A DNA stretch of 24,000 nucleotides. Source: an uncultured Actinomycetes bacterium (GTDB taxonomy: Bacteria > Actinomycetota > UBA4738 > HRBIN12). Below the pieces are notes generated by a model. That model did no database searches. It was not told where the DNA came from and was given only the letters and a program-made list of their open reading frames with translations. Of this stretch, positions 1 to 24,000 are shown piece by piece. The stretch is from the NCBI GenBank assembly GCA_963825685.1, contig CAWGUD010000027.1, positions 130,538 through 154,537 of the forward strand, written 5' to 3'. The position numbers and the translations under genes were made by a program. Numbering within the stretch: the first letter of the stretch is position 1; the number at the start of each line of letters is the position of its first letter.

Positions 1-1677
1 GAAGGTCACGTCGACCACGTCGGGGAAGTGTTCGATCAGCTTGTCGGTGACGACCTCGCCCGTGTCGGTGGGCGTGAACCGCTTCTCCTCGAGCGTCACG
101 TACTCGCGTCGCTGGATCGTGTCGATGATCGATGCGTACGTCGACGGGCGGCCGATGCCGAGCTCCTCGAGCGTCTTCACGAGCGAGGCCTCGGAGTAGC
201 GGGGTGGCGGCTGCGTGAAGTGCTGATCGGGAAGCACCTCGAGCATGCGCAGCACCTGCTCGGCGGTGAGCACGGGCAGCGTCTTCTCGGCGTCCTCGTC
301 GGGCCCCTCGTCACGTCCTTCCTTGTAGACCCGGATGAAGCCGTCGAACGTCATCGTCTGGCCCGTGGCTCGCAGCCCGTACTCCACGTCGCCGGCGTGG
401 GCATCTCCGGGCTGCGCGGCGGAGGCCGCGACGATGTCGACGCCGACCTGGTCGAAGCGGGCCTCCGCCATCTGGGTCGCCGTCGTGCGCTGCCAGATCA
501 GGGTGTAGAGGCGCAGCTGGTCGCGATCGAGCGTGGCGGCCACCCGCTGGGGCGTGCGCAGCACGCTCGTGGGCCGCACGGCCTCGTGCGCCTCCTGCGC
601 GTTGCGGCTCCGGGTCTTGTAGCGCCTGGGCTCGGCGAGCGTGTAGCGCTGCCCGTACTCGGTCTTCACGAGCTCGGCGATCTCGCGCAAGGCGGTGTCG
701 GCGATGTTCACCGAGTCGGTCCGCATGTACGTGATCAGCCCGACCGTGCCCTCGCCCGGGATGTCGATGCCCTCGTACAACCGCTGCGCGAGCGTCATCG
801 TCTTGCGAGCGCTGAACCCCAGCTTGCGCGCGGCCTCCTGCTGCAACGTCGACGTGGTGAACGGCGGCGCCGGTGAGCGCTTGCGTTCCTTCTTCTCGAC
901 GTTCGCGACACGGTAGGTCGCGCGGCGGAGGCGATCGACGTGGGCGGCGGCATCGGCCTCGGCCGCGAGCAGCACGCCCTTCTTGTCGGGCGACGTCGCG
1001 AGCTTGCCCTCGGGCACCTGGGTGAGGCGGGCGGTGAACGGCTGCTCCGGATCGGCGGGCTCGCCGGGCGTGAGACGAACGTCGACGCTCCAGTACTCGA
1101 CGGGAACGAACGCCCTGATCTCGCGCTCGCGCTCGACGATCAGCCGCACCGCGACCGACTGCACCCGCCCCGCCGACAGCCCGGGACGGACCTTCTTCCA
1201 CAGCAACGGCGAGATGCGGTAGCCCACGAGGCGGTCGAGGATGCGACGGGCCTCTTGGGCGTCGTAGAGCTTCAGGTCGATCGCACGCGGCTGACCGAAC
1301 GCCTCGAGGATCGCGTCGCGGGTGATCTCGGTGAACGTCACGCGCTTCGCGGTCGTCGGGTCGACCCCCAGCAGGGTCGCGACGTGGTACGCGATCGCCT
1401 CGCCCTCACGATCGTAGTCCGTCGCGAGGATCAGATCGCCCGAGCCGGCCTTGAGGACCTTCTTCAGCTCTCCCACGTGACGCTTCGAGTCCTCGGGCAC
1501 CACGTAGTCCGGCGTGAACGCGTGCTCGACGTCGACGCCGAGGCCTCCGTAGCCCTTGCCGAGGTCACGGATGTGCCCATAGGAAGCCCGGACGGCGTAG
1601 TCGCCGCCCAGGTACTTCTCGATCGTCTTCGCCTTGGCGGGCGATTCGACGACCACGAGCGTCTTTCCGTTGGCCAT
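1..1677 (-). CDS. topA: DNA topoisomerase I, N-terminal 559 codons (3' end lies beyond the left edge)
   Basis: Absent from the ORF track because it runs off the window. Manual minus-strand translation from ATG 1677 is uninterrupted down to position 1. It reads MANGKTLVVVESPAKAKTIEKYLGGDYAVRASYGHIRDL...ILATDYDREGEAIAYH...RLVGYRISPLLWKK...GLITYMRTDS, i.e. a Toprim domain plus the type IA active-site Tyr motif. Confidence 0.95.
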   Translation of the reverse strand, partial: MANGKTLVVVESPAKAKTIEKYLGGDYAVRASYGHIRDLGKGYGGLGVDVEHAFTPDYVVPEDSKRHVGELKKVLKAGSGDLILATDYDREGEAIAYHVATLLGVDPTTAKRVTFTEITRDAILEAFGQPRAIDLKLYDAQEARRILDRLVGYRISPLLWKKVRPGLSAGRVQSVAVRLIVEREREIRAFVPVEYWSVDVRLTPGEPADPEQPFTARLTQVPEGKLATSPDKKGVLLAAEADAAAHVDRLRRATYRVANVEKKERKRSPAPPFTTSTLQQEAARKLGFSARKTMTLAQRLYEGIDIPGEGTVGLITYMRTDSVNIADTALREIAELVKTEYGQRYTLAEPRRYKTRSRNAQEAHEAVRPTSVLRTPQRVAATLDRDQLRLYTLIWQRTTATQMAEARFDQVGVDIVAASAAQPGDAHAGDVEYGLRATGQTMTFDGFIRVYKEGRDEGPDEDAEKTLPVLTAEQVLRMLEVLPDQHFTQPPPRYSEASLVKTLEELGIGRPSTYASIIDTIQRREYVTLEEKRFTPTDTGEVVTDKLIEHFPDVVDVTF

Positions 1678-1862
1678 GGCGGGGAACCTTTACGGGTCGT
1701 GGGGTGAGGGTGTCAAGCCCACCGGCGGGTGGGGAACCCGGCGGCGACCGTACCACCGGTCGGCGGCTATACCGCCCAACGTGGCATGCCGACACCCTTC
1801 CGGAGGCCACTGAACACGCTGGTACGGTCTGGATATTCCCGAGGTTCGGAGTTCGTGCACCC

Positions 1863-2540
1863 ATGCTCGATTGGCTCCATCAGTTCGTGATCGACACGGT
1901 CGCCGGCTACGGATACGCGGCCGTGTTCGTGCTGATGGTGTTGGAATCGGCGTGCGTGCCGATCCCCAGCGAGGTGACGATGCTCTTCGGAGGCGCGCTC
2001 GCGGCGCCCGGATTCGCGGCGCCGGGCGAGGAGCTCTCGCTCTTCTGGGTCGGCATGGCGGGGACGATCGGGAACCTCGTCGGCTCCTGGATCGCGTACT
2101 GGATCGGCGCTGTGGGGGGGCGGCCCCTCGTCGACCGGTTCGGCCGCTACCTGTTGATCCGCCCACACGAGGTCGACAAGGCTCACGACTGGTTCGAGCG
2201 CTACGGGGGCGCGGCCGTGTTCTTCTCGCGGTTGCTGCCTGTGATCCGCACGTTCATCTCGCTGCCCGCGGGCGTCGTCCGCATGCCGTTCTGGCGGTTC
2301 ACGCTCTACACCGTGCTCGGGTGCCTGCCGTGGACGTTCGCACTGGCCTGGCTCGGATACCAGCTCGGCGATCGCTGGGGGACGGTGGAGAATGCCCTGC
2401 AGCCGTTCTCGTGGGCCATCGCGGGCCTCTGCGTCGTGGCGGTTGCCTGGTACGTGCGCCGGCGGTGGACGAAGGTTCGCGCCGAGTACGCCGCGCTCGA
2501 CGCCGCCACCGTCGGCCGCGGGAGTGACCGCCGGGCATGA
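1863..2540 (+). CDS. DedA/SNARE-associated family inner-membrane protein
   Basis: Lies within ORF 1704..2540. I chose the internal ATG at 1863 (MLDWLHQFVIDTVAGYGYAAVFVLMVLESACVPIPSEV...FFSRLLPVIRTFISLPAG), a typical DedA core. The upstream extension is Arg/Pro/Gly-rich junk. Confidence 0.85.
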   Translation: MLDWLHQFVIDTVAGYGYAAVFVLMVLESACVPIPSEVTMLFGGALAAPGFAAPGEELSLFWVGMAGTIGNLVGSWIAYWIGAVGGRPLVDRFGRYLLIRPHEVDKAHDWFERYGGAAVFFSRLLPVIRTFISLPAGVVRMPFWRFTLYTVLGCLPWTFALAWLGYQLGDRWGTVENALQPFSWAIAGLCVVAVAWYVRRRWTKVRAEYAALDAATVGRGSDRRA

Positions 2541-2621
2541 CCAACTCACGCGCACACCGTAGAGGCCCTCCTGCTGCTGAGGGATGCGTCACCATGCACA
2601 TTCAGTAGCGTCCCGGGGCAT

Positions 2622-3566
2622 ATGCGTGACCGCCCGACAATCCGAACGGTCCATCATCGATCGCGCCTCCTGCGCAGAACCACCCTGACCGTCGTCGTCG
2701 TGATGGGTGCGCTCTCCGCAGGCTCCCTCCCCGCGGCCCAGGCGGTCCCGACGGTCTCCGCCGAACTCCTCACGACGACGAAGACGTCGGAATGGCGCTC
2801 ACCGAGCCCGGACCCCACCGGCCTCACGCTCATCCGTTCGACCAACCGTCTGATCGTGTCCGACGCGGAGATCGACGAGATCCCCAGGCTATGGAAGGGC
2901 GGGAACCTCTTCACCGCGTCGCGAAGGGGGGCGCTGATCCGCAGAGGCTCCGTGCTCCGCGCCACGCCCGAACCCGAGGACGTCGCCTGGCACGGCGGCT
3001 CACGTTCTCTCTACGTCGTCGACGACGACAGAGATCGCGTCTACCGCATCCGGGCGGGGGATGACGGCCGCATCGGCACCTCCGACGATCGGTCGCGGGC
3101 GATCCTCAGGACGAGGTCCTTCGGCAGCCGTGATCCCGAGGGGCTGGCGTGGCGGAGCCGCGGACGCACGCTGATCGTGACGGATGCCCGACGGGGCCGT
3201 GTCTCCACCGTTCGAGCCGGCCGGGACCGCAGGTTCGGCACGCCCGACGACGTCACGAACATGTTCGCCACCCCGCCGCTGGGACTCACGATCCCCGAAG
3301 ACGTCGAGTTCGATCCACGATCTCGCCATCTCTTCATCGTGAGTAGCGCCGAGGATGTCGTCGCCGAGACGACCATGCGTGGGCGTCTGATCCGCACGAT
3401 CGATCTCTCGGCCGCGAACGTCCACCGAGCCGCCGGTATCGCGGTCACGCCGAGTCCGACGGACCCCGGTGTGATGCACTTGTTCATCGTCGCGAAGGGC
3501 ACCGACAACGAGACGGACCCGATGGAGAACGACGGGAAGCTGTTCCGGTTCTCGTTCCCCACGTGA
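2622..3566 (+). CDS. Secreted repeat protein of unknown function (possible beta-propeller, YjiK/SdiA-regulated-like)
   Basis: 314-aa ORF with an N-terminal RR-containing signal peptide (SRLLRRTTLTVVVVMGALSAGSLPAAQA|VP). It has repeated blades of the type L(Y/I)VxD..R.RV(Y/S).(I/V)RAG.D.R(I/F)GT.DD and DPEG/IPED motifs. The functional family is a guess. Confidence 0.6.
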   Translation: MRDRPTIRTVHHRSRLLRRTTLTVVVVMGALSAGSLPAAQAVPTVSAELLTTTKTSEWRSPSPDPTGLTLIRSTNRLIVSDAEIDEIPRLWKGGNLFTASRRGALIRRGSVLRATPEPEDVAWHGGSRSLYVVDDDRDRVYRIRAGDDGRIGTSDDRSRAILRTRSFGSRDPEGLAWRSRGRTLIVTDARRGRVSTVRAGRDRRFGTPDDVTNMFATPPLGLTIPEDVEFDPRSRHLFIVSSAEDVVAETTMRGRLIRTIDLSAANVHRAAGIAVTPSPTDPGVMHLFIVAKGTDNETDPMENDGKLFRFSFPT

Positions 3567-3588
3567 ACAAGCGTCGAGCGCGGTCTGG

Positions 3589-4068
3589 CTACAGGTTGAC
3601 GACCATCGTCCAGTGATCGCCGTCCTCGGCGATCCGCTGGAAGCCGGCCCGCTGGTACATCATGCGGGACCGGTTGTGCACCGCGACCGAGAGCGAGAGT
3701 GCCTGGAAGCCCTCCTCGCGCGCCTGCACCATCGCGGAATGAAGCAGCGCGTGTCCGATGCCTTTGCGCCGATGCAGCGGCTGGACGGCCACGGAGAGCT
3801 CCGGCGTCTTCTCGTCGATGAAGCCGTACCCGGGTTCGTCCTCGGTGAACTGGCGGTACCAGACGGCACCCACGGGCTCGCCGTCGAGCTCGGCGATCAC
3901 ACCACCGTCGCCCGGACGCCCCCAGCCCTCGTGGTACCGACGCAGGACAGGTTCGTCCAGCACCTCCTCCATCGACTCACGAGGCCAGTCGGGGTTCCAG
4001 CGCGCGGCCTCGTACAGCATCGTCTTCAGGAAGTCGGCATCGCCCCTGGTGGCCGGACGGATGTTCAC
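3589..4068 (-). CDS. GNAT family N-acetyltransferase
   Basis: 159-aa ORF with a GTG start at 4068 preceded by GGGAGG 8 nt upstream. It carries the acetyl-CoA motif VQPLHRRKGIGHALL and ends ...MYQRAGF. Confidence 0.85.
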   Translation of the reverse strand: MNIRPATRGDADFLKTMLYEAARWNPDWPRESMEEVLDEPVLRRYHEGWGRPGDGGVIAELDGEPVGAVWYRQFTEDEPGYGFIDEKTPELSVAVQPLHRRKGIGHALLHSAMVQAREEGFQALSLSVAVHNRSRMMYQRAGFQRIAEDGDHWTMVVNL

Positions 4069-4125
4069 CTGGCTCGCCTCCCGCTTGGCTCACGGTGCAG
4101 CGGCAACCGTACCGCAGGCGGCGTC

Positions 4126-6489
4126 TCAGCTCGATGCCTCGCGCTCGGAGCGAGCCGACGCCCGAGCGGTCTCGAGCTGGTAGGAGACGCTCGTGAGGAC
4201 GACGCGATCCTCGAACAGGAACAGGCGCTTCACGAACAACGCGGTCTGTCCGTGCAGCGGCAGCTGCCACCACTTCGCCACGATGTACTCGGGGACCACG
4301 ACGTTCACGATCGTGTCCGCCCGCTCGGTGTACCGACGCACCTCGGCCAGCATCGGGATCGAGAGGTCGCGGAACGGCGCCTCGACGATGTCGAGCGGCA
4401 CGGCCTCGACGACGTCGAACCAGTCTTCGCCGATCGAGTGCGCGGCCTCGGGGTCGAGATCGAAGTAGACCGCCCTCGTCACGGTCGCGTCGAGCGTGCG
4501 GGCGTAGTTCACCGCCCGCACGGACACGTCGTTCACCGAGGAGAGGAACACGAGCGTCACGGTGCGCTGCGGGATCAGCGGCTTGCCACCGGCTCCCGAG
4601 GGGGAACCTTCCTCGAGCACGACGGGGACGTCGGTGACGACGACGTTGGGGGTGCGCAGCATGCTGGCCTTCAGGCGCACGAGGTCGCGGCTGCCCACGA
4701 GGTAGGAGAAGAAGCCCTGGGGACGCAGCAGCTCGGGGACGATCACGGTCACGAAGTCGTCGGGGCCACGGTCGATCCCCTCCACCACGCTCCGGACACC
4801 CGACGTGAGGTTCGAAGCCGCGATCGGCATCAGGTCGGGGATGCCCGCCCCGACGAAGGAGCGCCAGCGCGCCTGCACGTCGGCGGCGACCTCACCCTCG
4901 CGACAGGGGAAGACCGGCCGGATGTCCTCGGGGCGGAACGACCGCAGGTACCCCACCGCGCCGGCGGTCGCGACGTCGAAGTCGCGAACGAGCAGCACCA
5001 CGTGGTTCTCACCCGTGGCACCCGGTCGGACCCGCTTCGCGCTCAACTGGCGCCGCACGTTCGCGTAGTGGTGGTGGATCGAGTAGAAGACGGGCACGAG
5101 CAGCGCCATGATCAGGATCGAGAGCCACGCGCCGCTCGACCACTTCGAGGCGCCGACCACGATCAACACCACGAACGTCGTGACCGCCCCGACCGCGTTG
5201 ATCACGATCGATCGGCGCCACCCCTTCATCGCGGTGTCGCCCTTGCGACCCTCCGCGATCCAGTGCTTCACCATGCCCGATTGAGACAGCGTGAACGACG
5301 TGAACACGCCGACCACGTAGAGCCCGATCACCGCGTTCAGGTCCGCGTCGAAGATGTAGATCATCACCGCCGACAGCAGCCCGAGCACGAGCACGCCGTT
5401 GGAGAAGACGAGGCGGTCGCCGCGGTTCACGAACTGGCTCGGCAGGTACCGGTCGCGGGCCAGGATCGAGGCGAGACGCGGGAAGTCCTGGTAGGCCGTG
5501 TTGGCAGCAAGGATCAGGATCGCCGCCGTGAACACCTGCACGACGTAGAAGCCGATCGATCCGTCGCCGAAGACCGCGATCGCGATCTGCGCCGGCACGG
5601 AACGCTCTTCACTCGCGACGACGCCCTCGACGTGCGTCGCGAGCCAGGAGATGCCCATGAACATCGAGATCGCGATGCCACCCATGATCGCGAGCGTCGT
5701 CGCGGCGTTGTGCGCCTGCGGACGTTTGAACGCCGGCACGCCGTTGGAGATCGCCTCCACACCGGTGAGCGCGGTGGCGCCTGACGAGAACGCCTTGAGG
5801 AGCACGAACAGCCCGACCGCGCCCGCGGTCGTCGCCGCGTCGTGGATCGGCTCGACCTCGACACCCACCGCCGGGCAGCCTCCGAGGCACTGACCGAGCC
5901 CGAGCACGATCAACGCACCGATCGAGAGCACGAAGCCGTAGGTCGGGATCGCGAACACCACGCCCGACTCCTTGGAGCCGCGCAGGTTCGCGAGCGTGAC
6001 GAAGGCCACGAAGAAGATCGAGAGGGCGACCGCGTGCTCGTTGGCTGCCGGAATCGCCGAACCGATCGCGAACACCCCGGCCACGATCGAGACGACGACG
6101 GTCATCATGTAGTCGAAGAGCAGGGCCGCGGCGGCGACGAGGCCGGGAGCCTGGCCGAGGTTCTCCTTGCTCACGATGTACGCCCCGCCGCCCCCCGGGT
6201 AGGCCCGCACGGTCTGGCGGTACGAGGCGATCACGAGCGCCATCAAGAGCGAGACGGCTCCCGCGATCGGGAGCACGTAACCCTGCGGCGCCGTGGTCGC
6301 GATCGTGAGCACGAGGAGGATCTCGCCGGTGGCGTAGGCGACCGACGACAGCGCGTCGGACGCGAAGACGGGCAGCGCGAGGACCTTCGGCAGCAGGGTG
6401 TGTTCGAGGCGCGAGCTCGAGAAGGCGCGGCCGAGCACGACCCGCTTGAACACCCCGGTCGACGGCGCGGGAAGGTCGGTCCTGGCCAT
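4126..6489 (-). CDS. APC-superfamily permease, KimA-type K+/H+ symporter-like, with two tandem C-terminal cytoplasmic domains (paralogue 1)
   Basis: 787-aa ORF. Motifs: FKRVVLGRAFSS..LEHTLLPKVLALPVFASDALSSVAYATGE, SYRQTVRAYPGGGGAYIVSKENLG, LLKAFSSGATALTGVEAISNGVPAFKRPQAHNAA and LAANTAYQDFPRLASILARDRYLPSQFVNRGDRLVFSNG. As far as I recall these match B. subtilis KimA (YdaO) and M. tuberculosis Rv2690c-type proteins. Two 131-aa C-terminal repeats occupy nt 4615-5007 and 4174-4566. Confidence 0.8.
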   Translation of the reverse strand: MARTDLPAPSTGVFKRVVLGRAFSSSRLEHTLLPKVLALPVFASDALSSVAYATGEILLVLTIATTAPQGYVLPIAGAVSLLMALVIASYRQTVRAYPGGGGAYIVSKENLGQAPGLVAAAALLFDYMMTVVVSIVAGVFAIGSAIPAANEHAVALSIFFVAFVTLANLRGSKESGVVFAIPTYGFVLSIGALIVLGLGQCLGGCPAVGVEVEPIHDAATTAGAVGLFVLLKAFSSGATALTGVEAISNGVPAFKRPQAHNAATTLAIMGGIAISMFMGISWLATHVEGVVASEERSVPAQIAIAVFGDGSIGFYVVQVFTAAILILAANTAYQDFPRLASILARDRYLPSQFVNRGDRLVFSNGVLVLGLLSAVMIYIFDADLNAVIGLYVVGVFTSFTLSQSGMVKHWIAEGRKGDTAMKGWRRSIVINAVGAVTTFVVLIVVGASKWSSGAWLSILIMALLVPVFYSIHHHYANVRRQLSAKRVRPGATGENHVVLLVRDFDVATAGAVGYLRSFRPEDIRPVFPCREGEVAADVQARWRSFVGAGIPDLMPIAASNLTSGVRSVVEGIDRGPDDFVTVIVPELLRPQGFFSYLVGSRDLVRLKASMLRTPNVVVTDVPVVLEEGSPSGAGGKPLIPQRTVTLVFLSSVNDVSVRAVNYARTLDATVTRAVYFDLDPEAAHSIGEDWFDVVEAVPLDIVEAPFRDLSIPMLAEVRRYTERADTIVNVVVPEYIVAKWWQLPLHGQTALFVKRLFLFEDRVVLTSVSYQLETARASARSEREASS

Positions 6490-6498
6490 GGCGGCAGC

Positions 6499-8886
6499 CT
6501 ACGTGGTCGCCGGGGTCCCGGCGGTCGGGCTCGGGTCGGGCCCGACCTCGGGCGCCGACAGGTGGAACGGCACGCTCGTGACCACGACACCCGGCTCGAA
6601 GAGCAGCACCCGTTTGAAGAACAGGGCGGTCTGGTTGTGCAACAGGTTCTCCCACCAGTGTCGTGGCACGAGCTCGGGCAGCACGACGGTGACCACGGTG
6701 TCGCCGCGTGATGTGTGCGCGCGGATCTCTTCGAGCAACGGCGGACCGAAGTCGCGGAAGGGAGCCTCGACCAGCACGAGCGGCACGTCGAGCTGCCGCT
6801 CGTGCCACTCGTCCACCACGCCCTCGACCTCGTCGGGATCGGTGACCATGTAGATCGCCTCGATCGCGGTGGGGTGCAGCGACTTGCCGTAGATCACGGC
6901 ACGCACCGTCGGATCGTGCACCGCGGAGACGGGCACGAGGACCACCGTGCGCTCCGGCTCGAGCGGTCGATCGCCGAGCCAGGTCGGCCGCGCTTCCGAC
7001 GGCACGAGCGGCACGTCGGTCACGACCACTCGCGGCTCGAACAGCAGCGCCGTCTTCAGCAGGAACGCCTCCCGATGTCGCACGAACTGCCAGACCGTGT
7101 TGCGCGGAAGCAGCTCGGGGATCACGACCGTGAGGAATCGGTCCCGCTCGTGGCGAGGCACCGAGCGCACGAAGCGACGGACGGATCGGACGAGGTGCCG
7201 GTCGGCGCCTCGGAGCGGCTCCAGCTCGCCCATGCGGGGGGCGATCACCGACCACTCCGCCGCCACGCCCTCGAACGCATCGGCAGGGCCGACGTACAGC
7301 GCGTTGAAGCTGGTGGGGCGAACGGCCCGCAGGTAGGCGACCGCATCACGGGTCGCGAGCCCCAGGTCGGGCACGAGCAGCAGCATCGTGCCGCTCGCGG
7401 CGTCGCGCCCGGTCAGGCGGCGAGCCTGCAGCGCGCGCGCCACGTGCTCGTAGTGGCGATGCACCGCCCAGAAGAACAGCACGATGAACGGCATCGCGAC
7501 GATCACGATCCAGGCGCCCTTGGCGAACTTCGTGACCGTGACGACGACGAGCACGACGCCGGTCGTGGCCGCGCCGATGCCGTTGATCACGGCGCTCCGC
7601 TGCCAGCTCCCCTCCTTCGTCCGCATCCAGCGCCGGACCATGCCCGCCTGCGACAGCGTGAAGGCCGTGAACACGCCGACGACGTAGAGCTGGATCAGCC
7701 GCGTGAGGTTGGCGTCGAACGCCCAGATCAGCATCGCCGCGAGACCGGCGAGGACGACGACGCCGTTCGAGAAGACGAGCCGGTCGCCCCGGTTGCGGAA
7801 CTGCGAGGGCATGAAGCGGTCGCGCGCGAGGATCGAGGCGAGCCGAGGGAAGTCCTGGAACGCCGTGTTGGCCGCGAGGATCAGGATGCCCGCGGTGAAC
7901 ACCTGCAGCAGCAGGAACATGAAGCCGCCGCCGAAGACCGTGTCGCCGATCTGGGCCAGCACCGGCAGCTCGTGGACGATGTCCTCGCTGATCCGCACGT
8001 GCAGGAGCACGGAGAGCGCGGTGATGCCGAGGAACATCGTGATCGACATCGCTCCCATCACCGCGAGGGTGGTCGCGGCGTTCCTCGCCTGCGGCCTGCG
8101 GAACGCCGGCACCCCGTCGGCGATCGCCTCGACGCCGGTCAACGCGGTCGCACCCGACGAGAACGCGCGCGCGATCAGGAACAGCGTCAGCGTGTGCTCG
8201 ACCTCGAGGGGAAGGTCAGCGGTCTCGGCGAGCGGGCAGCCGCCCATGCAGCGGACGAAGCCCGTCACGAGCGTGATCGCGATCATCAGCACGAACCCGT
8301 AGGTCGGGATCGCGAACAGCGACCCGGCCTCCTTCACGCCTCGGAGGTTGGCGAGGGTCACGAGGGCGACGAGCGCGATCGCGATCGGCACGCGCATCGG
8401 TACGAGGGTCTCCGGTGCGACGGAGGCGATCGCCGTGGTCCCCGCGGTGATGCTCACCGCCACGGTCAGCACGTAGTCGGTCAGGATCGCGGCGGCGGCG
8501 GTGAGGCCGGGGATCGTCCCCAGGTTCTCGCGGGCGACGATGTAGGAGCCGCCGCCGGTGGGATAGGCACGCACCGTCTGCCGGTACGACGTGACGACGA
8601 TGGCCAGCAGCAGGGCGATCGCCAGCGCGATCGGCATCCTGAGCGTGAGGGCCCCGGCCCCGGCCGCCACGAGCACGAGCATCATCTCCTCGGTGGCGTA
8701 CGCGTTCGAGGAGAGGGGGTCGGAGGAGAAGACCGGCAGGGCGAGGAACTTCGGCAGGAGCTGGTGCTCGGCCTTGTCGGAGGCGATGGCCCGTCCGACG
8801 AACAGTCGCTTCAGGGGGCCCCCACCGACCCTGCGAGGGAGTTGCAGCTCTGCAGGCACGGCGAGCATCCTCGCACGTCGCGGCAC
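6499..8886 (-). CDS. APC-superfamily permease, KimA-type K+/H+ symporter-like, with two tandem C-terminal cytoplasmic domains (paralogue 2)
   Basis: 795-aa ORF, colinear paralogue of 4126..6489 with the same motifs (LKRLFVGRAIAS..AEHQLLPKFLALPVFSSDPLSSNAYATEE, SYRQTVRAYPTGGGSYIVARENLG, ARAFSSGATALTGVEAIADGVPAFRRPQARNAA, RGDRLVFSNG). Its stop lies 9 nt before the start of paralogue 1. The start is uncertain: GTG 8886 or ATG 8868. Confidence 0.8.
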   Translation of the reverse strand: MPRRARMLAVPAELQLPRRVGGGPLKRLFVGRAIASDKAEHQLLPKFLALPVFSSDPLSSNAYATEEMMLVLVAAGAGALTLRMPIALAIALLLAIVVTSYRQTVRAYPTGGGSYIVARENLGTIPGLTAAAAILTDYVLTVAVSITAGTTAIASVAPETLVPMRVPIAIALVALVTLANLRGVKEAGSLFAIPTYGFVLMIAITLVTGFVRCMGGCPLAETADLPLEVEHTLTLFLIARAFSSGATALTGVEAIADGVPAFRRPQARNAATTLAVMGAMSITMFLGITALSVLLHVRISEDIVHELPVLAQIGDTVFGGGFMFLLLQVFTAGILILAANTAFQDFPRLASILARDRFMPSQFRNRGDRLVFSNGVVVLAGLAAMLIWAFDANLTRLIQLYVVGVFTAFTLSQAGMVRRWMRTKEGSWQRSAVINGIGAATTGVVLVVVTVTKFAKGAWIVIVAMPFIVLFFWAVHRHYEHVARALQARRLTGRDAASGTMLLLVPDLGLATRDAVAYLRAVRPTSFNALYVGPADAFEGVAAEWSVIAPRMGELEPLRGADRHLVRSVRRFVRSVPRHERDRFLTVVIPELLPRNTVWQFVRHREAFLLKTALLFEPRVVVTDVPLVPSEARPTWLGDRPLEPERTVVLVPVSAVHDPTVRAVIYGKSLHPTAIEAIYMVTDPDEVEGVVDEWHERQLDVPLVLVEAPFRDFGPPLLEEIRAHTSRGDTVVTVVLPELVPRHWWENLLHNQTALFFKRVLLFEPGVVVTSVPFHLSAPEVGPDPSPTAGTPATT

Positions 8887-8905
8887 GAGCGACGAGCGGA
8901 TCGGG

Positions 8906-9595
8906 CTAGCCGGCGACCTCGGCCACCCAGCGATAGCCGACCCCCGGCTCCGTGACGATCAGGGCCGGGGCCTGCGCATCGTCGCCGAGCTTCTTCCGCA
9001 GGGCACGCACGTAGGTGCGCAGGTAGGTCGTCTCGGTCCCGTAGCCCTGCCCCCACACCTTCCGCAGGAGCCACTGATGGGTGAGGAGCTTGCCCGGGTT
9101 CGTCACGAGCGCCTCGAGCAGGCCGTACTCCGTGGGTGTGAGCCGCACCTGCTCGCCGTCGAGGGTCACCAGCCGACGGGGAAGGTCGACCTCGATCCTG
9201 CCGAACCGCAGCACGGGTGCGGATGGCTCGTCAGACTGCTTGCGGCGCATAGCAGCCCGGGCCCGGGCGAGGAGCTCCTCCATGCCGAAGGGCTTCGTGA
9301 CGTAGTCATCGGCGCCCGCGTCGAGCGCGGCGACCTTGTCGGTCTGAGATTCCCGCACCGAGAGCACGATCACCGGCACGTCGCTGAACCCGCGAACACG
9401 GCGGATCACCTCGGTCCCGTCGATGTCGGGGAGCCCGAGGTCCAGCAGCACGAGATCGGGCGCCTGCTCGGCAGCGCCGACGACCCCTTCCTCGCCGGTG
9501 CCGACGGTCGCGACGTCGTACCCGTGGGCCTCGAGGCTCGTGCGAAGCGCCCGTCTGATCTGCGGCTCGTCGTCGACGACGAGGACCAGGGTCAT
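8906..9595 (-). CDS. OmpR/PhoB-family response regulator, KdpE paralogue
   Basis: 229 aa with a receiver domain (VVDDEPQI...DLGLPDIDG...KPF) and a winged helix (LTPTEYGLLEALVTNPGKLLTHQWLLRKVWG...YLRTYVRALRKKL). By eye it is about half identical to the KdpE at 14866..15552. Its ATG overlaps the stop of the upstream kinase (ATGA). Confidence 0.9.
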   Translation of the reverse strand: MTLVLVVDDEPQIRRALRTSLEAHGYDVATVGTGEEGVVGAAEQAPDLVLLDLGLPDIDGTEVIRRVRGFSDVPVIVLSVRESQTDKVAALDAGADDYVTKPFGMEELLARARAAMRRKQSDEPSAPVLRFGRIEVDLPRRLVTLDGEQVRLTPTEYGLLEALVTNPGKLLTHQWLLRKVWGQGYGTETTYLRTYVRALRKKLGDDAQAPALIVTEPGVGYRWVAEVAG

Positions 9596-11106
9596 GTGCG
9601 CGCCTCCTGATCGGCCGGGACCCCGGCGCGAGCGAGGTCGGCCTCGAGTCCCGGCGTGTACGCGGGGATCTCGAACACGAAGGTCGCGCCCTCACCGACC
9701 GCGTCCTCGACCCAGATGCGGCCGCCGTGCGCCGTGACGATCGCGTTCGCGATCGCGAGTCCCAGGCCGGTGCCGGGGGAATCCGGGATCGAGGCGCCTC
9801 GGTAGAAGGCCTCGAAGATGCGCTCGCGGTCACCGTCAGGAACGCCGGGCCCCTGATCGGTCACCCGCACGATGACGTGATCGTTCGACGGCGCGACCGA
9901 CAGCCTCACCTCACCTCCGGGCGGCGAGTGGCGTGCGGCGTTCTCGAGCAGGTTCGTCATCACCTGGTCGAGCTGCATCTCGTCGACGGCGACCGGGGGC
10001 ACGTCATCGTCGATGTCGAGCACGATCCGCACGTCGTGCAGGCGCGGCACGAGCCGGGCGACGACGACCTCCGCGATCTCGTCGAGACCGGCCTCGTTGC
10101 GGGCGGGGATCAGGGCGCCCGCCCGGATGCGCGCGAGGTCGAGGATGTTGCCGACCAGTCGGTTCAGCCGGTCGGTCTCCTCGAGGATCGTCGTGAGCAG
10201 CTCCCGTTCCTGCGTCGGATCGTGCTCCACGCTGGGATCGAGCAGGCTCGTGACCCCCGCCTTGATCGACGCGAGCGGCGTGCGGAAGTCGTGGGTCACC
10301 GAACTGAACATCGCCGCGCGCAGCTGGTTCGTCTCGGCATCGAGCTGCGCGAGCCGGGCGCGGGCGTCGAGCCGAGCGCGGTCGAGCGCGGCGGCGGCCT
10401 GCTTCGATGCCGCCTCGAGGAGGAGCTGCTCGTGCGGCCCGAGGGGCCGACGTCCGGCGGGGCGCTCGACCCGCAGCGTGCCGAACGAGACCGGCCCGAC
10501 GACGAGGGGCACCACGCTGTCCGGACCGCCGGGCGTGAGCTCGGAGCGCTCCGCGCGCGCGCGGAGCTGCGTGCCGTCGAGCTCGACGTGCACCTCGGCC
10601 GAGACCAGCCCGAACGGCTCCAGCAGCACGCGCACGAAATCGTCGAGCACCCGGTCGGGCACCTCGCCCGAGACGAACCTCGACGAGAGGTGCCCGAGCA
10701 GGCGTGCCTCGCGCTCACGACGGCTCGCCCGGGCCCGCTCCTCGGCGGCACCCCCGACCAGGATGCCGACGACGAGCGCCACGGTCAGGAACACCACCGC
10801 GGTGACCGCCTCCTCGGTGCCCTCGAGCTGCAGGGCAAGCCCCTGTGCCTCGGACAGGAACACGAGCCCCAGCGACGACAGGATCGCAGCGAGGAGGCCC
10901 GCCCAGAGGCCACCCGCGACCGTCGCGATCACGATCGCCAGCAGGAAGAGCGCGATCGCGGCCGCCGGCCCGTTGCGGGCGAGCGGGATCGAGGCCACGC
11001 CGGCGGCCGCGGGGGCGACCACCGCGATCGCCACCCCGCGGACGCGCAGGCCGGGGAATCGGCGCCGTTCCGGCTCGTTCACTCCCAGATCCATCGTGTT
11101 GGCCAT
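9592..11106 (-). CDS. Sensor histidine kinase, KdpD C-terminal-half type (TM/DUF4118-like + GAF-like + HisKA + HATPase_c), lacking the KdpD N-terminal and Usp domains
   Basis: 504 aa. The H-box FSSVTHDFRTPLASIKAGVTSL is near-identical to that of KdpD in this window (LSAVSHDLRTPLASIKAAASSL). The N, G1 and G2 boxes are present (LLENAARHSP, DQGPGVP, GTGLGLAI). The N-terminus has 3-4 TM helices, and no Walker-A KdpD domain is present. Confidence 0.85.
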   Translation of the reverse strand: MANTMDLGVNEPERRRFPGLRVRGVAIAVVAPAAAGVASIPLARNGPAAAIALFLLAIVIATVAGGLWAGLLAAILSSLGLVFLSEAQGLALQLEGTEEAVTAVVFLTVALVVGILVGGAAEERARASRREREARLLGHLSSRFVSGEVPDRVLDDFVRVLLEPFGLVSAEVHVELDGTQLRARAERSELTPGGPDSVVPLVVGPVSFGTLRVERPAGRRPLGPHEQLLLEAASKQAAAALDRARLDARARLAQLDAETNQLRAAMFSSVTHDFRTPLASIKAGVTSLLDPSVEHDPTQERELLTTILEETDRLNRLVGNILDLARIRAGALIPARNEAGLDEIAEVVVARLVPRLHDVRIVLDIDDDVPPVAVDEMQLDQVMTNLLENAARHSPPGGEVRLSVAPSNDHVIVRVTDQGPGVPDGDRERIFEAFYRGASIPDSPGTGLGLAIANAIVTAHGGRIWVEDAVGEGATFVFEIPAYTPGLEADLARAGVPADQEART

Positions 11107-11134
11107 CGTGCCATGCGTATCGGCACGGATCCGT

Positions 11135-11184
11135 CTTCACGTGATCTTCACGCCACGGCGCCGTTCCTTCACGCCACCCTCACA
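11135..11184. promoter_or_regulatory. Array of four phased 7-bp direct repeats (two pho-box-like 7+4+7 units); candidate response-regulator operator upstream of the kinase/regulator/permease operon
   Basis: Plus strand reads CTTCACG-tgat-CTTCACG (11135-11152) and CTTCACG-ccac-CCTCACA (11167-11184). Repeat starts are at 11135, 11146, 11167 and 11178, spaced 11/21/11. The array lies 29-78 nt upstream of the kinase ATG (11106). On the operon-sense strand the repeat reads CGTGAAG. Confidence 0.4.
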
Positions 11185-11306
11185 GACCGAGGACGATGCT
11201 CTGGGCAGGAGTAGAACGTCCTCCGAACCAAGCCCGGAGGCCGGACGGCGCCCTCCAGCCCGCCCGACCTCCGGGCCCCGTCCTTTCCGGACCCCTCCCC
11301 CGCCGG

Positions 11307-11322
11307 TGTGAACGACTTCACA
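11307..11322. promoter_or_regulatory. Perfect CRP/GlxR-type palindrome TGTGA-N6-TCACA
   Basis: The sequence is TGTGAacgactTCACA at 11307-11322, in the 314-bp divergent intergenic region. An extra TGTGA half-site lies at 11330-11334. A Crp-family regulator gene lies 540 bp away. Confidence 0.55.
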
Positions 11323-11420
11323 GCGTTCCTGTGACCCACGCCGCCCACCTTCCGACGGCCCACGCCTACGGTCGGACCGAGGGCTGCGAGGTGAGCAGCC
11401 ACCGAGCGGAGGGAGAGGTC

Positions 11421-11792
11421 ATGAGCGCCACCGAGGTGCAGCACCCGAGCGGATCGGCCCACACGGGAACGCCCTGGTCGTGGGTGGGAGTCGCCGCCGT
11501 GATGGTGTTGATCTCACGGTGTTGTCGATCGGGCTGGCTCGCAACGTCGGGAGAGACGACGCGTCCGGGCGGTGGTGAGACGGCACCGGTCACCGAGATC
11601 CAGATCGAGGTGCCGGCGAAGGACCTCGTCCTGCACGGCCGCGGACTCGTGGACATGCCGGACCAGGTCGCAGTCGCCAAAGGTGCCGCAGCCGCGACGA
11701 AGTCGACCGCGAACGAGACGTCGGGCGCAGGAGCGGGGATCGCAGCGAAGGCGACGTGCCCTGAGCAGCTCGCCCTGAAGCTCTTCTGCTGA
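11421..11792 (+). CDS. Hypothetical small protein (123 aa) with one N-terminal hydrophobic segment
   Basis: Internal ATG of ORF 11196..11792, preceded by GGAGGGAGAGG. Third-codon-position GC is high throughout. The hydrophobic stretch is PWSWVGVAAVMVLI. A strong hairpin follows 18 nt after the stop. I recognise no family. Confidence 0.45.
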   Translation: MSATEVQHPSGSAHTGTPWSWVGVAAVMVLISRCCRSGWLATSGETTRPGGGETAPVTEIQIEVPAKDLVLHGRGLVDMPDQVAVAKGAAAATKSTANETSGAGAGIAAKATCPEQLALKLFC

Positions 11793-11809
11793 CTCCCGCG
11801 AGTCGCGCA

Positions 11810-11841
11810 CGACGGATCCGGCCGACAGGCCGGATCCGTCG
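11810..11841. terminator. Bidirectional intrinsic-terminator-like hairpin between convergent genes
   Basis: A perfect 14-bp stem (c)GACGGATCCGGCC-gaca-GGCCGGATCCGTC(g) sits 18 nt after the stop at 11792 and 20 nt after the minus-strand stop at 11862. It has no U-tract, which is common for actinobacterial terminators. Confidence 0.6.
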
Positions 11842-11861
11842 CGTGTCGAGGGGCCCGGACC

Positions 11862-12554
11862 TCACCCGTCCGAGAGTCGCTCGAGGGCCTCGGGGTCCAG
11901 CAGCAGGTATCGCCGACCGTCGCGCCGGACGATGCCGCGCCGACCGAACTCGGACAGCGTCTTCGACACGCTCTCGCGCGTCACCCCGCACAGGCTCGCG
12001 AGGTCTGCCTGCGAGATCGGTGGCACCGCCGGCACACCGTCGGGTCCATCGTCCCTCGCGAGCTGCAGCAGCCGCTTCGCGAGGCGGCCCTTGAGGTCGA
12101 GCCACACGAGGTCGTCCGCGCTCGTCTCCTTCGCGATCACCTGTCTCGCGAGCGTCCGCAACAGACCGATCGCGAGCGTCGGCACCTCGCTCGCCAGCGA
12201 GATGAACGCCTCCCGCTCGAGGACCCAGATGCGTGCGTCCTCGAGGCACAGGACCGAGGCGGTTCGCTCGGTTTCGGCGAAGACCCCAAGCTCGCCGAAG
12301 AGCCGCACGGATTCCAGCCGGCCCTGCAGCTGCGAGCCCGAGGACGGCGACGACGTGGCGATCTCCAGTCGCCCTTCGAGGAGCATGAACACCTCCGACG
12401 ACGGGTCTCCCTGCATCGTGACGTACGTGCCGGCCCGATAGGCGCGGATCCGCCCCGTCGCCACGACCCGGGCGAGCGTGTCGTCCGGGATGCCGGCGAA
12501 GAGCTCATGCCGGCGCATCGCCCGCATCGCGCGGTCCGTGTCTCGGGTGCTCAT
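11862..12554 (-). CDS. Crp/Fnr-family cyclic-nucleotide-binding transcriptional regulator
   Basis: Lies within ORF 11862..12620. The start was set at ATG 12554, preceded by GAGGAGGTGG. The cNMP pocket is FGELGVFAETERTASV (compare CAP GELGLFEEGQERSAWV). The HTH is ISQADLASLCGVTRESVSKTLSEF, and its RE..K recognition residues resemble M. tuberculosis Crp SRETVNK. Confidence 0.85.
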   Translation of the reverse strand: MSTRDTDRAMRAMRRHELFAGIPDDTLARVVATGRIRAYRAGTYVTMQGDPSSEVFMLLEGRLEIATSSPSSGSQLQGRLESVRLFGELGVFAETERTASVLCLEDARIWVLEREAFISLASEVPTLAIGLLRTLARQVIAKETSADDLVWLDLKGRLAKRLLQLARDDGPDGVPAVPPISQADLASLCGVTRESVSKTLSEFGRRGIVRRDGRRYLLLDPEALERLSDG

Positions 12555-12658
12555 GCCACCTCCTCGGATGACCCATCGTCGCTCGCGACGGGCCGCGCGT
12601 CGACCCCGCGACACCGGCATGCTGCCGTCGCGCGCGGCGTGGTCTAGGATGCCCCGCG

Positions 12659-13321
12659 ATGCGAGTGATCATCATGGGATGCGGCCGCGTCGGCTCCGAG
12701 CTGTCGAACGAGCTCGTCGACGACGGCCACGACGTCACCGTGATCGACAAGAATCCCGAGGCCTTCTTCCGCTACCCGCCGGGCGACGGTGCGACGACCG
12801 TCGTCGGGCTAGGGTTCGACCGCGACGTGCTGGCGGAGGCGGGCATCGAGGAGGCTGACGCCTTCGTCGCGGTCTCCAGTGGGGACAACTCGAACATCGT
12901 CTCGGCTCGCGTCGCGCTCGAGAACTTCCATGTGCCCAAGGTCGTGGCGCGTATCTACGACCCCCGGCGTGCCGACATCTATGAGCGGCTCAACATCCCG
13001 ACCGTCGCCACCACGAGGTGGGGCGTGAAGCAGATCCAGCTGATGCTGTTCCACGACCGCCAGGAGATCCGCGAGACGCTGGGCGGTGGCGAGCTGCTGC
13101 GCATGCGCATGCCGGTGGGACCCCACATGGTCGGCAAGCCCGCGACCTCCTTCGACGTGCCGGGCAAGATCCTGATCGCCGGGGTATCGCGCGGAGGCGG
13201 CGGCTTCTTGCCCACCCCGGAGAGCACCTTGCAGGCGGGGGACTACCTCGTGGTGATGCTCACGAAGGACGGCATGGACACGCTCGACGAGGTCTTCGAG
13301 CCGGCCGGGGAGCACCACTGA
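12659..13321 (+). CDS. trkA: TrkA-family K+ uptake regulatory protein (RCK: TrkA_N + TrkA_C), CeoB-like
   Basis: 220 aa with a Rossmann motif (MRVIIMGCGRVGSELSNELVDDGHDVTVID) and a C-terminal TrkA_C-like region (LLRMRMP..HMVGKP..FDVPGKILIAGVSRGG...LQAGDYLVV). Confidence 0.9.
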   Translation: MRVIIMGCGRVGSELSNELVDDGHDVTVIDKNPEAFFRYPPGDGATTVVGLGFDRDVLAEAGIEEADAFVAVSSGDNSNIVSARVALENFHVPKVVARIYDPRRADIYERLNIPTVATTRWGVKQIQLMLFHDRQEIRETLGGGELLRMRMPVGPHMVGKPATSFDVPGKILIAGVSRGGGGFLPTPESTLQAGDYLVVMLTKDGMDTLDEVFEPAGEHH

Positions 13322-14041
13322 TGCGGGTCGTCGTCACGGGCGGCGGCGCCGTGGGTCGGCACCTCTCGGTCGACCTGGTCGAGCGCGGCCACGAGGTCAC
13401 CCTGATCGAGCAGGATCGCGGACTCGTCGAGAAGCTCCGGGCGTGGGCGCCGGGGGTGACCGTGATGCACGGTGACGCGTGCGAGCCCACGGTGCTCGAG
13501 GAGGCAGAGCTCTCGGCCACCGACGTGCTCGTGGCGGCCACCGGCGACGACGAGGACAACCTCGTGACCTCGTTGCTCGCGAAGCAGGAGTTCGCGGTGC
13601 CGCGCACGCTGGCCCGCGTGAACCACCCGAAGAACGAGTGGCTGTTCACCGATCAGTGGGGGGTCGACGCCGCCGTCTCGCCGCCGCACATCCTCACCGC
13701 GATGGTCGAGGAAGCCGTCACGGTCGGCGACCTCGTGCGGTTGATCCGCCTCGGGAGCGGTCAGGTCTCGATCGTCGAGATGACCCTCCCCGAAGGGTCG
13801 ACGTCGGTCGGCCGTGCGGTCTACGAGCTGCGCCTGCCCGCCGACTCCGTCGATCGTGGCGATCCTTCGTGAGGGCCACGTCGTGATCCCGCAACCGGAG
13901 ACCGTGCTCGCGGCCGGCGACGAGGTGCTCGCCCTCGCGTCCGGTGCCGTCGAGCGGGATCTGCGCGACGCCGTCGTGGGCGCGGACATGCCCGGCGGGG
14001 TGCCGACCGACGCGATCGACGGCGCCAGCGGCGTCGAGTAG
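13321..14041 (+). pseudogene. trkA: Second TrkA-family RCK protein (CeoC-like), interrupted by a single extra base near 13849-13852
   Basis: Frame 1 (13321->) reads MRVVVTGGGAVGRHLSVDLVERGHEVTLIEQD...VGRAVYELRLPADS and stops at 13872. The next frame (ORF 13814..14041) continues IVAILREGHVVIPQPETVLAAGDEVLALA. Total length is 721 nt, i.e. 240 codons plus 1 base. The ATG overlaps the trkA1 stop (TGATG). Confidence 0.8.
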
Positions 14042-14869
14042 TCAGCCGTCGGCGGTGGTCGCGGCGGCGATCGCCGCTCGCAGCGCTCGGTCTCGTTCGA
14101 GCAGCAAGGCGAGCTGGTTCCCGAACGCCTCCAGGATGCGTCGCTCCGAGGCGCTGAGTGGTTCGCGGACTCCGCGCATCACCAACAGCCCCAGGTTGCG
14201 GCGCCCCACGTTGAGGGGGAGCCGCTCCACGCCCTCCCCACCGCTGGGCGGCACGGCGCCGGGTTCCGTTCCCACCGTCGCCTGCTCCACGAGCCCGCGA
14301 TCGGAACCCTCCTGCACGTACAGGGCGCCGTCCAGGAACCCGAACGACGCCACCACGACCCGCAGCACGCCCTCGTACGGCCGAGGTCCTGGTTGGGGCT
14401 CGACCAGCAGGCGGCTGAGGTCCTGCTGCCTGCGGAGCTCCTCGGCGCGGGCCTCCGCAGCCCGCGCCCGTGCGTCGGCGCGGGCGACGAGCACGGAGAT
14501 CAGCACCGACAGCCCCAGGAAGACGAACAGCACGATCACGTCGTGCGACTTGCCGATCACGAACGTCTCGTACGGGGGTAGGAAGAAGAAGTTGAAGACG
14601 GCGAACCCGAGCACACTCGCCACGATGCCCGGGCCGAGCCCACCCAGGCCGACGCACGCGACGACCAGCACGAGGAAGCCGAACCCCGTCGCGACCGGGT
14701 CGACCCGCTCGCGGATCGCCGGCGCAGCGAGCACGATCGCCGCCGTTCCGGCGACCGCGAGCACGTACGCCGCCGCGACCCGGCCGGAGACCTGGATGCG
14801 CGGACGACGTTGGGGCGGTGTGCCGACCTCGTGCCGGTCGGGCCGATCAGGTGCCTGAGATGCCGTCAT
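14042..14869 (-). CDS. Kinase-less KdpD-like sensor core (DUF4118 transmembrane domain + GAF-like domain)
   Basis: Internal ATG 14869 of ORF 14042..15088, overlapping the kdpE stop (ATGA). It has four TM helices with the DUF4118 hallmark FAVFNFFFLPPYETFVI, then a coiled segment and a GAF-like region (VLRVVVASFGFLDGALYV...LLVMRG...ERRILEAFGNQLALLLERDRA). It ends where the HisKA helix would begin. Confidence 0.75.
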   Translation of the reverse strand: MTASQAPDRPDRHEVGTPPQRRPRIQVSGRVAAAYVLAVAGTAAIVLAAPAIRERVDPVATGFGFLVLVVACVGLGGLGPGIVASVLGFAVFNFFFLPPYETFVIGKSHDVIVLFVFLGLSVLISVLVARADARARAAEARAEELRRQQDLSRLLVEPQPGPRPYEGVLRVVVASFGFLDGALYVQEGSDRGLVEQATVGTEPGAVPPSGGEGVERLPLNVGRRNLGLLVMRGVREPLSASERRILEAFGNQLALLLERDRALRAAIAAATTADG

Positions 14870-15552
14870 GGGGTTCCCTCCGGCTCGAACCGGTACCCCA
14901 TGCCGGGCTCGGTGATGAAGAACCGAGGTCGCGCCGGGTCGGGCTCGAGCTTGCGTCGGATCTGCGCCATGTACACACGCAGGTAGTTCGTCTCGTCGTG
15001 GTACTGCGGCCCCCACACCTCCTGCAGCAGCTGTCGTTGCGTCACGAGCTTGCCCGGGTTGCGGACCAGGATCTCCACGACGTGCCACTCGGTCGGCGTG
15101 AGCCGCACCTCACCCTCGGCGGTGCGCACCCGCGCCGCACCGAGGTCGACCGTGAAGGCGTCGGTCGTGACTTCTGGTTCCTCGTCCGTCGGACGCAGCC
15201 GCCGTTCGGCGGCTCGCAGCCGCGCGAGGAGCTCGTCCATGCCGAAGGGCTTCGTCACGTAGTCGTCGGCGCCGGCGTCGAGGGCACGGACCTTGTCCGG
15301 CTCCTGGTCACGGGCCGAGAGCACGAGGATCGGCATGCGGCTCCATGCCCTGATGCCCTCGATCACGTCGACCCCGTCGATCCCGGGCAAGCCGAGATCG
15401 ACGATCGCCACATCGGGACGTTCACGGGCGGCGATCGCGAGGGCCTCCTCGCCATCGGGGGCGGTCACCACGTCGTACCCACGGGCGCGCAGGTTCGTGC
15501 GGAGCCCGCGCACGATCTGGGGCTCGTCGTCGACCACCAGCACCCGGGTCAT
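14866..15552 (-). CDS. kdpE: Response regulator KdpE
   Basis: 228 aa with motifs LSARDQEPDKVRALDAGADDYVTKPFGMDELLAR and LTPTEWHVVEILVRNPGKLVTQRQLLQEVWGPQY..ETNYLRVYMAQIRRKLE. Its ATG overlaps the kdpD stop. Confidence 0.92.
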   Translation of the reverse strand: MTRVLVVDDEPQIVRGLRTNLRARGYDVVTAPDGEEALAIAARERPDVAIVDLGLPGIDGVDVIEGIRAWSRMPILVLSARDQEPDKVRALDAGADDYVTKPFGMDELLARLRAAERRLRPTDEEPEVTTDAFTVDLGAARVRTAEGEVRLTPTEWHVVEILVRNPGKLVTQRQLLQEVWGPQYHDETNYLRVYMAQIRRKLEPDPARPRFFITEPGMGYRFEPEGTP

Positions 15553-18107
15553 CCACCCACCTCCGCAGGAGGATGCGCCGATGGCTCGGGGAGCGCCTCA
15601 CCGGAGGGCTCGGCGAGCGGGAACGCCACCACCATCGTCAGTCCGCCGCCGGGCGTCTCGTCGGGTGTGAGGGTGCCCCCCATCGCCTGGACGAACCCGC
15701 GAGCCACCGCGAGCCCGAGGCCGACGCCGTCGACACCTGCGCGATCGCCGAGTCGCTGGAACGGTTCGAAGACCCGTTCACGGTCCTCCGCCGGGATACC
15801 GGGGCCACGATCGACCACGCGTAGCTCGACCCGGCCGCTGGCGGCGGATCCGAAGACGCCCACGGGAGCGTCCGGCGGGCTGAACGCCCGCGCGTTCGCG
15901 ACCAGGTTCGCCACCGCACGCTCGAGGAGCGCCGCATCGACGTCGATGCGCGGCAGATCCTCGGGAACGTCGACCTCGACGTCGTGGCCTCGTCCCGGGA
16001 GGCTGGCCAGGGCACGCAGCACCACCTCGTCGAGCCCGACCCTGCTCGGCGTGAGGCGCAACATGCCGCTCTGGATGCGGCTCATGTCGAGCAGGTTGCC
16101 GACGAGCTCGGTGAGCCGGTCTGTCTCTTCCTCGATCGTCGCGAGGAACTCGTCTCGCTCCTCGTCGTCCCACACCACGTCTCGCTGGCGGAGGGAGCTC
16201 GCGGCCGCCTTGATCGAGGCCAGCGGCGTGCGCAGATCGTGCGAGACGGCCGACAGGATCGCCGCTCGCAGGTCACTGACCTCGGAGACCCGCTCGGCCT
16301 CCGCCACGTCGCGTTCCAGCGCCCTCGTCCGCACGGCCGCCGTCAGCTGAGCCGCGAAGGCGGCCAGCACGCGACGCCGATCCGCAGGGAGGCGGCGGCC
16401 GCGGAGGACCAGCACTCCACCGTCCTCGAGGTCGATCGTTTCATCGCCGTCGTCGGGCGAGGCGATCGGCTCACCGGTCGCGGCCTCGACGCGCCACCCC
16501 CGGTCGGTGGTGGGTGTGAGGACCGCGGCGCCCTCGAGCCCGAACGTCGCGACCACCTGCCGCACCAACGTCGGCAGCGGATCCTCCTCCGCCGCGAGCG
16601 ACCCGGCCATCCGCGCGAGCGCCTCGGCCTCACCCCGGCCGCGCGCGGCCTCGGCCCGCGACCGCTCGGCCCGATCGACCAGGATGCTCACGGCGACGGC
16701 GGCGGCGACGAACGCGACGAGGGCCAACAGGTTCTCGGCCTCGGCGATCGTCCACGTGTGGATCGGCGGCGTGAAGAACCAGTTGAGCAGGAGCGAGGCA
16801 GCCACCGCGCTCGCGACCGCGGGCCAGATGCCGCCGACGGCCCCGATCGCGAGCACGAGGATGAAGTAGAGCAGCACATCGGCCGTGAGGCCGAGGGAGC
16901 CACGCGCGGCGGTGAGCGCGAGCGTGAGCAGCGGCAGCCCGACGAGGGCGAGCGCGAACCCCGCGACCTGGCGGGCGGGGGGGAGCCCGACGAGCGCGCG
17001 ACGCCGCTTCGGCGCCCCCCCACCCGCAGGGGCTGCGCTGGAGATCACATGCACGTCGATCGGGCCGGATCGCCGGATCACCCGGTTGATCACCGACCCC
17101 CGGATCAGCTCGGCGACCCGCGACCGATCGCTCTCGCCCAGCACCACCTGGGTGACGTTCTCCGCCCGGGCGACATCGAGGAGCGCGTCCGGCACGCTCG
17201 CGCCGACGACCTCGTGGAACGCGCCACCGAGCGCGCGGACGAGGGTTCGCGTCTCCTCGAGCGCGGCAGCATCGGCGACGCCGTCCTCAGGCACCACATG
17301 CACGGCGACGAGGTCCCCACCGCGCCGCGTGGCCATGCGCGACCCCCGACGGATCAAGTTCTCGTCCTCATCGGGACGACCGGTCACCCCGACCAGGACG
17401 CGTTCGCGCGTCTCCCACGGCCCTTCGATGTCGTGGACCCGCATGTACTCGTGCAGCGACTCGTCGACGCGGTCGGCCATCCACAGGAGCGCCAGCTCCC
17501 GGAGGGCGCCGAGGTTCCCCTCTCGGAAGTAGTTGCCGAGCGCGGCGTCGACCTTCCCGGGCGGGTAGATGTTCCCGTGCGCCATGCGACGGCGGAGCGC
17601 GTGTGGGGTCATGTCGACGAGCTCCTGTTGGTCGGCGGCGCGCACGATCTCGTCGGGGATCGTCTCGCGCTGAGCGACCCCGGTGATGCGCTCGACGACG
17701 TCGTTCACCGACTCGAGGTGCTGGATGTTCACCGTCGAGATCACGTCGATGCCCGCTACCAGCAGTTCCTCGACGTCCTGCCAGCGTTTCGCGTTGCGGG
17801 AGCCCGGCACGTTCGTGTGCGCGAGCTCGTCGACCAACGCGACCTCGGGCGCGCGAGCGAGGAGCCCGTCGACATCCATCTCCTCGAACGTCGAGCCTCG
17901 GTACTCGATCAGGCGGCGGGGCAGGACCTCCAGGTCACCGACCTGCTCGGCGGTGCGCGGGCGACCATGGGTCTCGATGAAGCCGACCACGACGTCGGTG
18001 CCGCGGTCGCGGCGCCGTCGGCCCTCGTTCAACATCGCGTAGGTCTTGCCGACGCCCGCGGCGAAGCCGACGTAGATACGCAGCTCGCCGCGGCGACGAT
18101 CGCTCAT
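15549..18107 (-). CDS. kdpD: Sensor histidine kinase KdpD (full length: KdpD-N, Usp, 4 TM/DUF4118, GAF, HisKA, HATPase_c)
   Basis: 852 aa. Motifs: GELRIYVGFAAGVGKTYAMLNEG (Walker A), FIETHGR, LLLNWFFTPPIHTWTI and H-box SAVSHDLRTPLASIK. Its ATG overlaps the kdpC stop. Confidence 0.95.
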   Translation of the reverse strand: MSDRRRGELRIYVGFAAGVGKTYAMLNEGRRRRDRGTDVVVGFIETHGRPRTAEQVGDLEVLPRRLIEYRGSTFEEMDVDGLLARAPEVALVDELAHTNVPGSRNAKRWQDVEELLVAGIDVISTVNIQHLESVNDVVERITGVAQRETIPDEIVRAADQQELVDMTPHALRRRMAHGNIYPPGKVDAALGNYFREGNLGALRELALLWMADRVDESLHEYMRVHDIEGPWETRERVLVGVTGRPDEDENLIRRGSRMATRRGGDLVAVHVVPEDGVADAAALEETRTLVRALGGAFHEVVGASVPDALLDVARAENVTQVVLGESDRSRVAELIRGSVINRVIRRSGPIDVHVISSAAPAGGGAPKRRRALVGLPPARQVAGFALALVGLPLLTLALTAARGSLGLTADVLLYFILVLAIGAVGGIWPAVASAVAASLLLNWFFTPPIHTWTIAEAENLLALVAFVAAAVAVSILVDRAERSRAEAARGRGEAEALARMAGSLAAEEDPLPTLVRQVVATFGLEGAAVLTPTTDRGWRVEAATGEPIASPDDGDETIDLEDGGVLVLRGRRLPADRRRVLAAFAAQLTAAVRTRALERDVAEAERVSEVSDLRAAILSAVSHDLRTPLASIKAAASSLRQRDVVWDDEERDEFLATIEEETDRLTELVGNLLDMSRIQSGMLRLTPSRVGLDEVVLRALASLPGRGHDVEVDVPEDLPRIDVDAALLERAVANLVANARAFSPPDAPVGVFGSAASGRVELRVVDRGPGIPAEDRERVFEPFQRLGDRAGVDGVGLGLAVARGFVQAMGGTLTPDETPGGGLTMVVAFPLAEPSGEALPEPSAHPPAEVGG

Positions 18108-18664
18108 GGCAGTGGGGCCAGCTCCTCCACCGCGATGTTGAGTTCGAGCACGTTCACGCGGGGCTCCCCGAGGAACCCGAAGGTCCGGCCTTCCGTGTGC
18201 TCATCGATCAGCGCCATCACATCGCTCAGCTCGAGGCCTCTGGCCTCGGCGACCCGCGGGGCCTGCAGACGAGCGTACGCGGGACTGATGTGCGGGTCGA
18301 GGCCGCTGCCGCTCCCGGTCACCGCATCGACCGGCACCTCGGAGGCTCCGTCGGAGGACCGGATCGCGTCGAGCCGCTCGGACACCGCGACACCGAGCTC
18401 CGGGTTCGTCGGGCCGAGGTTCGACGGGGCGCTCGCGGCAGGGTCGAAGGCGTCGGGTCGTCCCACGAACCACGCCGGACCTTCGAAGGCTTGGCCGATC
18501 AGCGACGAACCGACGACCTCGCCGTCGTGTGTGACGAGACTGCCGTCAGCCTGGTCGGAGAAGACGACCCGACCGACCCCCCAGATCGCCAGCGGATACA
18601 GCACCCCGACCACGACGGTCAACACCAACAGCATGCGCAGCGCCGACACGATCGCGCGTCCCAT
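18104..18664 (-). CDS. kdpC: K+-transporting ATPase subunit C
   Basis: 186 aa with an N-terminal TM helix (MLLVLTVVVGVLYPLAIWGVG) and the motifs SSLIGQ.F, GSGLDPHISP and PRVNVLELN. Confidence 0.93.
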   Translation of the reverse strand: MGRAIVSALRMLLVLTVVVGVLYPLAIWGVGRVVFSDQADGSLVTHDGEVVGSSLIGQAFEGPAWFVGRPDAFDPAASAPSNLGPTNPELGVAVSERLDAIRSSDGASEVPVDAVTGSGSGLDPHISPAYARLQAPRVAEARGLELSDVMALIDEHTEGRTFGFLGEPRVNVLELNIAVEELAPLP

Positions 18665-20650
18665 CTACACCACCGTCCCGACGAGGAGGTCGATCAACTT
18701 GATGCCGACGAACGGCGCCACGATGCCCCCCAGCCCGTAGATGCCGAGGTTCCGGCGCAACATGGCGCTCGCCGACTTCGGCGTGTATCGCACGCCACGC
18801 AGCGCCAACGGGATCAGGGCGACGATGATCAACGCGTTGAAGATCACCGCCGACAGGATCGCGGAGTTCGGGCTCGACAGGCGCATCACGTTCAAGGTGT
18901 CGAGTCCGGGGTACACGGCGGCGAACATCGCGGGGATGATCGCGAAGTACTTCGCCACGTCGTTCGCGATCGAGAACGTCGTGAGCGAGCCGCGCGTGAT
19001 CAACAGCTGCTTGCCGATCGCCACGATCTCGATCAACTTCGTCGGGTTCGAGTCGAGGTCGACCATGTTGCCGGCTTCCTTGGCGGCGCTCGTCCCCGTG
19101 TTCATCGCGACGCCGACATCGGCTTGCGCGAGGGCGGGGGCATCGTTCGTGCCGTCGCCGGTCATCGCGACGAGCTTGCCGCCGTCCTGCTCACTGCGGA
19201 TCAGCGCCATCTTGTCCTCGGGCGTCGCCTCGGCGAGGTAGTCGTCGACCCCGGCCTCGGACGCGATCGCCTCGGCCGTGCGGGGATTGTCACCGGTGAT
19301 CATCACGGTGCGGATGCCCATCGCGCGGAGCTCGTCGAAGCGCTGCCGCATACCTTCCTTCACGATGTCCTTCAGGTAGACGACGCCGAGCACCCGATCG
19401 TCCTCGGCCACGGTCAGCGGCGTGCCGCCCTGCACCGAGATGCCGGCGACGATCGTGTCGACCTCCTCGGAGACCGAGCCCCCTTGCTCCTCGACCCAGT
19501 GCCGGATCGAGTCCGCCGCTCCCTTGCGAAGGCTGCGCCCGTCGAGGTCGACGCCGCTCATGCGCGTCTGCGCTGTGAACGGCACGAAATCGGCGCCCTC
19601 CAGGTCGCGCCCGCGGAGCCCGTACCGCTCCTTGGCGAGCACGACGATCGATCGGCCCTCGGGCGTCTCGTCCGCGAGGCTGGTGATCTGTGCAGCATCG
19701 GCCAGCTGTTCGACCGTGACCCCGGGCGCGGGCAGGAACTCCGCCGCCTGGCGGTTCCCGAGCGTGATCGTGCCGGTCTTGTCGAGCAGCAGGGTGTTCA
19801 CGTCGCCCGCCGCCTCGACGGCGCGGCCCGACATCGCGAGCACGTTGCGCTGCACCAACCGGTCCATACCGGCGATGCCGATCGCGGAGAGCAGCGCGCC
19901 GATCGTGGTCGGGATCAGGCAGACGAGCAGCGCGACGAGCACGATGATCGTCTGGCGAGCCCCCGAGTAGATCGCCATCGGCTGCAAGGTGACGGTCGCG
20001 AGCAGGAACACGATCGTGAGGCTCGCGAGCAGGATGTTGAGGGCGATCTCGTTCGGGGTCTTCTGTCGCTCGGCACCCTCGACGAGCGCGATCATGCGGT
20101 CGATGAACGTCTCTCCCGGTCGCGACGTGATCTCGACCACGACGCGGTCGGAGAGCACCTTCGTGCCGCCGGTCACGGCGCTCCGGTCGCCACCCGACTC
20201 ACGGATCACCGGGGCCGACTCGCCCGTGATCGCCGACTCGTCGACCGAGGCCACTCCTTCGACGACCTCGCCGTCGCCGGGGATCACCTGACCGGCCTCG
20301 ACGACCACCCGGTCGCCGGGCGCGAGCAGCGTGCCGGGCACCTCTTCCTCGCGGCCGTCCGGGAGCAGGCGCCGTGCCATCGTCTCGGTCCGTGTCGCCC
20401 GCAGGGCCGCCGCCTGGGCCTTGCCTCGACCCTCGGCCACGGCCTCGGCGAGGTTGGCGAAGACCACCGTGAGCCAGAGCCACACGGTGATCAGCCCGGC
20501 GAAGAGCGACGAGTCGCGGACGAACAGGATCGTGGTCAGCACCGATCCGATCTCGACCACGAACATCACGGGGTTGCGCCACATCTGGCGAGGGTCGAGC
20601 TTGCGGAACGCGTCCGGCAAGGACCGCCACAGCAGCTTGACGTCGAACAT
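18665..20650 (-). CDS. kdpB: K+-transporting P-type ATPase subunit B
   Basis: 661 aa starting [35 protein letters not shown]. It carries DKTGTIT, MITGDN and [18 protein letters not shown]. In the ORF track it is fused to an out-of-frame kdpA readthrough (1170-aa ORF). Its ATG at 20650 overlaps the kdpA TGA. Confidence 0.95.
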
Positions 20651-22316
20651 CACGAGAGTCCTTCCACGAGCGGTCCCAGCGACAAGGCCGGGAAGTACGT
20701 CAGCGCCGCGACGATCACGATGACGCCGATCAGCAGCCCCACGAACAGCGGCGAGGTCGTCGGGAAGGTGCCCGACGAGACGGGCACGTGTTGCTTGCGC
20801 GCGAGCGATCCGGCCAGCCCGAGCACGAGCACGATCGAGCCGAACCGCCCCATCAGCATCGCGAGTCCGATCGCCGTGTTGAAGAAGGTCGTGTTCGCAC
20901 CCAGTCCGCCGAACGCGCTGCCGTTGTTGTTCGCGCCCGAGGTGAACGCGTAGAGCACCTCCGAGAGTCCGTGCGGCCCGGGGTTGAAGATCGATGTCAC
21001 GGCGGAGTCGAGCACCACGGCGACGCCCGTGAGCACGAGCACCATCGCGGGAACCAGCAGGATGTAGAGCGAGACCAGCTTCATGTCGGTCGGCTCGATC
21101 TTCTTGCCGAGGTACTCGGGGGTGCGCCCGACCATGAGCCCGGCGATGAAGACGGCGAGCACCGCGAGCACGAGCAGGCCGTACAGACCCGATCCGACGC
21201 CACCCGGCGACACCTCGGAGAGCATCATGTTCACGAGCAGCGACACCGCCCCCGAACGGGGTCATCGAGTCGTGCGCGGCGATCACCGCGCCCGTCGAGG
21301 TGCCGGTCGTTGACGCGGCGAAGGCGGCGCTGACGGGGATGCCGAACCGCACCTCCTTGCCCTCCATGTTGCCGCCCACGACGCCGGCGCCCGCGGCCAC
21401 CTCGACCTGCGGATTGGGCTGGGCCTCGAAGGCCCACGCGAGCAGCACGGAACCGAGCCAGAGCGACGCCATGACCGCGGCGAGCGCGTACCCCTGGCGA
21501 CGGTTGCCGACCATCTTCCCGAACGTGCCGGTGAGCGCGAACGGGATCACCAGGAGCAAGGCGATCTCGAGCAGGTTCGTGAACGGGTTCGGGTTCTCGA
21601 ACGGGTGAGCGGAGTTCGCGTTGTAGAAACCGCCGCCGTTCGTTCCCAGTTCCTTGATCGACTCCTGCGACGCGACGGGACCACCCGGGATCGACTGGTC
21701 CGCGCCCTGCACCGTGGCGATCACCCGTGCCTCGTTGAAGTTCTGCACGACACCCTGGGAGAGGAGCACGATCGCCGCGATGAAGGCGACCGGCAGCAGG
21801 ATGCGGACGGTGGCTCGCACGAGGTCGGCCCAGAAGTTGCCGATCGTCTCGCTCGTGGCCCGGGTGAATCCCCGGATCAAGGCGACGGCGACCGCGATGC
21901 CGACCGCCGCCGAGACGAAGTTCTGCACGGCGAGGCCCACCATCTGCACCAGGTGGCCCATCGTCGACTCACCGGCGTAGGACTGCCAGTTCGTGTTCGA
22001 CGTGAACGACGTCGCCGTGTTGAAGGCCTGGCTCGGCTCGACGCCCGGGAACCCGAGCGAGAGCGGCAGCGACGGCTGCACCCGCTGCAGGAGGTAGAGG
22101 AAGAGCACCGAGACGACCGAGAACGCGAGCACGGAGATCGCGTACCCCGACCAACGCTGCTCTGCCTCGGGGCGCACGCCGGCGAGGCGGAAGATCGAGC
22201 CGTTCGACCCGGAGCGTGCGGGGGGAGTCGAGCGCCCACGCCATGTAGTCGCCGAGCGGCCGGTAGGCGACTACGAGGATCACGATCAGCGCCCCGAGCT
22301 GGATCCAGCCGGCCAT
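20650..22316 (-). pseudogene. kdpA: K+-transporting ATPase subunit A, broken by two single-base insertions (near 22196-22199 and 21246-21253)
   Basis: There are three colinear frame segments. Segment 1 is [39 protein letters not shown] (from 22316). Segment 2 is [27 protein letters not shown]...[11 protein letters not shown]...[20 protein letters not shown]...[11 protein letters not shown]. Segment 3 is [23 protein letters not shown]...[12 protein letters not shown]...[13 protein letters not shown]...[11 protein letters not shown] (to 20650). The 1667 nt equal 555 codons plus 2 bases. Confidence 0.9.
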
Positions 22317-22402
22317 CAGAACCGCTCCGGGAACACGAGGGCGATCACGAGGTAGACGATCAGTCCGAGCGCCAGCACGATGCCCACGACGTCGTCGGTC
22401 AC
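22316..22402 (-). CDS. kdpF: K+-transporting ATPase subunit F (28 aa)
   Basis: Not in the ORF track because it is too short. The GTG at 22402 gives (M)TDDVVGIVLALGLIVYLVIALVFPERF, matching the KdpF pattern (...YL..AL..PE.F). Its stop overlaps the kdpA ATG (TGATG). Confidence 0.8.
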   Translation of the reverse strand: MTDDVVGIVLALGLIVYLVIALVFPERF

Positions 22403-22482
22403 AGCCGATCCACCCCCCGCACGAGCAGCATGAGCGCGGCGAACACCACGAGCGTCACCACCACGAAGATCACATCAGCCAC
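22399..22482 (-). CDS. Candidate 27-aa single-TM micropeptide opening the kdp operon
   Basis: A GTG at 22482 lies 5 nt downstream of a strong GAAGGAGG (22488-22495). It translates to (M)ADVIFVVVTLVVFAALMLLVRGVDRL. Its stop overlaps the kdpF GTG (GTGA). Confidence 0.5.
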   Translation of the reverse strand: MADVIFVVVTLVVFAALMLLVRGVDRL

Positions 22483-22540
22483 GGCGGCCTCCTTCGGTCA
22501 TGGAGCCACGGTAGGACCGAGAACGCTGCGCGGCAGCCGT

Positions 22541-22591
22541 CTTGATGCCCCCTTGACGGGGGCTGTTCGGATCATTGACGCGTCGCTGACG
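22541..22591. promoter_or_regulatory. Array of four phased 7-bp direct repeats (two 7+4+7 units); candidate KdpE operator upstream of the kdp operon
   Basis: Plus strand reads CTTGATG-cccc-CTTGACG (22541-22558) and ATTGACG-cgtc-GCTGACG (22574-22591). Repeat starts are at 22541, 22552, 22574 and 22585, spaced 11/22/11. The array lies 59-109 nt upstream of the first kdp-operon start codon. On the sense strand the repeat reads CGTCAAG. Confidence 0.35.
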
Positions 22592-22630
22592 CCCGACGCT
22601 CGCGCGCGAGCGGGGCCGACCAGGCGGGCC

Positions 22631-22996
22631 TCAGGCGCTGAACTCGAGCCGGGGGTTGATCATCTTGGGCGGACCGCCGCTCCGCTGTTCCCCCAGCACG
22701 CCCTCGACGACGACCTTGGTGCCGAGCGAGAAGCCGCCGATGCCCCGGCGTCCCATGAACACGACGATCGCCTCACCCGTTCCATCGGAGACCAGCGCCT
22801 CGAGCGACTCGTGCCCGCTCATCGGGAGCACCGTGATGCGTCGGATCACGCCGGCGATCTTCACGCGGGTGCGCAGCGGGGCCTCGCCCAGGCGGACGCT
22901 GCCCTGGATCGAGTCCGCCCAGTCCTGGGTCTCGGCCGACAGGCGCGCTTCGTCGCTCTCGGTCAGTCGGTCGAGCCAGCGACGGAGCGCCCCCAT
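22631..22996 (-). CDS. OB-fold nucleic-acid-binding domain protein (Rv2694c-like)
   Basis: 121 aa. The sequence RTRVKIAGVIRRITVLPMSGHESLEALVSDGTGEAIVVFMGRRGIGGFSLGTKVVVEGV is typical of the small actinobacterial OB-fold protein normally syntenic with trkA genes. Confidence 0.75.
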   Translation of the reverse strand: MGALRRWLDRLTESDEARLSAETQDWADSIQGSVRLGEAPLRTRVKIAGVIRRITVLPMSGHESLEALVSDGTGEAIVVFMGRRGIGGFSLGTKVVVEGVLGEQRSGGPPKMINPRLEFSA

Positions 22997-23029
22997 GTCG
23001 TCAGCATCTCTCCCGGGGTTCGCGATACC

Positions 23030-24000
23030 TCAGGCGCTCACGGCGGCCTTGTCGGCGAACTCGGCGTCGGCGTCGAGCTCGGACTTGCGGGCCTTCGAGA
23101 CGTAGATCGAGGCGCCGAGGATCACGGCCGCCACCAGGCCGATCGCGATGCGCGCCGCCGTCTCGTCGGCGAACTCGACGACGAGCGGTGCGATCAGCAG
23201 CGCGACGAGGTTCATCACCTTGATCAGCGGATTGAGCGCCGGTCCGGCGGTGTCCTTGAACGGGTCACCGACCGTGTCGCCGATCACCGCCGCCTTGTGA
23301 GCGTCGGAGCCCTTGCCGCCGAAGTGGCCTTCCTCGATGTACTTCTTCGCGTTGTCCCACGCGCCGCCGGAGTTCGACAGCATCACCGCCATCAGTTGCC
23401 CCGTGACGATCGCGCCGGCGAGGAAGCCGCCGAGCGCCTCTTCCTTCAGCAGGAAGCCGGCGATCACCGGTGAGAGCACCGCCAACAGGCCCGGTGTGAG
23501 GAGCTCCCGCAGCGAGGTCTTCGTGCAGATGTCGACGACCCGCGCGTAGTCGGGCTTGACCGAGTAGTCCATGATGCCCGGGTTCTCGCGGAACTGCTTG
23601 CGCACCTCGACCACCACCTGCGCCGCGGCACGGCCGACCGCACGGATCGCGAGCGAGCTGAACAGGAACGCGATCGTGCCGCCCGCCAGGAGCCCGACGA
23701 GGACGTCGGGCTGATCGATGCGGATGCCCTCGAAGGCGAAGCCTGCCTCCTTGAGCGCTTCCTCGAACGAGCCGAACAGCGACGTGGCCGCGATCACCGC
23801 CGTCGCGATCGCGAGACCCTTCGTGATCGCCTTCGTCGAGTTGCCGACGGCGTCCAGGCCGCCGAGGATCTCGGCGGGCCGGCCCTCGAACTCGCCCGAC
23901 ATCTCCGCGATGCCCTGCGCGTTGTCGCTGATCGGGCCGTAGGTGTCCATCGAGACGACGACGCCCGACGGTCGTGAGCATGCCCATGCCCGACAAGGCG
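23030..24000 (-). pseudogene. hppA: Membrane H+-translocating pyrophosphatase, C-terminal part (5' end beyond the right edge), with a single-base frameshift near 23963-23966
   Basis: The downstream frame reads VVVSMDTYGPISDNAQGIAEMS...DAVGNSTKAITKGLAI...SNSGGAWDNAKKYIE...IGDTVGDPFKDTAGPALNPLIKVMN. The upstream frame (ORF 23265..23996) reads SGMGMLTTVG. Together they rejoin as GMLTTVG|VVVSMDTYGP if one base is removed. Confidence 0.88.

Follow-up and report, generated by a model that had tools for sequence, protein, structure and literature searches.

A KdpDE-like two-component system that probably drives tandem KimA-type transporter genes in an uncultured actinomycete

The 24,000-nucleotide stretch of DNA analysed here (the window), from an uncultured Actinomycetes bacterium, carries on its minus strand, from 11106 to 3589, what is likely a five-gene operon for a sensor histidine kinase, a KdpE-paralogous response regulator, two KimA-type transporters and a GNAT acetyltransferase (Table 1). 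An earlier note had described four packed minus-strand genes, and all four ORFs are found as it placed them, with GC3 values of 0.90-0.94 that are typical of real genes in 70% GC DNA. The kinase stop codon overlaps the regulator start (ATGA, preceded by AGGAGG), the first possible start of transporter 1 follows the regulator stop after 19 nt, and 9 nt separate the two transporter genes. As gene callers give transporter 1 products of 786-789 aa in other assemblies, its start may instead be at 8868 or 8859, which would widen the gap to 37-46 nt. Missed in the earlier note was the co-oriented fifth gene, which lies 57 nt beyond transporter 2 behind a GGGAGG ribosome-binding site and whose GNAT product receives no specific NCBIfam or PDB assignment. 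No terminator-like site is present in any intergenic gap of the operon, and the layout suggests that the five genes share a single transcript. Separately, apparent frameshifts in kdpA and in the second trkA gene indicate that the sequence quality of the assembly is imperfect.

Table 1. Features of the window discussed in the text
Feature	Position	Strand	Basis or remark
GNAT acetyltransferase, 159 aa, last operon gene	3589..4068	-	Pfam
KimA-type K+ transporter 2, 787 aa	4126..6489	-	phmmer vs PDB
KimA-type K+ transporter 1, 795 aa from first start codon	6499..8886	-	phmmer vs PDB
KdpE-paralogous OmpR/PhoB-type response regulator, 229 aa	8906..9595	-	REC + Trans_reg_C (Pfam)
Sensor histidine kinase, 504 aa	9592..11106	-	DUF4118 + HisKA + HATPase_c (Pfam)
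-10-like hexamer TACGCA	11114..11119	-	7 nt before kinase ATG (11106)
Four direct repeats, predicted regulator binding site	11134..11183	-	conserved array just upstream of kinase
Conserved structured element, function unassigned	11184..11298	-	covariance model; directly upstream of box array
Context: kdpE	14866..15552	-	with kdpD spans 14866..18107, downstream of kdpC
Context: full-length kdpD	15549..18107	-	downstream of kdpC
Context: kdp promoter region, GTCAAT...GTCAAG-N5-ATCAAG direct repeats	22541..22585	-	predicted genuine-KdpE boxes

The kinase chain consists of a four-TM DUF4118 domain, a GAF-like region, a DHp domain with the H-box SVTHDFRTPLASIKA and a CA domain, and Pfam detects neither a KdpD-N nor a Usp domain in it. 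The full-length KdpD of the window (852 aa) has all five domains and is 38% identical to the short kinase over the GAF-DHp-CA region, within an overall range of 30-38% identity to KdpD, in agreement with the earlier proposal of a KdpD-type TM and GAF core stripped of the N-terminal domains that the full-length protein retains. More than 2000 kinase homologues of about 480-510 aa share this architecture. The partner regulator is, as had been suggested, a KdpE paralogue: KdpE is its best NCBIfam model, KdpE structures are its best solved matches (E 1e-62), and its identity is 55% with the KdpE of the window and 49% with that of E. coli. The two regulators part ways in the recognition helix, where T190, T194 and R197 of the operon protein stand in place of N, V and A in KdpE, each set being invariant within its class (74 operon-regulator and 17 KdpE sequences). 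The sites proposed for K+ sensing in E. coli KdpD all fall within the TM/GAF parts, and its N-terminal KdpD/Usp module acts as a serine kinase on the KdpB pump (PMC11018627); homology to KdpD at this level of identity points to K+ as the probable signal of the short kinase.

Both permeases, which the earlier note had placed in the APC superfamily, match only AA_permease_2 in Pfam, and a phmmer search of all PDB sequences returns KimA (6s3k) as the sole match of each (E values of 1.3e-120 for transporter 1 and 4e-116 for transporter 2). The eight K+-coordinating residues listed in PMC10284832 and bioRxiv 10.1101/2023.07.05.547876 (D36, Y43, D117, T121, S125, T230, E233 and Y377) are identical in both proteins and are kept in almost all of 112 KimA-like ORFs from related loci, which bears out the earlier assignment to the KimA type; both are predicted to transport K+. 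The two transporters share 50.5% identity and the same build, an APC/LeuT-fold membrane domain followed by two tandem cytosolic domains. The extra stretch of about 150 aa in each arises from the KimA cytosolic domain being duplicated in tandem (internal repeat of transporter 1, E 1.9e-15), a duplication that the earlier note overlooked. Part of the KimA c-di-AMP pocket is kept: H579 and Q581 are present, S582 is replaced by T, and transporter 1 also has N580, so that direct post-translational control by c-di-AMP may persist. Arg337 is replaced by Ser in both. No ydaO/kimA c-di-AMP riboswitch was found at the operon.

Upstream of the kinase lie four direct repeats, GTGAGGG (11183-11177), GTGAAGG (11172-11166), GTGAAGA (11151-11145) and GTGAAGA (11140-11134), with the consensus CGTGAAG at offsets 0, 11, 32 and 43, and the window contains no other exact match. 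Of 78 genomes, 66 contain the strict four-box pattern, each locus having a single copy on the same strand, directly ahead of the kinase; two or more GTGAAG copies precede 75 of the 78 orthologous kinases and none of the other kinase genes, and the array is found nowhere else in the loci of roughly 20 kb. We predict from this distribution that the response regulator encoded in the operon binds this array. The short distance between the -10-like hexamer and the kinase ATG suggests that the operon mRNA has little or no leader. Among the related arrays, 59 of 66 are likewise followed by TAnnn(T/A) and then by an in-frame start 5-9 nt further on, 39 of these hexamers being TAGCGT. With A as its last base, the hexamer of the window's clade departs from the canonical form, which leaves the transcription start there uncertain. 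Among related arrays 6, 16 or 35-36 nt separate box 4 from the hexamer, steps of about 10 bp that preserve the face of the helix, a pattern to be expected of an activator site. For the window's clade, about 10 bp lie between the end of the proximal pair and the hexamer. Boxes 3-4 of most clades occupy roughly -34 to -13, counted from the predicted start, nearer the -10 than a PhoB box, a position that could also mean repression; we favor a regulator that would activate rather than repress.

The kdp boxes (GTCAAG) differ from the operon boxes (GTGAAG) by one base, at position 3. GTCAAG-N5-GTCAAG occurs just upstream of full-length kdpD in related loci L041, L045, L054 and L058; in L040 it lies beside a divergent KimA paralogue, some 1.3 kb ahead of kdpD. 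A third paralogue class has GTAAGG or GTAAAG boxes, and most boxes of the GTCAAG and GTAAGG/GTAAAG paralogues adjoin KimA paralogues.

Directly upstream of the array, a conserved element folds into a long GC-rich hairpin with the loop CUGGAGGG, followed by a second hairpin in which an invariant, Shine-Dalgarno-like GGAGGA pairs with a variable CUCC partner. A covariance model recovers one copy per locus in 74 loci and the window, in kinase-sense orientation and at a fixed position, and none elsewhere in the 1.39 Mb searched; compensatory changes occur in 13 of the 16 pairs, with pairing in 95.3% of cells. The element matches no Rfam family, ydaO included, and the sequence ahead of it shows no conserved promoter. 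Given its place ahead of the array and the predicted leaderless start, it probably lies outside the operon mRNA, and it may add to or override promoter control.

The arrangement is kept in dozens of uncultured soil Actinomycetota. Across 62 species-level genomes with kinase identities of 55-96%, a KimA-like gene lies within 1.5 kb downstream of the orthologous regulator in 59, two or more KimA genes are present in 16, and the GNAT gene follows in 60 (about 75% identity). This gene order, together with the promoter box array and its one-base difference from the kdp boxes, supports the earlier suggestion that a KdpDE-like system is wired to KimA, and a full-text literature search gave no description of a KdpDE-like circuit driving KimA transporters, in line with that note's belief that it was new.

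The closest known system is KdpD/KdpE-kdpFABC, as in E. coli and in the window itself, with which the operon shares the kinase core (DUF4118, GAF-like, DHp and CA), a KdpE-like regulator, 11-bp-phased direct-repeat boxes, overlapping kinase and regulator genes and a probable role in K+ uptake. It differs in that its kinase lacks KdpD-N (Walker A/serine kinase) and Usp, that its cargo is two KimA-type symporters and a GNAT protein rather than a P-type ATPase, that kinase and regulator come first rather than last, and that both boxes and recognition-helix residues diverge. The short kinase has the same domain architecture as the TM/GAF/DHp-CA chain of split KdpD systems, which Silberberg et al. 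(2024) argue stays K+-controlled (PMC11018627); those chains, however, are described as working for the Kdp system together with a distinct KdpD/Usp partner chain, whereas the window encodes a full-length KdpD as well, and its short kinase comes with a regulator and a box type of its own and with KimA cargo. B. subtilis KimA (YdaO) is governed by the ydaO/kimA riboswitch and by direct c-di-AMP inhibition (PDB 6s3k, 8b70; PMC6994465, PMC10284832). The present transporters share its homologous membrane and cytosolic domains, K+ site and pocket residues, but have Ser for Arg337, a duplicated cytosolic domain (about 790 aa against 607 aa) and no riboswitch, and stand as tandem paralogues behind a two-component system. 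In Streptomyces and Nonomuraea, KimA-like genes also adjoin paired trkA genes, S. venezuelae Vnz_27465 (KimA-like) adjoins an RCK_C protein (PMC10117811), and in Streptomyces sp. BHT-5-2 a KimA-like gene lies within 10 kb of kdpD-kdpE. There, however, KdpD is full-length, the KimA-like gene (683 aa, single cytosolic domain) lies outside the kdpD operon, and plasmid-borne copies have no kinase-regulator neighbor; no experimental study of these neighborhoods was found in the literature searched. The promoter invites comparison with a further family. OmpR/PhoB-family regulators activate pho-box promoters from tandem 11-bp direct repeats beside the -10, and the boxes here are similarly paired, with a 7-bp conserved core and a 4-bp spacer, but form two pairs 21 bp apart, the proximal of which in most related clades abuts the -10 hexamer of an apparently leaderless mRNA.

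Among other readings, the most serious, although clearly the less likely one, keeps the same circuit but assigns it a different signal (osmolarity or turgor, pH, ionic strength or membrane state) or has the regulator repress from sites overlapping the -35 and spacer. The placement of boxes 3-4 in most clades is typical of some repressors, and the limited identity of the kinase to KdpD and its missing KdpD-N and Usp input domains would permit another stimulus. KdpE, however, is classically an activator, leaderless kdpD promoters with GTCAAG boxes share the same close geometry between box and -10, and the stepwise spacing fits face-dependent activation; the retained TM/GAF domains hold all proposed K+-sensing sites of KdpD (PMC11018627), and the cargo and all neighbors (trkA, kdp) concern K+. 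That control rests chiefly with the structured element instead, for instance as a novel riboswitch or small RNA for c-di-AMP, K+ or another ligand, with the two-component system secondary and c-di-AMP perhaps also acting directly on the transporters, we regard as improbable: its strict, strand-specific tie to the promoter, its strong covariation, its paired GGAGGA and the partly kept KimA pocket speak for it, but its probable exclusion from the operon mRNA, the lack of a visible upstream promoter or of any Rfam match, and the loss of Arg337 from both transporters speak against it.

It is less probable still that the adjacency has no regulatory meaning, with the two-component system controlling kdp or trkA and the KimA genes read from their own promoter. 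The gaps after the regulator and before the GNAT gene could hold weak promoters, three related loci have no KimA gene after the regulator, and trkA is the divergent neighbor in 50 of 54 loci; yet the order persists down to the lowest kinase identities, the GTGAAG array is confined to this one site per locus, two other paralogous kinase-regulator classes also adjoin KimA paralogues, and the gaps are free of terminator-like sites. Hardly tenable, finally, is the reading of the permeases as amino-acid or polyamine transporters, which follows the public labels "APC family permease" and "amino acid transporter" carried by every named homologue and the lone Pfam match, but which is at odds with KimA as their sole PDB relative, the intact K+ site, the KimA-specific cytosolic domain and a genomic context of K+ homeostasis throughout.

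Overall, we consider it likely that KimA-type K+/H+ symporters are driven here, without a c-di-AMP riboswitch, by a KdpDE paralogue that regulates its own expression and probably responds to K+. In the proposed mechanism, scarcity of K+ would lead the kinase to phosphorylate its KdpE-like partner, dimers of which would bind the two pairs of 11-bp-phased repeats beside the -10 element and switch on a leaderless or short-leader mRNA starting at or near the kinase start codon, so that the system would raise its own level and make two K+ importers coupled to protons. The window's genuine KdpDE would read the GTCAAG boxes at the kdp promoter, and a single box base, together with recognition-helix residues typical of each class, would thus account for most of the separation between the two paralogous K+ circuits.

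An earlier note had placed four minus-strand open reading frames in one apparent operon; all four were found at exactly the coordinates it listed, and their third-position GC of 0.90-0.94 marks them as real genes, this being the signature of such in a window of about 70% GC. The proposed ATGA overlap between kinase and regulator and the 9-nt gap between the two permeases are likewise present, and the 19-nt gap between the regulator and permease 1 holds to the first start codon, with a true gap that may be 37-46 nt given that callers elsewhere report 786-789-aa products. The operon further takes in a GNAT gene (3589-4068, minus strand) absent from the earlier list, for whose substrate NCBIfam and PDB searches returned generic GNAT matches only. 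No terminator-like site falls within the intergenic gaps of the operon, all three matches in a scan of 3400-11500 being intragenic, and a simple scan of the same region found no sigma-70 promoter, such a scan being uninformative in 70% GC DNA. The five genes are probably co-transcribed as a single unit. Gene calls in two near-identical assemblies (96-99% identity) join kinase and regulator into one fused protein (P0001, 733 aa; P0061, 629 aa); a single indel at the ATGA overlap would give such a fusion, and these products may be either assembly errors or genuine fusion variants.

Coordinates and sequence characteristics of the features discussed in the text
Feature	Position	Strand	Characteristics
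GNAT gene	3589-4068	-
Permease 2-GNAT junction		-	57 nt; GGGAGG ribosome-binding site
Permease 2	4126-6489	-
Permease 1	6499-8886	-
Regulator	8906-9595	-	REC and Trans_reg_C (winged helix)
Kinase-regulator junction		-	ATGA overlap; AGGAGG precedes
Short kinase	9592-11106	-	Pfam: DUF4118, HisKA and HATPase_c only
Four direct repeats (boxes 1-4)	11183-11177, 11172-11166, 11151-11145, 11140-11134	-	Immediately upstream of kinase
Conserved structured element	11184-11298	-	~115 nt; directly upstream of box 1
Small hypothetical gene	Probable start 11421	+
crp-like gene (Crp/Fnr family)	11862-12620	-	Adjoins CRP-type palindrome region
Second trkA	13321-14041	+	Start ~13321 (MRVVVTGGG...); frame change near 13850
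DUF4118-only protein	14042-14863	-	~270 aa; directly 3' of kdpE; DUF4118 and GAF-like, without kinase domains
Full-length KdpD	15549-18107	-	852 aa; KdpD-N, Usp, DUF4118, HisKA, HATPase_c
kdpA	20650-22320	-	Read in three frames
27-codon hydrophobic ORF (VADVIFVVVTLVVFAALMLLVRGVDRL)	22399-22482	-	GAAGGAGG ribosome-binding site

Pfam domain calls bear out the description of the kinase as a trimmed KdpD, since the 504-aa protein lacks both the KdpD N-terminal domain (PF02702) and Usp, which the window's 852-aa KdpD has. The KdpD-style TM and GAF core attributed to it is reflected in a DUF4118 match of 55.6 bits and in 38% identity to the window's KdpD over 373 aa, spanning the GAF-like, DHp and CA regions; homologues of the short kinase show weak GAF or GAF_3 matches. 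Its score against the KdpD equivalog model (NCBIfam NF007793) lies below the cut-off (207 versus 1123 bits), as does that of the full-length KdpD (503.9 bits). For the regulator, the best NCBIfam model is KdpE (NF007820, 240.5 bits, with MtrA next at 198), the nearest PDB structures are those of KdpE (E 1e-62; MtrA 1.7e-49), and identity reaches 55% to the window's KdpE and 49% to that of E. coli, all in agreement with its earlier assignment as a KdpE paralogue. The regulator scores under the NF007820 equivalog cut-off of 325 bits, a threshold that is non-discriminating in this lineage, as the genuine window KdpE fails it too (249.6 bits).

The membership of both permeases in the KimA family of the APC superfamily, previously proposed from sequence motifs, is upheld by a phmmer search of all PDB sequences, in which KimA was the only match for permease 1 (E 1.3e-120, residues 25-486) and for permease 2 (E 4e-116, residues 14-483). 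The matches to B. subtilis KimA span the LeuT-fold membrane domain and the cytosolic domain, the latter PPAT-like and aligning with KimA residues 467-605 (E 3e-11 and 1.5e-05). With KimA numbering rebuilt from the PDB alignments and the K+-site residues taken from the KimA literature, all eight coordinating or gating residues (D36, Y43, D117, T121, S125, T230, E233 and Y377) are identical in both permeases, and each is kept in roughly 84-107 of the 112 KimA-like ORFs of related loci. The two proteins, which share 50.5% identity, are predicted from these sequence features to take up K+, and their public names of 'APC family permease' and 'amino acid transporter' are misleading in view of the KimA-only PDB match, the K+-site residues and the cytosolic domain. 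The ~150 additional residues in each are a second copy of the cytosolic domain, in tandem with the first (35% identity, E 1.9e-15). The tandem domains occupy residues ~500-635 and ~640-783 in both permeases and are also seen in homologues of 762-801 aa. Dimers of KimA are normally made by domain swapping, with a single cytosolic domain in each chain, so that the tandem pair could form an intramolecular pseudo-dimer.

KimA-type transporters have so far been known under c-di-AMP control, through a riboswitch and direct binding. Neither the ydaO/kimA riboswitch nor any other Rfam family was detected in the window at the gathering threshold, or in region 11050-11450 at E<=10, and the riboswitch was likewise not found by Rfam in seven related loci. 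In the c-di-AMP pocket, R337 is replaced by Ser and S582 by Thr in both permeases, H579 and Q581 are kept in both, and N580 and P479 are retained in permease 1 only.

The short kinase belongs to a large family of ~480-510 aa proteins with the same architecture; among the matches listed, homologues come from soil metagenomes and the named ones from uncultured Actinomycetota. The neighbourhood survey suggested earlier was carried out as a scan of one genome per species, yielding 80 loci with kinase identity of 55-96%, in which neighbours were mapped by tblastn with the window's proteins. Where downstream sequence sufficed, a KimA-like gene follows the regulator within 1.5 kb on the same strand in 59 of 62 loci, at least two KimA genes are found in 16 of the 62, and the GNAT gene is present in 60; a divergent trkA pair lies immediately upstream in 50 of 54, and a separate look-up using precomputed Pfam labels returned the same picture. 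The GNAT gene is better conserved (about 75-98% identity) than the kinase, and in two loci (L021, GNAT at 12189-12674; L077, 12085-12561) it directly follows the regulator without an intervening KimA-like gene in the coverage-filtered map. This conservation and adjacency suggest a core role for GNAT in the module.

The window as a whole constitutes a K+ supercluster in which kdpFABC-kdpDE, a DUF4118-only gene, trkA-trkA and a crp-like gene precede the operon. The DUF4118-only protein, which is 28% identical to the N-terminal half of the short kinase and kept at the equivalent place in many related loci (37-95% identity), may be a kinase-less K+ sensor or modulator. In L002, the closest complete relative (kinase identity 96%), a third KimA-like gene (3853-6147, 62% identity) lies beside the DUF4118-only gene, where the window has kdpFABC-kdpDE. 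The kdpA gene is split over three reading frames. Its N-terminus (MAGWIQ...) starts at ~22316 in one of them; another encodes, at 22222-21242, the counterpart of E. coli KdpA residues 37-361, and the remaining one, at 21228-20656, that of residues 366-556. One of the shifts lies close to a GGGGG run. These shifts create a false 1170-aa kdpA-kdpB fusion (18665-22177) in the ORF list and reflect either assembly indel errors or a pseudogene. The second trkA is also apparently frameshifted, its TrkA_C part (VAILREGHVVIPQP...) continuing in ORF 13814-14041. The 27-codon ORF precedes kdpF (22316-22402), overlapping its start (GTGA), and possibly adds a further small membrane peptide to the kdp operon.

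The four direct repeats upstream of the kinase share the consensus CGTGAAG and have their starts at offsets of 0, 11, 32 and 43 nt; the window contains no other exact match. The strict four-box pattern recurs in 66 of 78 related loci, once per ~20-kb locus, in every case on the strand of the kinase and immediately 5' of it, and with freely varying inter-box sequence. In 59 of these 66 arrays a TAnnn(T/A) hexamer follows (TAGCGT in 39 of the 59), with an in-frame start codon 5-9 nt on; the window's clade has TACGCA, 7 nt, ATG. No Shine-Dalgarno sequence is present, which points to a leaderless operon mRNA. Box 4 and the hexamer are 6, 16 or 35-36 nt apart, in steps that are multiples of about one helical turn, as expected if the bound protein must face RNA polymerase; the regulator may instead be a repressor, since the proximal box pair abuts the -10 hexamer in most clades. 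Spacing rules out taking TGGCACGATGG, close to the start codon, for a sigma-54-like promoter element, and Actinomycetota are not known to have sigma-54. A perfect CRP-type palindrome, TGTGA-N6-TCACA, is located at 11307-11322 between the structured element and the small hypothetical gene. The insertion of the latter and the crp-like gene between trkA and the kinase is confined to the window's sub-clade (L002, L003 and L006).

The boxes distinguish the paralogue from the genuine system. Of the 78 orthologous kinases, 75 are preceded by at least two GTGAAG copies, as is no other kinase gene, and no GTGAAG array occurs at the window's kdp promoter, which instead reads GTCAAT...GTCAAG-N5-ATCAAG. 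Four related loci (L041, L045, L054 and L058) have GTCAAG-N5-GTCAAG followed by TAGCCT and a leaderless start ahead of a full-length kdpD that is divergent from a KimA paralogue, and L040 carries GTCAAG-N5-GTCAAG ~1.3 kb upstream of kdpD, beside a divergent KimA paralogue. A third class of short kinase-regulator pairs (kinase identity 32-41%, regulator identity 50-62%) adjoins KimA paralogues; its boxes read GTAAGG or GTAAAG, with TATCGT after them. In the recognition helix each of the three classes has its own invariant set of residues, with T, N and E at position 190, T, V and V at 194, and R, A and S at 197 in this regulator, KdpE and the third class, respectively; a plausible specificity rule would pair R197 with G at box position 3. 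Extra short KdpD-like/KdpE-like pairs were observed at L025 3651-8259, L032 1649-8296, L050 12111-19001 and, in L070 and L073, ~3700-8330, beside divergent KimA paralogues of 37-40% identity and with a GTAAGG-type box pair between two back-to-back leaderless promoters. In L050 the permease 1 orthologue is located behind the second kinase/regulator pair.

The structured element comprises a long, GC-rich first hairpin with an invariant CUGGAGGG loop and a second hairpin in which an invariant Shine-Dalgarno-like GGAGGA is paired with a variable CUCC-type partner. A covariance model found one copy in the window and in each of 74 loci and none elsewhere in 1.39 Mb, always kinase-sense and always directly upstream of the GTGAAG array. 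Judged on 50 sequences, pairing holds in 95.3% of cells, compensatory changes are seen at 13 of the 16 pairs, and the covariation score is 0.371 versus at most 0.091 for slid controls. A small ORF does not explain this conservation, as the conserved blocks lie in different frames in different loci. A leader of the divergent trkA is disfavoured by G-U pairs and folding energy, which point to the kinase-sense strand (-69.7 versus -56.3 kcal/mol), and by the element remaining with the kinase where crp and the hypothetical gene separate it from trkA. The element lies upstream of the predicted leaderless start, and could be a small RNA, part of a second leadered transcript or a DNA-level structure. 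It matched no Rfam family at the gathering threshold or at E<=10 in the window and related loci. That it represents a new regulatory RNA class, a ligand-sensing leader or small RNA working with the KdpE paralogue on KimA-type K+ uptake, we regard as improbable; if true, such an element together with the one-base box code (GTGAAG, GTCAAG, GTAAGG) that sets three KdpE paralogues apart would be a previously unseen way of partitioning K+ uptake systems, independent of the c-di-AMP riboswitch.

KdpDE is regarded as serving the Kdp pump alone. Silberberg et al. (PMC11018627) showed the N-terminal domain of KdpD to be a serine kinase with an inhibitory effect on KdpB; they also place every proposed K+-sensing site within the TM/GAF domains and note that other phyla have free-standing TM/GAF/DHp-CA chains. 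A paralogue that has shed the KdpB-directed part, and has kept exactly those for K+ sensing and histidine kinase activity, suits a cargo other than Kdp, and we read the locus on these grounds as an autoregulated KdpDE paralogue. In the proposed mechanism, K+ scarcity is the likeliest condition under which it would turn on KimA-type K+/H+ symporters, and the differences in boxes and recognition helix would keep it separate from the genuine KdpDE. Our data thus support the earlier view of a KdpDE-type system with KimA cargo, with K+ scarcity as the presumed signal and activation as the presumed sign.

Literature searches found no description of KdpDE-type control of KimA or KUP genes, consistent with the earlier suggestion that the circuit had not been described, and a Streptomyces review lists KimA-like proteins as unstudied. 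Among cultured organisms, chromosome-sized records gave only a looser kdpDE / trkA / KimA-like neighbourhood: Streptomyces sp. BHT-5-2 combines full-length kdpDE, trkA-trkA, a TrkA_N protein and a 683-aa KimA-like gene, and in Nonomuraea trkA-trkA adjoins a KimA-like gene. KimA-like genes of Streptomyces and Rhodococcus in a plasmid collection were without a kinase-regulator neighbour. S. coelicolor SCO5871-5875 may also have this neighbourhood; the only annotation found was that of SCO5871/5872 as KdpD/KdpE. Relative to known two-component systems for K+ transporters, the circuit differs by a new cargo, a trimmed sensor and a distinct box; it is robustly conserved, and its logic extends that of KdpDE in a natural, unsurprising way.

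The ~60 orthologous loci and the window point to duplication of KdpDE, with removal of the KdpB-directed N-terminal domain, in a widespread group of soil Actinomycetota; the DNA specificity of the regulator appears to have been re-tuned by about one base and the module attached to proton-coupled K+ importers. The public annotation of thousands of such proteins as 'amino acid transporters' is thereby corrected. The locus raises the questions of whether the TM/GAF core alone senses K+, what role the always-present GNAT plays and what the structured element is, and it offers residues 190, 194 and 197 together with box position 3 as candidates for the insulation of paralogous OmpR-family regulators.

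What the first reader, a model, noticed from the sequence alone, without database searches (positions are those of the whole stretch)
4174..7392. Both KimA-like permeases carry a tandem duplication of the C-terminal cytoplasmic domain
Seen in sequence: in each protein the region after TM12 contains two homologous modules of about 131 aa. In paralogue 1 they occupy nt 4615-5007 and 4174-4566; in paralogue 2, nt 7003-7392 and 6559-6951. Example pairs are HVVLLVRDFDVATAGAVGYLRS...FVTVIVPELLRPQ...VVVTDVP versus TVTLVFLSSVNDVSVRAVNYART...IVNVVVPEYIVAKWW...VVLTSVS. The second module is the better match to the single C-terminal domain I recall from B. subtilis KimA (...VMVLFPQFITKKRWHTILHNQSAFLLR...). 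That protein is about 180 aa shorter than these two. In KimA this cytoplasmic region is implicated in dimerisation and c-di-AMP inhibition. An intramolecular pseudo-dimer of the domain could change oligomeric state or ligand stoichiometry.
Basis: partly seen in the sequence, partly recalled or inferred. Interest (0 to 1): 0.6.

Follow-up and report, generated by a model that had tools for sequence, protein, structure and literature searches.

The report
KimA potassium importers with doubled tail
Two neighbouring genes encode potassium/proton importers of the known KimA type whose cytoplasmic regulatory domain is present twice in a row, a long form that is usual in many uncultured soil Actinomycetota, was not found described in the papers searched, and here sits in a lineage where the enzyme that makes KimA's known inhibitor (c-di-AMP) was not found.

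Summary
Both minus-strand genes (4126-6489 and 6499-8886) are KimA homologues, and both carry two homologous modules of about 130 aa after TM12, at the stated coordinates. BLASTP between modules gives E 6e-16 and 4e-4, and profile-profile comparison gives 99.5% probability, E 6e-23. Each module profile finds only the KimA cytoplasmic domain in the PDB.

The distal module is the conservative copy. It groups with the single domains of shorter actinobacterial homologues. The proximal module is a faster-evolving copy. A tree indicates one domain duplication that predates the paralogue duplication.

AlphaFold2 predicts a compact two-lobed unit (pTM 0.90). It resembles the C-terminal domains of cation-chloride cotransporters and tandem universal stress proteins.

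The doubled form is not family-wide, because KimA and Streptomyces-like genomes have one domain. It is, however, the rule across several families of uncultured Actinomycetota.

The c-di-AMP idea is weak here. No diadenylate cyclase domain was found in this genome or in 57 genomes of its order and a further family. There is no riboswitch, and the Arg337 equivalent is Ser.

Verdict: a new variant of a known kind, of moderate interest. The scan has noted the same architecture on other genomes; I tested those claims independently here.

The parts
4126..6489 (-). Paralogue 1: KimA-type K+/H+ symporter gene, 787 aa, with doubled cytoplasmic domain
   Evidence: ORF. Pfam AA_permease_2 E 1e-28. phmmer to KimA 6s3k E 4e-116. 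K+-site and H+-coupling residues conserved.
5041..6450 (-). Paralogue 1 transmembrane domain (aa 14-483), LeuT fold, 12 TM helices
   Evidence: Aligned to KimA residues 5-462.
4615..5007 (-). Paralogue 1 module 1 (aa 495-625): proximal, divergent copy of the KimA cytoplasmic domain
   Evidence: BLASTP to module 2 E 4e-4. Member of profile A3, which hits the KimA domain at E 1.9e-8.
4174..4566 (-). Paralogue 1 module 2 (aa 642-772): distal, conservative copy; keeps L-H-G-Q-T
   Evidence: phmmer domain hit to KimA 472-600. Member of profile A4, E 5e-24.
6499..8886 (-). Paralogue 2: KimA-type K+/H+ symporter gene (795-aa ORF; likely start GTG at 8859, giving 786 aa) with doubled cytoplasmic domain
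   Evidence: ORF. Pfam. 51% identical to paralogue 1. Homologues are 786 aa. Full-length AF2 pLDDT 83.9, pTM 0.81; Foldseek KimA 6s3k TMt 0.86.
7003..7392 (-). Paralogue 2 module 1 (aa 499-628 of the 795-aa ORF)
   Evidence: BLASTP to module 2 35% identity, E 6e-16. AF2 strand/helix pattern b-a-b-a-b-a-b-a-b.
6559..6951 (-). Paralogue 2 module 2 (aa 646-776); keeps P479 equivalent and L-H-N-Q-T
8906..9595 (-). OmpR/KdpE-type response regulator directly upstream on the same strand (about 20-47 nt gap)
   Evidence: Pfam Response_reg + Trans_reg_C. The same gene lies directly upstream in about 45 of 75 related loci.
9592..11106 (-). KdpD-tail histidine kinase (DUF4118 + HisKA + HATPase_c, no N-terminal KdpD/Usp part), overlapping the regulator gene by 4 nt
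   Evidence: Pfam.

Best explanation
Both genes encode KimA-subfamily (KUP family) K+/H+ symporters. The PPAT/USP-like cytoplasmic domain (CD) that follows TM12 was duplicated once, in tandem, in an ancestor of a large group of uncultured Actinomycetota. That duplication came before the gene duplication that produced the two paralogues.

The distal copy (module 2) is the conservative descendant of the ancestral CD. It keeps the L-H-N-Q-S/T motif that lines the c-di-AMP pocket in KimA. The proximal copy (module 1) is a faster-evolving but still constrained and well-folded copy that has lost that motif.

The two copies are predicted to pack into one compact two-lobed unit. This would be a covalent counterpart of the CD-CD pair that two KimA chains form, and the same layout as the two-subdomain C-terminal domain of cation-chloride cotransporters. 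In the full-length model module 1 takes the place that KimA's own CD has relative to its membrane domain.

Function: K+ uptake, probably co-transcribed with and controlled by the upstream KdpD-tail/KdpE-like two-component system. In this lineage the tail is most likely not a c-di-AMP switch, because no cyclase was found. It may act as a structural or oligomerisation module, or as a sensor of another adenine nucleotide.

Shown: homology, duplication, order of events, conservation, distribution, cyclase not found. Inferred: packing geometry, transport activity, regulation, ligand.
For: KimA homology and conserved K+ and H+ residues (D36, Y43, D117, T121, S125, T230, E233, Y377 equivalents) in nearly all 213 long homologues. 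Module homology. Each module profile hits only the KimA CD in the PDB.

Tree: module 1 lies on one side of a branch (100/99). Module 2 is a clade (97/96). Ten single CDs join module 2 across a long branch (0.86, 100/99). The module-1 and module-2 subtrees have the same three subclades. Single CDs score about 90-100 bits against module 2 and about 40-45 bits against module 1.

Constraint: mean pairwise identity is TMD 0.66, module 2 0.61, module 1 0.46, linker 0.33. AF2 pair: pLDDT 91.6, pTM 0.90, with the same five-strand, four-helix order twice.

Foldseek on the pair: KimA 8b70 over 138 columns, rmsd 2.1. Two-lobe matches follow, to KCC-1 CTD 6vwa (TM 0.48/0.46), prokaryotic CCC CTD 3g40 (0.49/0.56) and tandem USP 7mq5 (0.47/0.51).

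Full-length model: pTM 0.81. 6s3k_A aligns over 590 contiguous columns, TMt 0.86, rmsd 4.0, which covers the TMD plus module 1. Alignments that use module 2 (737 columns) give rmsd 14.

Context: K+ island with kdp genes, KdpD/E, two TrkA genes and a KdpD-tail kinase plus regulator directly upstream, with no terminator-like site in the gaps between the genes. Regulator-permease synteny holds in about 45 of 75 loci.

No DAC domain in the genome, 0/31 genomes of the order, 0/26 of f6 and 1/10 of f13, against 280/401 in the phylum sample. No PF06153. No Rfam hit. The published KimA CD fold, dimer and c-di-AMP contacts come from PMC6994465 and PMC10284832. The CCC two-subdomain description comes from PMC4301019 and PMC10043231.
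Against: No model coordinates were available, so it is not shown that module 1 and module 2 pack like the KimA CD dimer. The TM-scores to CCC CTDs and the tandem USP are only about 0.5.

The H-N-Q motif of module 2 is invariant or nearly so (H 213/213, Q 204/213) even in cyclase-less lineages. The pocket may therefore still bind something, possibly c-di-AMP taken up or made by an unrecognised enzyme. The genome is a 92%-complete bin with 8% contamination.

Doubled forms also occur in families that do have DAC (f15 12/21, f11, f50, f31). The doubling is therefore not tied to loss of c-di-AMP. Transport activity, substrate and oligomeric state are untested.
Confidence: 0.7

Rival explanations
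1. One reading: the doubled tail is a c-di-AMP switch with altered stoichiometry. The intramolecular pseudo-dimer would bind c-di-AMP, at one or two sites per chain, and inhibit uptake as in B. subtilis KimA.
For: Module 2 keeps the pocket motif L-H-N/G-Q-T and, in paralogue 2, the Pro479 equivalent. Doubled forms in other families coexist with DAC and keep the Arg337 equivalent.
Against: The DAC domain was not found in this genome (92% complete), nor in 0/31 genomes of its order and 0/26 of f6. No CdAMP_rec domain and no ydaO-type riboswitch were found. The Arg337 equivalent is Ser in both paralogues and in 165/213 close homologues. Module 1 has R-x-R in place of H-N-Q. PMC10284832 notes that Gln581 is conserved in the KUPs it compared, so this motif is not specific to c-di-AMP binders.
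Confidence: 0.12
2. Module 1 is only a decayed spacer left by the duplication. It has no role of its own, and the protein works exactly like single-domain KimA through module 2.
For: Module 1 evolves faster (pairwise identity 0.46 vs 0.61), has longer branches and has lost the H-N-Q motif.
Against: Module 1 is retained at full length in all long homologues surveyed, down to about 40% identity. It has invariant residues (R, W, P-E, K, L, V, P). It is clearly more conserved than the inter-module linker (0.46 vs 0.33). It is predicted with pLDDT above 90 and a fixed position relative to module 2 and the membrane domain.
Confidence: 0.08
3. The two co-transcribed paralogues form an obligate heterodimer, and the doubled tails provide a four-domain cytoplasmic platform specific to that pairing.
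For: The paralogue pair is conserved in tandem in many related loci: two same-strand hits about 2.4 kb apart in at least 30 of 75 loci. The pair is old, because the para1-like and para2-like clades each span many genomes. KimA itself is a dimer (PMC6994465).
Against: Some genomes in the survey show only one long copy, and others carry extra, divergently oriented copies. There is no direct evidence on assembly. No multimer prediction was available.
Confidence: 0.1
4. The apparent duplication is an assembly or annotation artefact.
For: The genome is a metagenome bin with 8% contamination. The locus is present twice at 97-98.5% nucleotide identity on two contigs. kdpA nearby is frameshifted.
Against: The modules are only 26-35% identical, so they are not an assembly repeat. 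The same architecture is seen in hundreds of independent assemblies.
Confidence: 0.01

Closest known systems
KimA (YdaO) of Bacillus subtilis, KimA subfamily of the KUP K+/H+ symporters (PDB 6S3K, 8B70, 8B71)
   Same: The 12-TM LeuT-fold membrane domain matches (E 4e-116; model TMt 0.86). All K+-site and H+-coupling residues are present. The cytoplasmic domain has the same PPAT-like fold of five parallel strands and four helices. Module 2 keeps the H-N-Q-S/T motif and the Arg587 and Trp592 equivalents (Lys, Phe).
   Different: There are two cytoplasmic domains per chain instead of one (786/787 vs 607 aa). The Arg337 equivalent is Ser. No c-di-AMP riboswitch precedes the genes, and no cyclase was found in the genome. 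The genes sit behind a KdpD-tail/KdpE-like two-component system. Oligomeric state is unknown.
Single-domain KimA-like permeases of cultured-type Actinomycetota (607-670 aa; for example the two Streptomyces venezuelae KimA-like proteins listed in PMC10117811, and by recollection M. tuberculosis Rv2690c next to ceoB/ceoC)
   Same: They belong to the same phylum and the same family, at 44-48% identity over the membrane domain. Their single domain is 33-44% identical to module 2 and groups with it in the tree. TrkA genes are nearby in some.
   Different: They have one cytoplasmic domain. The Arg337 equivalent is mostly Arg (7/10). Eight of the nine source genomes have a DAC domain.
C-terminal domain of cation-chloride cotransporters (SLC12; prokaryotic MaCCC CTD 3G40, KCC-1 CTD 6VWA, NCC/KCC/NKCC1 cryo-EM structures)
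   Same: These too are APC-superfamily cation transporters with a LeuT-fold membrane domain. That domain is followed by two structurally related USP-like subdomains, each a five-stranded parallel sheet, arranged as an inverted pair. Foldseek matches span both modules (TM 0.46-0.56).
   Different: There is no detectable sequence homology (9-14% identity). The substrates and coupling differ. The two-subdomain state here arose by a traceable recent duplication of the KimA domain, so the resemblance is a parallel solution and not membership.
Tandem-type universal stress proteins (for example PDB 7MQ5)
   Same: They have two HUP-class alpha/beta domains in one chain (TM 0.47/0.51).
   Different: They are soluble proteins. 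The Pfam Usp model does not match either module. The USP ATP-binding motif was not examined.

Membership tests
KimA subfamily of the KUP family (K+/H+ symporters) | 12-TM LeuT-fold membrane domain homologous to KimA | tested here: met
   phmmer E 4e-116 over KimA residues 5-462. Full-length AF2 model vs 6s3k_A: TMt 0.86, 36% identity.
KimA subfamily of the KUP family (K+/H+ symporters) | K+ site and gate residues Asp36, Tyr43, Thr121, Ser125, Thr230, Tyr377, and acidic coupling residues Asp117 and Glu233 | tested here: met
   All are conserved in paralogues 1 and 2. They are also conserved in 201-213 of 213 long homologues.
KimA subfamily of the KUP family (K+/H+ symporters) | C-terminal PPAT-like cytoplasmic domain after TM12 | tested here: met
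   It is present twice. Profiles A3 and A4 both hit KimA 468-605. Foldseek to 8b70: 138 columns, rmsd 2.1.
KimA subfamily of the KUP family (K+/H+ symporters) | One cytoplasmic domain per chain, swapped between two chains to form the homodimer | tested here: not met
   There are two domains per chain. Swapping and oligomeric state cannot be tested with these tools.
KimA subfamily of the KUP family (K+/H+ symporters) | Proton-coupled K+ uptake activity | not testable with these tools
   Inferred from conserved residues and the K+ gene context only.
c-di-AMP-inhibited K+ transporters (KimA, KupA/B type) | Organism makes c-di-AMP (DAC domain protein) | tested here: not met
   PF02457 was not found in the genome, nor in 0/31 genomes of the order. 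It was found in 280/401 genomes of the phylum sample and in 11/14 control genomes. The bin is 92% complete.
c-di-AMP-inhibited K+ transporters (KimA, KupA/B type) | Pocket residues Pro479, His579-Asn580-Gln581-Ser582 and TMD Arg337 | tested here: inconclusive
   Module 2 has H-N/G-Q-T. The Pro479 equivalent is kept only in paralogue 2. The Arg337 equivalent is Ser. Module 1 lacks the motif.
c-di-AMP-inhibited K+ transporters (KimA, KupA/B type) | Binding of c-di-AMP and inhibition of transport | not testable with these tools
   This needs DRaCALA, ITC or DSF, plus uptake assays.
Cation-chloride cotransporter (SLC12) C-terminal domain | Sequence homology to CCC CTDs | tested here: not met
   The PDB profile searches return only KimA. 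Foldseek identities are 9-14%.
Cation-chloride cotransporter (SLC12) C-terminal domain | Two related five-stranded alpha/beta subdomains in one chain after an APC-fold membrane domain | tested here: met
   AF2 secondary structure. Two-lobe Foldseek matches to 6vwa, 3g40 and NCC/KCC chains, TM about 0.5. This is a resemblance in layout only.
Universal stress protein family (Pfam PF00582) | Match to the Usp profile | tested here: not met
   There is no Usp hit in either protein at E up to 0.1.

The most novel reading that the evidence does not exclude
The duplication turned KimA's inter-chain domain pair into an intra-chain one. Module 1 would occupy the position of the chain's own swapped-out domain, and module 2 would fold back under its own membrane domain. 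The transporter would then be a self-contained unit (a monomer, or a new kind of dimer) whose tail senses a ligand other than c-di-AMP, for example ATP, ADP or AMP. That would make it an independent re-invention of the cation-chloride-cotransporter architecture in lineages that lack c-di-AMP signalling.
Probability: 0.3. Interest if true: 0.65.

Novelty: new variant of a known kind. Interest (0 to 1): 0.45.

Why it matters
KimA is the structural model for how KUP-family K+ importers are gated by a cytoplasmic domain and by c-di-AMP. A natural, widespread variant carries the domain twice in one chain, and it occurs in lineages where no c-di-AMP cyclase was found. That variant offers a direct test of two questions: what the domain pair does beyond binding c-di-AMP (dimerisation, gating, another ligand), and how K+ uptake is controlled in abundant soil Actinomycetota. 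Current annotation ('APC family permease', 'amino acid transporter') hides both the substrate and the doubled tail. Neither module has a Pfam or NCBIfam model.

Tried and rejected
(1) Arg337 equivalent and cyclase presence. I tested whether the TMD Arg337 equivalent tracks the presence of a cyclase among doubled forms. It does not. Arg is kept in f6 and f13 (no DAC) as well as in f15, f50 and f11 (DAC present). Ser is particular to the window's clade. Five of the 39 loci were read in a wrong frame and were ignored.

(2) Family libraries. The Rfam gathering scan of the window found nothing. NCBIfam found nothing for either protein. Pfam has no model for the cytoplasmic modules.

(3) Model coordinates. 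None are handed out, so I could not superpose the module pair on the KimA dimer. I could only infer module placement from Foldseek alignment lengths and TM-scores.

(4) Assembly artefact. This reading was rejected.

(5) Literature. Three full-text searches turned up no description of a doubled KimA domain. Subscription journals are not covered, so this is not proof of absence.

(6) Distribution outside Actinomycetota. This was not resolved. One hit is labelled Planctomycetaceae (a partial MAG protein), and the representative library has no taxonomy.
Full report
**What is there**

Two adjacent minus-strand ORFs, 4126..6489 (787 aa, paralogue 1) and 6499..8886 (795-aa ORF, paralogue 2), are 51% identical over their whole length. 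Database homologues of paralogue 2 are 786 aa, which fits a GTG start at 8859.

Pfam sees only the AA_permease_2 membrane domain, and NCBIfam sees nothing. Against the PDB, paralogue 1 matches B. subtilis KimA (607 aa; 6S3K, 8B70, 8B71) at E 4e-116. Its residues 14-483 align to KimA 5-462. A second, separate stretch, 641-766, aligns to KimA 472-600. Between the two lies about 155 aa that KimA lacks.

**Checking the repeat**

Those of paralogue 1 align at 26% identity, E 4e-4.

I fetched 75 related loci from genome assemblies, all uncultured Actinomycetota MAGs. From these I built alignments of 36 diverse sequences for the pair (A2), module 1 (A3) and module 2 (A4).
- Profile against profile gives 99.5% probability, E 6.3e-23, over 128 columns. 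An independent set of 42 proteins gave 98.8%.
- The module-1 profile finds only the KimA cytoplasmic domain in the PDB (475-603, E 1.9e-8). The module-2 profile finds the same region (468-605, E 5e-24).

The duplication is therefore real, and both copies derive from the KimA cytoplasmic domain. PMC6994465 describes that domain as a PPAT-like fold: a five-stranded parallel sheet with four helices, which forms a 10-stranded sheet in the dimer.

**Which copy is which, and when**

Ten single-domain homologues (607-670 aa) taken from other families of the phylum score about 90-100 bits against module 2 and about 40-45 bits against module 1.

In a maximum-likelihood tree of 82 domains:
- Module 1 is one side of a branch (100/99).
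- Module 2 is a clade (97/96).
- The single domains join module 2 across a long branch (0.86, 100/99).
- Within module 1 and within module 2 the same three subclades recur: an L041/L072 group, a paralogue-2-like group and a paralogue-1-like group.

This indicates one domain duplication, followed later by the gene duplication that gave the two paralogues. The tree has few columns (140) and is unrooted, so the order of events rests on the congruent subtrees.

Module 1 evolves faster. Mean pairwise identity among 42 non-redundant proteins is TMD 0.66, module 2 0.61, module 1 0.46 and linker 0.33. Module 1 nevertheless keeps invariant positions, including the shared W, P-E and L-K landmarks.

**Structure prediction**

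The C-terminal pair of paralogue 2 is predicted with mean pLDDT 91.6 and pTM 0.90. The same order of five strands and four helices appears twice.

Foldseek against the PDB gives:
- KimA first (8b70, 138 columns, rmsd 2.1).
- Then matches that span both modules: KCC-1 CTD 6vwa (TM 0.48/0.46), the prokaryotic CCC CTD 3g40 (0.49/0.56), NCC, KCC2 and KCC3 chains, and a tandem USP, 7mq5 (0.47/0.51).

The CCC tail is described as two related USP-like subdomains. Each is a five-stranded parallel sheet, and the two are arranged as an inverted pair with strands 5 and 10 as counterparts (PMC4301019, PMC10043231).

The full-length model has pLDDT 83.9 and pTM 0.81. 6s3k_A aligns to it over 590 nearly gap-free columns with TMt 0.86 and rmsd 4.0. 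That can only be the membrane domain plus the contiguous module 1. The 8b70/8b71 alignments span 727-737 columns, that is the membrane domain plus module 2 across a gap, and give rmsd 14.

I infer that module 1 sits where KimA's own domain sits, and that module 2 packs onto it. I had no coordinates, so I could not check whether the pair reproduces the KimA domain dimer.

**Is it a K+ importer?**

The equivalents of KimA Asp36, Tyr43, Thr121, Ser125, Thr230, Tyr377, Asp117 and Glu233 are present in both paralogues. They are also present in 201-213 of 213 long homologues.

The window is a K+ island. It holds an H+-pyrophosphatase, kdpA/B/C, a full KdpD, KdpE, a kinase-less DUF4118 protein, two TrkA genes and a Crp-type regulator. 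Directly upstream of paralogue 2, on the same strand, lie a KdpD-tail kinase (DUF4118-HisKA-HATPase) and an OmpR/KdpE-type regulator.

The gaps are 9 nt between the paralogues and 20-47 nt after the regulator. No terminator-like site lies in those gaps. The regulator gene sits directly upstream in about 45 of 75 related loci.

K+ uptake under two-component control is therefore the best-supported function. It is inferred, not shown.

**c-di-AMP**

In KimA the ligand is held by the backbone and side chains of His579-Ser582, by Pro479 and Val506, between Phe565 and Phe568, and by Arg337 of the neighbouring membrane domain (PMC10284832).
- Module 2 keeps H (213/213), N (179), Q (204) and T/N/S at the 579-582 positions.
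- Module 1 has R-x-R there.
- The Arg337 equivalent is Ser in both paralogues and in 165/213 close homologues.

More tellingly, the DAC domain (PF02457) was not found in:
- this genome (92% complete);
- 0/22 genomes of its family;
- 0/9 genomes of the other families of its order;
- 0/26 genomes of family f6;
- 9 of 10 genomes of f13 (found in 1/10).

It was found in 280/401 genomes of the phylum sample and in 11/14 control genomes. No CdAMP_rec protein and no riboswitch were found.

The doubling is not simply coupled to loss of the cyclase. Long forms also occur in f15 (DAC in 12/21), f11, f50 and f31. Arg at the 337 position is kept in long forms with and without DAC.

For this organism the c-di-AMP reading is therefore unlikely. 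For the family as a whole it remains open.

**Distribution**

In 400 genomes sampled across the phylum, long forms (query coverage about 25-778, open frames about 750-830 aa) occur in all genomes of f1-f6. They also occur in most of f13 and f15, and in f63, f49 and f50, and sporadically elsewhere.

Large Streptomyces-like genomes and others carry short, single-domain forms.

Two word-based searches returned more than 1,366 and more than 851 proteins, almost all 760-800 aa. Where named, they are labelled 'APC family permease' or 'amino acid transporter'.

A profile search of 1.84 billion cluster representatives found 4,549 proteins at E up to 1e-3 and 349 at E up to 1e-30. At least 57 of the best 150 span both modules in one stretch.

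The architecture is therefore common in its clade but a minority within the family.

**Comparison with what is known**

By homology this is a member of the KimA subfamily of KUP transporters, with one defining feature changed: two domains per chain. In layout it resembles the CCC tail and tandem USPs, without being a member of either family.

Three full-text searches found no description of the doubled form.

The scan's own notes show that the same architecture has been reported on several other genomes, with similar conclusions. I reached and tested these points independently before reading those notes. This report adds three things: the domain tree with the order of events, the placement of module 1 in the full-length model, and the negative result on Arg337 against cyclase presence.

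**Verdict**

This is a new variant of a known kind, of moderate interest.

Noticed in passing
window 20650-22177 (minus strand): kdpA looks frameshifted in this assembly. Pfam KdpA positions 47-354 lie in the frame of the 1170-aa ORF 18665..22177, which also carries all of KdpB. KdpA positions 352-548 lie in a different frame (ORF 20650..21246). The first 46 or so KdpA positions were not located. This could be a real pseudogene or an indel error of the assembly.
   Followed up: partly
G000 contig C36:10890-18611 (loci L002, L003) vs window 2673-10385: The whole permease pair and its flanks are present a second time in the bin, on another contig, at 97-98.5% nucleotide identity. With 8% estimated contamination this is probably a co-binned strain variant and not a true duplication.
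   Followed up: partly
window 8906-11106 (minus strand) and loci L005-L079: The OmpR/KdpE-type regulator directly upstream of the long KimA-like gene is conserved in position and strand in about 45 of 75 related loci, at 70-98% identity. It is more conserved than the permease tail itself. The partner kinase lacks the N-terminal KdpD/Usp sensor part.
   Followed up: partly
The genome search survey, families f1-f6, f13, f17, f19 of the phylum: Whole families of uncultured Actinomycetota show no DAC (diadenylate cyclase) domain: 0/57 in f1-f6, 0/13 in f17 and 0/7 in f19. The phylum sample overall has it in 280/401 genomes. c-di-AMP is usually considered near-universal in Actinomycetota.
   Followed up: partly
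several genomes (e.g. G074:C4, G183:C1, G102:C1, G387:C1): Many relatives carry a third, more distant long-form paralogue (about 41% identity). It lies a few kb away in divergent orientation to the closer homologue. The own genome shows only the tandem pair.
   Followed up: no
proteins P0265 (1041 aa), P0329 (960 aa), P0358 (858 aa): A few cluster representatives carrying the doubled tail are much longer than 790 aa, which suggests further fusions or extensions.
   Followed up: no
window 12659-13872 (plus strand): Two adjacent TrkA (RCK) genes lie in the island, and no TrkH/KtrB-type pore gene was seen among the ORFs I scanned in the window.
   Followed up: no

What the first reader, a model, noticed from the sequence alone, without database searches (positions are those of the whole stretch)
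11135..11184. Pho-box-like array of CTTCACG direct repeats upstream of the truncated-kdpD/kdpE-like operon
Seen in sequence: three exact copies of CTTCACG and one CCTCACA start at 11135, 11146, 11167 and 11178. They form two units of 7 bp + 4-bp spacer + 7 bp (11-bp phasing, one helical turn) separated by 14 bp. The array lies 29-78 nt upstream of the kinase ATG. Two of the units share an 11-nt identity (CTTCACGCCAC). Established knowledge: OmpR/PhoB-family regulators, KdpE included, bind head-to-tail to direct repeats spaced about 11 bp apart, often replacing the -35 element. Inference: this is the autoregulatory operator of the adjacent KdpE paralogue.
Basis: partly seen in the sequence, partly recalled or inferred. 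Interest (0 to 1): 0.6.

Follow-up and report, generated by a model that had tools for sequence, protein, structure and literature searches.

The report
KdpE-paralogue operator between divergent promoters
The repeated CTTCACG motifs are real and conserved. They are almost certainly docking sites for the neighbouring potassium-system regulator, and they appear to face two ways: towards the regulator's own transporter operon and towards an undescribed small structured RNA on the other strand.

Summary
**Observation:** confirmed. Four heptamers, CGTGAAG on the gene strand, start at 11135, 11146, 11167 and 11178.

**Conservation:** the same layout recurs in 38 orthologous loci from at least 4 genera of uncultured soil Actinomycetota. 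It reads H1 (C/T)GTGAGn, N4, H2 CGTGAAG, N14, H3 CGTGAAG, N4, H4 CGTGAA(A/G). Spacer sequences vary freely.

**Motif class:** it matches the footprinted M. smegmatis KdpE site (CGTAAAG-N4-CATCAAG). It also matches a CGTCAAG/CATCAAG array I found upstream of kdpF in this window.

**Which regulator:**
- Genomes lacking kdpDE keep the array.
- The paralogue's recognition helix is invariant wherever CGTGAAG occurs, and differs where relatives have CGTAAAG or CGTCAAG.

So "operator of the KdpE paralogue" is well supported, though binding is untested.

**New here:** on the opposite strand, exactly 10 nt beyond H1, 35 of 36 distinct loci carry G-A-N-N-N-T. That is pho-box geometry. This promoter-like element would transcribe a covarying, single-copy hairpin element with no Rfam match, lying between the kinase operon and trkA. 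The array therefore looks like a bidirectional control region.

**Unresolved:** the position of the kinase promoter relative to the array varies between lineages (5, 15?, 25 or 35 nt).

The parts
11135..11141 (-). Heptamer H4, CGTGAAG on the gene strand; the repeat nearest the kinase gene
   Evidence: CGTGAA(A/G) in 35/38 orthologous loci.
11146..11152 (-). Heptamer H3, CGTGAAG; forms a 7+4+7 unit with H4
   Evidence: CGTGAAG in 38/38 loci. The ATC of the spacer is also nearly invariant.
11153..11166 (.). 14-nt gap between the two dimer sites. Length is conserved and sequence is free except GA(A/T)C next to H2
   Evidence: 14 nt in 36/38 loci and 15 nt in 2. The H2-to-H3 start spacing of 21 nt puts both units on one face of the helix.
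11167..11173 (-). Heptamer H2, CGTGAAG
   Evidence: CGTGAAG 32/38, CGTAAAG 3, CATGAAG 2, CGTGAAA 1.
11178..11184 (-). Heptamer H1, TGTGAGG (CCTCACA on +); the degenerate distal repeat, nearest the + strand promoter-like element
   Evidence: (C/T)GTGAGn in 35/38 loci and (C/T)GTGAAn in the other 3.
11195..11200 (+). GATGCT, a candidate -10 hexamer of a divergent (+ strand) promoter, exactly 10 nt beyond H1 (pho-box geometry)
   Evidence: G-A-N-N-N-T at this offset in 35 of 36 distinct loci. There are 10 different G-A-N-N-N-T hexamers, plus CACCAT in the one exception. The 10-nt spacer is constant in length and variable in sequence. Inference only, because the A-N-N-N-T pattern also reads on the other strand.
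11207..11207 (+). Predicted transcription start (A) of the + strand RNA, 7 nt after the hexamer
   Evidence: a conserved cAG lies 6-8 nt after the hexamer in many loci. Not mapped experimentally.
11232..11276 (.). Conserved 16-17 bp GC-rich hairpin. Its invariant loop is CCCUCCAG on + and CUGGAGGG on -. It is flanked by invariant UCCUCCGA (11218-11225 on +) and CCGUCC (11280-11285 on +)
   Evidence: 9 of 15 pairs show compensatory changes. The covariance model R1 hits once per genome. No Rfam match. The strand is unresolved.
11114..11119 (-). TACGCA, a possible weak -10 for a leaderless kinase mRNA. It lies 7 nt before ATG 11106 and 15 nt after H4
   Evidence: in this lineage the pattern is T-A-N-N-N-A with a variable middle. 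Other lineages have TAGCGT, N6-9, then GTG. This is a weak inference.
9592..11106 (-). Histidine kinase with DUF4118+HisKA+HATPase (the KdpD C-terminal half, with no KdpD N-terminal or Usp domain)
   Evidence: Orthologues in 24/24 genus genomes. An in-frame stop lies inside H4, and the first in-frame start is ATG 11106.
8906..9595 (-). KdpE-paralogue response regulator, the proposed binder of the array
   Evidence: It is 55% identical to the true KdpE at 14866-15552. Its DNA-binding domain is essentially invariant across 4 genera.
4126..8886 (-). Two KimA-type K+ transporter genes, 19 and 9 nt downstream of the preceding genes. They are the likely output of the operon
   Evidence: KimA structure 6S3K matches at E 1.3e-120.

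Best explanation
The four heptamers are two tandem binding sites for dimers of the phosphorylated KdpE-paralogue response regulator encoded at 8906-9595. Each site is 7+4+7 bp. The two sites start 32 bp apart and lie on the same face of the helix.

The array sits between two divergent transcription units and most likely serves both.

1. **Leftward.** It controls the probably leaderless operon of kinase, regulator and two KimA-type K+ transporters, giving autoregulation plus transporter output.
2. **Rightward.** The distal site H2-H1 takes the place of a -35 element, 10 nt upstream of a weak G-A-N-N-N-T -10, as a pho box does. It drives a structured RNA of about 75-85 nt. This RNA carries three C-rich CCUCC-like motifs and lies between the operon and trkA.

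The G at heptamer position 4 (CGTGAAG versus CGTCAAG or CATCAAG at kdpF), together with three changed recognition-helix residues, would keep this regulator and the canonical KdpE on separate operators.

**Shown here:** repeat conservation, geometry, motif class, co-variation of helix and heptamer, and presence without kdpDE.

**Inferred:** actual binding, both promoters and their start sites, the sign of regulation, and the existence and strand of the RNA.

**My odds:**
- The paralogue binds the array: about 0.8.
- The rightward promoter is real: about 0.6.
- The kinase operon is regulated from the array: about 0.7.
For: 1. **Conservation.** The heptamers are the most conserved columns of the intergenic alignment. 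The H1-N4-H2-N14-H3-N4-H4 layout holds in 38 loci of at least 4 genera with free spacers.
2. **Motif class.** The M. smegmatis KdpE minimal site, defined by DNase footprint and EMSA, is C-CGTAAAG-AAAC-CATCAAG-GCC (PMC5401905). It has the same 7+4+7 layout and matches CGTGAAG at 6 of 7 positions.
3. **A sister array in the same window.** Upstream of kdpF there is an 11-bp-phased array: CGTCAGC, CGTCAAT, CGAACAG, CGTCAAG, CATCAAG. The last heptamer is followed by 27 nt and then TACCGT. The array is conserved in 12 of the 16 fetched kdp loci, and the four I counted by hand all show the 27-nt spacing.
4. **The regulator is KdpE-like.**
   - NCBIfam KdpE gives E 1.4e-71.
   - The best solved full-length matches are 6LGQ and E. 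coli KdpE 4KNY.
   - The equivalents of E. coli R193, R200 and T215 (PMC3264566) are present.
5. **The binder is the paralogue.**
   - kdpA was found in only 18/37 genus genomes.
   - Five kdpA-less genomes, 92-97% complete, show no credible KdpD N-domain; the only hit is a marginal one at E 4.5e-4 in G045.
   - Those I looked at still keep the array: G022, G011 and G001. G049 and G045 keep the adjacent hairpin element.
6. **Protein and DNA co-vary.**
   - All regulators next to CGTGAAG arrays share the helix TETTYLRTY(V/I)R(A/T)LRKKLG.
   - Order-level orthologues next to CGTAAAG, CGTCAAG or CGTAAGG arrays have (N/Q/H)YLRV(Y/F)(V/I)RQLR.
   - The true KdpEs have NYLRVY(M/I)AQIRRKLE.
7. **Single-operon regulon.** No other site in the 3.6-Mb genome has fewer than 2 mismatches, and most 2-mismatch hits are in coding sequence.
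8. **Rightward promoter.** G-A-N-N-N-T lies exactly 10 nt from H1 in 35/36 distinct loci. The middle three bases are free, the 10-nt spacer is variable in sequence, and cAG follows 6-8 nt later.
9. **The RNA.** The hairpin covaries, is single-copy, and always sits next to the array. Conservation starts right after the predicted start site and ends after CCGUCCUUU.
10. **Leaderless style in this clade.** trkA has TAGGAT, N8, then ATG. The kinase has TAGCGT, N6-9, then GTG in genera g22, g33 and g15 and in part of g1. No SD-like GGAGG motif precedes the kinase start in the window sequence.
Against:
- The -10-like pattern A-N-N-N-T is self-complementary. The same invariant bases could be read on the kinase strand as N-A-N-N-N-T. 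That would put a start site just upstream of H1 and place the array inside a 5' leader.
- Position 1 of the + strand hexamer is G, not the usual T.
- Hairpin strand tests conflict. In this genus the kinase-sense RNA is favoured by up to 17 kcal/mol through G.U pairs. In genus g22 the + sense is favoured by up to 8 kcal/mol.
- On the + strand the hairpin is not followed directly by a U-run, and the terminator scan finds nothing.
- In the window's own lineage no good TAnnnT precedes the kinase start.
- In g22 the candidate -10 lies only 5 nt after H4, a geometry more typical of repression than activation.
- The two dimer sites point the same way, so they face the two promoters in opposite orientations.
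Confidence: 0.65

Rival explanations
1. The array is a one-way autoregulatory operator that activates only the kinase operon. The opposite-strand hexamer and the hairpin are unrelated: for example, an insulating terminator plus a chance pattern.
For: - The heptamers read CGTNAAG towards the gene, as at kdpF in this clade.
- H3 and H4, next to the kinase gene, are the best conserved repeats.
- The distances from H4 to candidate -10 elements are 5, 15, 25 and 35 nt, all in helical register.
- In this genus the hairpin folds better on the kinase strand and is followed there by a partly U-rich tail.
Against: - A G-A-N-N-N-T kept at a fixed 10 nt from H1 in 35/36 loci, while everything between varies, is hard to call chance.
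- A plain terminator does not explain the invariant loop and flanks.
- The upstream gene, trkA in most genomes, is transcribed away from the hairpin, so there is little to terminate.
Confidence: 0.2
2. The array lies inside a long kinase-sense 5' leader. Transcription starts upstream of H1, either just before it from the N-A-N-N-N-T reading or upstream of the hairpin. Regulator binding then acts as a roadblock or repressor, or the repeats are an RNA-level element downstream of a riboswitch-like hairpin.
For: - G.U pairs favour the kinase-sense hairpin in this genus.
- The invariant A...T-C can be read as a -10 on this strand.
Against: - No conserved promoter lies upstream of the hairpin on this strand.
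- No SD-like GGAGG motif precedes the kinase start in the window sequence, and leaderless-type TAGCGT-N6-9-GTG is seen in several lineages, which argues for a start site at the start codon.
- The 11/21/11 phasing, the invariant heptamers with free spacers, and the match to a footprinted DNA site all argue for a DNA-level role.
- The repeats form no conserved RNA structure.
- In g22 the hairpin folds better on the + strand.
Confidence: 0.1
3. The array is bound mainly by the canonical KdpE (14866-15552) as part of the Kdp regulon, and the paralogue has other targets.
For: The two regulators are 55% identical and their heptamers differ at a single position. One kdp promoter (G004) even contains a CGTGAAA unit.
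Against: - The array and paralogue occur in 24/24 genus genomes, while kdpA occurs in 18/37.
- Five nearly complete genomes show no credible KdpD N-domain (one marginal hit at E 4.5e-4), and three of them (G022, G011, G001) were checked and keep the array.
- The helix signature co-varies with the heptamer type.
Confidence: 0.04

Closest known systems
M. smegmatis KdpE operator at PkdpF (Ali et al. 2017, PMC5401905)
   Same: The footprinted minimal site CCGTAAAGAAACCATCAAGGCC consists of two heptamers, CGTAAAG and CATCAAG, with a 4-bp spacer. The geometry is the same, and 6 of 7 bases match CGTGAAG. The regulator is an actinobacterial KdpE-type protein.
   Different: - Here position 4 is G in nearly all heptamers.
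- There are two dimer sites separated by a 14-nt gap.
- The downstream operon encodes a truncated kinase, the regulator and KimA transporters, not kdpFABC.
- A second promoter-like element faces the other way.
- Binding is untested.
E. coli KdpE at kdpFABC (half-sites TTTATA/TTTACA; PMC3264566; PDB 4KNY)
   Same: - Direct repeats with an 11-bp period.
- The regulator matches E. coli KdpE (4KNY) at E 4e-62.
- R193, R200 and T215 equivalents are kept.
- The reverse complement of the actinobacterial heptamers (CTTTACG, CTTCACG) resembles TTTACA.
   Different: The sites are GC-rich 7-mers. The residues between the two arginines differ: TYVRAL here versus IYMGHL in E. coli. The targets differ.
Pho boxes of PhoB (E. 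coli) and PhoP (M. tuberculosis, 7-bp repeats with a 4-bp spacer, PMC4832192)
   Same: The repeats have 7+4+7 geometry. On the + strand, the repeat pair ends 10 nt upstream of a -10-like hexamer and replaces the -35. From memory, this is the spacing given for the E. coli pho box.
   Different: The regulator is a KdpE paralogue and the heptamer sequence differs. The class II arrangement is inferred only for the strand opposite to the regulator's own operon.
OmpR sites shared by the divergent ompC and micF promoters (E. coli; from memory)
   Same: An OmpR-family regulator controls a gene and a divergently transcribed small RNA from one set of tandem sites.
   Different: The family member and the organisms are different. 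Here the RNA is only predicted, and its targets are unknown.
c-di-AMP (ydaO) riboswitch upstream of kimA and kdp in Firmicutes (e.g. PMC6488665)
   Same: It is a structured RNA associated with KimA, Kdp and Trk-type K+ uptake genes.
   Different: No match to the ydaO model or to any Rfam family, even at E<=10. The element here is a single long hairpin with C-rich or G-rich motifs. It is probably not in the kimA leader.

Membership tests
OmpR/PhoB-family (KdpE-type) direct-repeat operator | Two or more 6-7 bp direct repeats with 10-11 bp centre-to-centre spacing | tested here: met
   Heptamer starts are at 0, 11, 32 and 43. The same layout is seen in 38 loci.
OmpR/PhoB-family (KdpE-type) direct-repeat operator | Half-site resembles an experimentally defined site of the same regulator subfamily | tested here: met
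   CGTGAAG matches the M. smegmatis KdpE heptamer CGTAAAG at 6/7 positions and CATCAAG at 5/7, with the same 4-bp spacer. A CGTCAAG array lies upstream of kdpF in this window.
OmpR/PhoB-family (KdpE-type) direct-repeat operator | A cognate winged-helix regulator of that subfamily is encoded nearby, with its DNA-contact residues intact | tested here: met
   Response_reg plus Trans_reg_C domains. KdpE is the best NCBIfam match, though below the equivalog cut-off. 4KNY matches at E 4e-62. R193, R200 and T215 equivalents are present.
OmpR/PhoB-family (KdpE-type) direct-repeat operator | Repeats are conserved in orthologous regions while spacers drift, and they co-vary with the regulator's recognition helix | tested here: met
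OmpR/PhoB-family (KdpE-type) direct-repeat operator | Physical binding by the phosphorylated regulator (EMSA or footprint) | not testable with these tools
   No experiment was possible.
Pho-box-type class II promoter (regulator site replaces the -35) | A -10 hexamer at a fixed short distance (about 10 nt) downstream of the proximal repeat, with no -35 consensus | tested here: met
   On the + strand, G-A-N-N-N-T lies exactly 10 nt after H1 in 35/36 loci. On the kinase side the distance is not fixed: 5, 15?, 25 or 35 nt.
Pho-box-type class II promoter (regulator site replaces the -35) | A mapped transcription start 6-8 nt downstream of that hexamer | not testable with these tools
Known RNA families (Rfam 15, including the ydaO c-di-AMP riboswitch) | Covariance-model match to the hairpin region | tested here: not met
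   No hit at gathering threshold in the window. At E<=10 in 10900-11700 only chance miRNA-like hits appear.
Intrinsic terminator | GC-rich stem followed at once by a U-run | tested here: inconclusive
   The scan finds none. The kinase-sense tail is CUUGGUU. The + sense tail is CCCCGUCCUUUCC, with its U's 8 nt after the stem.

The most novel reading that the evidence does not exclude
The array is the hub of a small, self-contained K+ regulon in uncultured soil Actinomycetota. One KdpE paralogue would read a private heptamer (G at position 4) through three changed recognition-helix residues. From two same-face dimer sites it would control both its own kinase-regulator-KimA-KimA operon and a divergent, undescribed RNA of about 80 nt. 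That RNA has three anti-Shine-Dalgarno-like CCUCC motifs, belongs to no Rfam family, and lies next to trkA.
Probability: 0.4. Interest if true: 0.65.

Novelty: new variant of a known kind. Interest (0 to 1): 0.5.

Why it matters
KdpDE is the textbook K+-limitation switch, and its only well-studied output is kdpFABC. This locus offers three things.

1. **A paralogue with a one-base change of operator.** The matching recognition-helix signature makes this a natural, testable case of how duplicated OmpR-family regulators avoid cross-talk.
2. **A different wiring.** The paralogue is tied to KimA-type transporters and probably to a small RNA, rather than to the Kdp pump. It is also more widespread in this genus than Kdp itself.
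3. **A candidate new RNA family.** It is linked to K+ homeostasis in a lineage with no cultured members.

All three points can be tested with simple EMSA and reporter experiments in a heterologous actinobacterial host.

Tried and rejected
- **Rfam.** Nothing matched at gathering threshold or at E<=10.
- **Consensus promoter and terminator scan of 10900-11900.** No hits. It is not informative for GC-rich actinobacterial promoters.
- **Second genomic copy of the array on contig C36.** I rejected it as an independent target. C36 is a 97%-identical strain variant of 26.6 kb of this contig, in a MAG with 8% contamination.
- **Genome-wide regulon search, CGTGAAG-N4-CGTGAAG with up to 2 mismatches.** It gave 35 hits against 15 for the reversed control. 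All non-self hits have 2 mismatches and most lie in coding sequence. The intergenic CTTGAAG-GATC-CTTGAAG on C13 is a different heptamer.
- **Strand of the hairpin from G.U pairs and folding energies.** Results conflict between genera.
- **Hairpin as a trkA leader.** trkA has its own TAGGAT-N8-ATG promoter. The distance from hairpin to trkA varies from roughly 50 to more than 500 nt, with insertions. A dedicated leader is therefore unlikely, though read-through is possible.
- **GGAGGA as a -35 for a kinase-sense promoter.** Rejected: its spacing to the hexamer varies from 15 to more than 40 nt.
- **Small ORFs across the hairpin.** Rejected: there are indels that are not multiples of three.
- **sigma-54 reading of TGGCAC.** Rejected: there is no TTGC element, and from memory the factor is absent from Actinobacteria.
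- **CRP box at 11307-11322.** It belongs to the crp/p123 insertion found only in the closest relatives, not to the conserved module.

Full report
**1. Observation**

The + strand of the window holds CTTCACG at 11135, 11146 and 11167, and CCTCACA at 11178. On the strand of the adjacent genes this reads TGTGAGG-GTGG-CGTGAAG-N14-CGTGAAG-ATCA-CGTGAAG. It ends 28 nt before ATG 11106. I name the heptamers H1 to H4, with H4 nearest the kinase gene.

Taken alone, the cluster is not statistically compelling. Some triple-heptamer cluster appears in 23% of Markov-simulated 24-kb sequences.

**2. Genomic context**

The window comes from a 3.6-Mb, 70% GC metagenome-assembled genome of an uncultured soil actinomycete.

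On the minus strand the array is followed by:
- a DUF4118-HisKA-HATPase kinase, which is the C-terminal half of KdpD;
- a KdpE-like regulator;
- two KimA-type K+ transporter genes, separated from the preceding genes by 19 and 9 nt.

The canonical kdpFABC-kdpDE operon, two trkA genes and a Crp-family gene lie within 12 kb.

**3. Conservation**

Kinase orthologues, 54-96% identical, occur in all 24 sampled genomes of the genus.

In a 22-genome alignment of the upstream region, the heptamers are the most conserved columns and the spacers are free. With three further genera added through a covariance-model search, 38 loci share the same layout:
- H1 is (C/T)GTGAGn in 35 of 38, and (C/T)GTGAAn in the other 3.
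- H2 is CGTGAAG in 32/38.
- The gap is 14 nt in 36/38.
- H3 is CGTGAAG in 38/38.
- H4 is CGTGAA(A/G) in 35/38.

Heptamer starts at 0, 11, 32 and 43 place two 7+4+7 units on one face of the helix. This is the pattern expected of a protein-binding DNA site.

**4. Which kind of site**

The M. smegmatis KdpE minimal site, defined by DNase footprinting and EMSA, is C-CGTAAAG-AAAC-CATCAAG-GCC (PMC5401905). It consists of two heptamers of the same class with a 4-bp spacer.

Upstream of kdpF in this window I found an 11-bp-phased array on the minus strand: CGTCAGC, CGTCAAT, CGAACAG, CGTCAAG, CATCAAG (22597-22541). It is followed by 27 nt and then TACCGT. The array recurs in 12 of the 16 fetched kdp loci. 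In the four I counted by hand the last heptamer is 27 nt from a TAnnnT hexamer, and the search window itself allowed 25-29 nt.

The finding's array is therefore a KdpE-class operator. It differs from the canonical one mainly at heptamer position 4, which is G instead of C, A or T.

E. coli KdpE binds TTTATA and TTTACA repeats with the same 11-bp period (PMC3264566). M. tuberculosis PhoP binds 7-bp repeats with a 4-bp spacer (PMC4832192).

**5. Which regulator**

The paralogue is 55% identical to the window's true KdpE. It matches E. coli KdpE (4KNY) at E 4e-62.

Three observations assign the array to the paralogue.
- **The array occurs without kdpDE.** kdpA was found in only 18 of 37 genus genomes. 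Five kdpA-less genomes, 92-97% complete, show no credible KdpD N-terminal domain; the only hit is a marginal one at E 4.5e-4 in G045. G022, G011 and G001 still keep the array, and G049 and G045 keep the adjacent hairpin element.
- **The paralogue's DNA-binding domain barely changes.** It is essentially invariant across four genera, with helix TETTYLRTY(V/I)R(A/T)LRKKLG, while its kinase drops to 54% identity.
- **Different helices sit next to different heptamers.** Order-level orthologues next to CGTAAAG, CGTCAAG or CGTAAGG arrays carry (N/Q/H)YLRV(Y/F)(V/I)RQLR. The true KdpEs carry NYLRVY(M/I)AQIRRKLE.

The arginines and the wing threonine needed for DNA binding in E. coli KdpE are kept in all of them.

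**6. Regulon**

The only site in the genome with fewer than two mismatches to CGTGAAG-N4-CGTGAAG is this one. The copy on contig C36 is a strain variant of the same region. Most two-mismatch hits lie in coding sequence.

The regulator therefore appears dedicated to this intergenic region.

**7. The kinase-side promoter**

No SD-like GGAGG motif precedes the kinase start in the window sequence.

In genera g22 and g33 and in part of this genus, TAGCGT lies 5 nt after H4 and 6-9 nt before a GTG. In g15 the same hexamer lies 35 nt after H4.

In the window's own lineage, the hexamer 7 nt before ATG 11106 is T-A-N-N-N-A, 15 nt after H4. A conserved TGGCACGAT lies 24-25 nt after H4.

trkA in this clade has a clear leaderless-type TAGGAT-N8-ATG. 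A leaderless kinase mRNA starting downstream of the array is therefore plausible.

The distances 5, 15, 25 and 35 keep helical register. They do not tell whether the regulator activates or represses.

**8. A promoter-like element on the other strand**

Exactly 10 nt beyond H1 on the + strand, 35 of 36 distinct loci carry G-A-N-N-N-T, and the remaining one has C-A-N-N-N-T. In the window this is GATGCT at 11195-11200.

There are ten different G-A-N-N-N-T hexamers. The 10-nt spacer is constant in length but variable in sequence, and many loci have cAG 6-8 nt later.

Invariant A and T with a free middle is the signature of a -10 element. From memory, a repeat pair ending 10 nt upstream of the -10 is the pho-box arrangement.

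Two caveats apply.
- The A-N-N-N-T pattern also reads on the kinase strand.
- Position 1 is G rather than T.

**9. The hairpin element**

Downstream of that hexamer lies a 16-17-bp GC-rich hairpin at 11232-11276. Nine of its 15 pairs show compensatory changes.

On the + strand the hairpin's surroundings read as follows:
- the loop is an invariant CCCUCCAG;
- the 5' flank is an invariant UCCUCCGA;
- the 3' flank is an invariant CCGUCC.

Conservation stops after CCGUCCUUU.

A covariance model hits once per genome: 12/12 sampled genomes of this genus, 11/11 of genus g22, and a few others. The strong hits are always next to the array. Weak hits near E 0.01 in G132, G106 and G082 have no adjacent array or kinase. 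There is no Rfam match.

In most genomes the next gene in this direction is trkA. However, trkA has its own promoter, and the distance from the hairpin is variable, roughly 50 to more than 500 nt. In the window and its closest relatives, a small ORF and a crp gene with a CRP box are inserted in between.

The simplest reading is a regulator-dependent RNA of about 75-85 nt. The predicted fold has dG -41 kcal/mol and z -3.1.

The strand is not settled. G.U pairs favour the kinase-sense fold in this genus, by up to 17 kcal/mol. In g22 the + sense is favoured, by up to 8 kcal/mol.

**10. Verdict**

- **Observation:** confirmed.
- **Operator of the KdpE paralogue:** strongly supported by comparative evidence and by a published footprint of the same motif class.
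- **Autoregulatory:** plausible but unproven.

In kind, this is an OmpR/PhoB-type operator and so a known type of element. Three features make it a variant worth a bench test:
- the private heptamer and its matching recognition helix;
- the wiring to KimA transporters;
- the candidate divergent RNA.

Another note saw the hairpin in a different genome (e1-3247211).

Noticed in passing
window 22541-22597 (minus strand), upstream of kdpF: A second 11-bp-phased direct-repeat array: CGTCAGC, CGTCAAT, CGAACAG, CGTCAAG, CATCAAG. It is followed by 27 nt and then TACCGT at 22513-22508. It is conserved in 12 of the 16 fetched kdp loci as CGTCAAG and CGTTAGG units. This is presumably the canonical KdpE operator of this clade.
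   Followed up: yes
window 11232-11276 with flanks 11207-11290: A covarying GC-rich hairpin with invariant loop and flanks. It is single-copy per genome, always sits next to the repeat array in at least 4 genera, and has no Rfam match. It is a candidate small RNA or leader, and its strand is unresolved.
   Followed up: partly
window 11307-12620: The perfect TGTGA-N6-TCACA box, the 123-codon ORF (11421-11792) and the Crp-family gene (11862-12620) are present only in the closest relatives (G022, G004, G018, plus the near-identical L040). In most genomes trkA directly follows the hairpin region. This block therefore looks like an insertion between the control region and trkA.
   Followed up: partly
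window 12645-12661: trkA is preceded by TAGGAT, 8 nt and then ATG, with no Shine-Dalgarno sequence. The same TAGGAT/TAGGCT spacing of 7-10 nt is seen in all relatives examined. This points to a leaderless trkA mRNA.
   Followed up: partly
window 18665-22316: kdpA and kdpB read as one 1170-codon ORF whose first 313 residues match KdpA positions 47-354. The expected kdpA start, ATG 22316, is in another frame. That suggests frameshifts or assembly indels in kdpA.
   Followed up: no
G000 contig C36 versus C27:122319-148875: A 29.7-kb contig is a 97%-identical copy of 26.6 kb of the window's contig. This indicates strain heterogeneity in the bin (contamination estimate 7.95%), not a true duplication.
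   Followed up: yes
G000:C13:13894-13911: A perfect CTTGAAG-GATC-CTTGAAG direct repeat lies in a non-coding stretch. It may be the operator of another OmpR-family regulator.
   Followed up: no
window 11107-11127 (minus strand): A lineage-specific inverted repeat, CGTGCC-N9-GGCACG, abuts the kinase ATG. It is conserved only in the window's sub-lineage and its role is unknown.
   Followed up: no
genus-level survey: The truncated kinase-regulator system was found in 24/24 sampled genus genomes, while kdpA was found in only 18/37. The paralogue system is the more universal K+ regulator in this genus.
   Followed up: partly

What the first reader, a model, noticed from the sequence alone, without database searches (positions are those of the whole stretch)
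11307..11322. Perfect CRP box next to a Crp-family regulator inside the K+ transport cluster
Seen in sequence: TGTGAacgactTCACA is a 10/10 match to the TGTGA-N6-TCACA consensus. My rough estimate, given about 70% GC, is well under 0.01 such sites expected by chance in 24 kb. An extra TGTGA half-site lies 8 nt downstream. The box sits in the divergent region between the kinase/regulator/permease operon (ATG 11106) and a small unknown ORF (ATG 11421). The regulator at 11862-12554 keeps the CAP/Mtb-Crp cAMP-contact pattern (GEL...ERTAS) and the RE..K DNA-reading residues that recognise TGTGA. A TANNNT hexamer (TACGGT, 11367-11372) would put the box near -62 to -65 of a plus-strand promoter, a class-I-like position. 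Inference: cyclic-nucleotide input is layered on K+ uptake, or on the unknown small protein.
Basis: partly seen in the sequence, partly recalled or inferred. Interest (0 to 1): 0.6.

Follow-up and report, generated by a model that had tools for sequence, protein, structure and literature searches.

The report
Crp box of a small-protein promoter
The perfect CRP-type DNA box is real, but it is the fixed upstream element of the promoter of a small, uncharacterised membrane-protein gene that travels with the neighbouring Crp-family regulator in uncultured soil Actinomycetota; it shows no conserved link to the potassium-transport genes around it.

Summary
TGTGAACGACTTCACA lies at 11307-11322, and no shuffle of the window gives a perfect match. 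About 0.004 such sites are expected per 24 kb.

What is shown: the box belongs to a conserved promoter cassette. All 27 copies I examined of this orphan single-pass membrane-protein gene family carry the box 113-115 bp before the ATG. They come from 12 related MAGs and 5 metagenome contigs.

Next to the regulator the gene is always convergent with this Crp paralogue. This holds in 10 of 10 related genomes and on two metagenome contigs. Only the four closest relatives share the K+ genes; in six others the flanks differ. Unlinked paralogue copies carry the same cassette, including one in this genome (contig C24).

What is inferred: the local Crp (RESVSK helix, intact cNMP pocket) binds the boxes and activates this promoter. 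Box 2 would sit near -41.5 and box 1 near -64.5 (confidence about 0.6).

Main rival: another TGTGA-reading regulator. Such boxes persist in relatives that lack this paralogue.

The K+ reading is not supported. This is a new member of a known kind.

The parts
11307..11322 (+). Box 1: perfect TGTGA-N6-TCACA. It is the upstream boundary of the conserved promoter cassette; inferred centre about -64.5.
   Evidence: The GTGA.C....TCAC core is invariant in 22 aligned cassettes. The box lies at -113 to -115 from the ATG in 27/27 units.
11330..11345 (+). Box 2: degenerate second box starting 23 bp after box 1. In this clade only the left half TGTGA is kept. Inferred centre about -41.5, where a -35 would be.
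   Evidence: GTG and the CACCGAC-type right flank are invariant in the 22 cassettes. In more distant units it reads as GTGR-N6-TCAC.
11367..11372 (+). Probable -10 hexamer TACGGT (TANNNT type).
   Evidence: The T, A and final T are invariant in 22 cassettes. No sigma-70 -35/-10 pair is found by the consensus scan. The TSS itself is not mapped.
11382..11400 (+). 5'-UTR stem-loop GGCTGC-(7 nt)-GCAGCC.
   Evidence: Conserved in 22 cassettes; 89.6% of cells paired, against 11-51% when the partner is slid. There is little covariation.
11408..11418 (+). Shine-Dalgarno GGAGGGAGAGG.
11421..11792 (+). Target gene: small single-pass membrane protein (123 codons here), member of an orphan family ending in a Cys pair. 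In this assembly the TM helix is disrupted by a -1/+7 pair of indels.
   Evidence: The family profile is found only in genomes that carry the local-type Crp. No Pfam match. Only the TM helix is confidently modelled.
11810..11841 (.). Perfect 14-bp-stem hairpin between the convergent small gene and crp; probable bidirectional terminator.
   Evidence: conserved in 5 relatives. It has no T-run, so it is not called by the terminator scan.
11862..12554 (-). Crp-family regulator (230 aa), 'local type': cNMP_binding + HTH_Crp_2, FGEL...RTAS pocket, recognition helix TRESVSK.
   Evidence: Orthologues of 64-94% identity in 10 same-genus MAGs are always convergent with a boxed small gene.

Best explanation
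The box is the distal operator of a two-box, activator-dependent promoter that drives a small, orphan, single-pass membrane-protein gene (ATG 11421).

Shown:
- Box 1, box 2 (23 bp later), a TANNNT -10, a UTR hairpin, an SD and the gene form one cassette with fixed spacing (box to ATG 113-115 bp).
- The cassette occurs next to, and convergent with, this Crp paralogue. It also occurs as unlinked duplicate copies, one of them on contig C24 of this genome.

Inferred:
- The cNMP-bound dimer of the adjacent Crp paralogue (11862-12554) binds box 1 strongly and box 2 weakly or cooperatively.
- From about -41.5 and -64.5 it recruits RNA polymerase to a promoter that has no -35, so cyclic-nucleotide levels switch on this small-protein family.
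- The regulon is tiny: two loci in this genome.
- The position inside the K+ cluster is a lineage-specific juxtaposition, not a regulatory link.
For: 1. The perfect box is non-random.
2. In all 10 same-genus genomes with an orthologue of this regulator (64-94% identity), a perfect box (one mismatch in G004) lies about 540-640 bp beyond the regulator's stop codon. It sits 113-115 bp before the ATG of a convergent small membrane-protein gene.
3. The flanks differ in 6 of those genomes (DUF4234-type or thioredoxin-like genes on one side, CN-hydrolase on the other), so the unit is box + small gene + crp.
4. Three genomes have two tandem small genes, each with its own box.
5. Eight unlinked paralogue copies and 5 metagenome contigs all have the box at -113/-114.
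6. The 22-cassette alignment shows the invariant box core, box 2, the -10 and the UTR, with no conservation upstream of box 1.
7. The small-gene family is detected only in genomes with the local-type Crp: 11 of 11, plus one 76%-complete genome.
8. The regulator keeps GEL/RTAS and an invariant R-E-x-x-x-K helix. In CAP, R180/E181/R185 of the equivalent helix read TGTGA (PMC10187061).
9. Its nearest relatives, the 'array-type' clade (39-47% identity), carry 2-4 boxes of the same motif at the same 23-24 bp spacing in front of their own operon.
10. No box lies near the two other Crp paralogues of this genome.
11. A matrix built from the cassette boxes scores 31-32 bits at C24, C27 and C36, and at most 17 bits elsewhere, those hits being genic.
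12. The genome carries about 50 class III cyclase domains, so cNMP signalling is available.
Against: - There is no binding, TSS or expression data.
- Perfect TGTGA-N6-TCACA boxes (AT-rich spacer type) occur in nearly all 61 relatives, including genomes that lack both this regulator and the small-gene family. One example is upstream of a geranylgeranyl reductase in G031. A second TGTGA-reading regulator therefore exists and could also read this box.
- A paralogue with an RESVTR helix (contig C7) is present in 32/36 genomes of the genus.
- Co-occurrence of regulator and small gene may reflect one shared origin in one sub-clade rather than independent events.
- The position matrix is overfitted to orthologous sites.
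- In this assembly the adjacent target gene carries compensating indels that destroy its TM helix, and box 2 has lost its right half in this clade.
Confidence: 0.6

Rival explanations
1. The box is read by a different, more widely conserved Crp-like regulator encoded elsewhere. The candidates are the contig-C7 paralogue (RESVTR helix, degenerate cNMP pocket, next to an MBL hydrolase) and the slowly evolving contig-C6 paralogue. On this view the adjacent Crp gene is only a neighbour, or shares the site.
For: Perfect TGTGA-N6-TCACA boxes occur in 59/61 relatives, against 0-1 for a control pattern. These include genomes without the local-type regulator. The box upstream of geranylgeranyl reductase (own C20:36079) is conserved in G031, which lacks both the regulator and the small gene. 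One-mismatch sites are enriched in intergenic DNA (12 of 21 against 4.5 expected), including one before the atp operon. The C7-type paralogue is in 32/36 genus genomes and carries R-E-x-x-x-R. The C6-type is 100% identical between three species-level genomes, as expected of a global regulator.
Against: The small-gene cassettes are not found in any genome lacking the local-type regulator apart from one incomplete one. Cassette boxes have GC-rich, oriented spacers (TGTGAGC...TTCACA), unlike the AT-rich TGTGAAA..TTTCACA type. The C6-type helix is RQSVNQ and lacks the Glu that reads the fourth base pair of TGTGA in CAP. The sister clade of the local regulator carries the same motif in front of its own gene.
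Confidence: 0.2
2. The box controls, or also controls, the divergent kinase/response-regulator/KimA-like permease operon (ATG 11106). This would put cyclic-nucleotide input on K+ uptake.
For: In this genome and its 4 closest relatives the box lies in the divergent intergenic region, 201 bp from the kinase ATG. Crp sites in divergent regions can serve both promoters; one M. tuberculosis example sits at -62.5 and -130.5 (PMC4117774).
Against: Six orthologous loci, 8 unlinked copies and 5 metagenome contigs keep the box without any K+ gene nearby. Between the box and the kinase gene lies a separate block (11107-11290), almost invariant among the five closest genomes. It has its own CTTCACG direct repeats 29-78 nt from the ATG and a long hairpin. 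The 16 bp joining it to the box (11291-11306) are variable. Cassette conservation ends at the box.
Confidence: 0.07
3. The regulator represses rather than activates: the boxes occlude the promoter or an upstream element, and cNMP relieves or imposes repression.
For: GlxR and M. tuberculosis Crp both activate and repress (PMC10187061 and PMC4117774). The TSS is unmapped. Tandem boxes could let the protein oligomerise over the promoter.
Against: With the conserved TANNNT taken as -12 to -7, the boxes centre at -41.5 and -64.5, upstream of the -10. No -35-like hexamer is conserved. That is the geometry of activator-dependent promoters.
Confidence: 0.1

Closest known systems
E. coli CAP/CRP class II and tandem (class III) promoters
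   Same: The palindrome TGTGA-N6-TCACA is the same. The regulator has a cNMP domain plus an HTH whose F-helix carries R-E-x-x-x-(R/K). The proximal site is inferred at -41.5 in place of a -35, with a second upstream site (PMC10187061).
   Different: The regulator scores only about 44 bits against CAP. The two sites are 23 bp apart, which is not an integral number of helical turns. The regulon appears to be two loci rather than hundreds. No activating regions were examined.
M. tuberculosis Crp (Rv3676) and C. glutamicum GlxR, the global actinobacterial cAMP receptors
   Same: These are the best structural-sequence matches (3d0s, 4cyd; about 100 bits, E 1e-27). The GEL...R(T/S) pocket, the RE..K helix and the DNA consensus are the same.
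   Different: The match is far weaker than GlxR against Rv3676, which share 178 identical residues. Another paralogue in the genome scores higher against Rv3676 (151 bits). The regulator is not next to the MBL hydrolase; the C7 paralogue is. It occurs in only about a third of the genomes of the genus searched. Its predicted regulon is local.
Dedicated Crp-like regulators with a target next door, such as Rhodospirillum CgrA (perfect CAP box in its own operon promoter) and Sinorhizobium Clr, as reviewed in PMC10187061
   Same: A Crp paralogue is genetically linked to a promoter carrying a near-perfect CAP-type box, with a narrow physiological role.
   Different: Here the linked target is a convergent orphan membrane-protein gene, not the regulator's own operon. 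No box lies in the regulator's own promoter region 12555-12658. The effector nucleotide is unknown.
'Array-type' Crp clade of the same order
   Same: It is the nearest relative of the local regulator (39-47% identity). It uses the same motif and the same 23-24 bp box spacing. The two types were never found in the same genome: at the E-value cut-off of 1e-30, no genome of the genus gave more than one hit to the local Crp.
   Different: It has 2-4 boxes of the form TGTGAC-N4-GTCACA, placed upstream of a Lys-rich mini-ORF plus the regulator itself, behind a cNMP-domain protein and a CxxC mini-protein. Its helix is RENVTR. No member of the small membrane-protein family was detected in any genome that carries the array-type regulator, apart from one marginal hit in G012 (E 8.9e-4).

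Membership tests
CRP/FNR superfamily, cNMP-sensing Crp branch (the regulator at 11862-12554) | N-terminal cNMP_binding domain plus C-terminal Crp-type HTH | tested here: met
   PF00027 at 1.2e-16, PF13545 at 4.1e-20 and PF00325 at 8.4e-06, all above the curated cut-offs.
CRP/FNR superfamily, cNMP-sensing Crp branch (the regulator at 11862-12554) | cAMP-pocket signature (G-E-L, then R-S/T) and a C-helix T/S pair | tested here: met
   FGEL...ERTAS aligns to FGEL...PRTSS of Rv3676. KETS lies in the C-helix. The signature is conserved in all 10 orthologues. This is sequence level only; ligand identity is untested.
CRP/FNR superfamily, cNMP-sensing Crp branch (the regulator at 11862-12554) | F-helix R-E-x-x-x-R/K that reads TGTGA | tested here: met
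   TRES(V/I)SK is invariant in 11 orthologues. The roles of the residues are taken from PMC10187061.
CRP/FNR superfamily, cNMP-sensing Crp branch (the regulator at 11862-12554) | cNMP-dependent binding to the box | not testable with these tools
   Needs EMSA, ITC or ChIP.
Global actinobacterial Crp/GlxR orthologue group (Rv3676 type) | High sequence identity to Rv3676/GlxR, and the best match in the genome | tested here: not met
   100 bits for the local protein against 151 bits for the contig-C6 paralogue.
Global actinobacterial Crp/GlxR orthologue group (Rv3676 type) | Near-universal presence in related genomes and a large regulon | tested here: not met
   The local type is in 10/36 genomes of the genus and the array type in 11 more. 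A cassette-derived matrix finds only the small-gene cassettes.
CRP-type operator (the 16-mer) | Match to TGTGA-N6-TCACA beyond chance | tested here: met
   10/10 match; 0 of 100 shuffles; 0.004 expected per window.
CRP-type operator (the 16-mer) | Conserved at the orthologous position while the flanks vary (phylogenetic footprint) | tested here: met
   27/27 units; invariant core; variable sequence on the upstream side.
Class II / tandem CRP-dependent promoter | Site centred near -41.5 replacing the -35, with an optional upstream site | tested here: inconclusive
   The geometry follows if the conserved TANNNT spans -12 to -7.

The most novel reading that the evidence does not exclude
In this clade the small membrane proteins may be cAMP-controlled accessory subunits or modulators of the K+ systems they have come to lie between (KimA-like symporters, TrkA pair, Kdp). 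If so, insertion of the crp + small-gene module into the K+ locus would really wire cyclic-nucleotide signalling into K+ homeostasis through a small protein rather than through transcription of the transporters.
Probability: 0.07. Interest if true: 0.6.

Novelty: new member of a known kind. Interest (0 to 1): 0.35.

Why it matters
- It corrects an attractive but unsupported link between cAMP and K+ transport.
- It defines a clean, testable regulatory unit in an uncultured soil Actinomycetota lineage. The unit is a dedicated Crp paralogue, a two-box promoter with fixed geometry, and an orphan family of small membrane proteins that duplicates together with its promoter.
- It gives a minimal system for asking how Crp paralogues with the same core motif partition targets in one cell. 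The candidate discriminators are spacer composition and tandem 23-bp spacing.
- It flags the small-protein family as a probable cyclic-nucleotide output of unknown function.

Tried and rejected
- **Rfam.** Gathering threshold on the whole window and E-value mode on 11050-11900 both gave no RNA family, in particular no c-di-AMP or other riboswitch.
- **Promoter and terminator scan.** The sigma-70/terminator consensus scan of 10900-12800 found nothing. The -10 was therefore inferred from conservation.
- **Longer ORF.** The ORF from ATG 11196, which would put the box inside coding sequence, was rejected. GC3 is 0.72 upstream against 0.81 downstream, the SD and ATG at 11421 are conserved, and the conserved cassette extends into non-coding sequence.
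- **Boxes near the other Crp paralogues.** I looked within 3 kb of the C6 and C7 paralogues and found none.
- **A look-alike box.** TGTGAGGTCGATCACA in G002, G023, G033 and G014 looked like a cassette lacking its regulator. It is an unrelated site between an aminotransferase gene and an 81-aa/DnaE2-like gene.
- **atp-operon box.** I tested whether this box is the one conserved in G031 and G036. It is not; those boxes precede a geranylgeranyl reductase.
- **Function of the small protein.** Pfam gave nothing. The 49 database homologues are all 'hypothetical'. The AlphaFold model has mean pLDDT 56.6 and only the TM helix is confident, so I ran no fold search.
- **UTR hairpin.** Pairing is kept but covariation is not above the shuffles.

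Full report
**1. The observation**

The sequence at 11307-11322 is TGTGAACGACTTCACA, a 10/10 match to TGTGA-N6-TCACA.
- It is the only perfect match in the window, and none of 100 dinucleotide-preserving shuffles produced one.
- With the genome's composition (3.61 Mb, 70.2% GC) the iid expectation is 0.004 per 24 kb and 0.6 per genome. Four perfect sites exist, all intergenic.
- Relaxing to two mismatches gives fewer sites than chance, so only the perfect site carries signal.

**2. Gene map**

| Coordinates | Strand | Gene |
|---|---|---|
| 6499-8886 | - | APC/KimA-like permease |
| 8906-9595 | - | OmpR-type response regulator |
| 9592-11106 | - | DUF4118-HisKA-HATPase kinase |
| 11421-11792 | + | small ORF without a Pfam match |
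| 11862-12554 | - | Crp-family regulator (cNMP_binding + HTH_Crp_2) |
| 12659-13321 and following | + | TrkA pair |
| 14042-15088 | - | DUF4118 protein |
| 14866-15552 | - | kdpE |
| 15549-18107 | - | kdpD, with kdpCBA beyond |

- The window is contig C27:130538-154537 of a 44-contig assembly with 7.95% contamination.
- Contig C36 is a 97%-identical second copy of C27:122319-148875 and carries the same box. It is most likely a second strain in the bin.
- Named relatives are all MAGs labelled Actinomycetota or uncultured Actinomycetes.

**3. The regulator**

- Its best solved relatives are M. tuberculosis Crp and C. glutamicum GlxR, at only about 100 bits.
- It keeps FGEL...ERTAS and the recognition helix TRESVSK. 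In CAP the equivalent R180, E181 and R185 read TGTGA (PMC10187061).
- The genome has two other Crp paralogues.
  - One on contig C6 is closer to Rv3676 (151 bits) but has the helix RQSVNQ.
  - One on contig C7 has the helix RESVTR and a degenerate nucleotide pocket, and sits next to an MBL hydrolase.
- Neither paralogue has a box within 3 kb.
- About 50 class III cyclase domains are present in the genome.

**4. Comparative evidence: what the box belongs to**

*Orthologous loci.* Orthologues of the regulator (64-94% identity) occur in 10 of 36 genomes of the genus searched.
- Every one has a TGTGA-N6-TCACA box beyond the regulator's stop codon. Nine are perfect and one has a single mismatch.
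- Only the four closest genomes (G022, G034, G018, G004) also have the kinase/regulator/permease operon and trkA.
- In G007, G020 and G009 the neighbour on the box side is a co-directional DUF4234-type gene. In G006, G013 and G011 it is a thioredoxin-like gene.
- On the other side of crp, G013 and G011 have a CN-hydrolase-type gene followed by an amidohydrolase. Pfam calls on the two metagenome contigs with the same layout confirm this.
- In all ten, the box lies 113-115 bp before the ATG of a small plus-strand gene convergent with crp.
- G006, G013 and G011 have two such genes in tandem, each with its own box.

*The protein family.* It has 120-155 residues. It starts MDASRTH... or MSAT..., has one TM helix, a low-complexity tail with REGGxYAGxIPxGTPDSF, and ends in a Cys pair.
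- It has no Pfam match.
- All 49 database homologues are hypothetical proteins from Actinomycetota MAGs or metagenomes.
- Only the TM helix is modelled with confidence.

*Distribution.* A profile of the family finds it only in genomes that carry the local-type regulator: 11 of 11, plus G017, which is 76% complete.

*Unlinked copies.* The same search revealed unlinked paralogue copies, including G000:C24:26203.
- That copy lies exactly 114 bp after the genome's other GC-spacer perfect box, at C24:26089.
- All eight unlinked copies have the box at -114.
- So do five further metagenome contigs.
- In total 27 of 27 units have it.

**5. Anatomy of the cassette (alignment A2, 22 units)**

- Nothing is conserved upstream of box 1.
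- Box 1 has the invariant core GTGA.C....TCAC.
- Box 2 starts 23 bp later. It has an invariant GTG and a CACCGAC-type right flank, and reads GTGR-N6-TCAC in most units.
- In the window's clade the right half of box 2 has decayed and the left half is TGTGA.
- Twenty-one bp further on lies CCTA(C/G)(G/C)(G/T)TC, a TANNNT -10. No -35 is conserved.
- Then follow a 6-7-bp stem-loop (pairing kept, little covariation), the SD and the ATG.
- If the hexamer spans -12 to -7, the TSS is about 11379, box 2 centres at -41.5 and box 1 at -64.5. This step is inference; no TSS data could be obtained.

**6. The K+ side**

- Among the five closest genomes, the block 11107-11290 upstream of the kinase gene is almost invariant.
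- It contains three CTTCACG direct repeats (11135, 11146, 11167) and a long hairpin (z = -4.1). The block is unique to this locus.
- The 16 bp between that block and the box are variable.
- Two independent regulatory modules therefore abut here.
- Together with section 4, this gives no support for control of K+ genes by the box, although dual use cannot be excluded.

**7. Who reads the box?**

*For the adjacent regulator:*
- conserved linkage through changes of context, and co-occurrence (sections 4 and 5);
- the RE..K helix;
- absence of boxes near the other paralogues;
- the nearest relatives of this regulator. This 'array-type' clade has 39-47% identity and the helix RENVTR. It is never found in the same genome as the local type and is the closest clade in the tree. 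It carries 2-4 TGTGAC-N4-GTCACA boxes at 23-24 bp spacing upstream of its own operon in 17 of 19 loci;
- a matrix built from the cassette boxes scores 31-32 bits at C24, C27 and C36 and no more than 17 bits elsewhere.

*Against exclusivity:*
- perfect boxes with AT-rich spacers occur in 59 of 61 relatives;
- the one before a geranylgeranyl reductase (own C20:36079) is conserved in G031, which lacks both the regulator and the small gene;
- one-mismatch sites are enriched in intergenic DNA, including one before the atp operon. GlxR is known to control the atp operon.

Another TGTGA reader therefore exists, probably the C7-type paralogue, which is found in 32/36 genomes.

My confidence: local regulator about 0.6; other regulator about 0.2; control of the K+ operon about 0.07. 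Independently of which regulator binds, I put about 0.1 on repression rather than activation.

**8. State of the target in this genome**

- Relative to four relatives, the window's small gene has a 1-nt deletion near 11513 and a 7-nt insertion about 40 nt later. This replaces the second half of the TM helix.
- The C36 copy has an uncompensated +1.
I could not check reads.
- The unlinked C24 paralogue is intact.

**9. Comparison with known systems, and verdict**

- The parts are standard Crp biology: a Crp-family cNMP receptor, a CAP-type palindrome and an activator geometry.
- The regulator is not the Rv3676/GlxR orthologue. It matches less well than another paralogue, has a patchy distribution and a tiny predicted regulon.
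- It resembles dedicated Crp paralogues with a linked target, such as CgrA and Clr.
- New here are the target family, the fixed two-box cassette that duplicates with the gene, and the convergent linkage.
- I rate it a new member of a known kind, of modest interest.

Noticed in passing
L024-L042 (for example L025:1030-1115, L027:1004-1090, L036:1034-1121, each oriented with crp on +): Across several families of the order, a related Crp clade (helix RENVTR) sits in a conserved locus. The order is: cNMP-domain protein, a 69-aa CxxC mini-protein, an array of 2-4 TGTGAC-N4-GTCACA boxes spaced 23-24 bp, a roughly 50-aa Lys-rich mini-ORF, then the Crp-like gene. It looks like an autoregulated multi-operator system and I found no description of it.
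   Followed up: partly
window 11107-11290: This block upstream of the truncated-KdpD-like kinase is nearly invariant among 5 genomes and unique in the genome. It contains three CTTCACG direct repeats (11135, 11146, 11167) and a long GC-rich hairpin at about 11228-11283 (folding z-score -4.1). No Rfam family matches.
   Followed up: partly
window 11505-11560; L077 (G000:C36:19000-21000): The small gene carries a -1/+7 pair of indels that scrambles about 20 codons including the TM helix. The 97%-identical C36 copy has an uncompensated +1. This is either assembly indel error or decay of the gene in this lineage.
   Followed up: partly
G000 contig C36 against C27:122319-148875: A 26.6-kb stretch is present twice at 97% identity, and the bin has 7.95% contamination. 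The assembly probably mixes two strains. C25/C34 look like another such pair.
   Followed up: partly
G000:C20:36079; G000:C25:38387 and C34:7462; G000:C20:49733: CRP-type boxes with AT-rich spacers lie before a geranylgeranyl reductase gene, before the atpI-like/atpB operon, and between a ccdA-like gene and a membrane-protein gene. The reductase box is conserved in G031, which lacks both the local Crp and the small gene; similar AT-rich-spacer boxes occur in many other relatives that lack them, at sites I did not examine. This is probably the regulon of a different, global TGTGA reader.
   Followed up: partly
G000:C33:52276; L062-L065: A conserved TGTGA-N6-TCAC box lies between an ornithine-aminotransferase-like gene and a divergent 81-aa gene followed by a DnaE2-like polymerase. 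It is perfect in G002, G023, G033 and G014.
   Followed up: no
L004 (G000:C7:60392-61150, minus strand): This Crp-family paralogue has an intact RESVTR helix but has lost the GEL/R(T/S) nucleotide pocket. It sits next to an MBL-fold hydrolase, is present in 32/36 genomes of the genus, and evolves fast. It may be a ligand-independent Crp.
   Followed up: partly
whole genome G000: About 50 matches to the class III nucleotidyl-cyclase domain occur in a 3.6-Mb genome, several of them in tandem clusters (for example C5:17917-28662).
   Followed up: no
window 11382-11400 and the same position in 21 other cassettes (alignment A2): A conserved 5'-UTR stem-loop (GCTGCG...CGCAGC) lies just after the inferred TSS. 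It could be an mRNA-stabilising hairpin or a second operator.
   Followed up: partly

Follow-up and report, generated by a model that had tools for sequence, protein, structure and literature searches.

A transmitter-less KdpD-type sensor core encoded as a conserved, selected gene in K+ islands of uncultured soil Actinomycetota

Introduction

KdpD is a model K+ sensor, and the site and mode of its K+ sensing are still debated. In Escherichia coli KdpD, the proposed K+ sites and sensing domains are the TM and GAF domains, according to the relevant passages of a 2024 survey of KdpD architectures (PMC11018627). The same passages describe split ASK/HK systems made of two polypeptides (Silberberg et al. 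2024, PMC11018627), a 'short KdpD' of cyanobacteria and Deinococcus that consists of KdpD-N and Usp only, and versions with a truncated DHpCA in Campylobacterota and Archaea. The architectures set out there are full, split, N-terminal-only, and DHpCA-truncated; a TM/GAF-only form is not described in these passages, and the survey explicitly excluded extra variants co-occurring with full-length KdpD. Our literature search found no TM/GAF-only KdpD paralogue.

A four-TM DUF4118 domain joined to a GAF domain also works outside kinases: in PelD it belongs to a membrane subunit that regulates the Pel synthase (PMC7890745). Regulation of a sensor kinase through contact with a membrane protein is represented by MgrB/PhoQ, SafA, and RetS-GacS in the pertinent parts of two reports (10.1101/438515, PMC8498467), the former of which presents MgrB as a membrane protein that inhibits a kinase and is encoded in the regulon (bioRxiv 10.1101/438515).

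Here, we analyzed a window of 24,000 nucleotides from an uncultured Actinomycetes bacterium, in which a 275-aa ORF encodes a four-TM DUF4118 domain and a GAF domain, the sensing half of a KdpD-type histidine kinase. Its product has the middle section of the E. coli-type full KdpD (2KSF for the TM domain, 4QPR/4Y2F for GAF) in common with that protein, and is without the KdpD-N, Usp, and transmitter that the full protein possesses. It resembles the split-type KdpD kinase, as portrayed in those survey passages (PMC11018627), in the four-TM DUF4118 domain, linker helix, GAF, and signaling helix, and both are encoded at kdp loci; the split-type kinase, however, has the DHpCA that the ORF product stops short of. 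Like the kinase-deficient KdpD versions that these passages mention (PMC11018627), it is natural, has no histidine-kinase activity, and is encoded with kdp genes. In those versions, by contrast, the Ser-kinase domain at the N terminus is still there and is deemed their function, whereas the ORF product keeps TM/GAF only and co-exists with a complete KdpD/KdpE pair. The likeness to PelD is one of architecture; PelD carries at its C terminus a GGDEF domain that is degenerate and binds c-di-GMP, and sits in the pel cluster, while the ORF product has no such domain and its gene sits in a K+ island. By analogy with MgrB, SafA, and RetS-GacS, the sensor kinase of a two-component system could receive feedback through direct contact with a membrane protein of its own regulon, although MgrB is an unrelated 47-aa peptide and the ORF product a paralogue of the sensor core, and RetS is a full kinase acting via a DHp that the ORF product lacks. 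The ORF family represents the TM and GAF domains of KdpD isolated in nature as a separate, selected protein, whose gene lies next to kdp, kimA, and trkA and is often translationally coupled to kdpE.

Results and Discussion

The ORF and its K+ island

The features of the island are listed below by their positions in the window.

14042–14869, minus strand: transmitter-less KdpD-type sensor core CDS, 275 aa (translation, Pfam DUF4118, AlphaFold2 (AF2) model, GAF fold matches, and >130 equally short homologue clusters)
14447–14767, minus strand: DUF4118 membrane domain, residues 35–141, with the second outer loop FNFFFLPPYETF (Pfam and 2KSF profile match)
14048–14392, minus strand: GAF-like domain and C-terminal signaling helix, residues 160–274 (AF2, Foldseek, and alignment with sister kinases)
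14866–14881, minus strand: translational-coupling junction, with the GGAGGG Shine-Dalgarno sequence (14881–14876), the ATG (14869–14867), and the kdpE TGA (14868–14866)
14866–15552, minus strand: kdpE, OmpR-type response regulator, the cistron 5′ of the ORF (Pfam Response_reg and Trans_reg_C)
15549–18107, minus strand: fused full-length kdpD (KdpD-N, Usp, DUF4118, HisKA, HATPase_c; Pfam)
18104–22482, minus strand: remaining operon, kdpC to leader ORF (Pfam, tblastn, and sequence), comprising the next five entries
18104–18664, minus strand: kdpC
about 18665–20680, minus strand: kdpB
about 20656–22316, minus strand: kdpA, with two private frameshifts
22316–22402, minus strand: kdpF
22399–22482, minus strand: hydrophobic leader ORF, 27 aa
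12659–14041, plus strand: convergent trkA pair (trkA1, 12659–13321; trkA2, 13321–14041)
9592–11106, minus strand: paralogous DUF4118-GAF-HisKA-HATPase kinase, 504 aa (Pfam)
8906–9595, minus strand: OmpR-type regulator of the 504-aa kinase
6499–8886, minus strand: KimA-type K+ importer, 795 aa (AA_permease_2)
4126–6489, minus strand: KimA-type K+ importer, 787 aa (AA_permease_2)

The minus-strand location of the ORF (14869→14042) was absent from a preliminary description of this DNA. According to that description, the start ATG of the ORF and the stop codon of kdpE overlap, and the sequence agrees: the two form ATGA, with the Shine-Dalgarno sequence 6 nt 5′ of the ATG. An ATGA or GTGA overlap with kdpE is kept in at least nine independent loci (L004/L033, L006/L027, L012, L013, L014, L028, L031, L032, and L034), which implies the proposed co-expression with kdpE. 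Given the ATGA coupling, the ORF should be produced whenever the kdp operon is induced. Its GC3 was 0.877, versus 0.88–0.92 in the adjoining genuine genes.

On the other side, the stops of the ORF and trkA2 adjoin with a 0 nt gap, and nearly all loci share this stop-to-stop abutment, with spacings of −15 to +14 nt; the trkA2 gene of the window carries a private 1-nt insertion near 13850. The 795-aa importer matches B. subtilis KimA (6S3K, 1.3e-120), and the 787-aa importer is ≈50% identical to the 795-aa copy, to which the KimA comparison is confined. The 504-aa kinase/regulator pair neighbors most family loci, and this kinase is a candidate partner of the ORF product. Every K+-island locus examined has a DUF4118-type kinase within 10 kb, and a few family members are solitary, with K+ genes absent nearby.

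The 5′ partner of the family gene varies: it may be kdpE, kdpC, a KimA-type K+ importer gene, or none, and in the latter two contexts the family gene forms a separate unit. Even among near-identical genomes and sister alleles (L014, L015), the 5′ cassette is swapped for a KimA-type gene or nothing, which weakens the idea of an obligate Kdp accessory subunit. The window locus has no split-type KdpD kinase, and neither the gene tables nor the Pfam matches of the scanned ORFs showed a nearby gene for a separate soluble DHp-CA partner. An Rfam riboswitch scan (e.g., for c-di-AMP) of the window and four loci gave zero matches.

Domain architecture

Pfam DUF4118 (PF13493) covered residues 35–141 over the whole profile (1–107; E = 6.4e-22, 77.8 bits versus a cut-off of 28.4). 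The AF2 model (pLDDT 84 overall, above 90 across the GAF region) placed TM helices at residues 29–52, 58–76, 78–95, and 108 onward, the last continuing as a long, charged helix that ends at residue 156. Residues 166–232 form a domain of helix and four strands, and residues 240–274 a C-terminal helix. The GAF sequence profiles remained under their gathering scores (GAF_3, 18.6 bits versus 27; GAF_2, 13.9 versus 28.6). In a Foldseek search of the PDB, all of the top 50 matches contained GAF or GAF-like (CodY, fRMsr) domains, with the E. coli KdpD GAF (4Y2F/4QPR) among the top matches (TM-score 0.61–0.63 on the target), at modest E-values of 1e-3 to 3e-2. The family profile matched 2KSF, the TM domain of E. 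coli KdpD (4.4e-6), as well as the KdpD GAF 4QPR (0.15). An AF2 'dimer' modeled as a tandem fusion reached a pLDDT of only 46.6 and was uninformative.

Pfam searches of the 275-aa product gave zero matches to HisKA, HATPase_c, KdpD-N (PF02702), Usp (PF00582), or GGDEF. Against the KdpD equivalog model NCBIfam NF007793, it scored 32 bits versus a cut-off of 1123, matching only positions 395–522 of 895. Alignment with full-length relatives indicated that it ends ≈15–20 residues ahead of the H-box 'SHDLRSPL'. As it has neither DHp nor CA domains, the ORF product is unable to autophosphorylate or to act on KdpE.

Several structural claims of the preliminary description can be judged from these data. 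The four TM helices, the DUF4118 assignment, and an end ahead of the HisKA helix all stand. Of the domain calls to be confirmed by HMM, DUF4118 exceeds its cut-off, but GAF is sub-threshold by sequence and is recognized as a fold by AF2 and Foldseek. The architecture said to be common with KdpD and the 504-aa kinase is so in domains, but the identities are only 35% (over residues 373–624 of the window KdpD) and 26%, respectively.

A family of fixed length under purifying selection

More than 130 protein clusters (≈110 in one search and ≈30 further in another), whose identity declines from 95% to ≈50%, are equally short and have a common end point. The ≥90% cluster has 22 members of 273–275 aa, and no indels separate the ORF from its Illumina-assembled relative L012 (96% identity). 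In an alignment of 41 sequences, conservation reaches the final helix ('ERRILEAFGNQLALLLERDRxLRAA'), and the outer-loop motif is invariant over all genomic contexts. All members come from uncultured MAGs, and the hosts are only uncultured soil Actinomycetota. Remoter matches of 240–290 aa in an HMM search mostly resembled contig-end fragments, and the search did not establish a broader spread of the TM/GAF-only architecture.

The dN/dS ratios of the ORF against its two closest relatives were 0.085 (L012) and 0.107 (L013); the same comparisons gave 0.04–0.06 for kdpE, 0.07 for kdpD, 0.15–0.17 for kdpC, and 0.14 for the 504-aa kinase (HK504). Across relatives down to ≈70% identity, the GAF/C-terminal half had values of 0.05–0.13. 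In family loci that have a KimA-type gene, or no gene, in place of kdp, the ratio was 0.09–0.24.

The ORF is thus a real, conserved, and selected gene and no broken leftover. The preliminary description had considered that the ORF may be the stump of a third kinase, its catalytic half having been lost when a rearrangement brought it up against trkA2. Of this proposal only a deep kinase ancestry survives: relatives proved equally truncated rather than full-length kinases, constraint is intact and like that of adjoining genes, and the trkA abutment itself is conserved. That the ORF is a functionless remnant, or a truncation produced by assembly error, is highly improbable. The window does hold three private frameshifts elsewhere, two in kdpA and one in trkA2, and the family does descend from a kinase minus its transmitter. 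These indels, however, are confined to kdpA and trkA2, while the same length and end point recur in independent Illumina and long-read assemblies, so that an assembly error is ruled out for the ORF. A pseudogene is largely refuted by the conservation up to the last helix, the fixed end point, and dN/dS values equal to those of neighboring essential-looking genes; moreover, no HisKA/HATPase coding remnant lies 3′ of the ORF, where trkA follows at once.

Relationship to KdpD-type kinases

The closest relatives of the ORF product are split-type KdpD kinases (TM/GAF/DHpCA; 45–57% identity), which excludes a close paralogue of the window KdpD or the 504-aa kinase. In the tree, the kinase-less proteins and split-type kinases are separated from fused KdpD and the HK504 family with a bootstrap of 195/200, and the kinase-less clade by itself received 350/500 (70%). 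The kinase-less family therefore appears to be a single clade, whose sister group is formed by the TM/GAF/DHpCA kinases of split systems, with moderate support for its monophyly. Region by region it is as conserved as the sister kinases, from which it has only 3 fixed differences, and it retains all that is conserved in their sensor core, namely the motif of the outer loop, the linker helix, and the signaling helix that leads from GAF to DHp. These sequence relationships point clearly to derivation of the family from a TM/GAF/DHpCA kinase after transmitter loss.

Possible modes of action

From sequence evidence, the ORF product very probably functions in K+ homeostasis as a sensor paralogue without a transmitter, and its homology to E. 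coli KdpD makes a retained response to K+ probable. Since it cannot phosphorylate, we infer that it must act by protein contacts. As its mechanism we tentatively prefer modulation of DUF4118-type kinases, which is supported by the architecture, the fixed end point, purifying selection, the phylogeny, a constraint equal to that of the sister kinases, the coupling to kdpE, the nearby DUF4118-type kinase, the K+ sensing by KdpD TM/GAF domains and the occurrence of split systems (PMC11018627), and the MgrB precedent. The product, dimerized in the membrane or joined into complexes of mixed composition, would associate with K+-island kinases of the DUF4118 type (KdpD in the window, the 504-aa kinase linked to KimA, or, at other loci, split KdpD kinases) and would tune their kinase/phosphatase balance. 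Because the ORF is made from an operon presumably under the control of the partner kinases, this could form a feedback loop analogous to that of MgrB on PhoQ. If so, the gene would provide a paralogue-derived feedback element in a textbook two-component system. Heterodimerization with KdpD or the 504-aa kinase, as proposed in the preliminary description, is weakened because the closest kinases are of the split type, missing at the window locus; because the gene is kept under selection without an adjacent kdp operon; and because the conserved surfaces do not co-vary with the resident KdpD type, the motifs being alike at loci with a fused KdpD, with a split one, and with none. DHp is the main dimerization determinant of histidine kinases, and since the ORF product has none, a heterodimer with a full kinase is not obviously favored over a homodimer.

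The product might instead be a stand-alone sensor of K+ (or another ligand) that directly regulates a K+ transporter without phosphorylation, serving the Trk/KimA or Kdp machinery as a regulatory membrane subunit, much as PelD serves the Pel synthase; this is possible, if somewhat unlikely, and would constitute a new kind of K+ regulator. It would fit the trkA pair being the sole invariant neighbor, the trkA genes sharing an operon with a KimA-type permease in L004 and L094, the 5′ position being always taken by a system for high-affinity K+ uptake (Kdp or KimA-like) or left empty, the invariance of the motifs whatever the KdpD type, the continued selection without an adjoining kdp operon, and the PelD precedent. 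The convergent arrangement, however, means no co-transcription with trkA, so that the adjacency may be historical only; neither an output domain nor a known transporter-binding motif was found in the ORF product, and the solitary members have no K+ genes nearby. Also rather unlikely is a new transmitter-less class in which a free-standing KdpD-type TM/GAF K+ receptor exerts post-translational control of Trk/KimA/Kdp by direct binding, independently of a phosphorelay. Such a receptor would also provide the K+-sensing part of KdpD already separated by nature, in which the K+ sites could be located. It is improbable that the product acts in trans to anchor a soluble KdpD-N/Usp serine-kinase half at the membrane and to sense K+ for it, the two together equaling the 'KdpD without DHpCA' version of Campylobacterota and Archaea and placing the Ser phosphorylation of KdpB under K+ control. 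The relevant survey passages do identify the KdpD N-terminal domain as an atypical Ser kinase and describe short KdpD/Usp proteins without TM/GAF (PMC11018627), and a distinct KdpD-N/Usp protein (399–412 aa) is encoded at the kinase-less loci L001 and L002. In the window and most loci, however, KdpD is fused and has its own TM/GAF, and the gene is retained without adjacent kdp genes.

The JGI annotation of the kinase-less family reads 'sensor histidine kinase KdpD', a label that is wrong, as these proteins are without a kinase.

A kinase-less KdpD-type protein at the end of the kdp operon

The start codon of the 275-aa open reading frame (ORF) overlaps the kdpE stop codon (TGA, 14868-14866) as ATGA.

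14869 to 14042, minus strand: 275-aa ORF (ATG 14869-14867, TGA 14044-14042)

A Shine-Dalgarno sequence, GGAGGG, lies 6 nt 5' of the ATG within the 3' end of kdpE, and in the window the ORF is predicted to be co-translated with kdpE. Its GC3 (0.877) matches that of the neighbouring genes (0.88-0.92). Pfam assigned residues 35-141 to DUF4118 (E = 6.4e-22; 77.8 bits, cut-off 28.4), and the GAF profiles gave sub-threshold matches only. With the NCBIfam KdpD equivalog model the score was 32 bits (cut-off 1123), and only model positions 395-522 were covered. The protein is thus a DUF4118 member that classifies neither as a KdpD nor as a histidine kinase.

An AlphaFold2 model, calculated from a 41-sequence family alignment (mean pLDDT 84), predicted four TM helices (residues 29-52, 58-76, 78-95, and 108 onward), the last continuing as a long charged helix up to residue 156. 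A compact domain of one helix and four strands (166-232) and a C-terminal helix (240-274) follow. GAF-containing domains accounted for all 50 top PDB matches to this model in Foldseek, with modest E-values (1e-3 to 3e-2); among them was the GAF domain of E. coli KdpD (4Y2F/4QPR; TM-score 0.61-0.63, normalised to the target). The GAF fold is therefore seen in the predicted model, with the sequence profiles remaining below threshold. The family profile matched the NMR structure of the KdpD TM domain (2KSF; 4.4e-6) and the KdpD GAF domain (4QPR; 0.15). A tandem-fusion AlphaFold2 model of the ORF reached a pLDDT of 46.6 and was uninformative. In the alignment, the H-box of full-length relatives, SHDLRSPL, lies about 15-20 residues past the end of the ORF protein. 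The preliminary description of a 275-aa protein with an ATGA start, DUF4118, a GAF-like module and an end where the HisKA helix should begin therefore proved correct.

Extent and conservation of the family

Searching 5.8 billion proteins with the ORF returned 191 relatives, 120 of which were listed. About 110 of these 120 were 237-294 aa long and carried DUF4118 only, with identities from 95% down to 52%; full-length kinases (444-478 aa) first occurred, among the listed relatives, at about 55% identity. A second search, using a distant family member as the query, added about 30 short clusters. Every short member is a metagenome or MAG sequence from uncultured Actinomycetota, in most cases of soil origin; many short matches of an exhaustive HMM search are contig-end fragments, so the search did not establish the architecture outside this lineage. 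In the 41-sequence alignment, conservation extends through the last helix (ERRILEAFGNQLALLLERDRxLRAA), and all stop positions fall within about 13 residues.

Nei-Gojobori comparisons with close relatives gave the following ratios.

dN/dS of the ORF and nearby genes against homologous loci L012 and L013
ORF: 0.085 (L012), 0.107 (L013)
kdpE: 0.04-0.06 (L012/L013)
kdpD: 0.07 (L012/L013)
kdpC: 0.15-0.17 (L012/L013)
504-aa kinase: 0.14 (L012/L013)

The ORF also gave 0.138 against L014 and 0.127 against L001, and its GAF half was the most constrained part (0.05-0.13 among relatives with at least about 70% identity). Selection on the ORF is therefore not relaxed. The earlier proposal that it is the stump of a third kinase is refuted as far as a remnant is meant, as the relatives are equally short, share an end point and show low dN/dS. 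A non-functional remnant or artefact is hardly credible, given this selection, the absence of any indel relative to an Illumina-assembled relative, and a cluster at 90% identity or above whose 22 members, from independent assemblies, are all 273-275 aa long.

Origin

The ORF protein shares 26% identity with the 504-aa kinase of the window and 35% with its fused, single-chain KdpD, compared with 55% for full-length kinases exemplified by P0120. Across a census of 79 genome loci, most of the full-length relatives (45-57% identity) were TM/GAF/DHpCA kinases belonging to split KdpD systems, arranged as KdpD-N/Usp, leftward kdpCBA, and rightward kinase and kdpE, often with a convergent trkA next. 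Neighbour-joining separated the kinase-less proteins and split-type kinases from fused KdpD and the 504-aa-kinase family (bootstrap 195/200), and placed the kinase-less proteins in one clade with moderate support (350/500). Mean divergence within this clade (0.49) was similar to that among the sister kinases (0.57), per-region conservation was equal, and fixed changes occurred at three positions only. Together, these observations point to an old, single (or nearly single) transmitter loss from a split-type KdpD kinase, of which the DHpCA is missing here, and the constraints on the family since then have matched those on the intact sensor core.

Split KdpD, comprising a soluble KdpD-N/Usp (399-412 aa) and a separate TM/GAF/DHpCA kinase, occurs in many related Actinomycetota (L001 1866-5364; L002 1756-5328; L036-L090); in L001 and L002 its genes are divergent from kdpFABC. 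It is described as commonest in Acidobacteriota and Chloroflexota (Silberberg et al. 2024, PMC11018627).

Genomic context

The minus strand of the window carries, in order, H+-PPase, a 121-aa gene, a 27-aa hydrophobic ORF, kdpF, kdpA, kdpB, kdpC, kdpD, kdpE and the ORF. Beyond lie a convergent trkA pair, a Crp-type regulator, the 504-aa DUF4118 kinase with its regulator, and two permeases.

22399 to 22482, minus strand: 27-aa hydrophobic ORF MADVIFVVVTLVVFAALMLLVRGVDRL, ribosome-binding site GAAGGAGG
6499 to 8886, minus strand: 795-aa permease, matching B. subtilis KimA (6S3K, E = 1.3e-120)
4126 to 6489, minus strand: 787-aa permease, a paralogue about 50% identical to the 795-aa permease

The 3' neighbour of the family gene is constant, the trkA stop lying -15 to +14 nt from its own stop at almost every homologous locus. 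The 5' neighbour varies. It is kdpE, overlapping as ATGA or GTGA, at L004/33, L006/27, L012, L013, L014, L028, L031, L032, L034 and L094; kdpC, after a gap of 1-20 nt, at L001, L002, L029 and L043, where a split KdpD is encoded divergently upstream; and a divergent KimA-type permease replacing the whole kdp operon at L017, L019-L021, L023-L026, L091 and L092. Only H+-PPase and a small gene precede it at L015, L016 and L080, and in a small subgroup (L010, L050, L055) it is free-standing with no K+ genes nearby. In the tree the contexts are intermixed, as illustrated by the sister alleles L014 (after kdpE) and L015 (no kdp at the locus), and alleles without an adjacent kdp operon show dN/dS of 0.085-0.24. 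The family gene is thus a standing part of the K+ island, not an obligate kdp appendage. Since the deep-branching L094 is also kdpE-linked, kdp linkage is probably ancestral.

The H+-PPase-to-ORF segment (window 14870-22996; L019, L091, L092, L015, L016) behaves as a swappable cassette. It carries either kdpFABCDE (about 7.7 kb) or one divergent KimA-type gene (about 2.3 kb), or is empty. Swaps are seen even between genomes sharing 96-99% identical flanking genes, as in L019, which has a KimA-type gene where the window has kdp.

Function

The ORF encodes a transmitter-less, membrane-anchored GAF protein with every conserved feature of a K+-sensor core, under purifying selection. Lacking any catalytic or DNA-binding domain, it would have to act through protein contacts. 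Tentatively, we regard it as a modulator that would associate with DUF4118-type kinases and tune their output, giving feedback where it is operon-encoded, a role likened to that of MgrB on PhoQ (10.1101/438515). This is favoured by sensor surfaces that hardly differ from those of the sister kinases, by the presence of a DUF4118-type kinase gene within 10 kb at all island loci examined, and by the conserved kdpE coupling. However, the protein lacks DHp, the main dimerisation element, and is distant from the kinases present in the window genome. Moreover, the loop-2 motif, linker helix and C-terminal helix do not vary with the resident KdpD, be it fused, split or missing from the locus, which argues for self-association and an invariant partner or ligand and against a KdpD-specific decoy. 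The decoy proposed in the preliminary description, heterodimerising with KdpD or the paralogous kinase, is somewhat weakened.

Direct action on Trk, KimA or Kdp transporters is a somewhat unlikely role that would fit the constant trkA neighbour and the exchange of Kdp for KimA. It would resemble that of PelD, which regulates Pel synthase (PMC7890745) and has a GGDEF domain missing here. An improbable role is that of a K+-sensing anchor acting in trans on the soluble KdpD-N/Usp Ser kinase of Silberberg et al. (PMC11018627); such an anchor is an attractive idea for split-KdpD genomes but would be redundant in the window genome.

Relation to described proteins

The passages of PMC11018627 that survey KdpD versions list full-length, split (KdpD/Usp plus TM/GAF/DHpCA), KdpD/Usp-only and DHpCA-truncated forms, leaving out extra variants that co-occur with full-length KdpD; these main-text passages describe no TM/GAF-only version, and literature searches for such a protein found nothing. 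On sequence grounds, the ORF encodes a conserved KdpD-type sensor paralogue that lacks the transmitter and lies within an island of K+-homeostasis genes. The family is uncharacterised, its sequences already being in databases, named by domain only or wrongly as kinases. NCBI uses 'DUF4118 domain-containing protein' (e.g. MEZ0235526.1, MET0800587.1). JGI/IMG labels P0007, P0008, P0010 and other 273-280-aa relatives 'two-component system sensor histidine kinase KdpD'. They lack kinase domains, and this naming is a systematic over-annotation.

Additional features of the island

The 795-aa and 787-aa permeases lie directly 3' of a KdpD-like kinase without the N-terminal domain and a KdpE-like regulator (8906-11106, minus strand), an arrangement that suggests a second K+-responsive two-component system controlling the kimA genes. 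The ORF stop directly adjoins that of trkA2, at a spacing of 0 nt (14039-14044); the family-wide spacing leaves no room for a terminator, so the convergent transcripts must overlap. In L004 (10825-14548) and L094 (8794-12615), a KimA-type permease and both trkA genes are contiguous on one strand, operon-like, and TrkA ring proteins may therefore gate the KimA-type transporter there instead of TrkH. No trkH or ktrB was found among the window ORFs scanned against Pfam. The Crp/Fnr-type cyclic-nucleotide-binding regulator (11862-12620, minus strand), between trkA1 and the 504-aa kinase, was found only in the closest relatives of the window (L012, L019) and is absent from other family loci. The stop of the 27-aa ORF overlaps the kdpF start (GTGA), and its product may be an extra small membrane peptide heading the kdp operon. 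An Rfam search of the window and four loci gave no match.

Three 1-nt frameshifts are private to the window.

near 22197, minus strand: kdpA (20656-22316), at 'ctcGatcttc'
near 21251, minus strand: kdpA (20656-22316), in a G-run
near 13850, plus strand: trkA2 (13321-14041), at 'ccgtCgatcg'

Relatives are intact where comparable (trkA2 in L012, L013, L014 and L019; the whole of kdpA in L013), which makes long-read consensus errors, not pseudogenes, the most likely explanation. Two of the three fall at GATC, which suggests basecalling errors at a methylation motif.

What the first reader, a model, noticed from the sequence alone, without database searches (positions are those of the whole stretch)
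22541..22591. The kdp promoter has a matching repeat architecture whose core differs by one base (CGTCAAG versus CGTGAAG)
Seen in sequence: CTTGATG-cccc-CTTGACG and ATTGACG-cgtc-GCTGACG have repeat starts at 22541, 22552, 22574 and 22585. This is the same 7+4+7 / gap / 7+4+7 layout as at 11135-11184. Read on the operon-sense strand, the consensus here is CGTCAAG, while the other array is CGTGAAG. The two KdpE paralogues differ in the presumed recognition helix (ETNYLRVYMAQIRRKL versus ETTYLRTYVRALRKKL). Inference: this is a paired operator/regulator divergence that insulates two K+-responsive circuits within one locus. Caveat: the first unit overlaps a GC hairpin (GCCCCC-ttgac-GGGGGC, 22547-22563). 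That hairpin could instead be the terminator of the upstream OB-fold gene. A possible sense-strand -10 (TACCGT, 22513-22508) would place the array at about -41 to -90.
Basis: partly seen in the sequence, partly recalled or inferred. Interest (0 to 1): 0.6.

Follow-up and report, generated by a model that had tools for sequence, protein, structure and literature searches.

The report
KdpE operator of the kdp promoter
The four short repeats upstream of the potassium-pump (kdp) operon are almost certainly the docking site of its regulator KdpE. A sister regulator in the same locus uses the same four-repeat layout with one base changed, which makes a natural, testable case of how duplicated switches may be kept apart.

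Summary
In kdp sense they read CGTCAGC-N4-CGTCAAT-N15-CGTCAAG-N4-CATCAAG (22591-22541).

- **Conservation in the genus.** In 11 same-genus genomes the units are kept while the spacers drift. A -10 (TAsnnT, here TACCGT) lies exactly 27 nt from the last unit in all 11.
- **Match to a tested site.** The proximal pair matches the experimentally defined Mycobacterium smegmatis KdpE site at 13 of 14 bases.
- **Phylum-wide layout.** The same two-pair layout, mostly 32 bp apart, recurs upstream of kdp in about 33 of 41 loci across Actinomycetota. It is the family's normal operator design, not a peculiarity of this locus.
- **The paralogue's array (11135-11184).** CGTGAAG is kept in 47 distinct arrays from four genera.
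- **Position 4.** It is G (184/188) there, against C or T (43/44) at same-genus kdp promoters and C, A or T (54/56) phylum-wide.
- **Recognition helices.** The two regulators differ at fixed residues, two of them at known base-contact positions.

The hairpin is not conserved and has no U-tract, so it is not a terminator. Insulation of the two circuits is plausible but untested.

Extra: the paralogue's array also faces a divergent promoter, a structured leader and trkA.

Other notes of this scan on this same window cover the KimA operon, the CTTCACG array and the kdpA frameshifts.

The parts
22585..22591 (-). Unit 1 (distal) of the kdp operator, CGTCAGC
   Evidence: The weakest of the four units but still recognisable in most of 11 same-genus promoters.
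22574..22580 (-). Unit 2, CGTCAAT
   Evidence: C1, T3, A5 and A6 are invariant in 11/11.
22552..22558 (-). Unit 3, CGTCAAG
   Evidence: Corresponds to CGTAAAG of the M. smegmatis KdpE site.
22541..22547 (-). Unit 4 (proximal), CATCAAG
   Evidence: T3, A5, A6 and G7 are invariant. Identical to CATCAAG of the M. smegmatis site.
22508..22513 (-). -10 hexamer TACCGT of the kdp promoter; transcription start inferred near 22501
   Evidence: TAsnnT lies exactly 27 nt after unit 4 in 11/11 orthologous promoters, although the intervening sequence is diverged. The start site itself is inferred, not mapped.
22399..22495 (-). Shine-Dalgarno GAAGGAGG (22488-22495) and first small ORF of the kdp operon (GTG at 22482)
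   Evidence: conserved coding sequence directly downstream of the promoter.
14866..15552 (-). kdpE, the presumed binder; helix ETNYLRVYMAQIRRKL
   Evidence: Best PDB match is E. coli KdpE, 4KNY, E 6.6e-68. The helix is invariant in intact orthologues.
15549..18107 (-). kdpD, full-length sensor kinase
   Evidence: Pfam KdpD, Usp, DUF4118, HisKA and HATPase domains.
11135..11184 (-). Paralogue operator: TGTGAGG-N4-CGTGAAG-N14-CGTGAAG-N4-CGTGAAG
   Evidence: 47 distinct arrays from 4 genera; position 4 is G in 184 of 188 units.
8906..9595 (-). KdpE paralogue (RR2); helix ETTYLRTYVRALRKKL
   Evidence: Best PDB match is E. coli KdpE, E 4e-62. It is 54% identical to KdpE. The helix is conserved in 40 orthologues.
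9592..11106 (-). Short KdpD-like kinase (HK2), with no KdpD or Usp N-terminal domains. The conserved start codon is more likely the ATG at 11094.
   Evidence: Pfam DUF4118, HisKA and HATPase. Orthologues found in 131 of 151 genomes searched in the order. Start-codon alignment.
4126..8886 (-). Two KimA-like K+ importer genes downstream of RR2
   Evidence: PDB 6S3K KimA, E 4e-116, for the first. Both carry AA_permease_2.
11195..11200 (+). Divergent -10-like hexamer GATGCT, 10 nt beyond the outer unit of the paralogue operator
   Evidence: GAnnnT sits at exactly this distance in 48/48 distinct arrays. A2 and T6 are invariant and the spacer is not conserved.
11208..11276 (+). Conserved hairpins P2 (11208-11224) and P1 (11232-11276); candidate 5' leader of the trkA side
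   Evidence: 10 of 18 P1 pairs carry compensatory changes, and 0/500 shuffles reach the score. Folding z-scores are -3.1 (+ strand) and -4.8 (- strand). No Rfam family matches. Single copy in the genome. The RNA strand is not settled.

Best explanation
The array at 22541-22591 is the KdpE operator of the kdpF(ABCDE) promoter.

**Anatomy.** It consists of two tandem 7-4-7 direct-repeat sites. Each suits one head-to-tail dimer of an OmpR/PhoB-type regulator. The pairs start 33 bp apart, about three helical turns, so they lie on one face of the DNA. They are centred near -48.5 and -81.5 relative to a start site inferred from the conserved -10 TACCGT.

**Mechanism (inferred).** Under K+ limitation KdpD phosphorylates KdpE. 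KdpE~P occupies the two sites and recruits or stabilises RNA polymerase.

**The paralogue.** The short-KdpD/KdpE-like pair (HK2/RR2) uses an operator of the same design with CGTGAAG units. That operator lies between its own kimA operon and a divergent promoter that leads through a structured leader towards trkA.

**Specificity (inferred).** It most likely rests on operator position 4 (C, T or A for KdpE; G for RR2). On the protein side it would rest on three fixed helix substitutions, in E. coli KdpE numbering: 194 V/T, 197 A/R, 198 Q/A.

**Shown versus inferred.** Shown: the repeats, their conservation, the geometry, the homology to a footprinted site, and the fixed helix differences. Inferred: binding, activation, the start site and insulation.
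For: - **Units conserved.** Units are conserved against diverged spacers in 11 same-genus promoters, and the unit-to--10 distance is invariant at 27 nt.
- **Match to a tested site.** The proximal pair CGTCAAG-N4-CATCAAG matches the M. smegmatis minimal EMSA/footprint site CGTAAAG-aaac-CATCAAG at 13/14 unit bases (PMC5401905). M. aurum carries the orthologous pair in kdp sense, as the proximal pair of a four-unit array.
- **Phylum-wide layout.** About 33 of 41 kdp loci from named Actinomycetota (Streptomyces, Mycobacterium, Amycolatopsis, Arthrobacter and others) have a sense-oriented four-unit array, mostly with a 32-bp offset. The best-dimer score reaches 10.5 or more in 63% of loci against 1.5% of shuffles.
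- **Regulator.** KdpE is a clear KdpE orthologue with R193, R200 and T215 kept.
- **Single target.** Each operator type is unique in the genome.
- **Position 4.** Same-genus kdp units: C 32, T 11, G 1. Phylum-wide kdp dimers: C 26, A 20, T 8, G 2, although G is about 35% of bases. RR2 arrays: G 184, A 4.
- **Helices.** The helices are fixed per paralogue across genera. They differ at two of the four positions equivalent to the base-contacting residues of PhoB.
Against: - No binding, transcript or start-site data exist for this organism, and the tool for sequencing runs was unavailable.
- The operators differ at only one of seven bases per unit. Individual units cross the line: one kdp unit reads CGTGAAA in a relative, and four RR2 units read CGTAAAG. 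Cross-binding is therefore possible.
- Canonical KdpE boxes avoid G at position 4 in loci from genera where no RR2-type regulator was looked for. This may be KdpE's intrinsic preference rather than selection for insulation.
- kdpA in this assembly carries two +1 insertions, so the operon may be non-functional here, or the assembly may be error-prone.
- Orientation and distance to the -10 differ between operator classes in the order, so the activation geometry is not understood.
Confidence: 0.8

Rival explanations
1. Cross-regulation rather than insulation. Both KdpE and RR2 bind both arrays with different affinities, so the two two-component systems jointly tune Kdp, KimA and TrkA. Position 4 then sets rank order rather than exclusivity.
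For: - The units are 6/7 identical and the layout is the same.
- Occasional units carry the other class's base.
- Both proteins keep R193, R200 and T215.
Against: - Position 4 is almost perfectly partitioned over many genera.
- The helix differences are fixed at base-contact positions.
- RR2 is unusually conserved, at 82-86% identity where its kinase is about 60%, as is its operator. That suggests a tightly co-adapted pair.
Confidence: 0.3
2. The GC hairpin at 22547-22563 is the terminator of the upstream 121-aa gene, and the repeats around it are incidental.
For: A 6-bp GC stem exists in this genome and its 97%-identical relative.
Against: - There is no U-tract, and the scan finds no terminator-like site.
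- The stem depends on the variable 4-nt spacer GGGG and is absent in the other relatives, while the repeat units are kept.
- The intergenic RNA folds no better than shuffles, z -0.17.
Confidence: 0.03
3. The array is bound by another OmpR/PhoB-family regulator (for example a PhoP-, MtrA- or GlnR-like protein) and not by KdpE.
For: The 7+4+7 direct-repeat format is generic to the family (PMC4832192).
Against: - The sequence matches the KdpE site defined by footprinting and EMSA in M. smegmatis.
- The motif tracks kdp operons that encode KdpE with the same helix across the phylum.
- It occurs once in the genome, at kdp.
Confidence: 0.04

Closest known systems
KdpE binding site in the kdpFABC promoter of Mycobacterium smegmatis (Ali et al. 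2017, PMC5401905)
   Same: - The same unit sequence and 7-4-7 spacing: CGTAAAG-aaac-CATCAAG against CGTCAAG-gggg-CATCAAG.
- The same position upstream of kdpF.
- A KdpE with a near-identical recognition helix in mycobacterial loci, ETHYLRVYLAQLRRKL.
   Different: The paper describes one 22-bp 'A-rich' motif and does not note direct repeats or a second pair. Here, and in mycobacterial loci, a second pair lies 32-33 bp upstream. The paper proposes a SigF-type promoter, whereas this genus has a TAnnnT -10 at 27 nt.
E. coli KdpE operator (TTTATA-N5-TTTACA; PMC3264566; PDB 4KNY and 4KFC)
   Same: - Two direct repeats one helical turn apart, upstream of the kdpFABC core promoter.
- Bound by a head-to-tail KdpE dimer.
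- R193, R200 and T215 are conserved in both regulators of this window.
   Different: The E. coli site is AT-rich, has 6-bp half-sites, and has a single pair. Its half-sites read towards the promoter in the opposite orientation if TTTAC is equated with TTGAC.
Pho boxes of PhoB and PhoP (7-bp direct repeats with a 4-bp spacer, often in multiple copies; M. tuberculosis PhoP-DNA structure, PMC4832192)
   Same: - The 7+4+7 unit format and tandem dimers.
- Arrays of several boxes in helical phase.
- The divergent promoter at array 2 has the PhoB-like geometry, with the box ending 10 bp from the -10.
   Different: The unit sequence and the regulator differ. The target here is a potassium uptake regulon of one or two operons, not a global regulon.
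Paralogous two-component regulators kept apart by specificity residues (a general concept)
   Same: A duplicated kinase/regulator pair in one locus, with fixed differences in the DNA-reading helix and a matching fixed difference in the operator.
   Different: The literature I know mostly treats kinase-regulator pairing. Here the candidate insulation is at the DNA step and reduces to one operator position. It is not demonstrated.

Membership tests
KdpE operator (OmpR/PhoB-type direct-repeat site at a kdp promoter) | Two or more direct repeats of 6-7 bp spaced one helical turn (11 bp) apart | tested here: met
   Units start at 22541, 22552, 22574 and 22585. The same phasing is found in 11 relatives.
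KdpE operator (OmpR/PhoB-type direct-repeat site at a kdp promoter) | Located just upstream of the core promoter of kdpF/kdpA | tested here: met
   Unit 4 ends 27 nt from the conserved -10 TACCGT. The first ORF of the operon starts at 22482. The start site is inferred, not mapped.
KdpE operator (OmpR/PhoB-type direct-repeat site at a kdp promoter) | Cognate KdpD/KdpE encoded with the operon | tested here: met
   KdpD has the full domain set. KdpE matches E. coli KdpE at E 6.6e-68.
KdpE operator (OmpR/PhoB-type direct-repeat site at a kdp promoter) | Sequence agreement with an experimentally defined KdpE site of a related organism | tested here: met
   13 of 14 unit bases agree with the M. smegmatis site. 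The orthologous pair is in kdp sense in M. aurum.
KdpE operator (OmpR/PhoB-type direct-repeat site at a kdp promoter) | Binding of phosphorylated KdpE and KdpE-dependent induction at low K+ | not testable with these tools
   Needs EMSA, footprinting and reporter assays.
Intrinsic (Rho-independent) terminator | GC-rich stem-loop followed by a U-tract, conserved downstream of the gene it ends | tested here: not met
   No terminator-like site was found. The stem is followed by AUCAAGACGG. The stem is not conserved. The fold z-score is -0.17.
Insulated paralogous regulator/operator pair | Fixed, class-specific difference in the operator | tested here: met
   Position 4 is C or T in 43 of 44 same-genus kdp units, C, A or T in 54 of 56 phylum-wide, and G in 184 of 188 RR2 units.
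Insulated paralogous regulator/operator pair | Fixed, class-specific difference at DNA-reading residues | tested here: met
   In E. coli KdpE numbering, positions 194 V/T, 197 A/R and 198 Q/A(S,T,M) are fixed across genera. Positions 194 and 198 are equivalent to the PhoB base contacts V197 and R201.
Insulated paralogous regulator/operator pair | Each regulator discriminates against the other's operator | not testable with these tools
   Needs cross-binding assays with position-4 swaps.

The most novel reading that the evidence does not exclude
A one-base operator switch (H to G at position 4), read by a three-residue change in the recognition helix, keeps two KdpE-family circuits separate. 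KdpD/KdpE drives the Kdp pump. The short HK2/RR2 pair drives a bidirectional operator that controls two KimA importers on one side. On the other side it controls a previously undescribed structured leader RNA (a possible attenuator or riboswitch) ahead of trkA. The two-dimer, 32-bp-offset operator would be the ancestral design of the whole family in Actinomycetota.
Probability: 0.3. Interest if true: 0.7.

Novelty: new variant of a known kind. Interest (0 to 1): 0.5.

Why it matters
- **The kdp operator itself is expected.** It is the actinobacterial KdpE box, which is already footprinted in M. smegmatis.
- **A wider KdpE operator design.** The KdpE site in Actinomycetota turns out to be a pair of dimer sites with a fixed offset and a fixed distance to the -10. 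This holds from Streptomyces to Mycobacterium and was not described in the papers I could search. [quoted passage not shown]
- **A compact test case for specificity.** A widespread sister system uses the same design with a single changed base and a few changed helix residues. That gives a small natural system for asking how OmpR/PhoB-type regulators evolve new DNA specificity without cross-talk.
- **A link between K+ uptake systems.** The sister operator appears to tie KimA and TrkA potassium uptake to one regulator.

Tried and rejected
- **Window-level pattern counts** with up to 3 mismatches were not discriminating, so I used genome-wide scans and conservation instead.
- **The promoter/terminator consensus scan** found nothing. 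It is tuned to sigma-70 TTGACA/TATAAT and misses the actinobacterial TAnnnT.
- **Rfam** at gathering and at E-value thresholds found no family, either for this window or for nine related loci.
- **A first regex extraction of the kdp units** was off by one register. I redid it with a scoring scan.
I therefore have no read-level check of the kdpA frameshifts and no transcript ends.
- **Papers searched for base-by-base KdpE-DNA contacts** gave only the PhoB equivalences in PMC3264566. I cannot say which helix residue reads position 4.
- **The strand of the conserved hairpin** could not be settled. G·U counts favour the - strand (91.3% against 83.9% of cells paired), whereas the conserved -10-like hexamer argues for the + strand.
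- **A c-di-AMP (ydaO) riboswitch** was considered for the leader and rejected for lack of any Rfam match.

Full report
**1. Setting**

The window is a 70% GC stretch of a 3.6-Mb metagenome-assembled actinobacterial genome. On the - strand it carries, from right to left:
- an H+-pyrophosphatase gene;
- a 121-aa gene with no Pfam match;
- two small ORFs, then kdpA, kdpB and kdpC;
- kdpD with its full domain set, and kdpE.

Further on lie TrkA genes (+ strand), a Crp-family gene and a small membrane-protein gene. After these comes a second operon. It holds a short KdpD-like kinase (HK2: DUF4118, HisKA and HATPase only), a KdpE-like regulator (RR2), and two long APC permeases. The first permease matches the K+/H+ symporter KimA (PDB 6S3K) at E 4e-116.

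**2. The observation**

In kdp sense the array reads CGTCAGC-gacg-CGTCAAT-N15-CGTCAAG-gggg-CATCAAG. Unit starts are 11, 22 and 11 bp apart. The comparator at 11135-11184 reads TGTGAGG-gtgg-CGTGAAG-N14-CGTGAAG-atca-CGTGAAG, with starts 11, 21 and 11 bp apart.

A loose pattern count inside the window is not significant by itself. In the whole genome, however, the kdp-type dimer with at most one mismatch occurs only at the kdp promoter. The exact CGTGAAG dimer occurs only upstream of HK2 and on a 96%-identical duplicate contig. A four-unit scan ranks these two loci first, at 25 and 27 of 28 points, with the next unrelated arrays at 22.5 or below.

**3. Conservation within the genus**

I aligned the kdp upstream region of 11 same-genus genomes, 69-97% identical in the flanking genes.
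- The four units are kept, while the spacers and the region between the array and the -10 are not alignable.
- Unit 4 is followed, exactly 27 nt later in all 11, by TAsnnT (TACCGT here).
- The unit 2 to unit 3 distance is 21-23 bp.
- With a start site assumed 7 nt after the hexamer (about 22501), the units lie at -40/-46, -51/-57, -73/-79 and -84/-90.

The start site itself remains an inference.

**4. The hairpin caveat**

The GCCCCC/GGGGGC stem is made from unit 3 plus the variable 4-nt spacer. In the relatives the spacer is GGCG, GATG, AAGC, GACC and so on, so the stem disappears while the units stay. There is no U-tract. The intergenic RNA folds no better than shuffled sequence, z -0.17. 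A terminator role is therefore not supported.

**5. Identity of the site**

The M. smegmatis KdpE site was defined by DNase I footprinting and by EMSA truncation. It is 5'-CCGTAAAGAAACCATCAAGGCC-3', that is CGTAAAG-aaac-CATCAAG (PMC5401905). The window's proximal pair agrees at 13 of the 14 unit bases.

The window's KdpE is a clear orthologue of E. coli KdpE (4KNY, E 6.6e-68). It keeps R193, R200 and T215, which are required for DNA binding.

**6. The layout is phylum-wide**

A search with a KdpE alignment returned 80 named loci, from Streptomyces, Mycobacterium, Amycolatopsis, Micromonospora, Arthrobacter, Nocardioides, Acidimicrobiia MAGs and others. Forty-one of them contain kdpA.
- About 33 of the 41 have a kdp-sense four-unit array, mostly with a pair offset of exactly 32 bp, some 260-350 nt upstream of kdpA.
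- The best-dimer score reaches 10.5 or more in 63% of these regions, against 1.5% of shuffles.
- In M. aurum the pair orthologous to the M. smegmatis site is the proximal one, in kdp sense. A TACGTT follows 28 nt downstream.
- Their KdpE helices are E[TS][NH]YLRVY[ML]AQ[LI]RRKL, essentially that of the window.

I found no paper that describes it. [quoted passage not shown]

**7. The paralogue**

*The proteins.* RR2 also best matches E. coli KdpE (E 4e-62) and is 54% identical to KdpE. HK2 orthologues occur in 131 of 151 genomes searched in the order, whereas kdpA occurs in only 33.

*The operator.* Upstream of HK2 the array is kept in all 51 loci examined, giving 47 distinct arrays from four genera where HK2 is only about 60% identical. 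It reads yGTGArn-N4-CGTGAAG-N14-CGTGAAG-N4-CGTGAAr, with a 21-bp central spacing in 45 of 47.

*Position 4.*

| Operator set | Position 4 counts |
|---|---|
| RR2 arrays | G 184, A 4, never C or T |
| Same-genus kdp units | C 32, T 11, G 1 |
| Phylum-wide kdp dimers (position 4 not scored) | C 26, A 20, T 8, G 2 |

The real contrast is therefore 'not G' against 'G'.

*The helices.* KdpE orthologues carry ETNYLRVYMAQIRRKL. This is identical in two genera of the family and in one genome of another family. RR2 orthologues carry ETTYLRTY[VI]R[ASTM]LRKKL. In E. coli KdpE numbering the fixed differences are 190 N/T, 194 V/T, 197 A/R and 198 Q/A. Positions 194 and 198 correspond to the PhoB base contacts V197 and R201.

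It does not show insulation. Units are 6/7 identical, a few units carry the other class's base, and G avoidance at kdp is also seen in loci from genera where no RR2-type regulator was looked for.

**8. A third class in the order**

Most kdp loci in other genera of the order (KdpA about 52% identical) have a divergent short kinase plus a regulator with a different helix, DVDVLRVFVSQLRKKIE. They carry a four-unit array of the same 11/21/11 layout, but in the opposite orientation relative to kdp. That array ends 10 nt from a TAGGCT or TACGCT -10.

Orientation and distance are thus class-specific. How each geometry activates transcription is unknown.

**9. The paralogue's operator is two-sided (seen in passing)**

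*A second promoter.* On the + strand, exactly 10 nt beyond the outermost unit, all 48 distinct arrays carry GAnnnT. A2 and T6 are invariant, G1 is present in 47 of 48, and the spacer is unconserved. A CAG follows 5-6 nt later. This is the same box-to--10 geometry as in the third class. In the window the hexamer is GATGCT at 11195-11200.

*A structured RNA.* The RNA that would start near 11207 begins with two conserved hairpins.
- P1 (11232-11276) has compensatory changes at 10 of 18 pairs, and no shuffle out of 500 reaches its score.
- The region folds far better than shuffles.
- It matches no Rfam family.
- It is single-copy in the genome.

*What lies downstream.* In the other genera, and in most genomes of this genus, the next + strand gene is trkA1-trkA2, about 200-250 nt away. 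In the window a small membrane-protein gene and the Crp gene are inserted first.

*The open point.* The RNA strand is unresolved. The hexamer argues for the + strand, whereas G·U counts slightly favour the - strand.

**10. Caveats about the assembly**

- kdpA carries two +1 insertions relative to four relatives, neither in a homopolymer run.
- Three of ten kdpE genes fetched from other genomes of the genus are also frameshifted. Error-prone assemblies are therefore as likely an explanation as real decay.

**11. Verdict**

The array is a KdpE operator of a type known from M. smegmatis (confidence about 0.8).

The operator and helix divergence is real and conserved. The shared layout, however, is ancestral rather than local, the contrast is H against G, and insulation remains to be tested (about 0.5-0.6).

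Noticed in passing
window 11195-11296 (+ strand): A second, divergent promoter-like element lies exactly 10 nt beyond the paralogue operator: GAnnnT, here GATGCT at 11195-11200. It is present in 48/48 distinct arrays. It is followed by conserved hairpins P2 (11208-11224) and P1 (11232-11276), which show compensatory changes, match no Rfam family and are single-copy. In most relatives trkA1-trkA2 follows. This is a candidate structured leader or attenuator of the trkA side.
   Followed up: partly
L161-L240 (named Actinomycetota loci), upstream of kdpA: The kdp promoters of Streptomyces, Mycobacterium, Amycolatopsis, Arthrobacter, Micromonospora and others carry two CGTnAAG-N4-CGTnAAG pairs, mostly exactly 32 bp apart and in kdp sense. 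I found no paper describing this two-dimer design.
   Followed up: partly
L128-L145 and L153-L160 (other genera of the same order): A third class of kdp locus. It has a divergent short kinase, a regulator with helix DVDVLRVFVSQLRKKIE, and a four-unit array in the opposite orientation that ends 10 nt from the kdp -10 (TAGGCT or TACGCT).
   Followed up: partly
window about 22195 and about 21240 (kdpA): Two single-base insertions relative to four relatives put kdpA in three frames. Three of ten kdpE genes from other genomes of the genus are also frameshifted, so assembly error is as likely as a pseudogene.
   Followed up: partly
G000 contig C36:8220-26567 against window 1-18338: A second contig of the same assembly is 96% identical to the first 18.3 kb of the window. 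It then diverges inside kdpC, and its kdpA part is only about 74% identical. This points to strain mixture or contamination, or to a recombination boundary in the kdp genes.
   Followed up: no
window 11094-11106: The ATG at 11094 is the start codon conserved across orthologues of the short kinase. The ATG at 11106 given by the ORF list is not. The - strand -10 of this operon is unclear: GTGGCACGAT is conserved 24-25 nt after unit 4 in part of the genus, while TAGCGT lies 5 nt after unit 4 in the rest and in other genera.
   Followed up: partly
L191, L197, L212, L217-L219, L224 (Streptomyces kdp promoters): About 25-27 nt after the proximal KdpE unit these promoters share GGGTTTCC rather than a TAnnnT. 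This is reminiscent of the SigF/SigB-type -35 proposed for M. smegmatis PkdpF.
   Followed up: no
order-level genome sample: The short KdpD-like kinase is found in 131 of 151 genomes searched in the order, but kdpA in only 33. In this lineage the KimA/TrkA-linked system looks like the default potassium two-component system, with Kdp as the accessory one.
   Followed up: no
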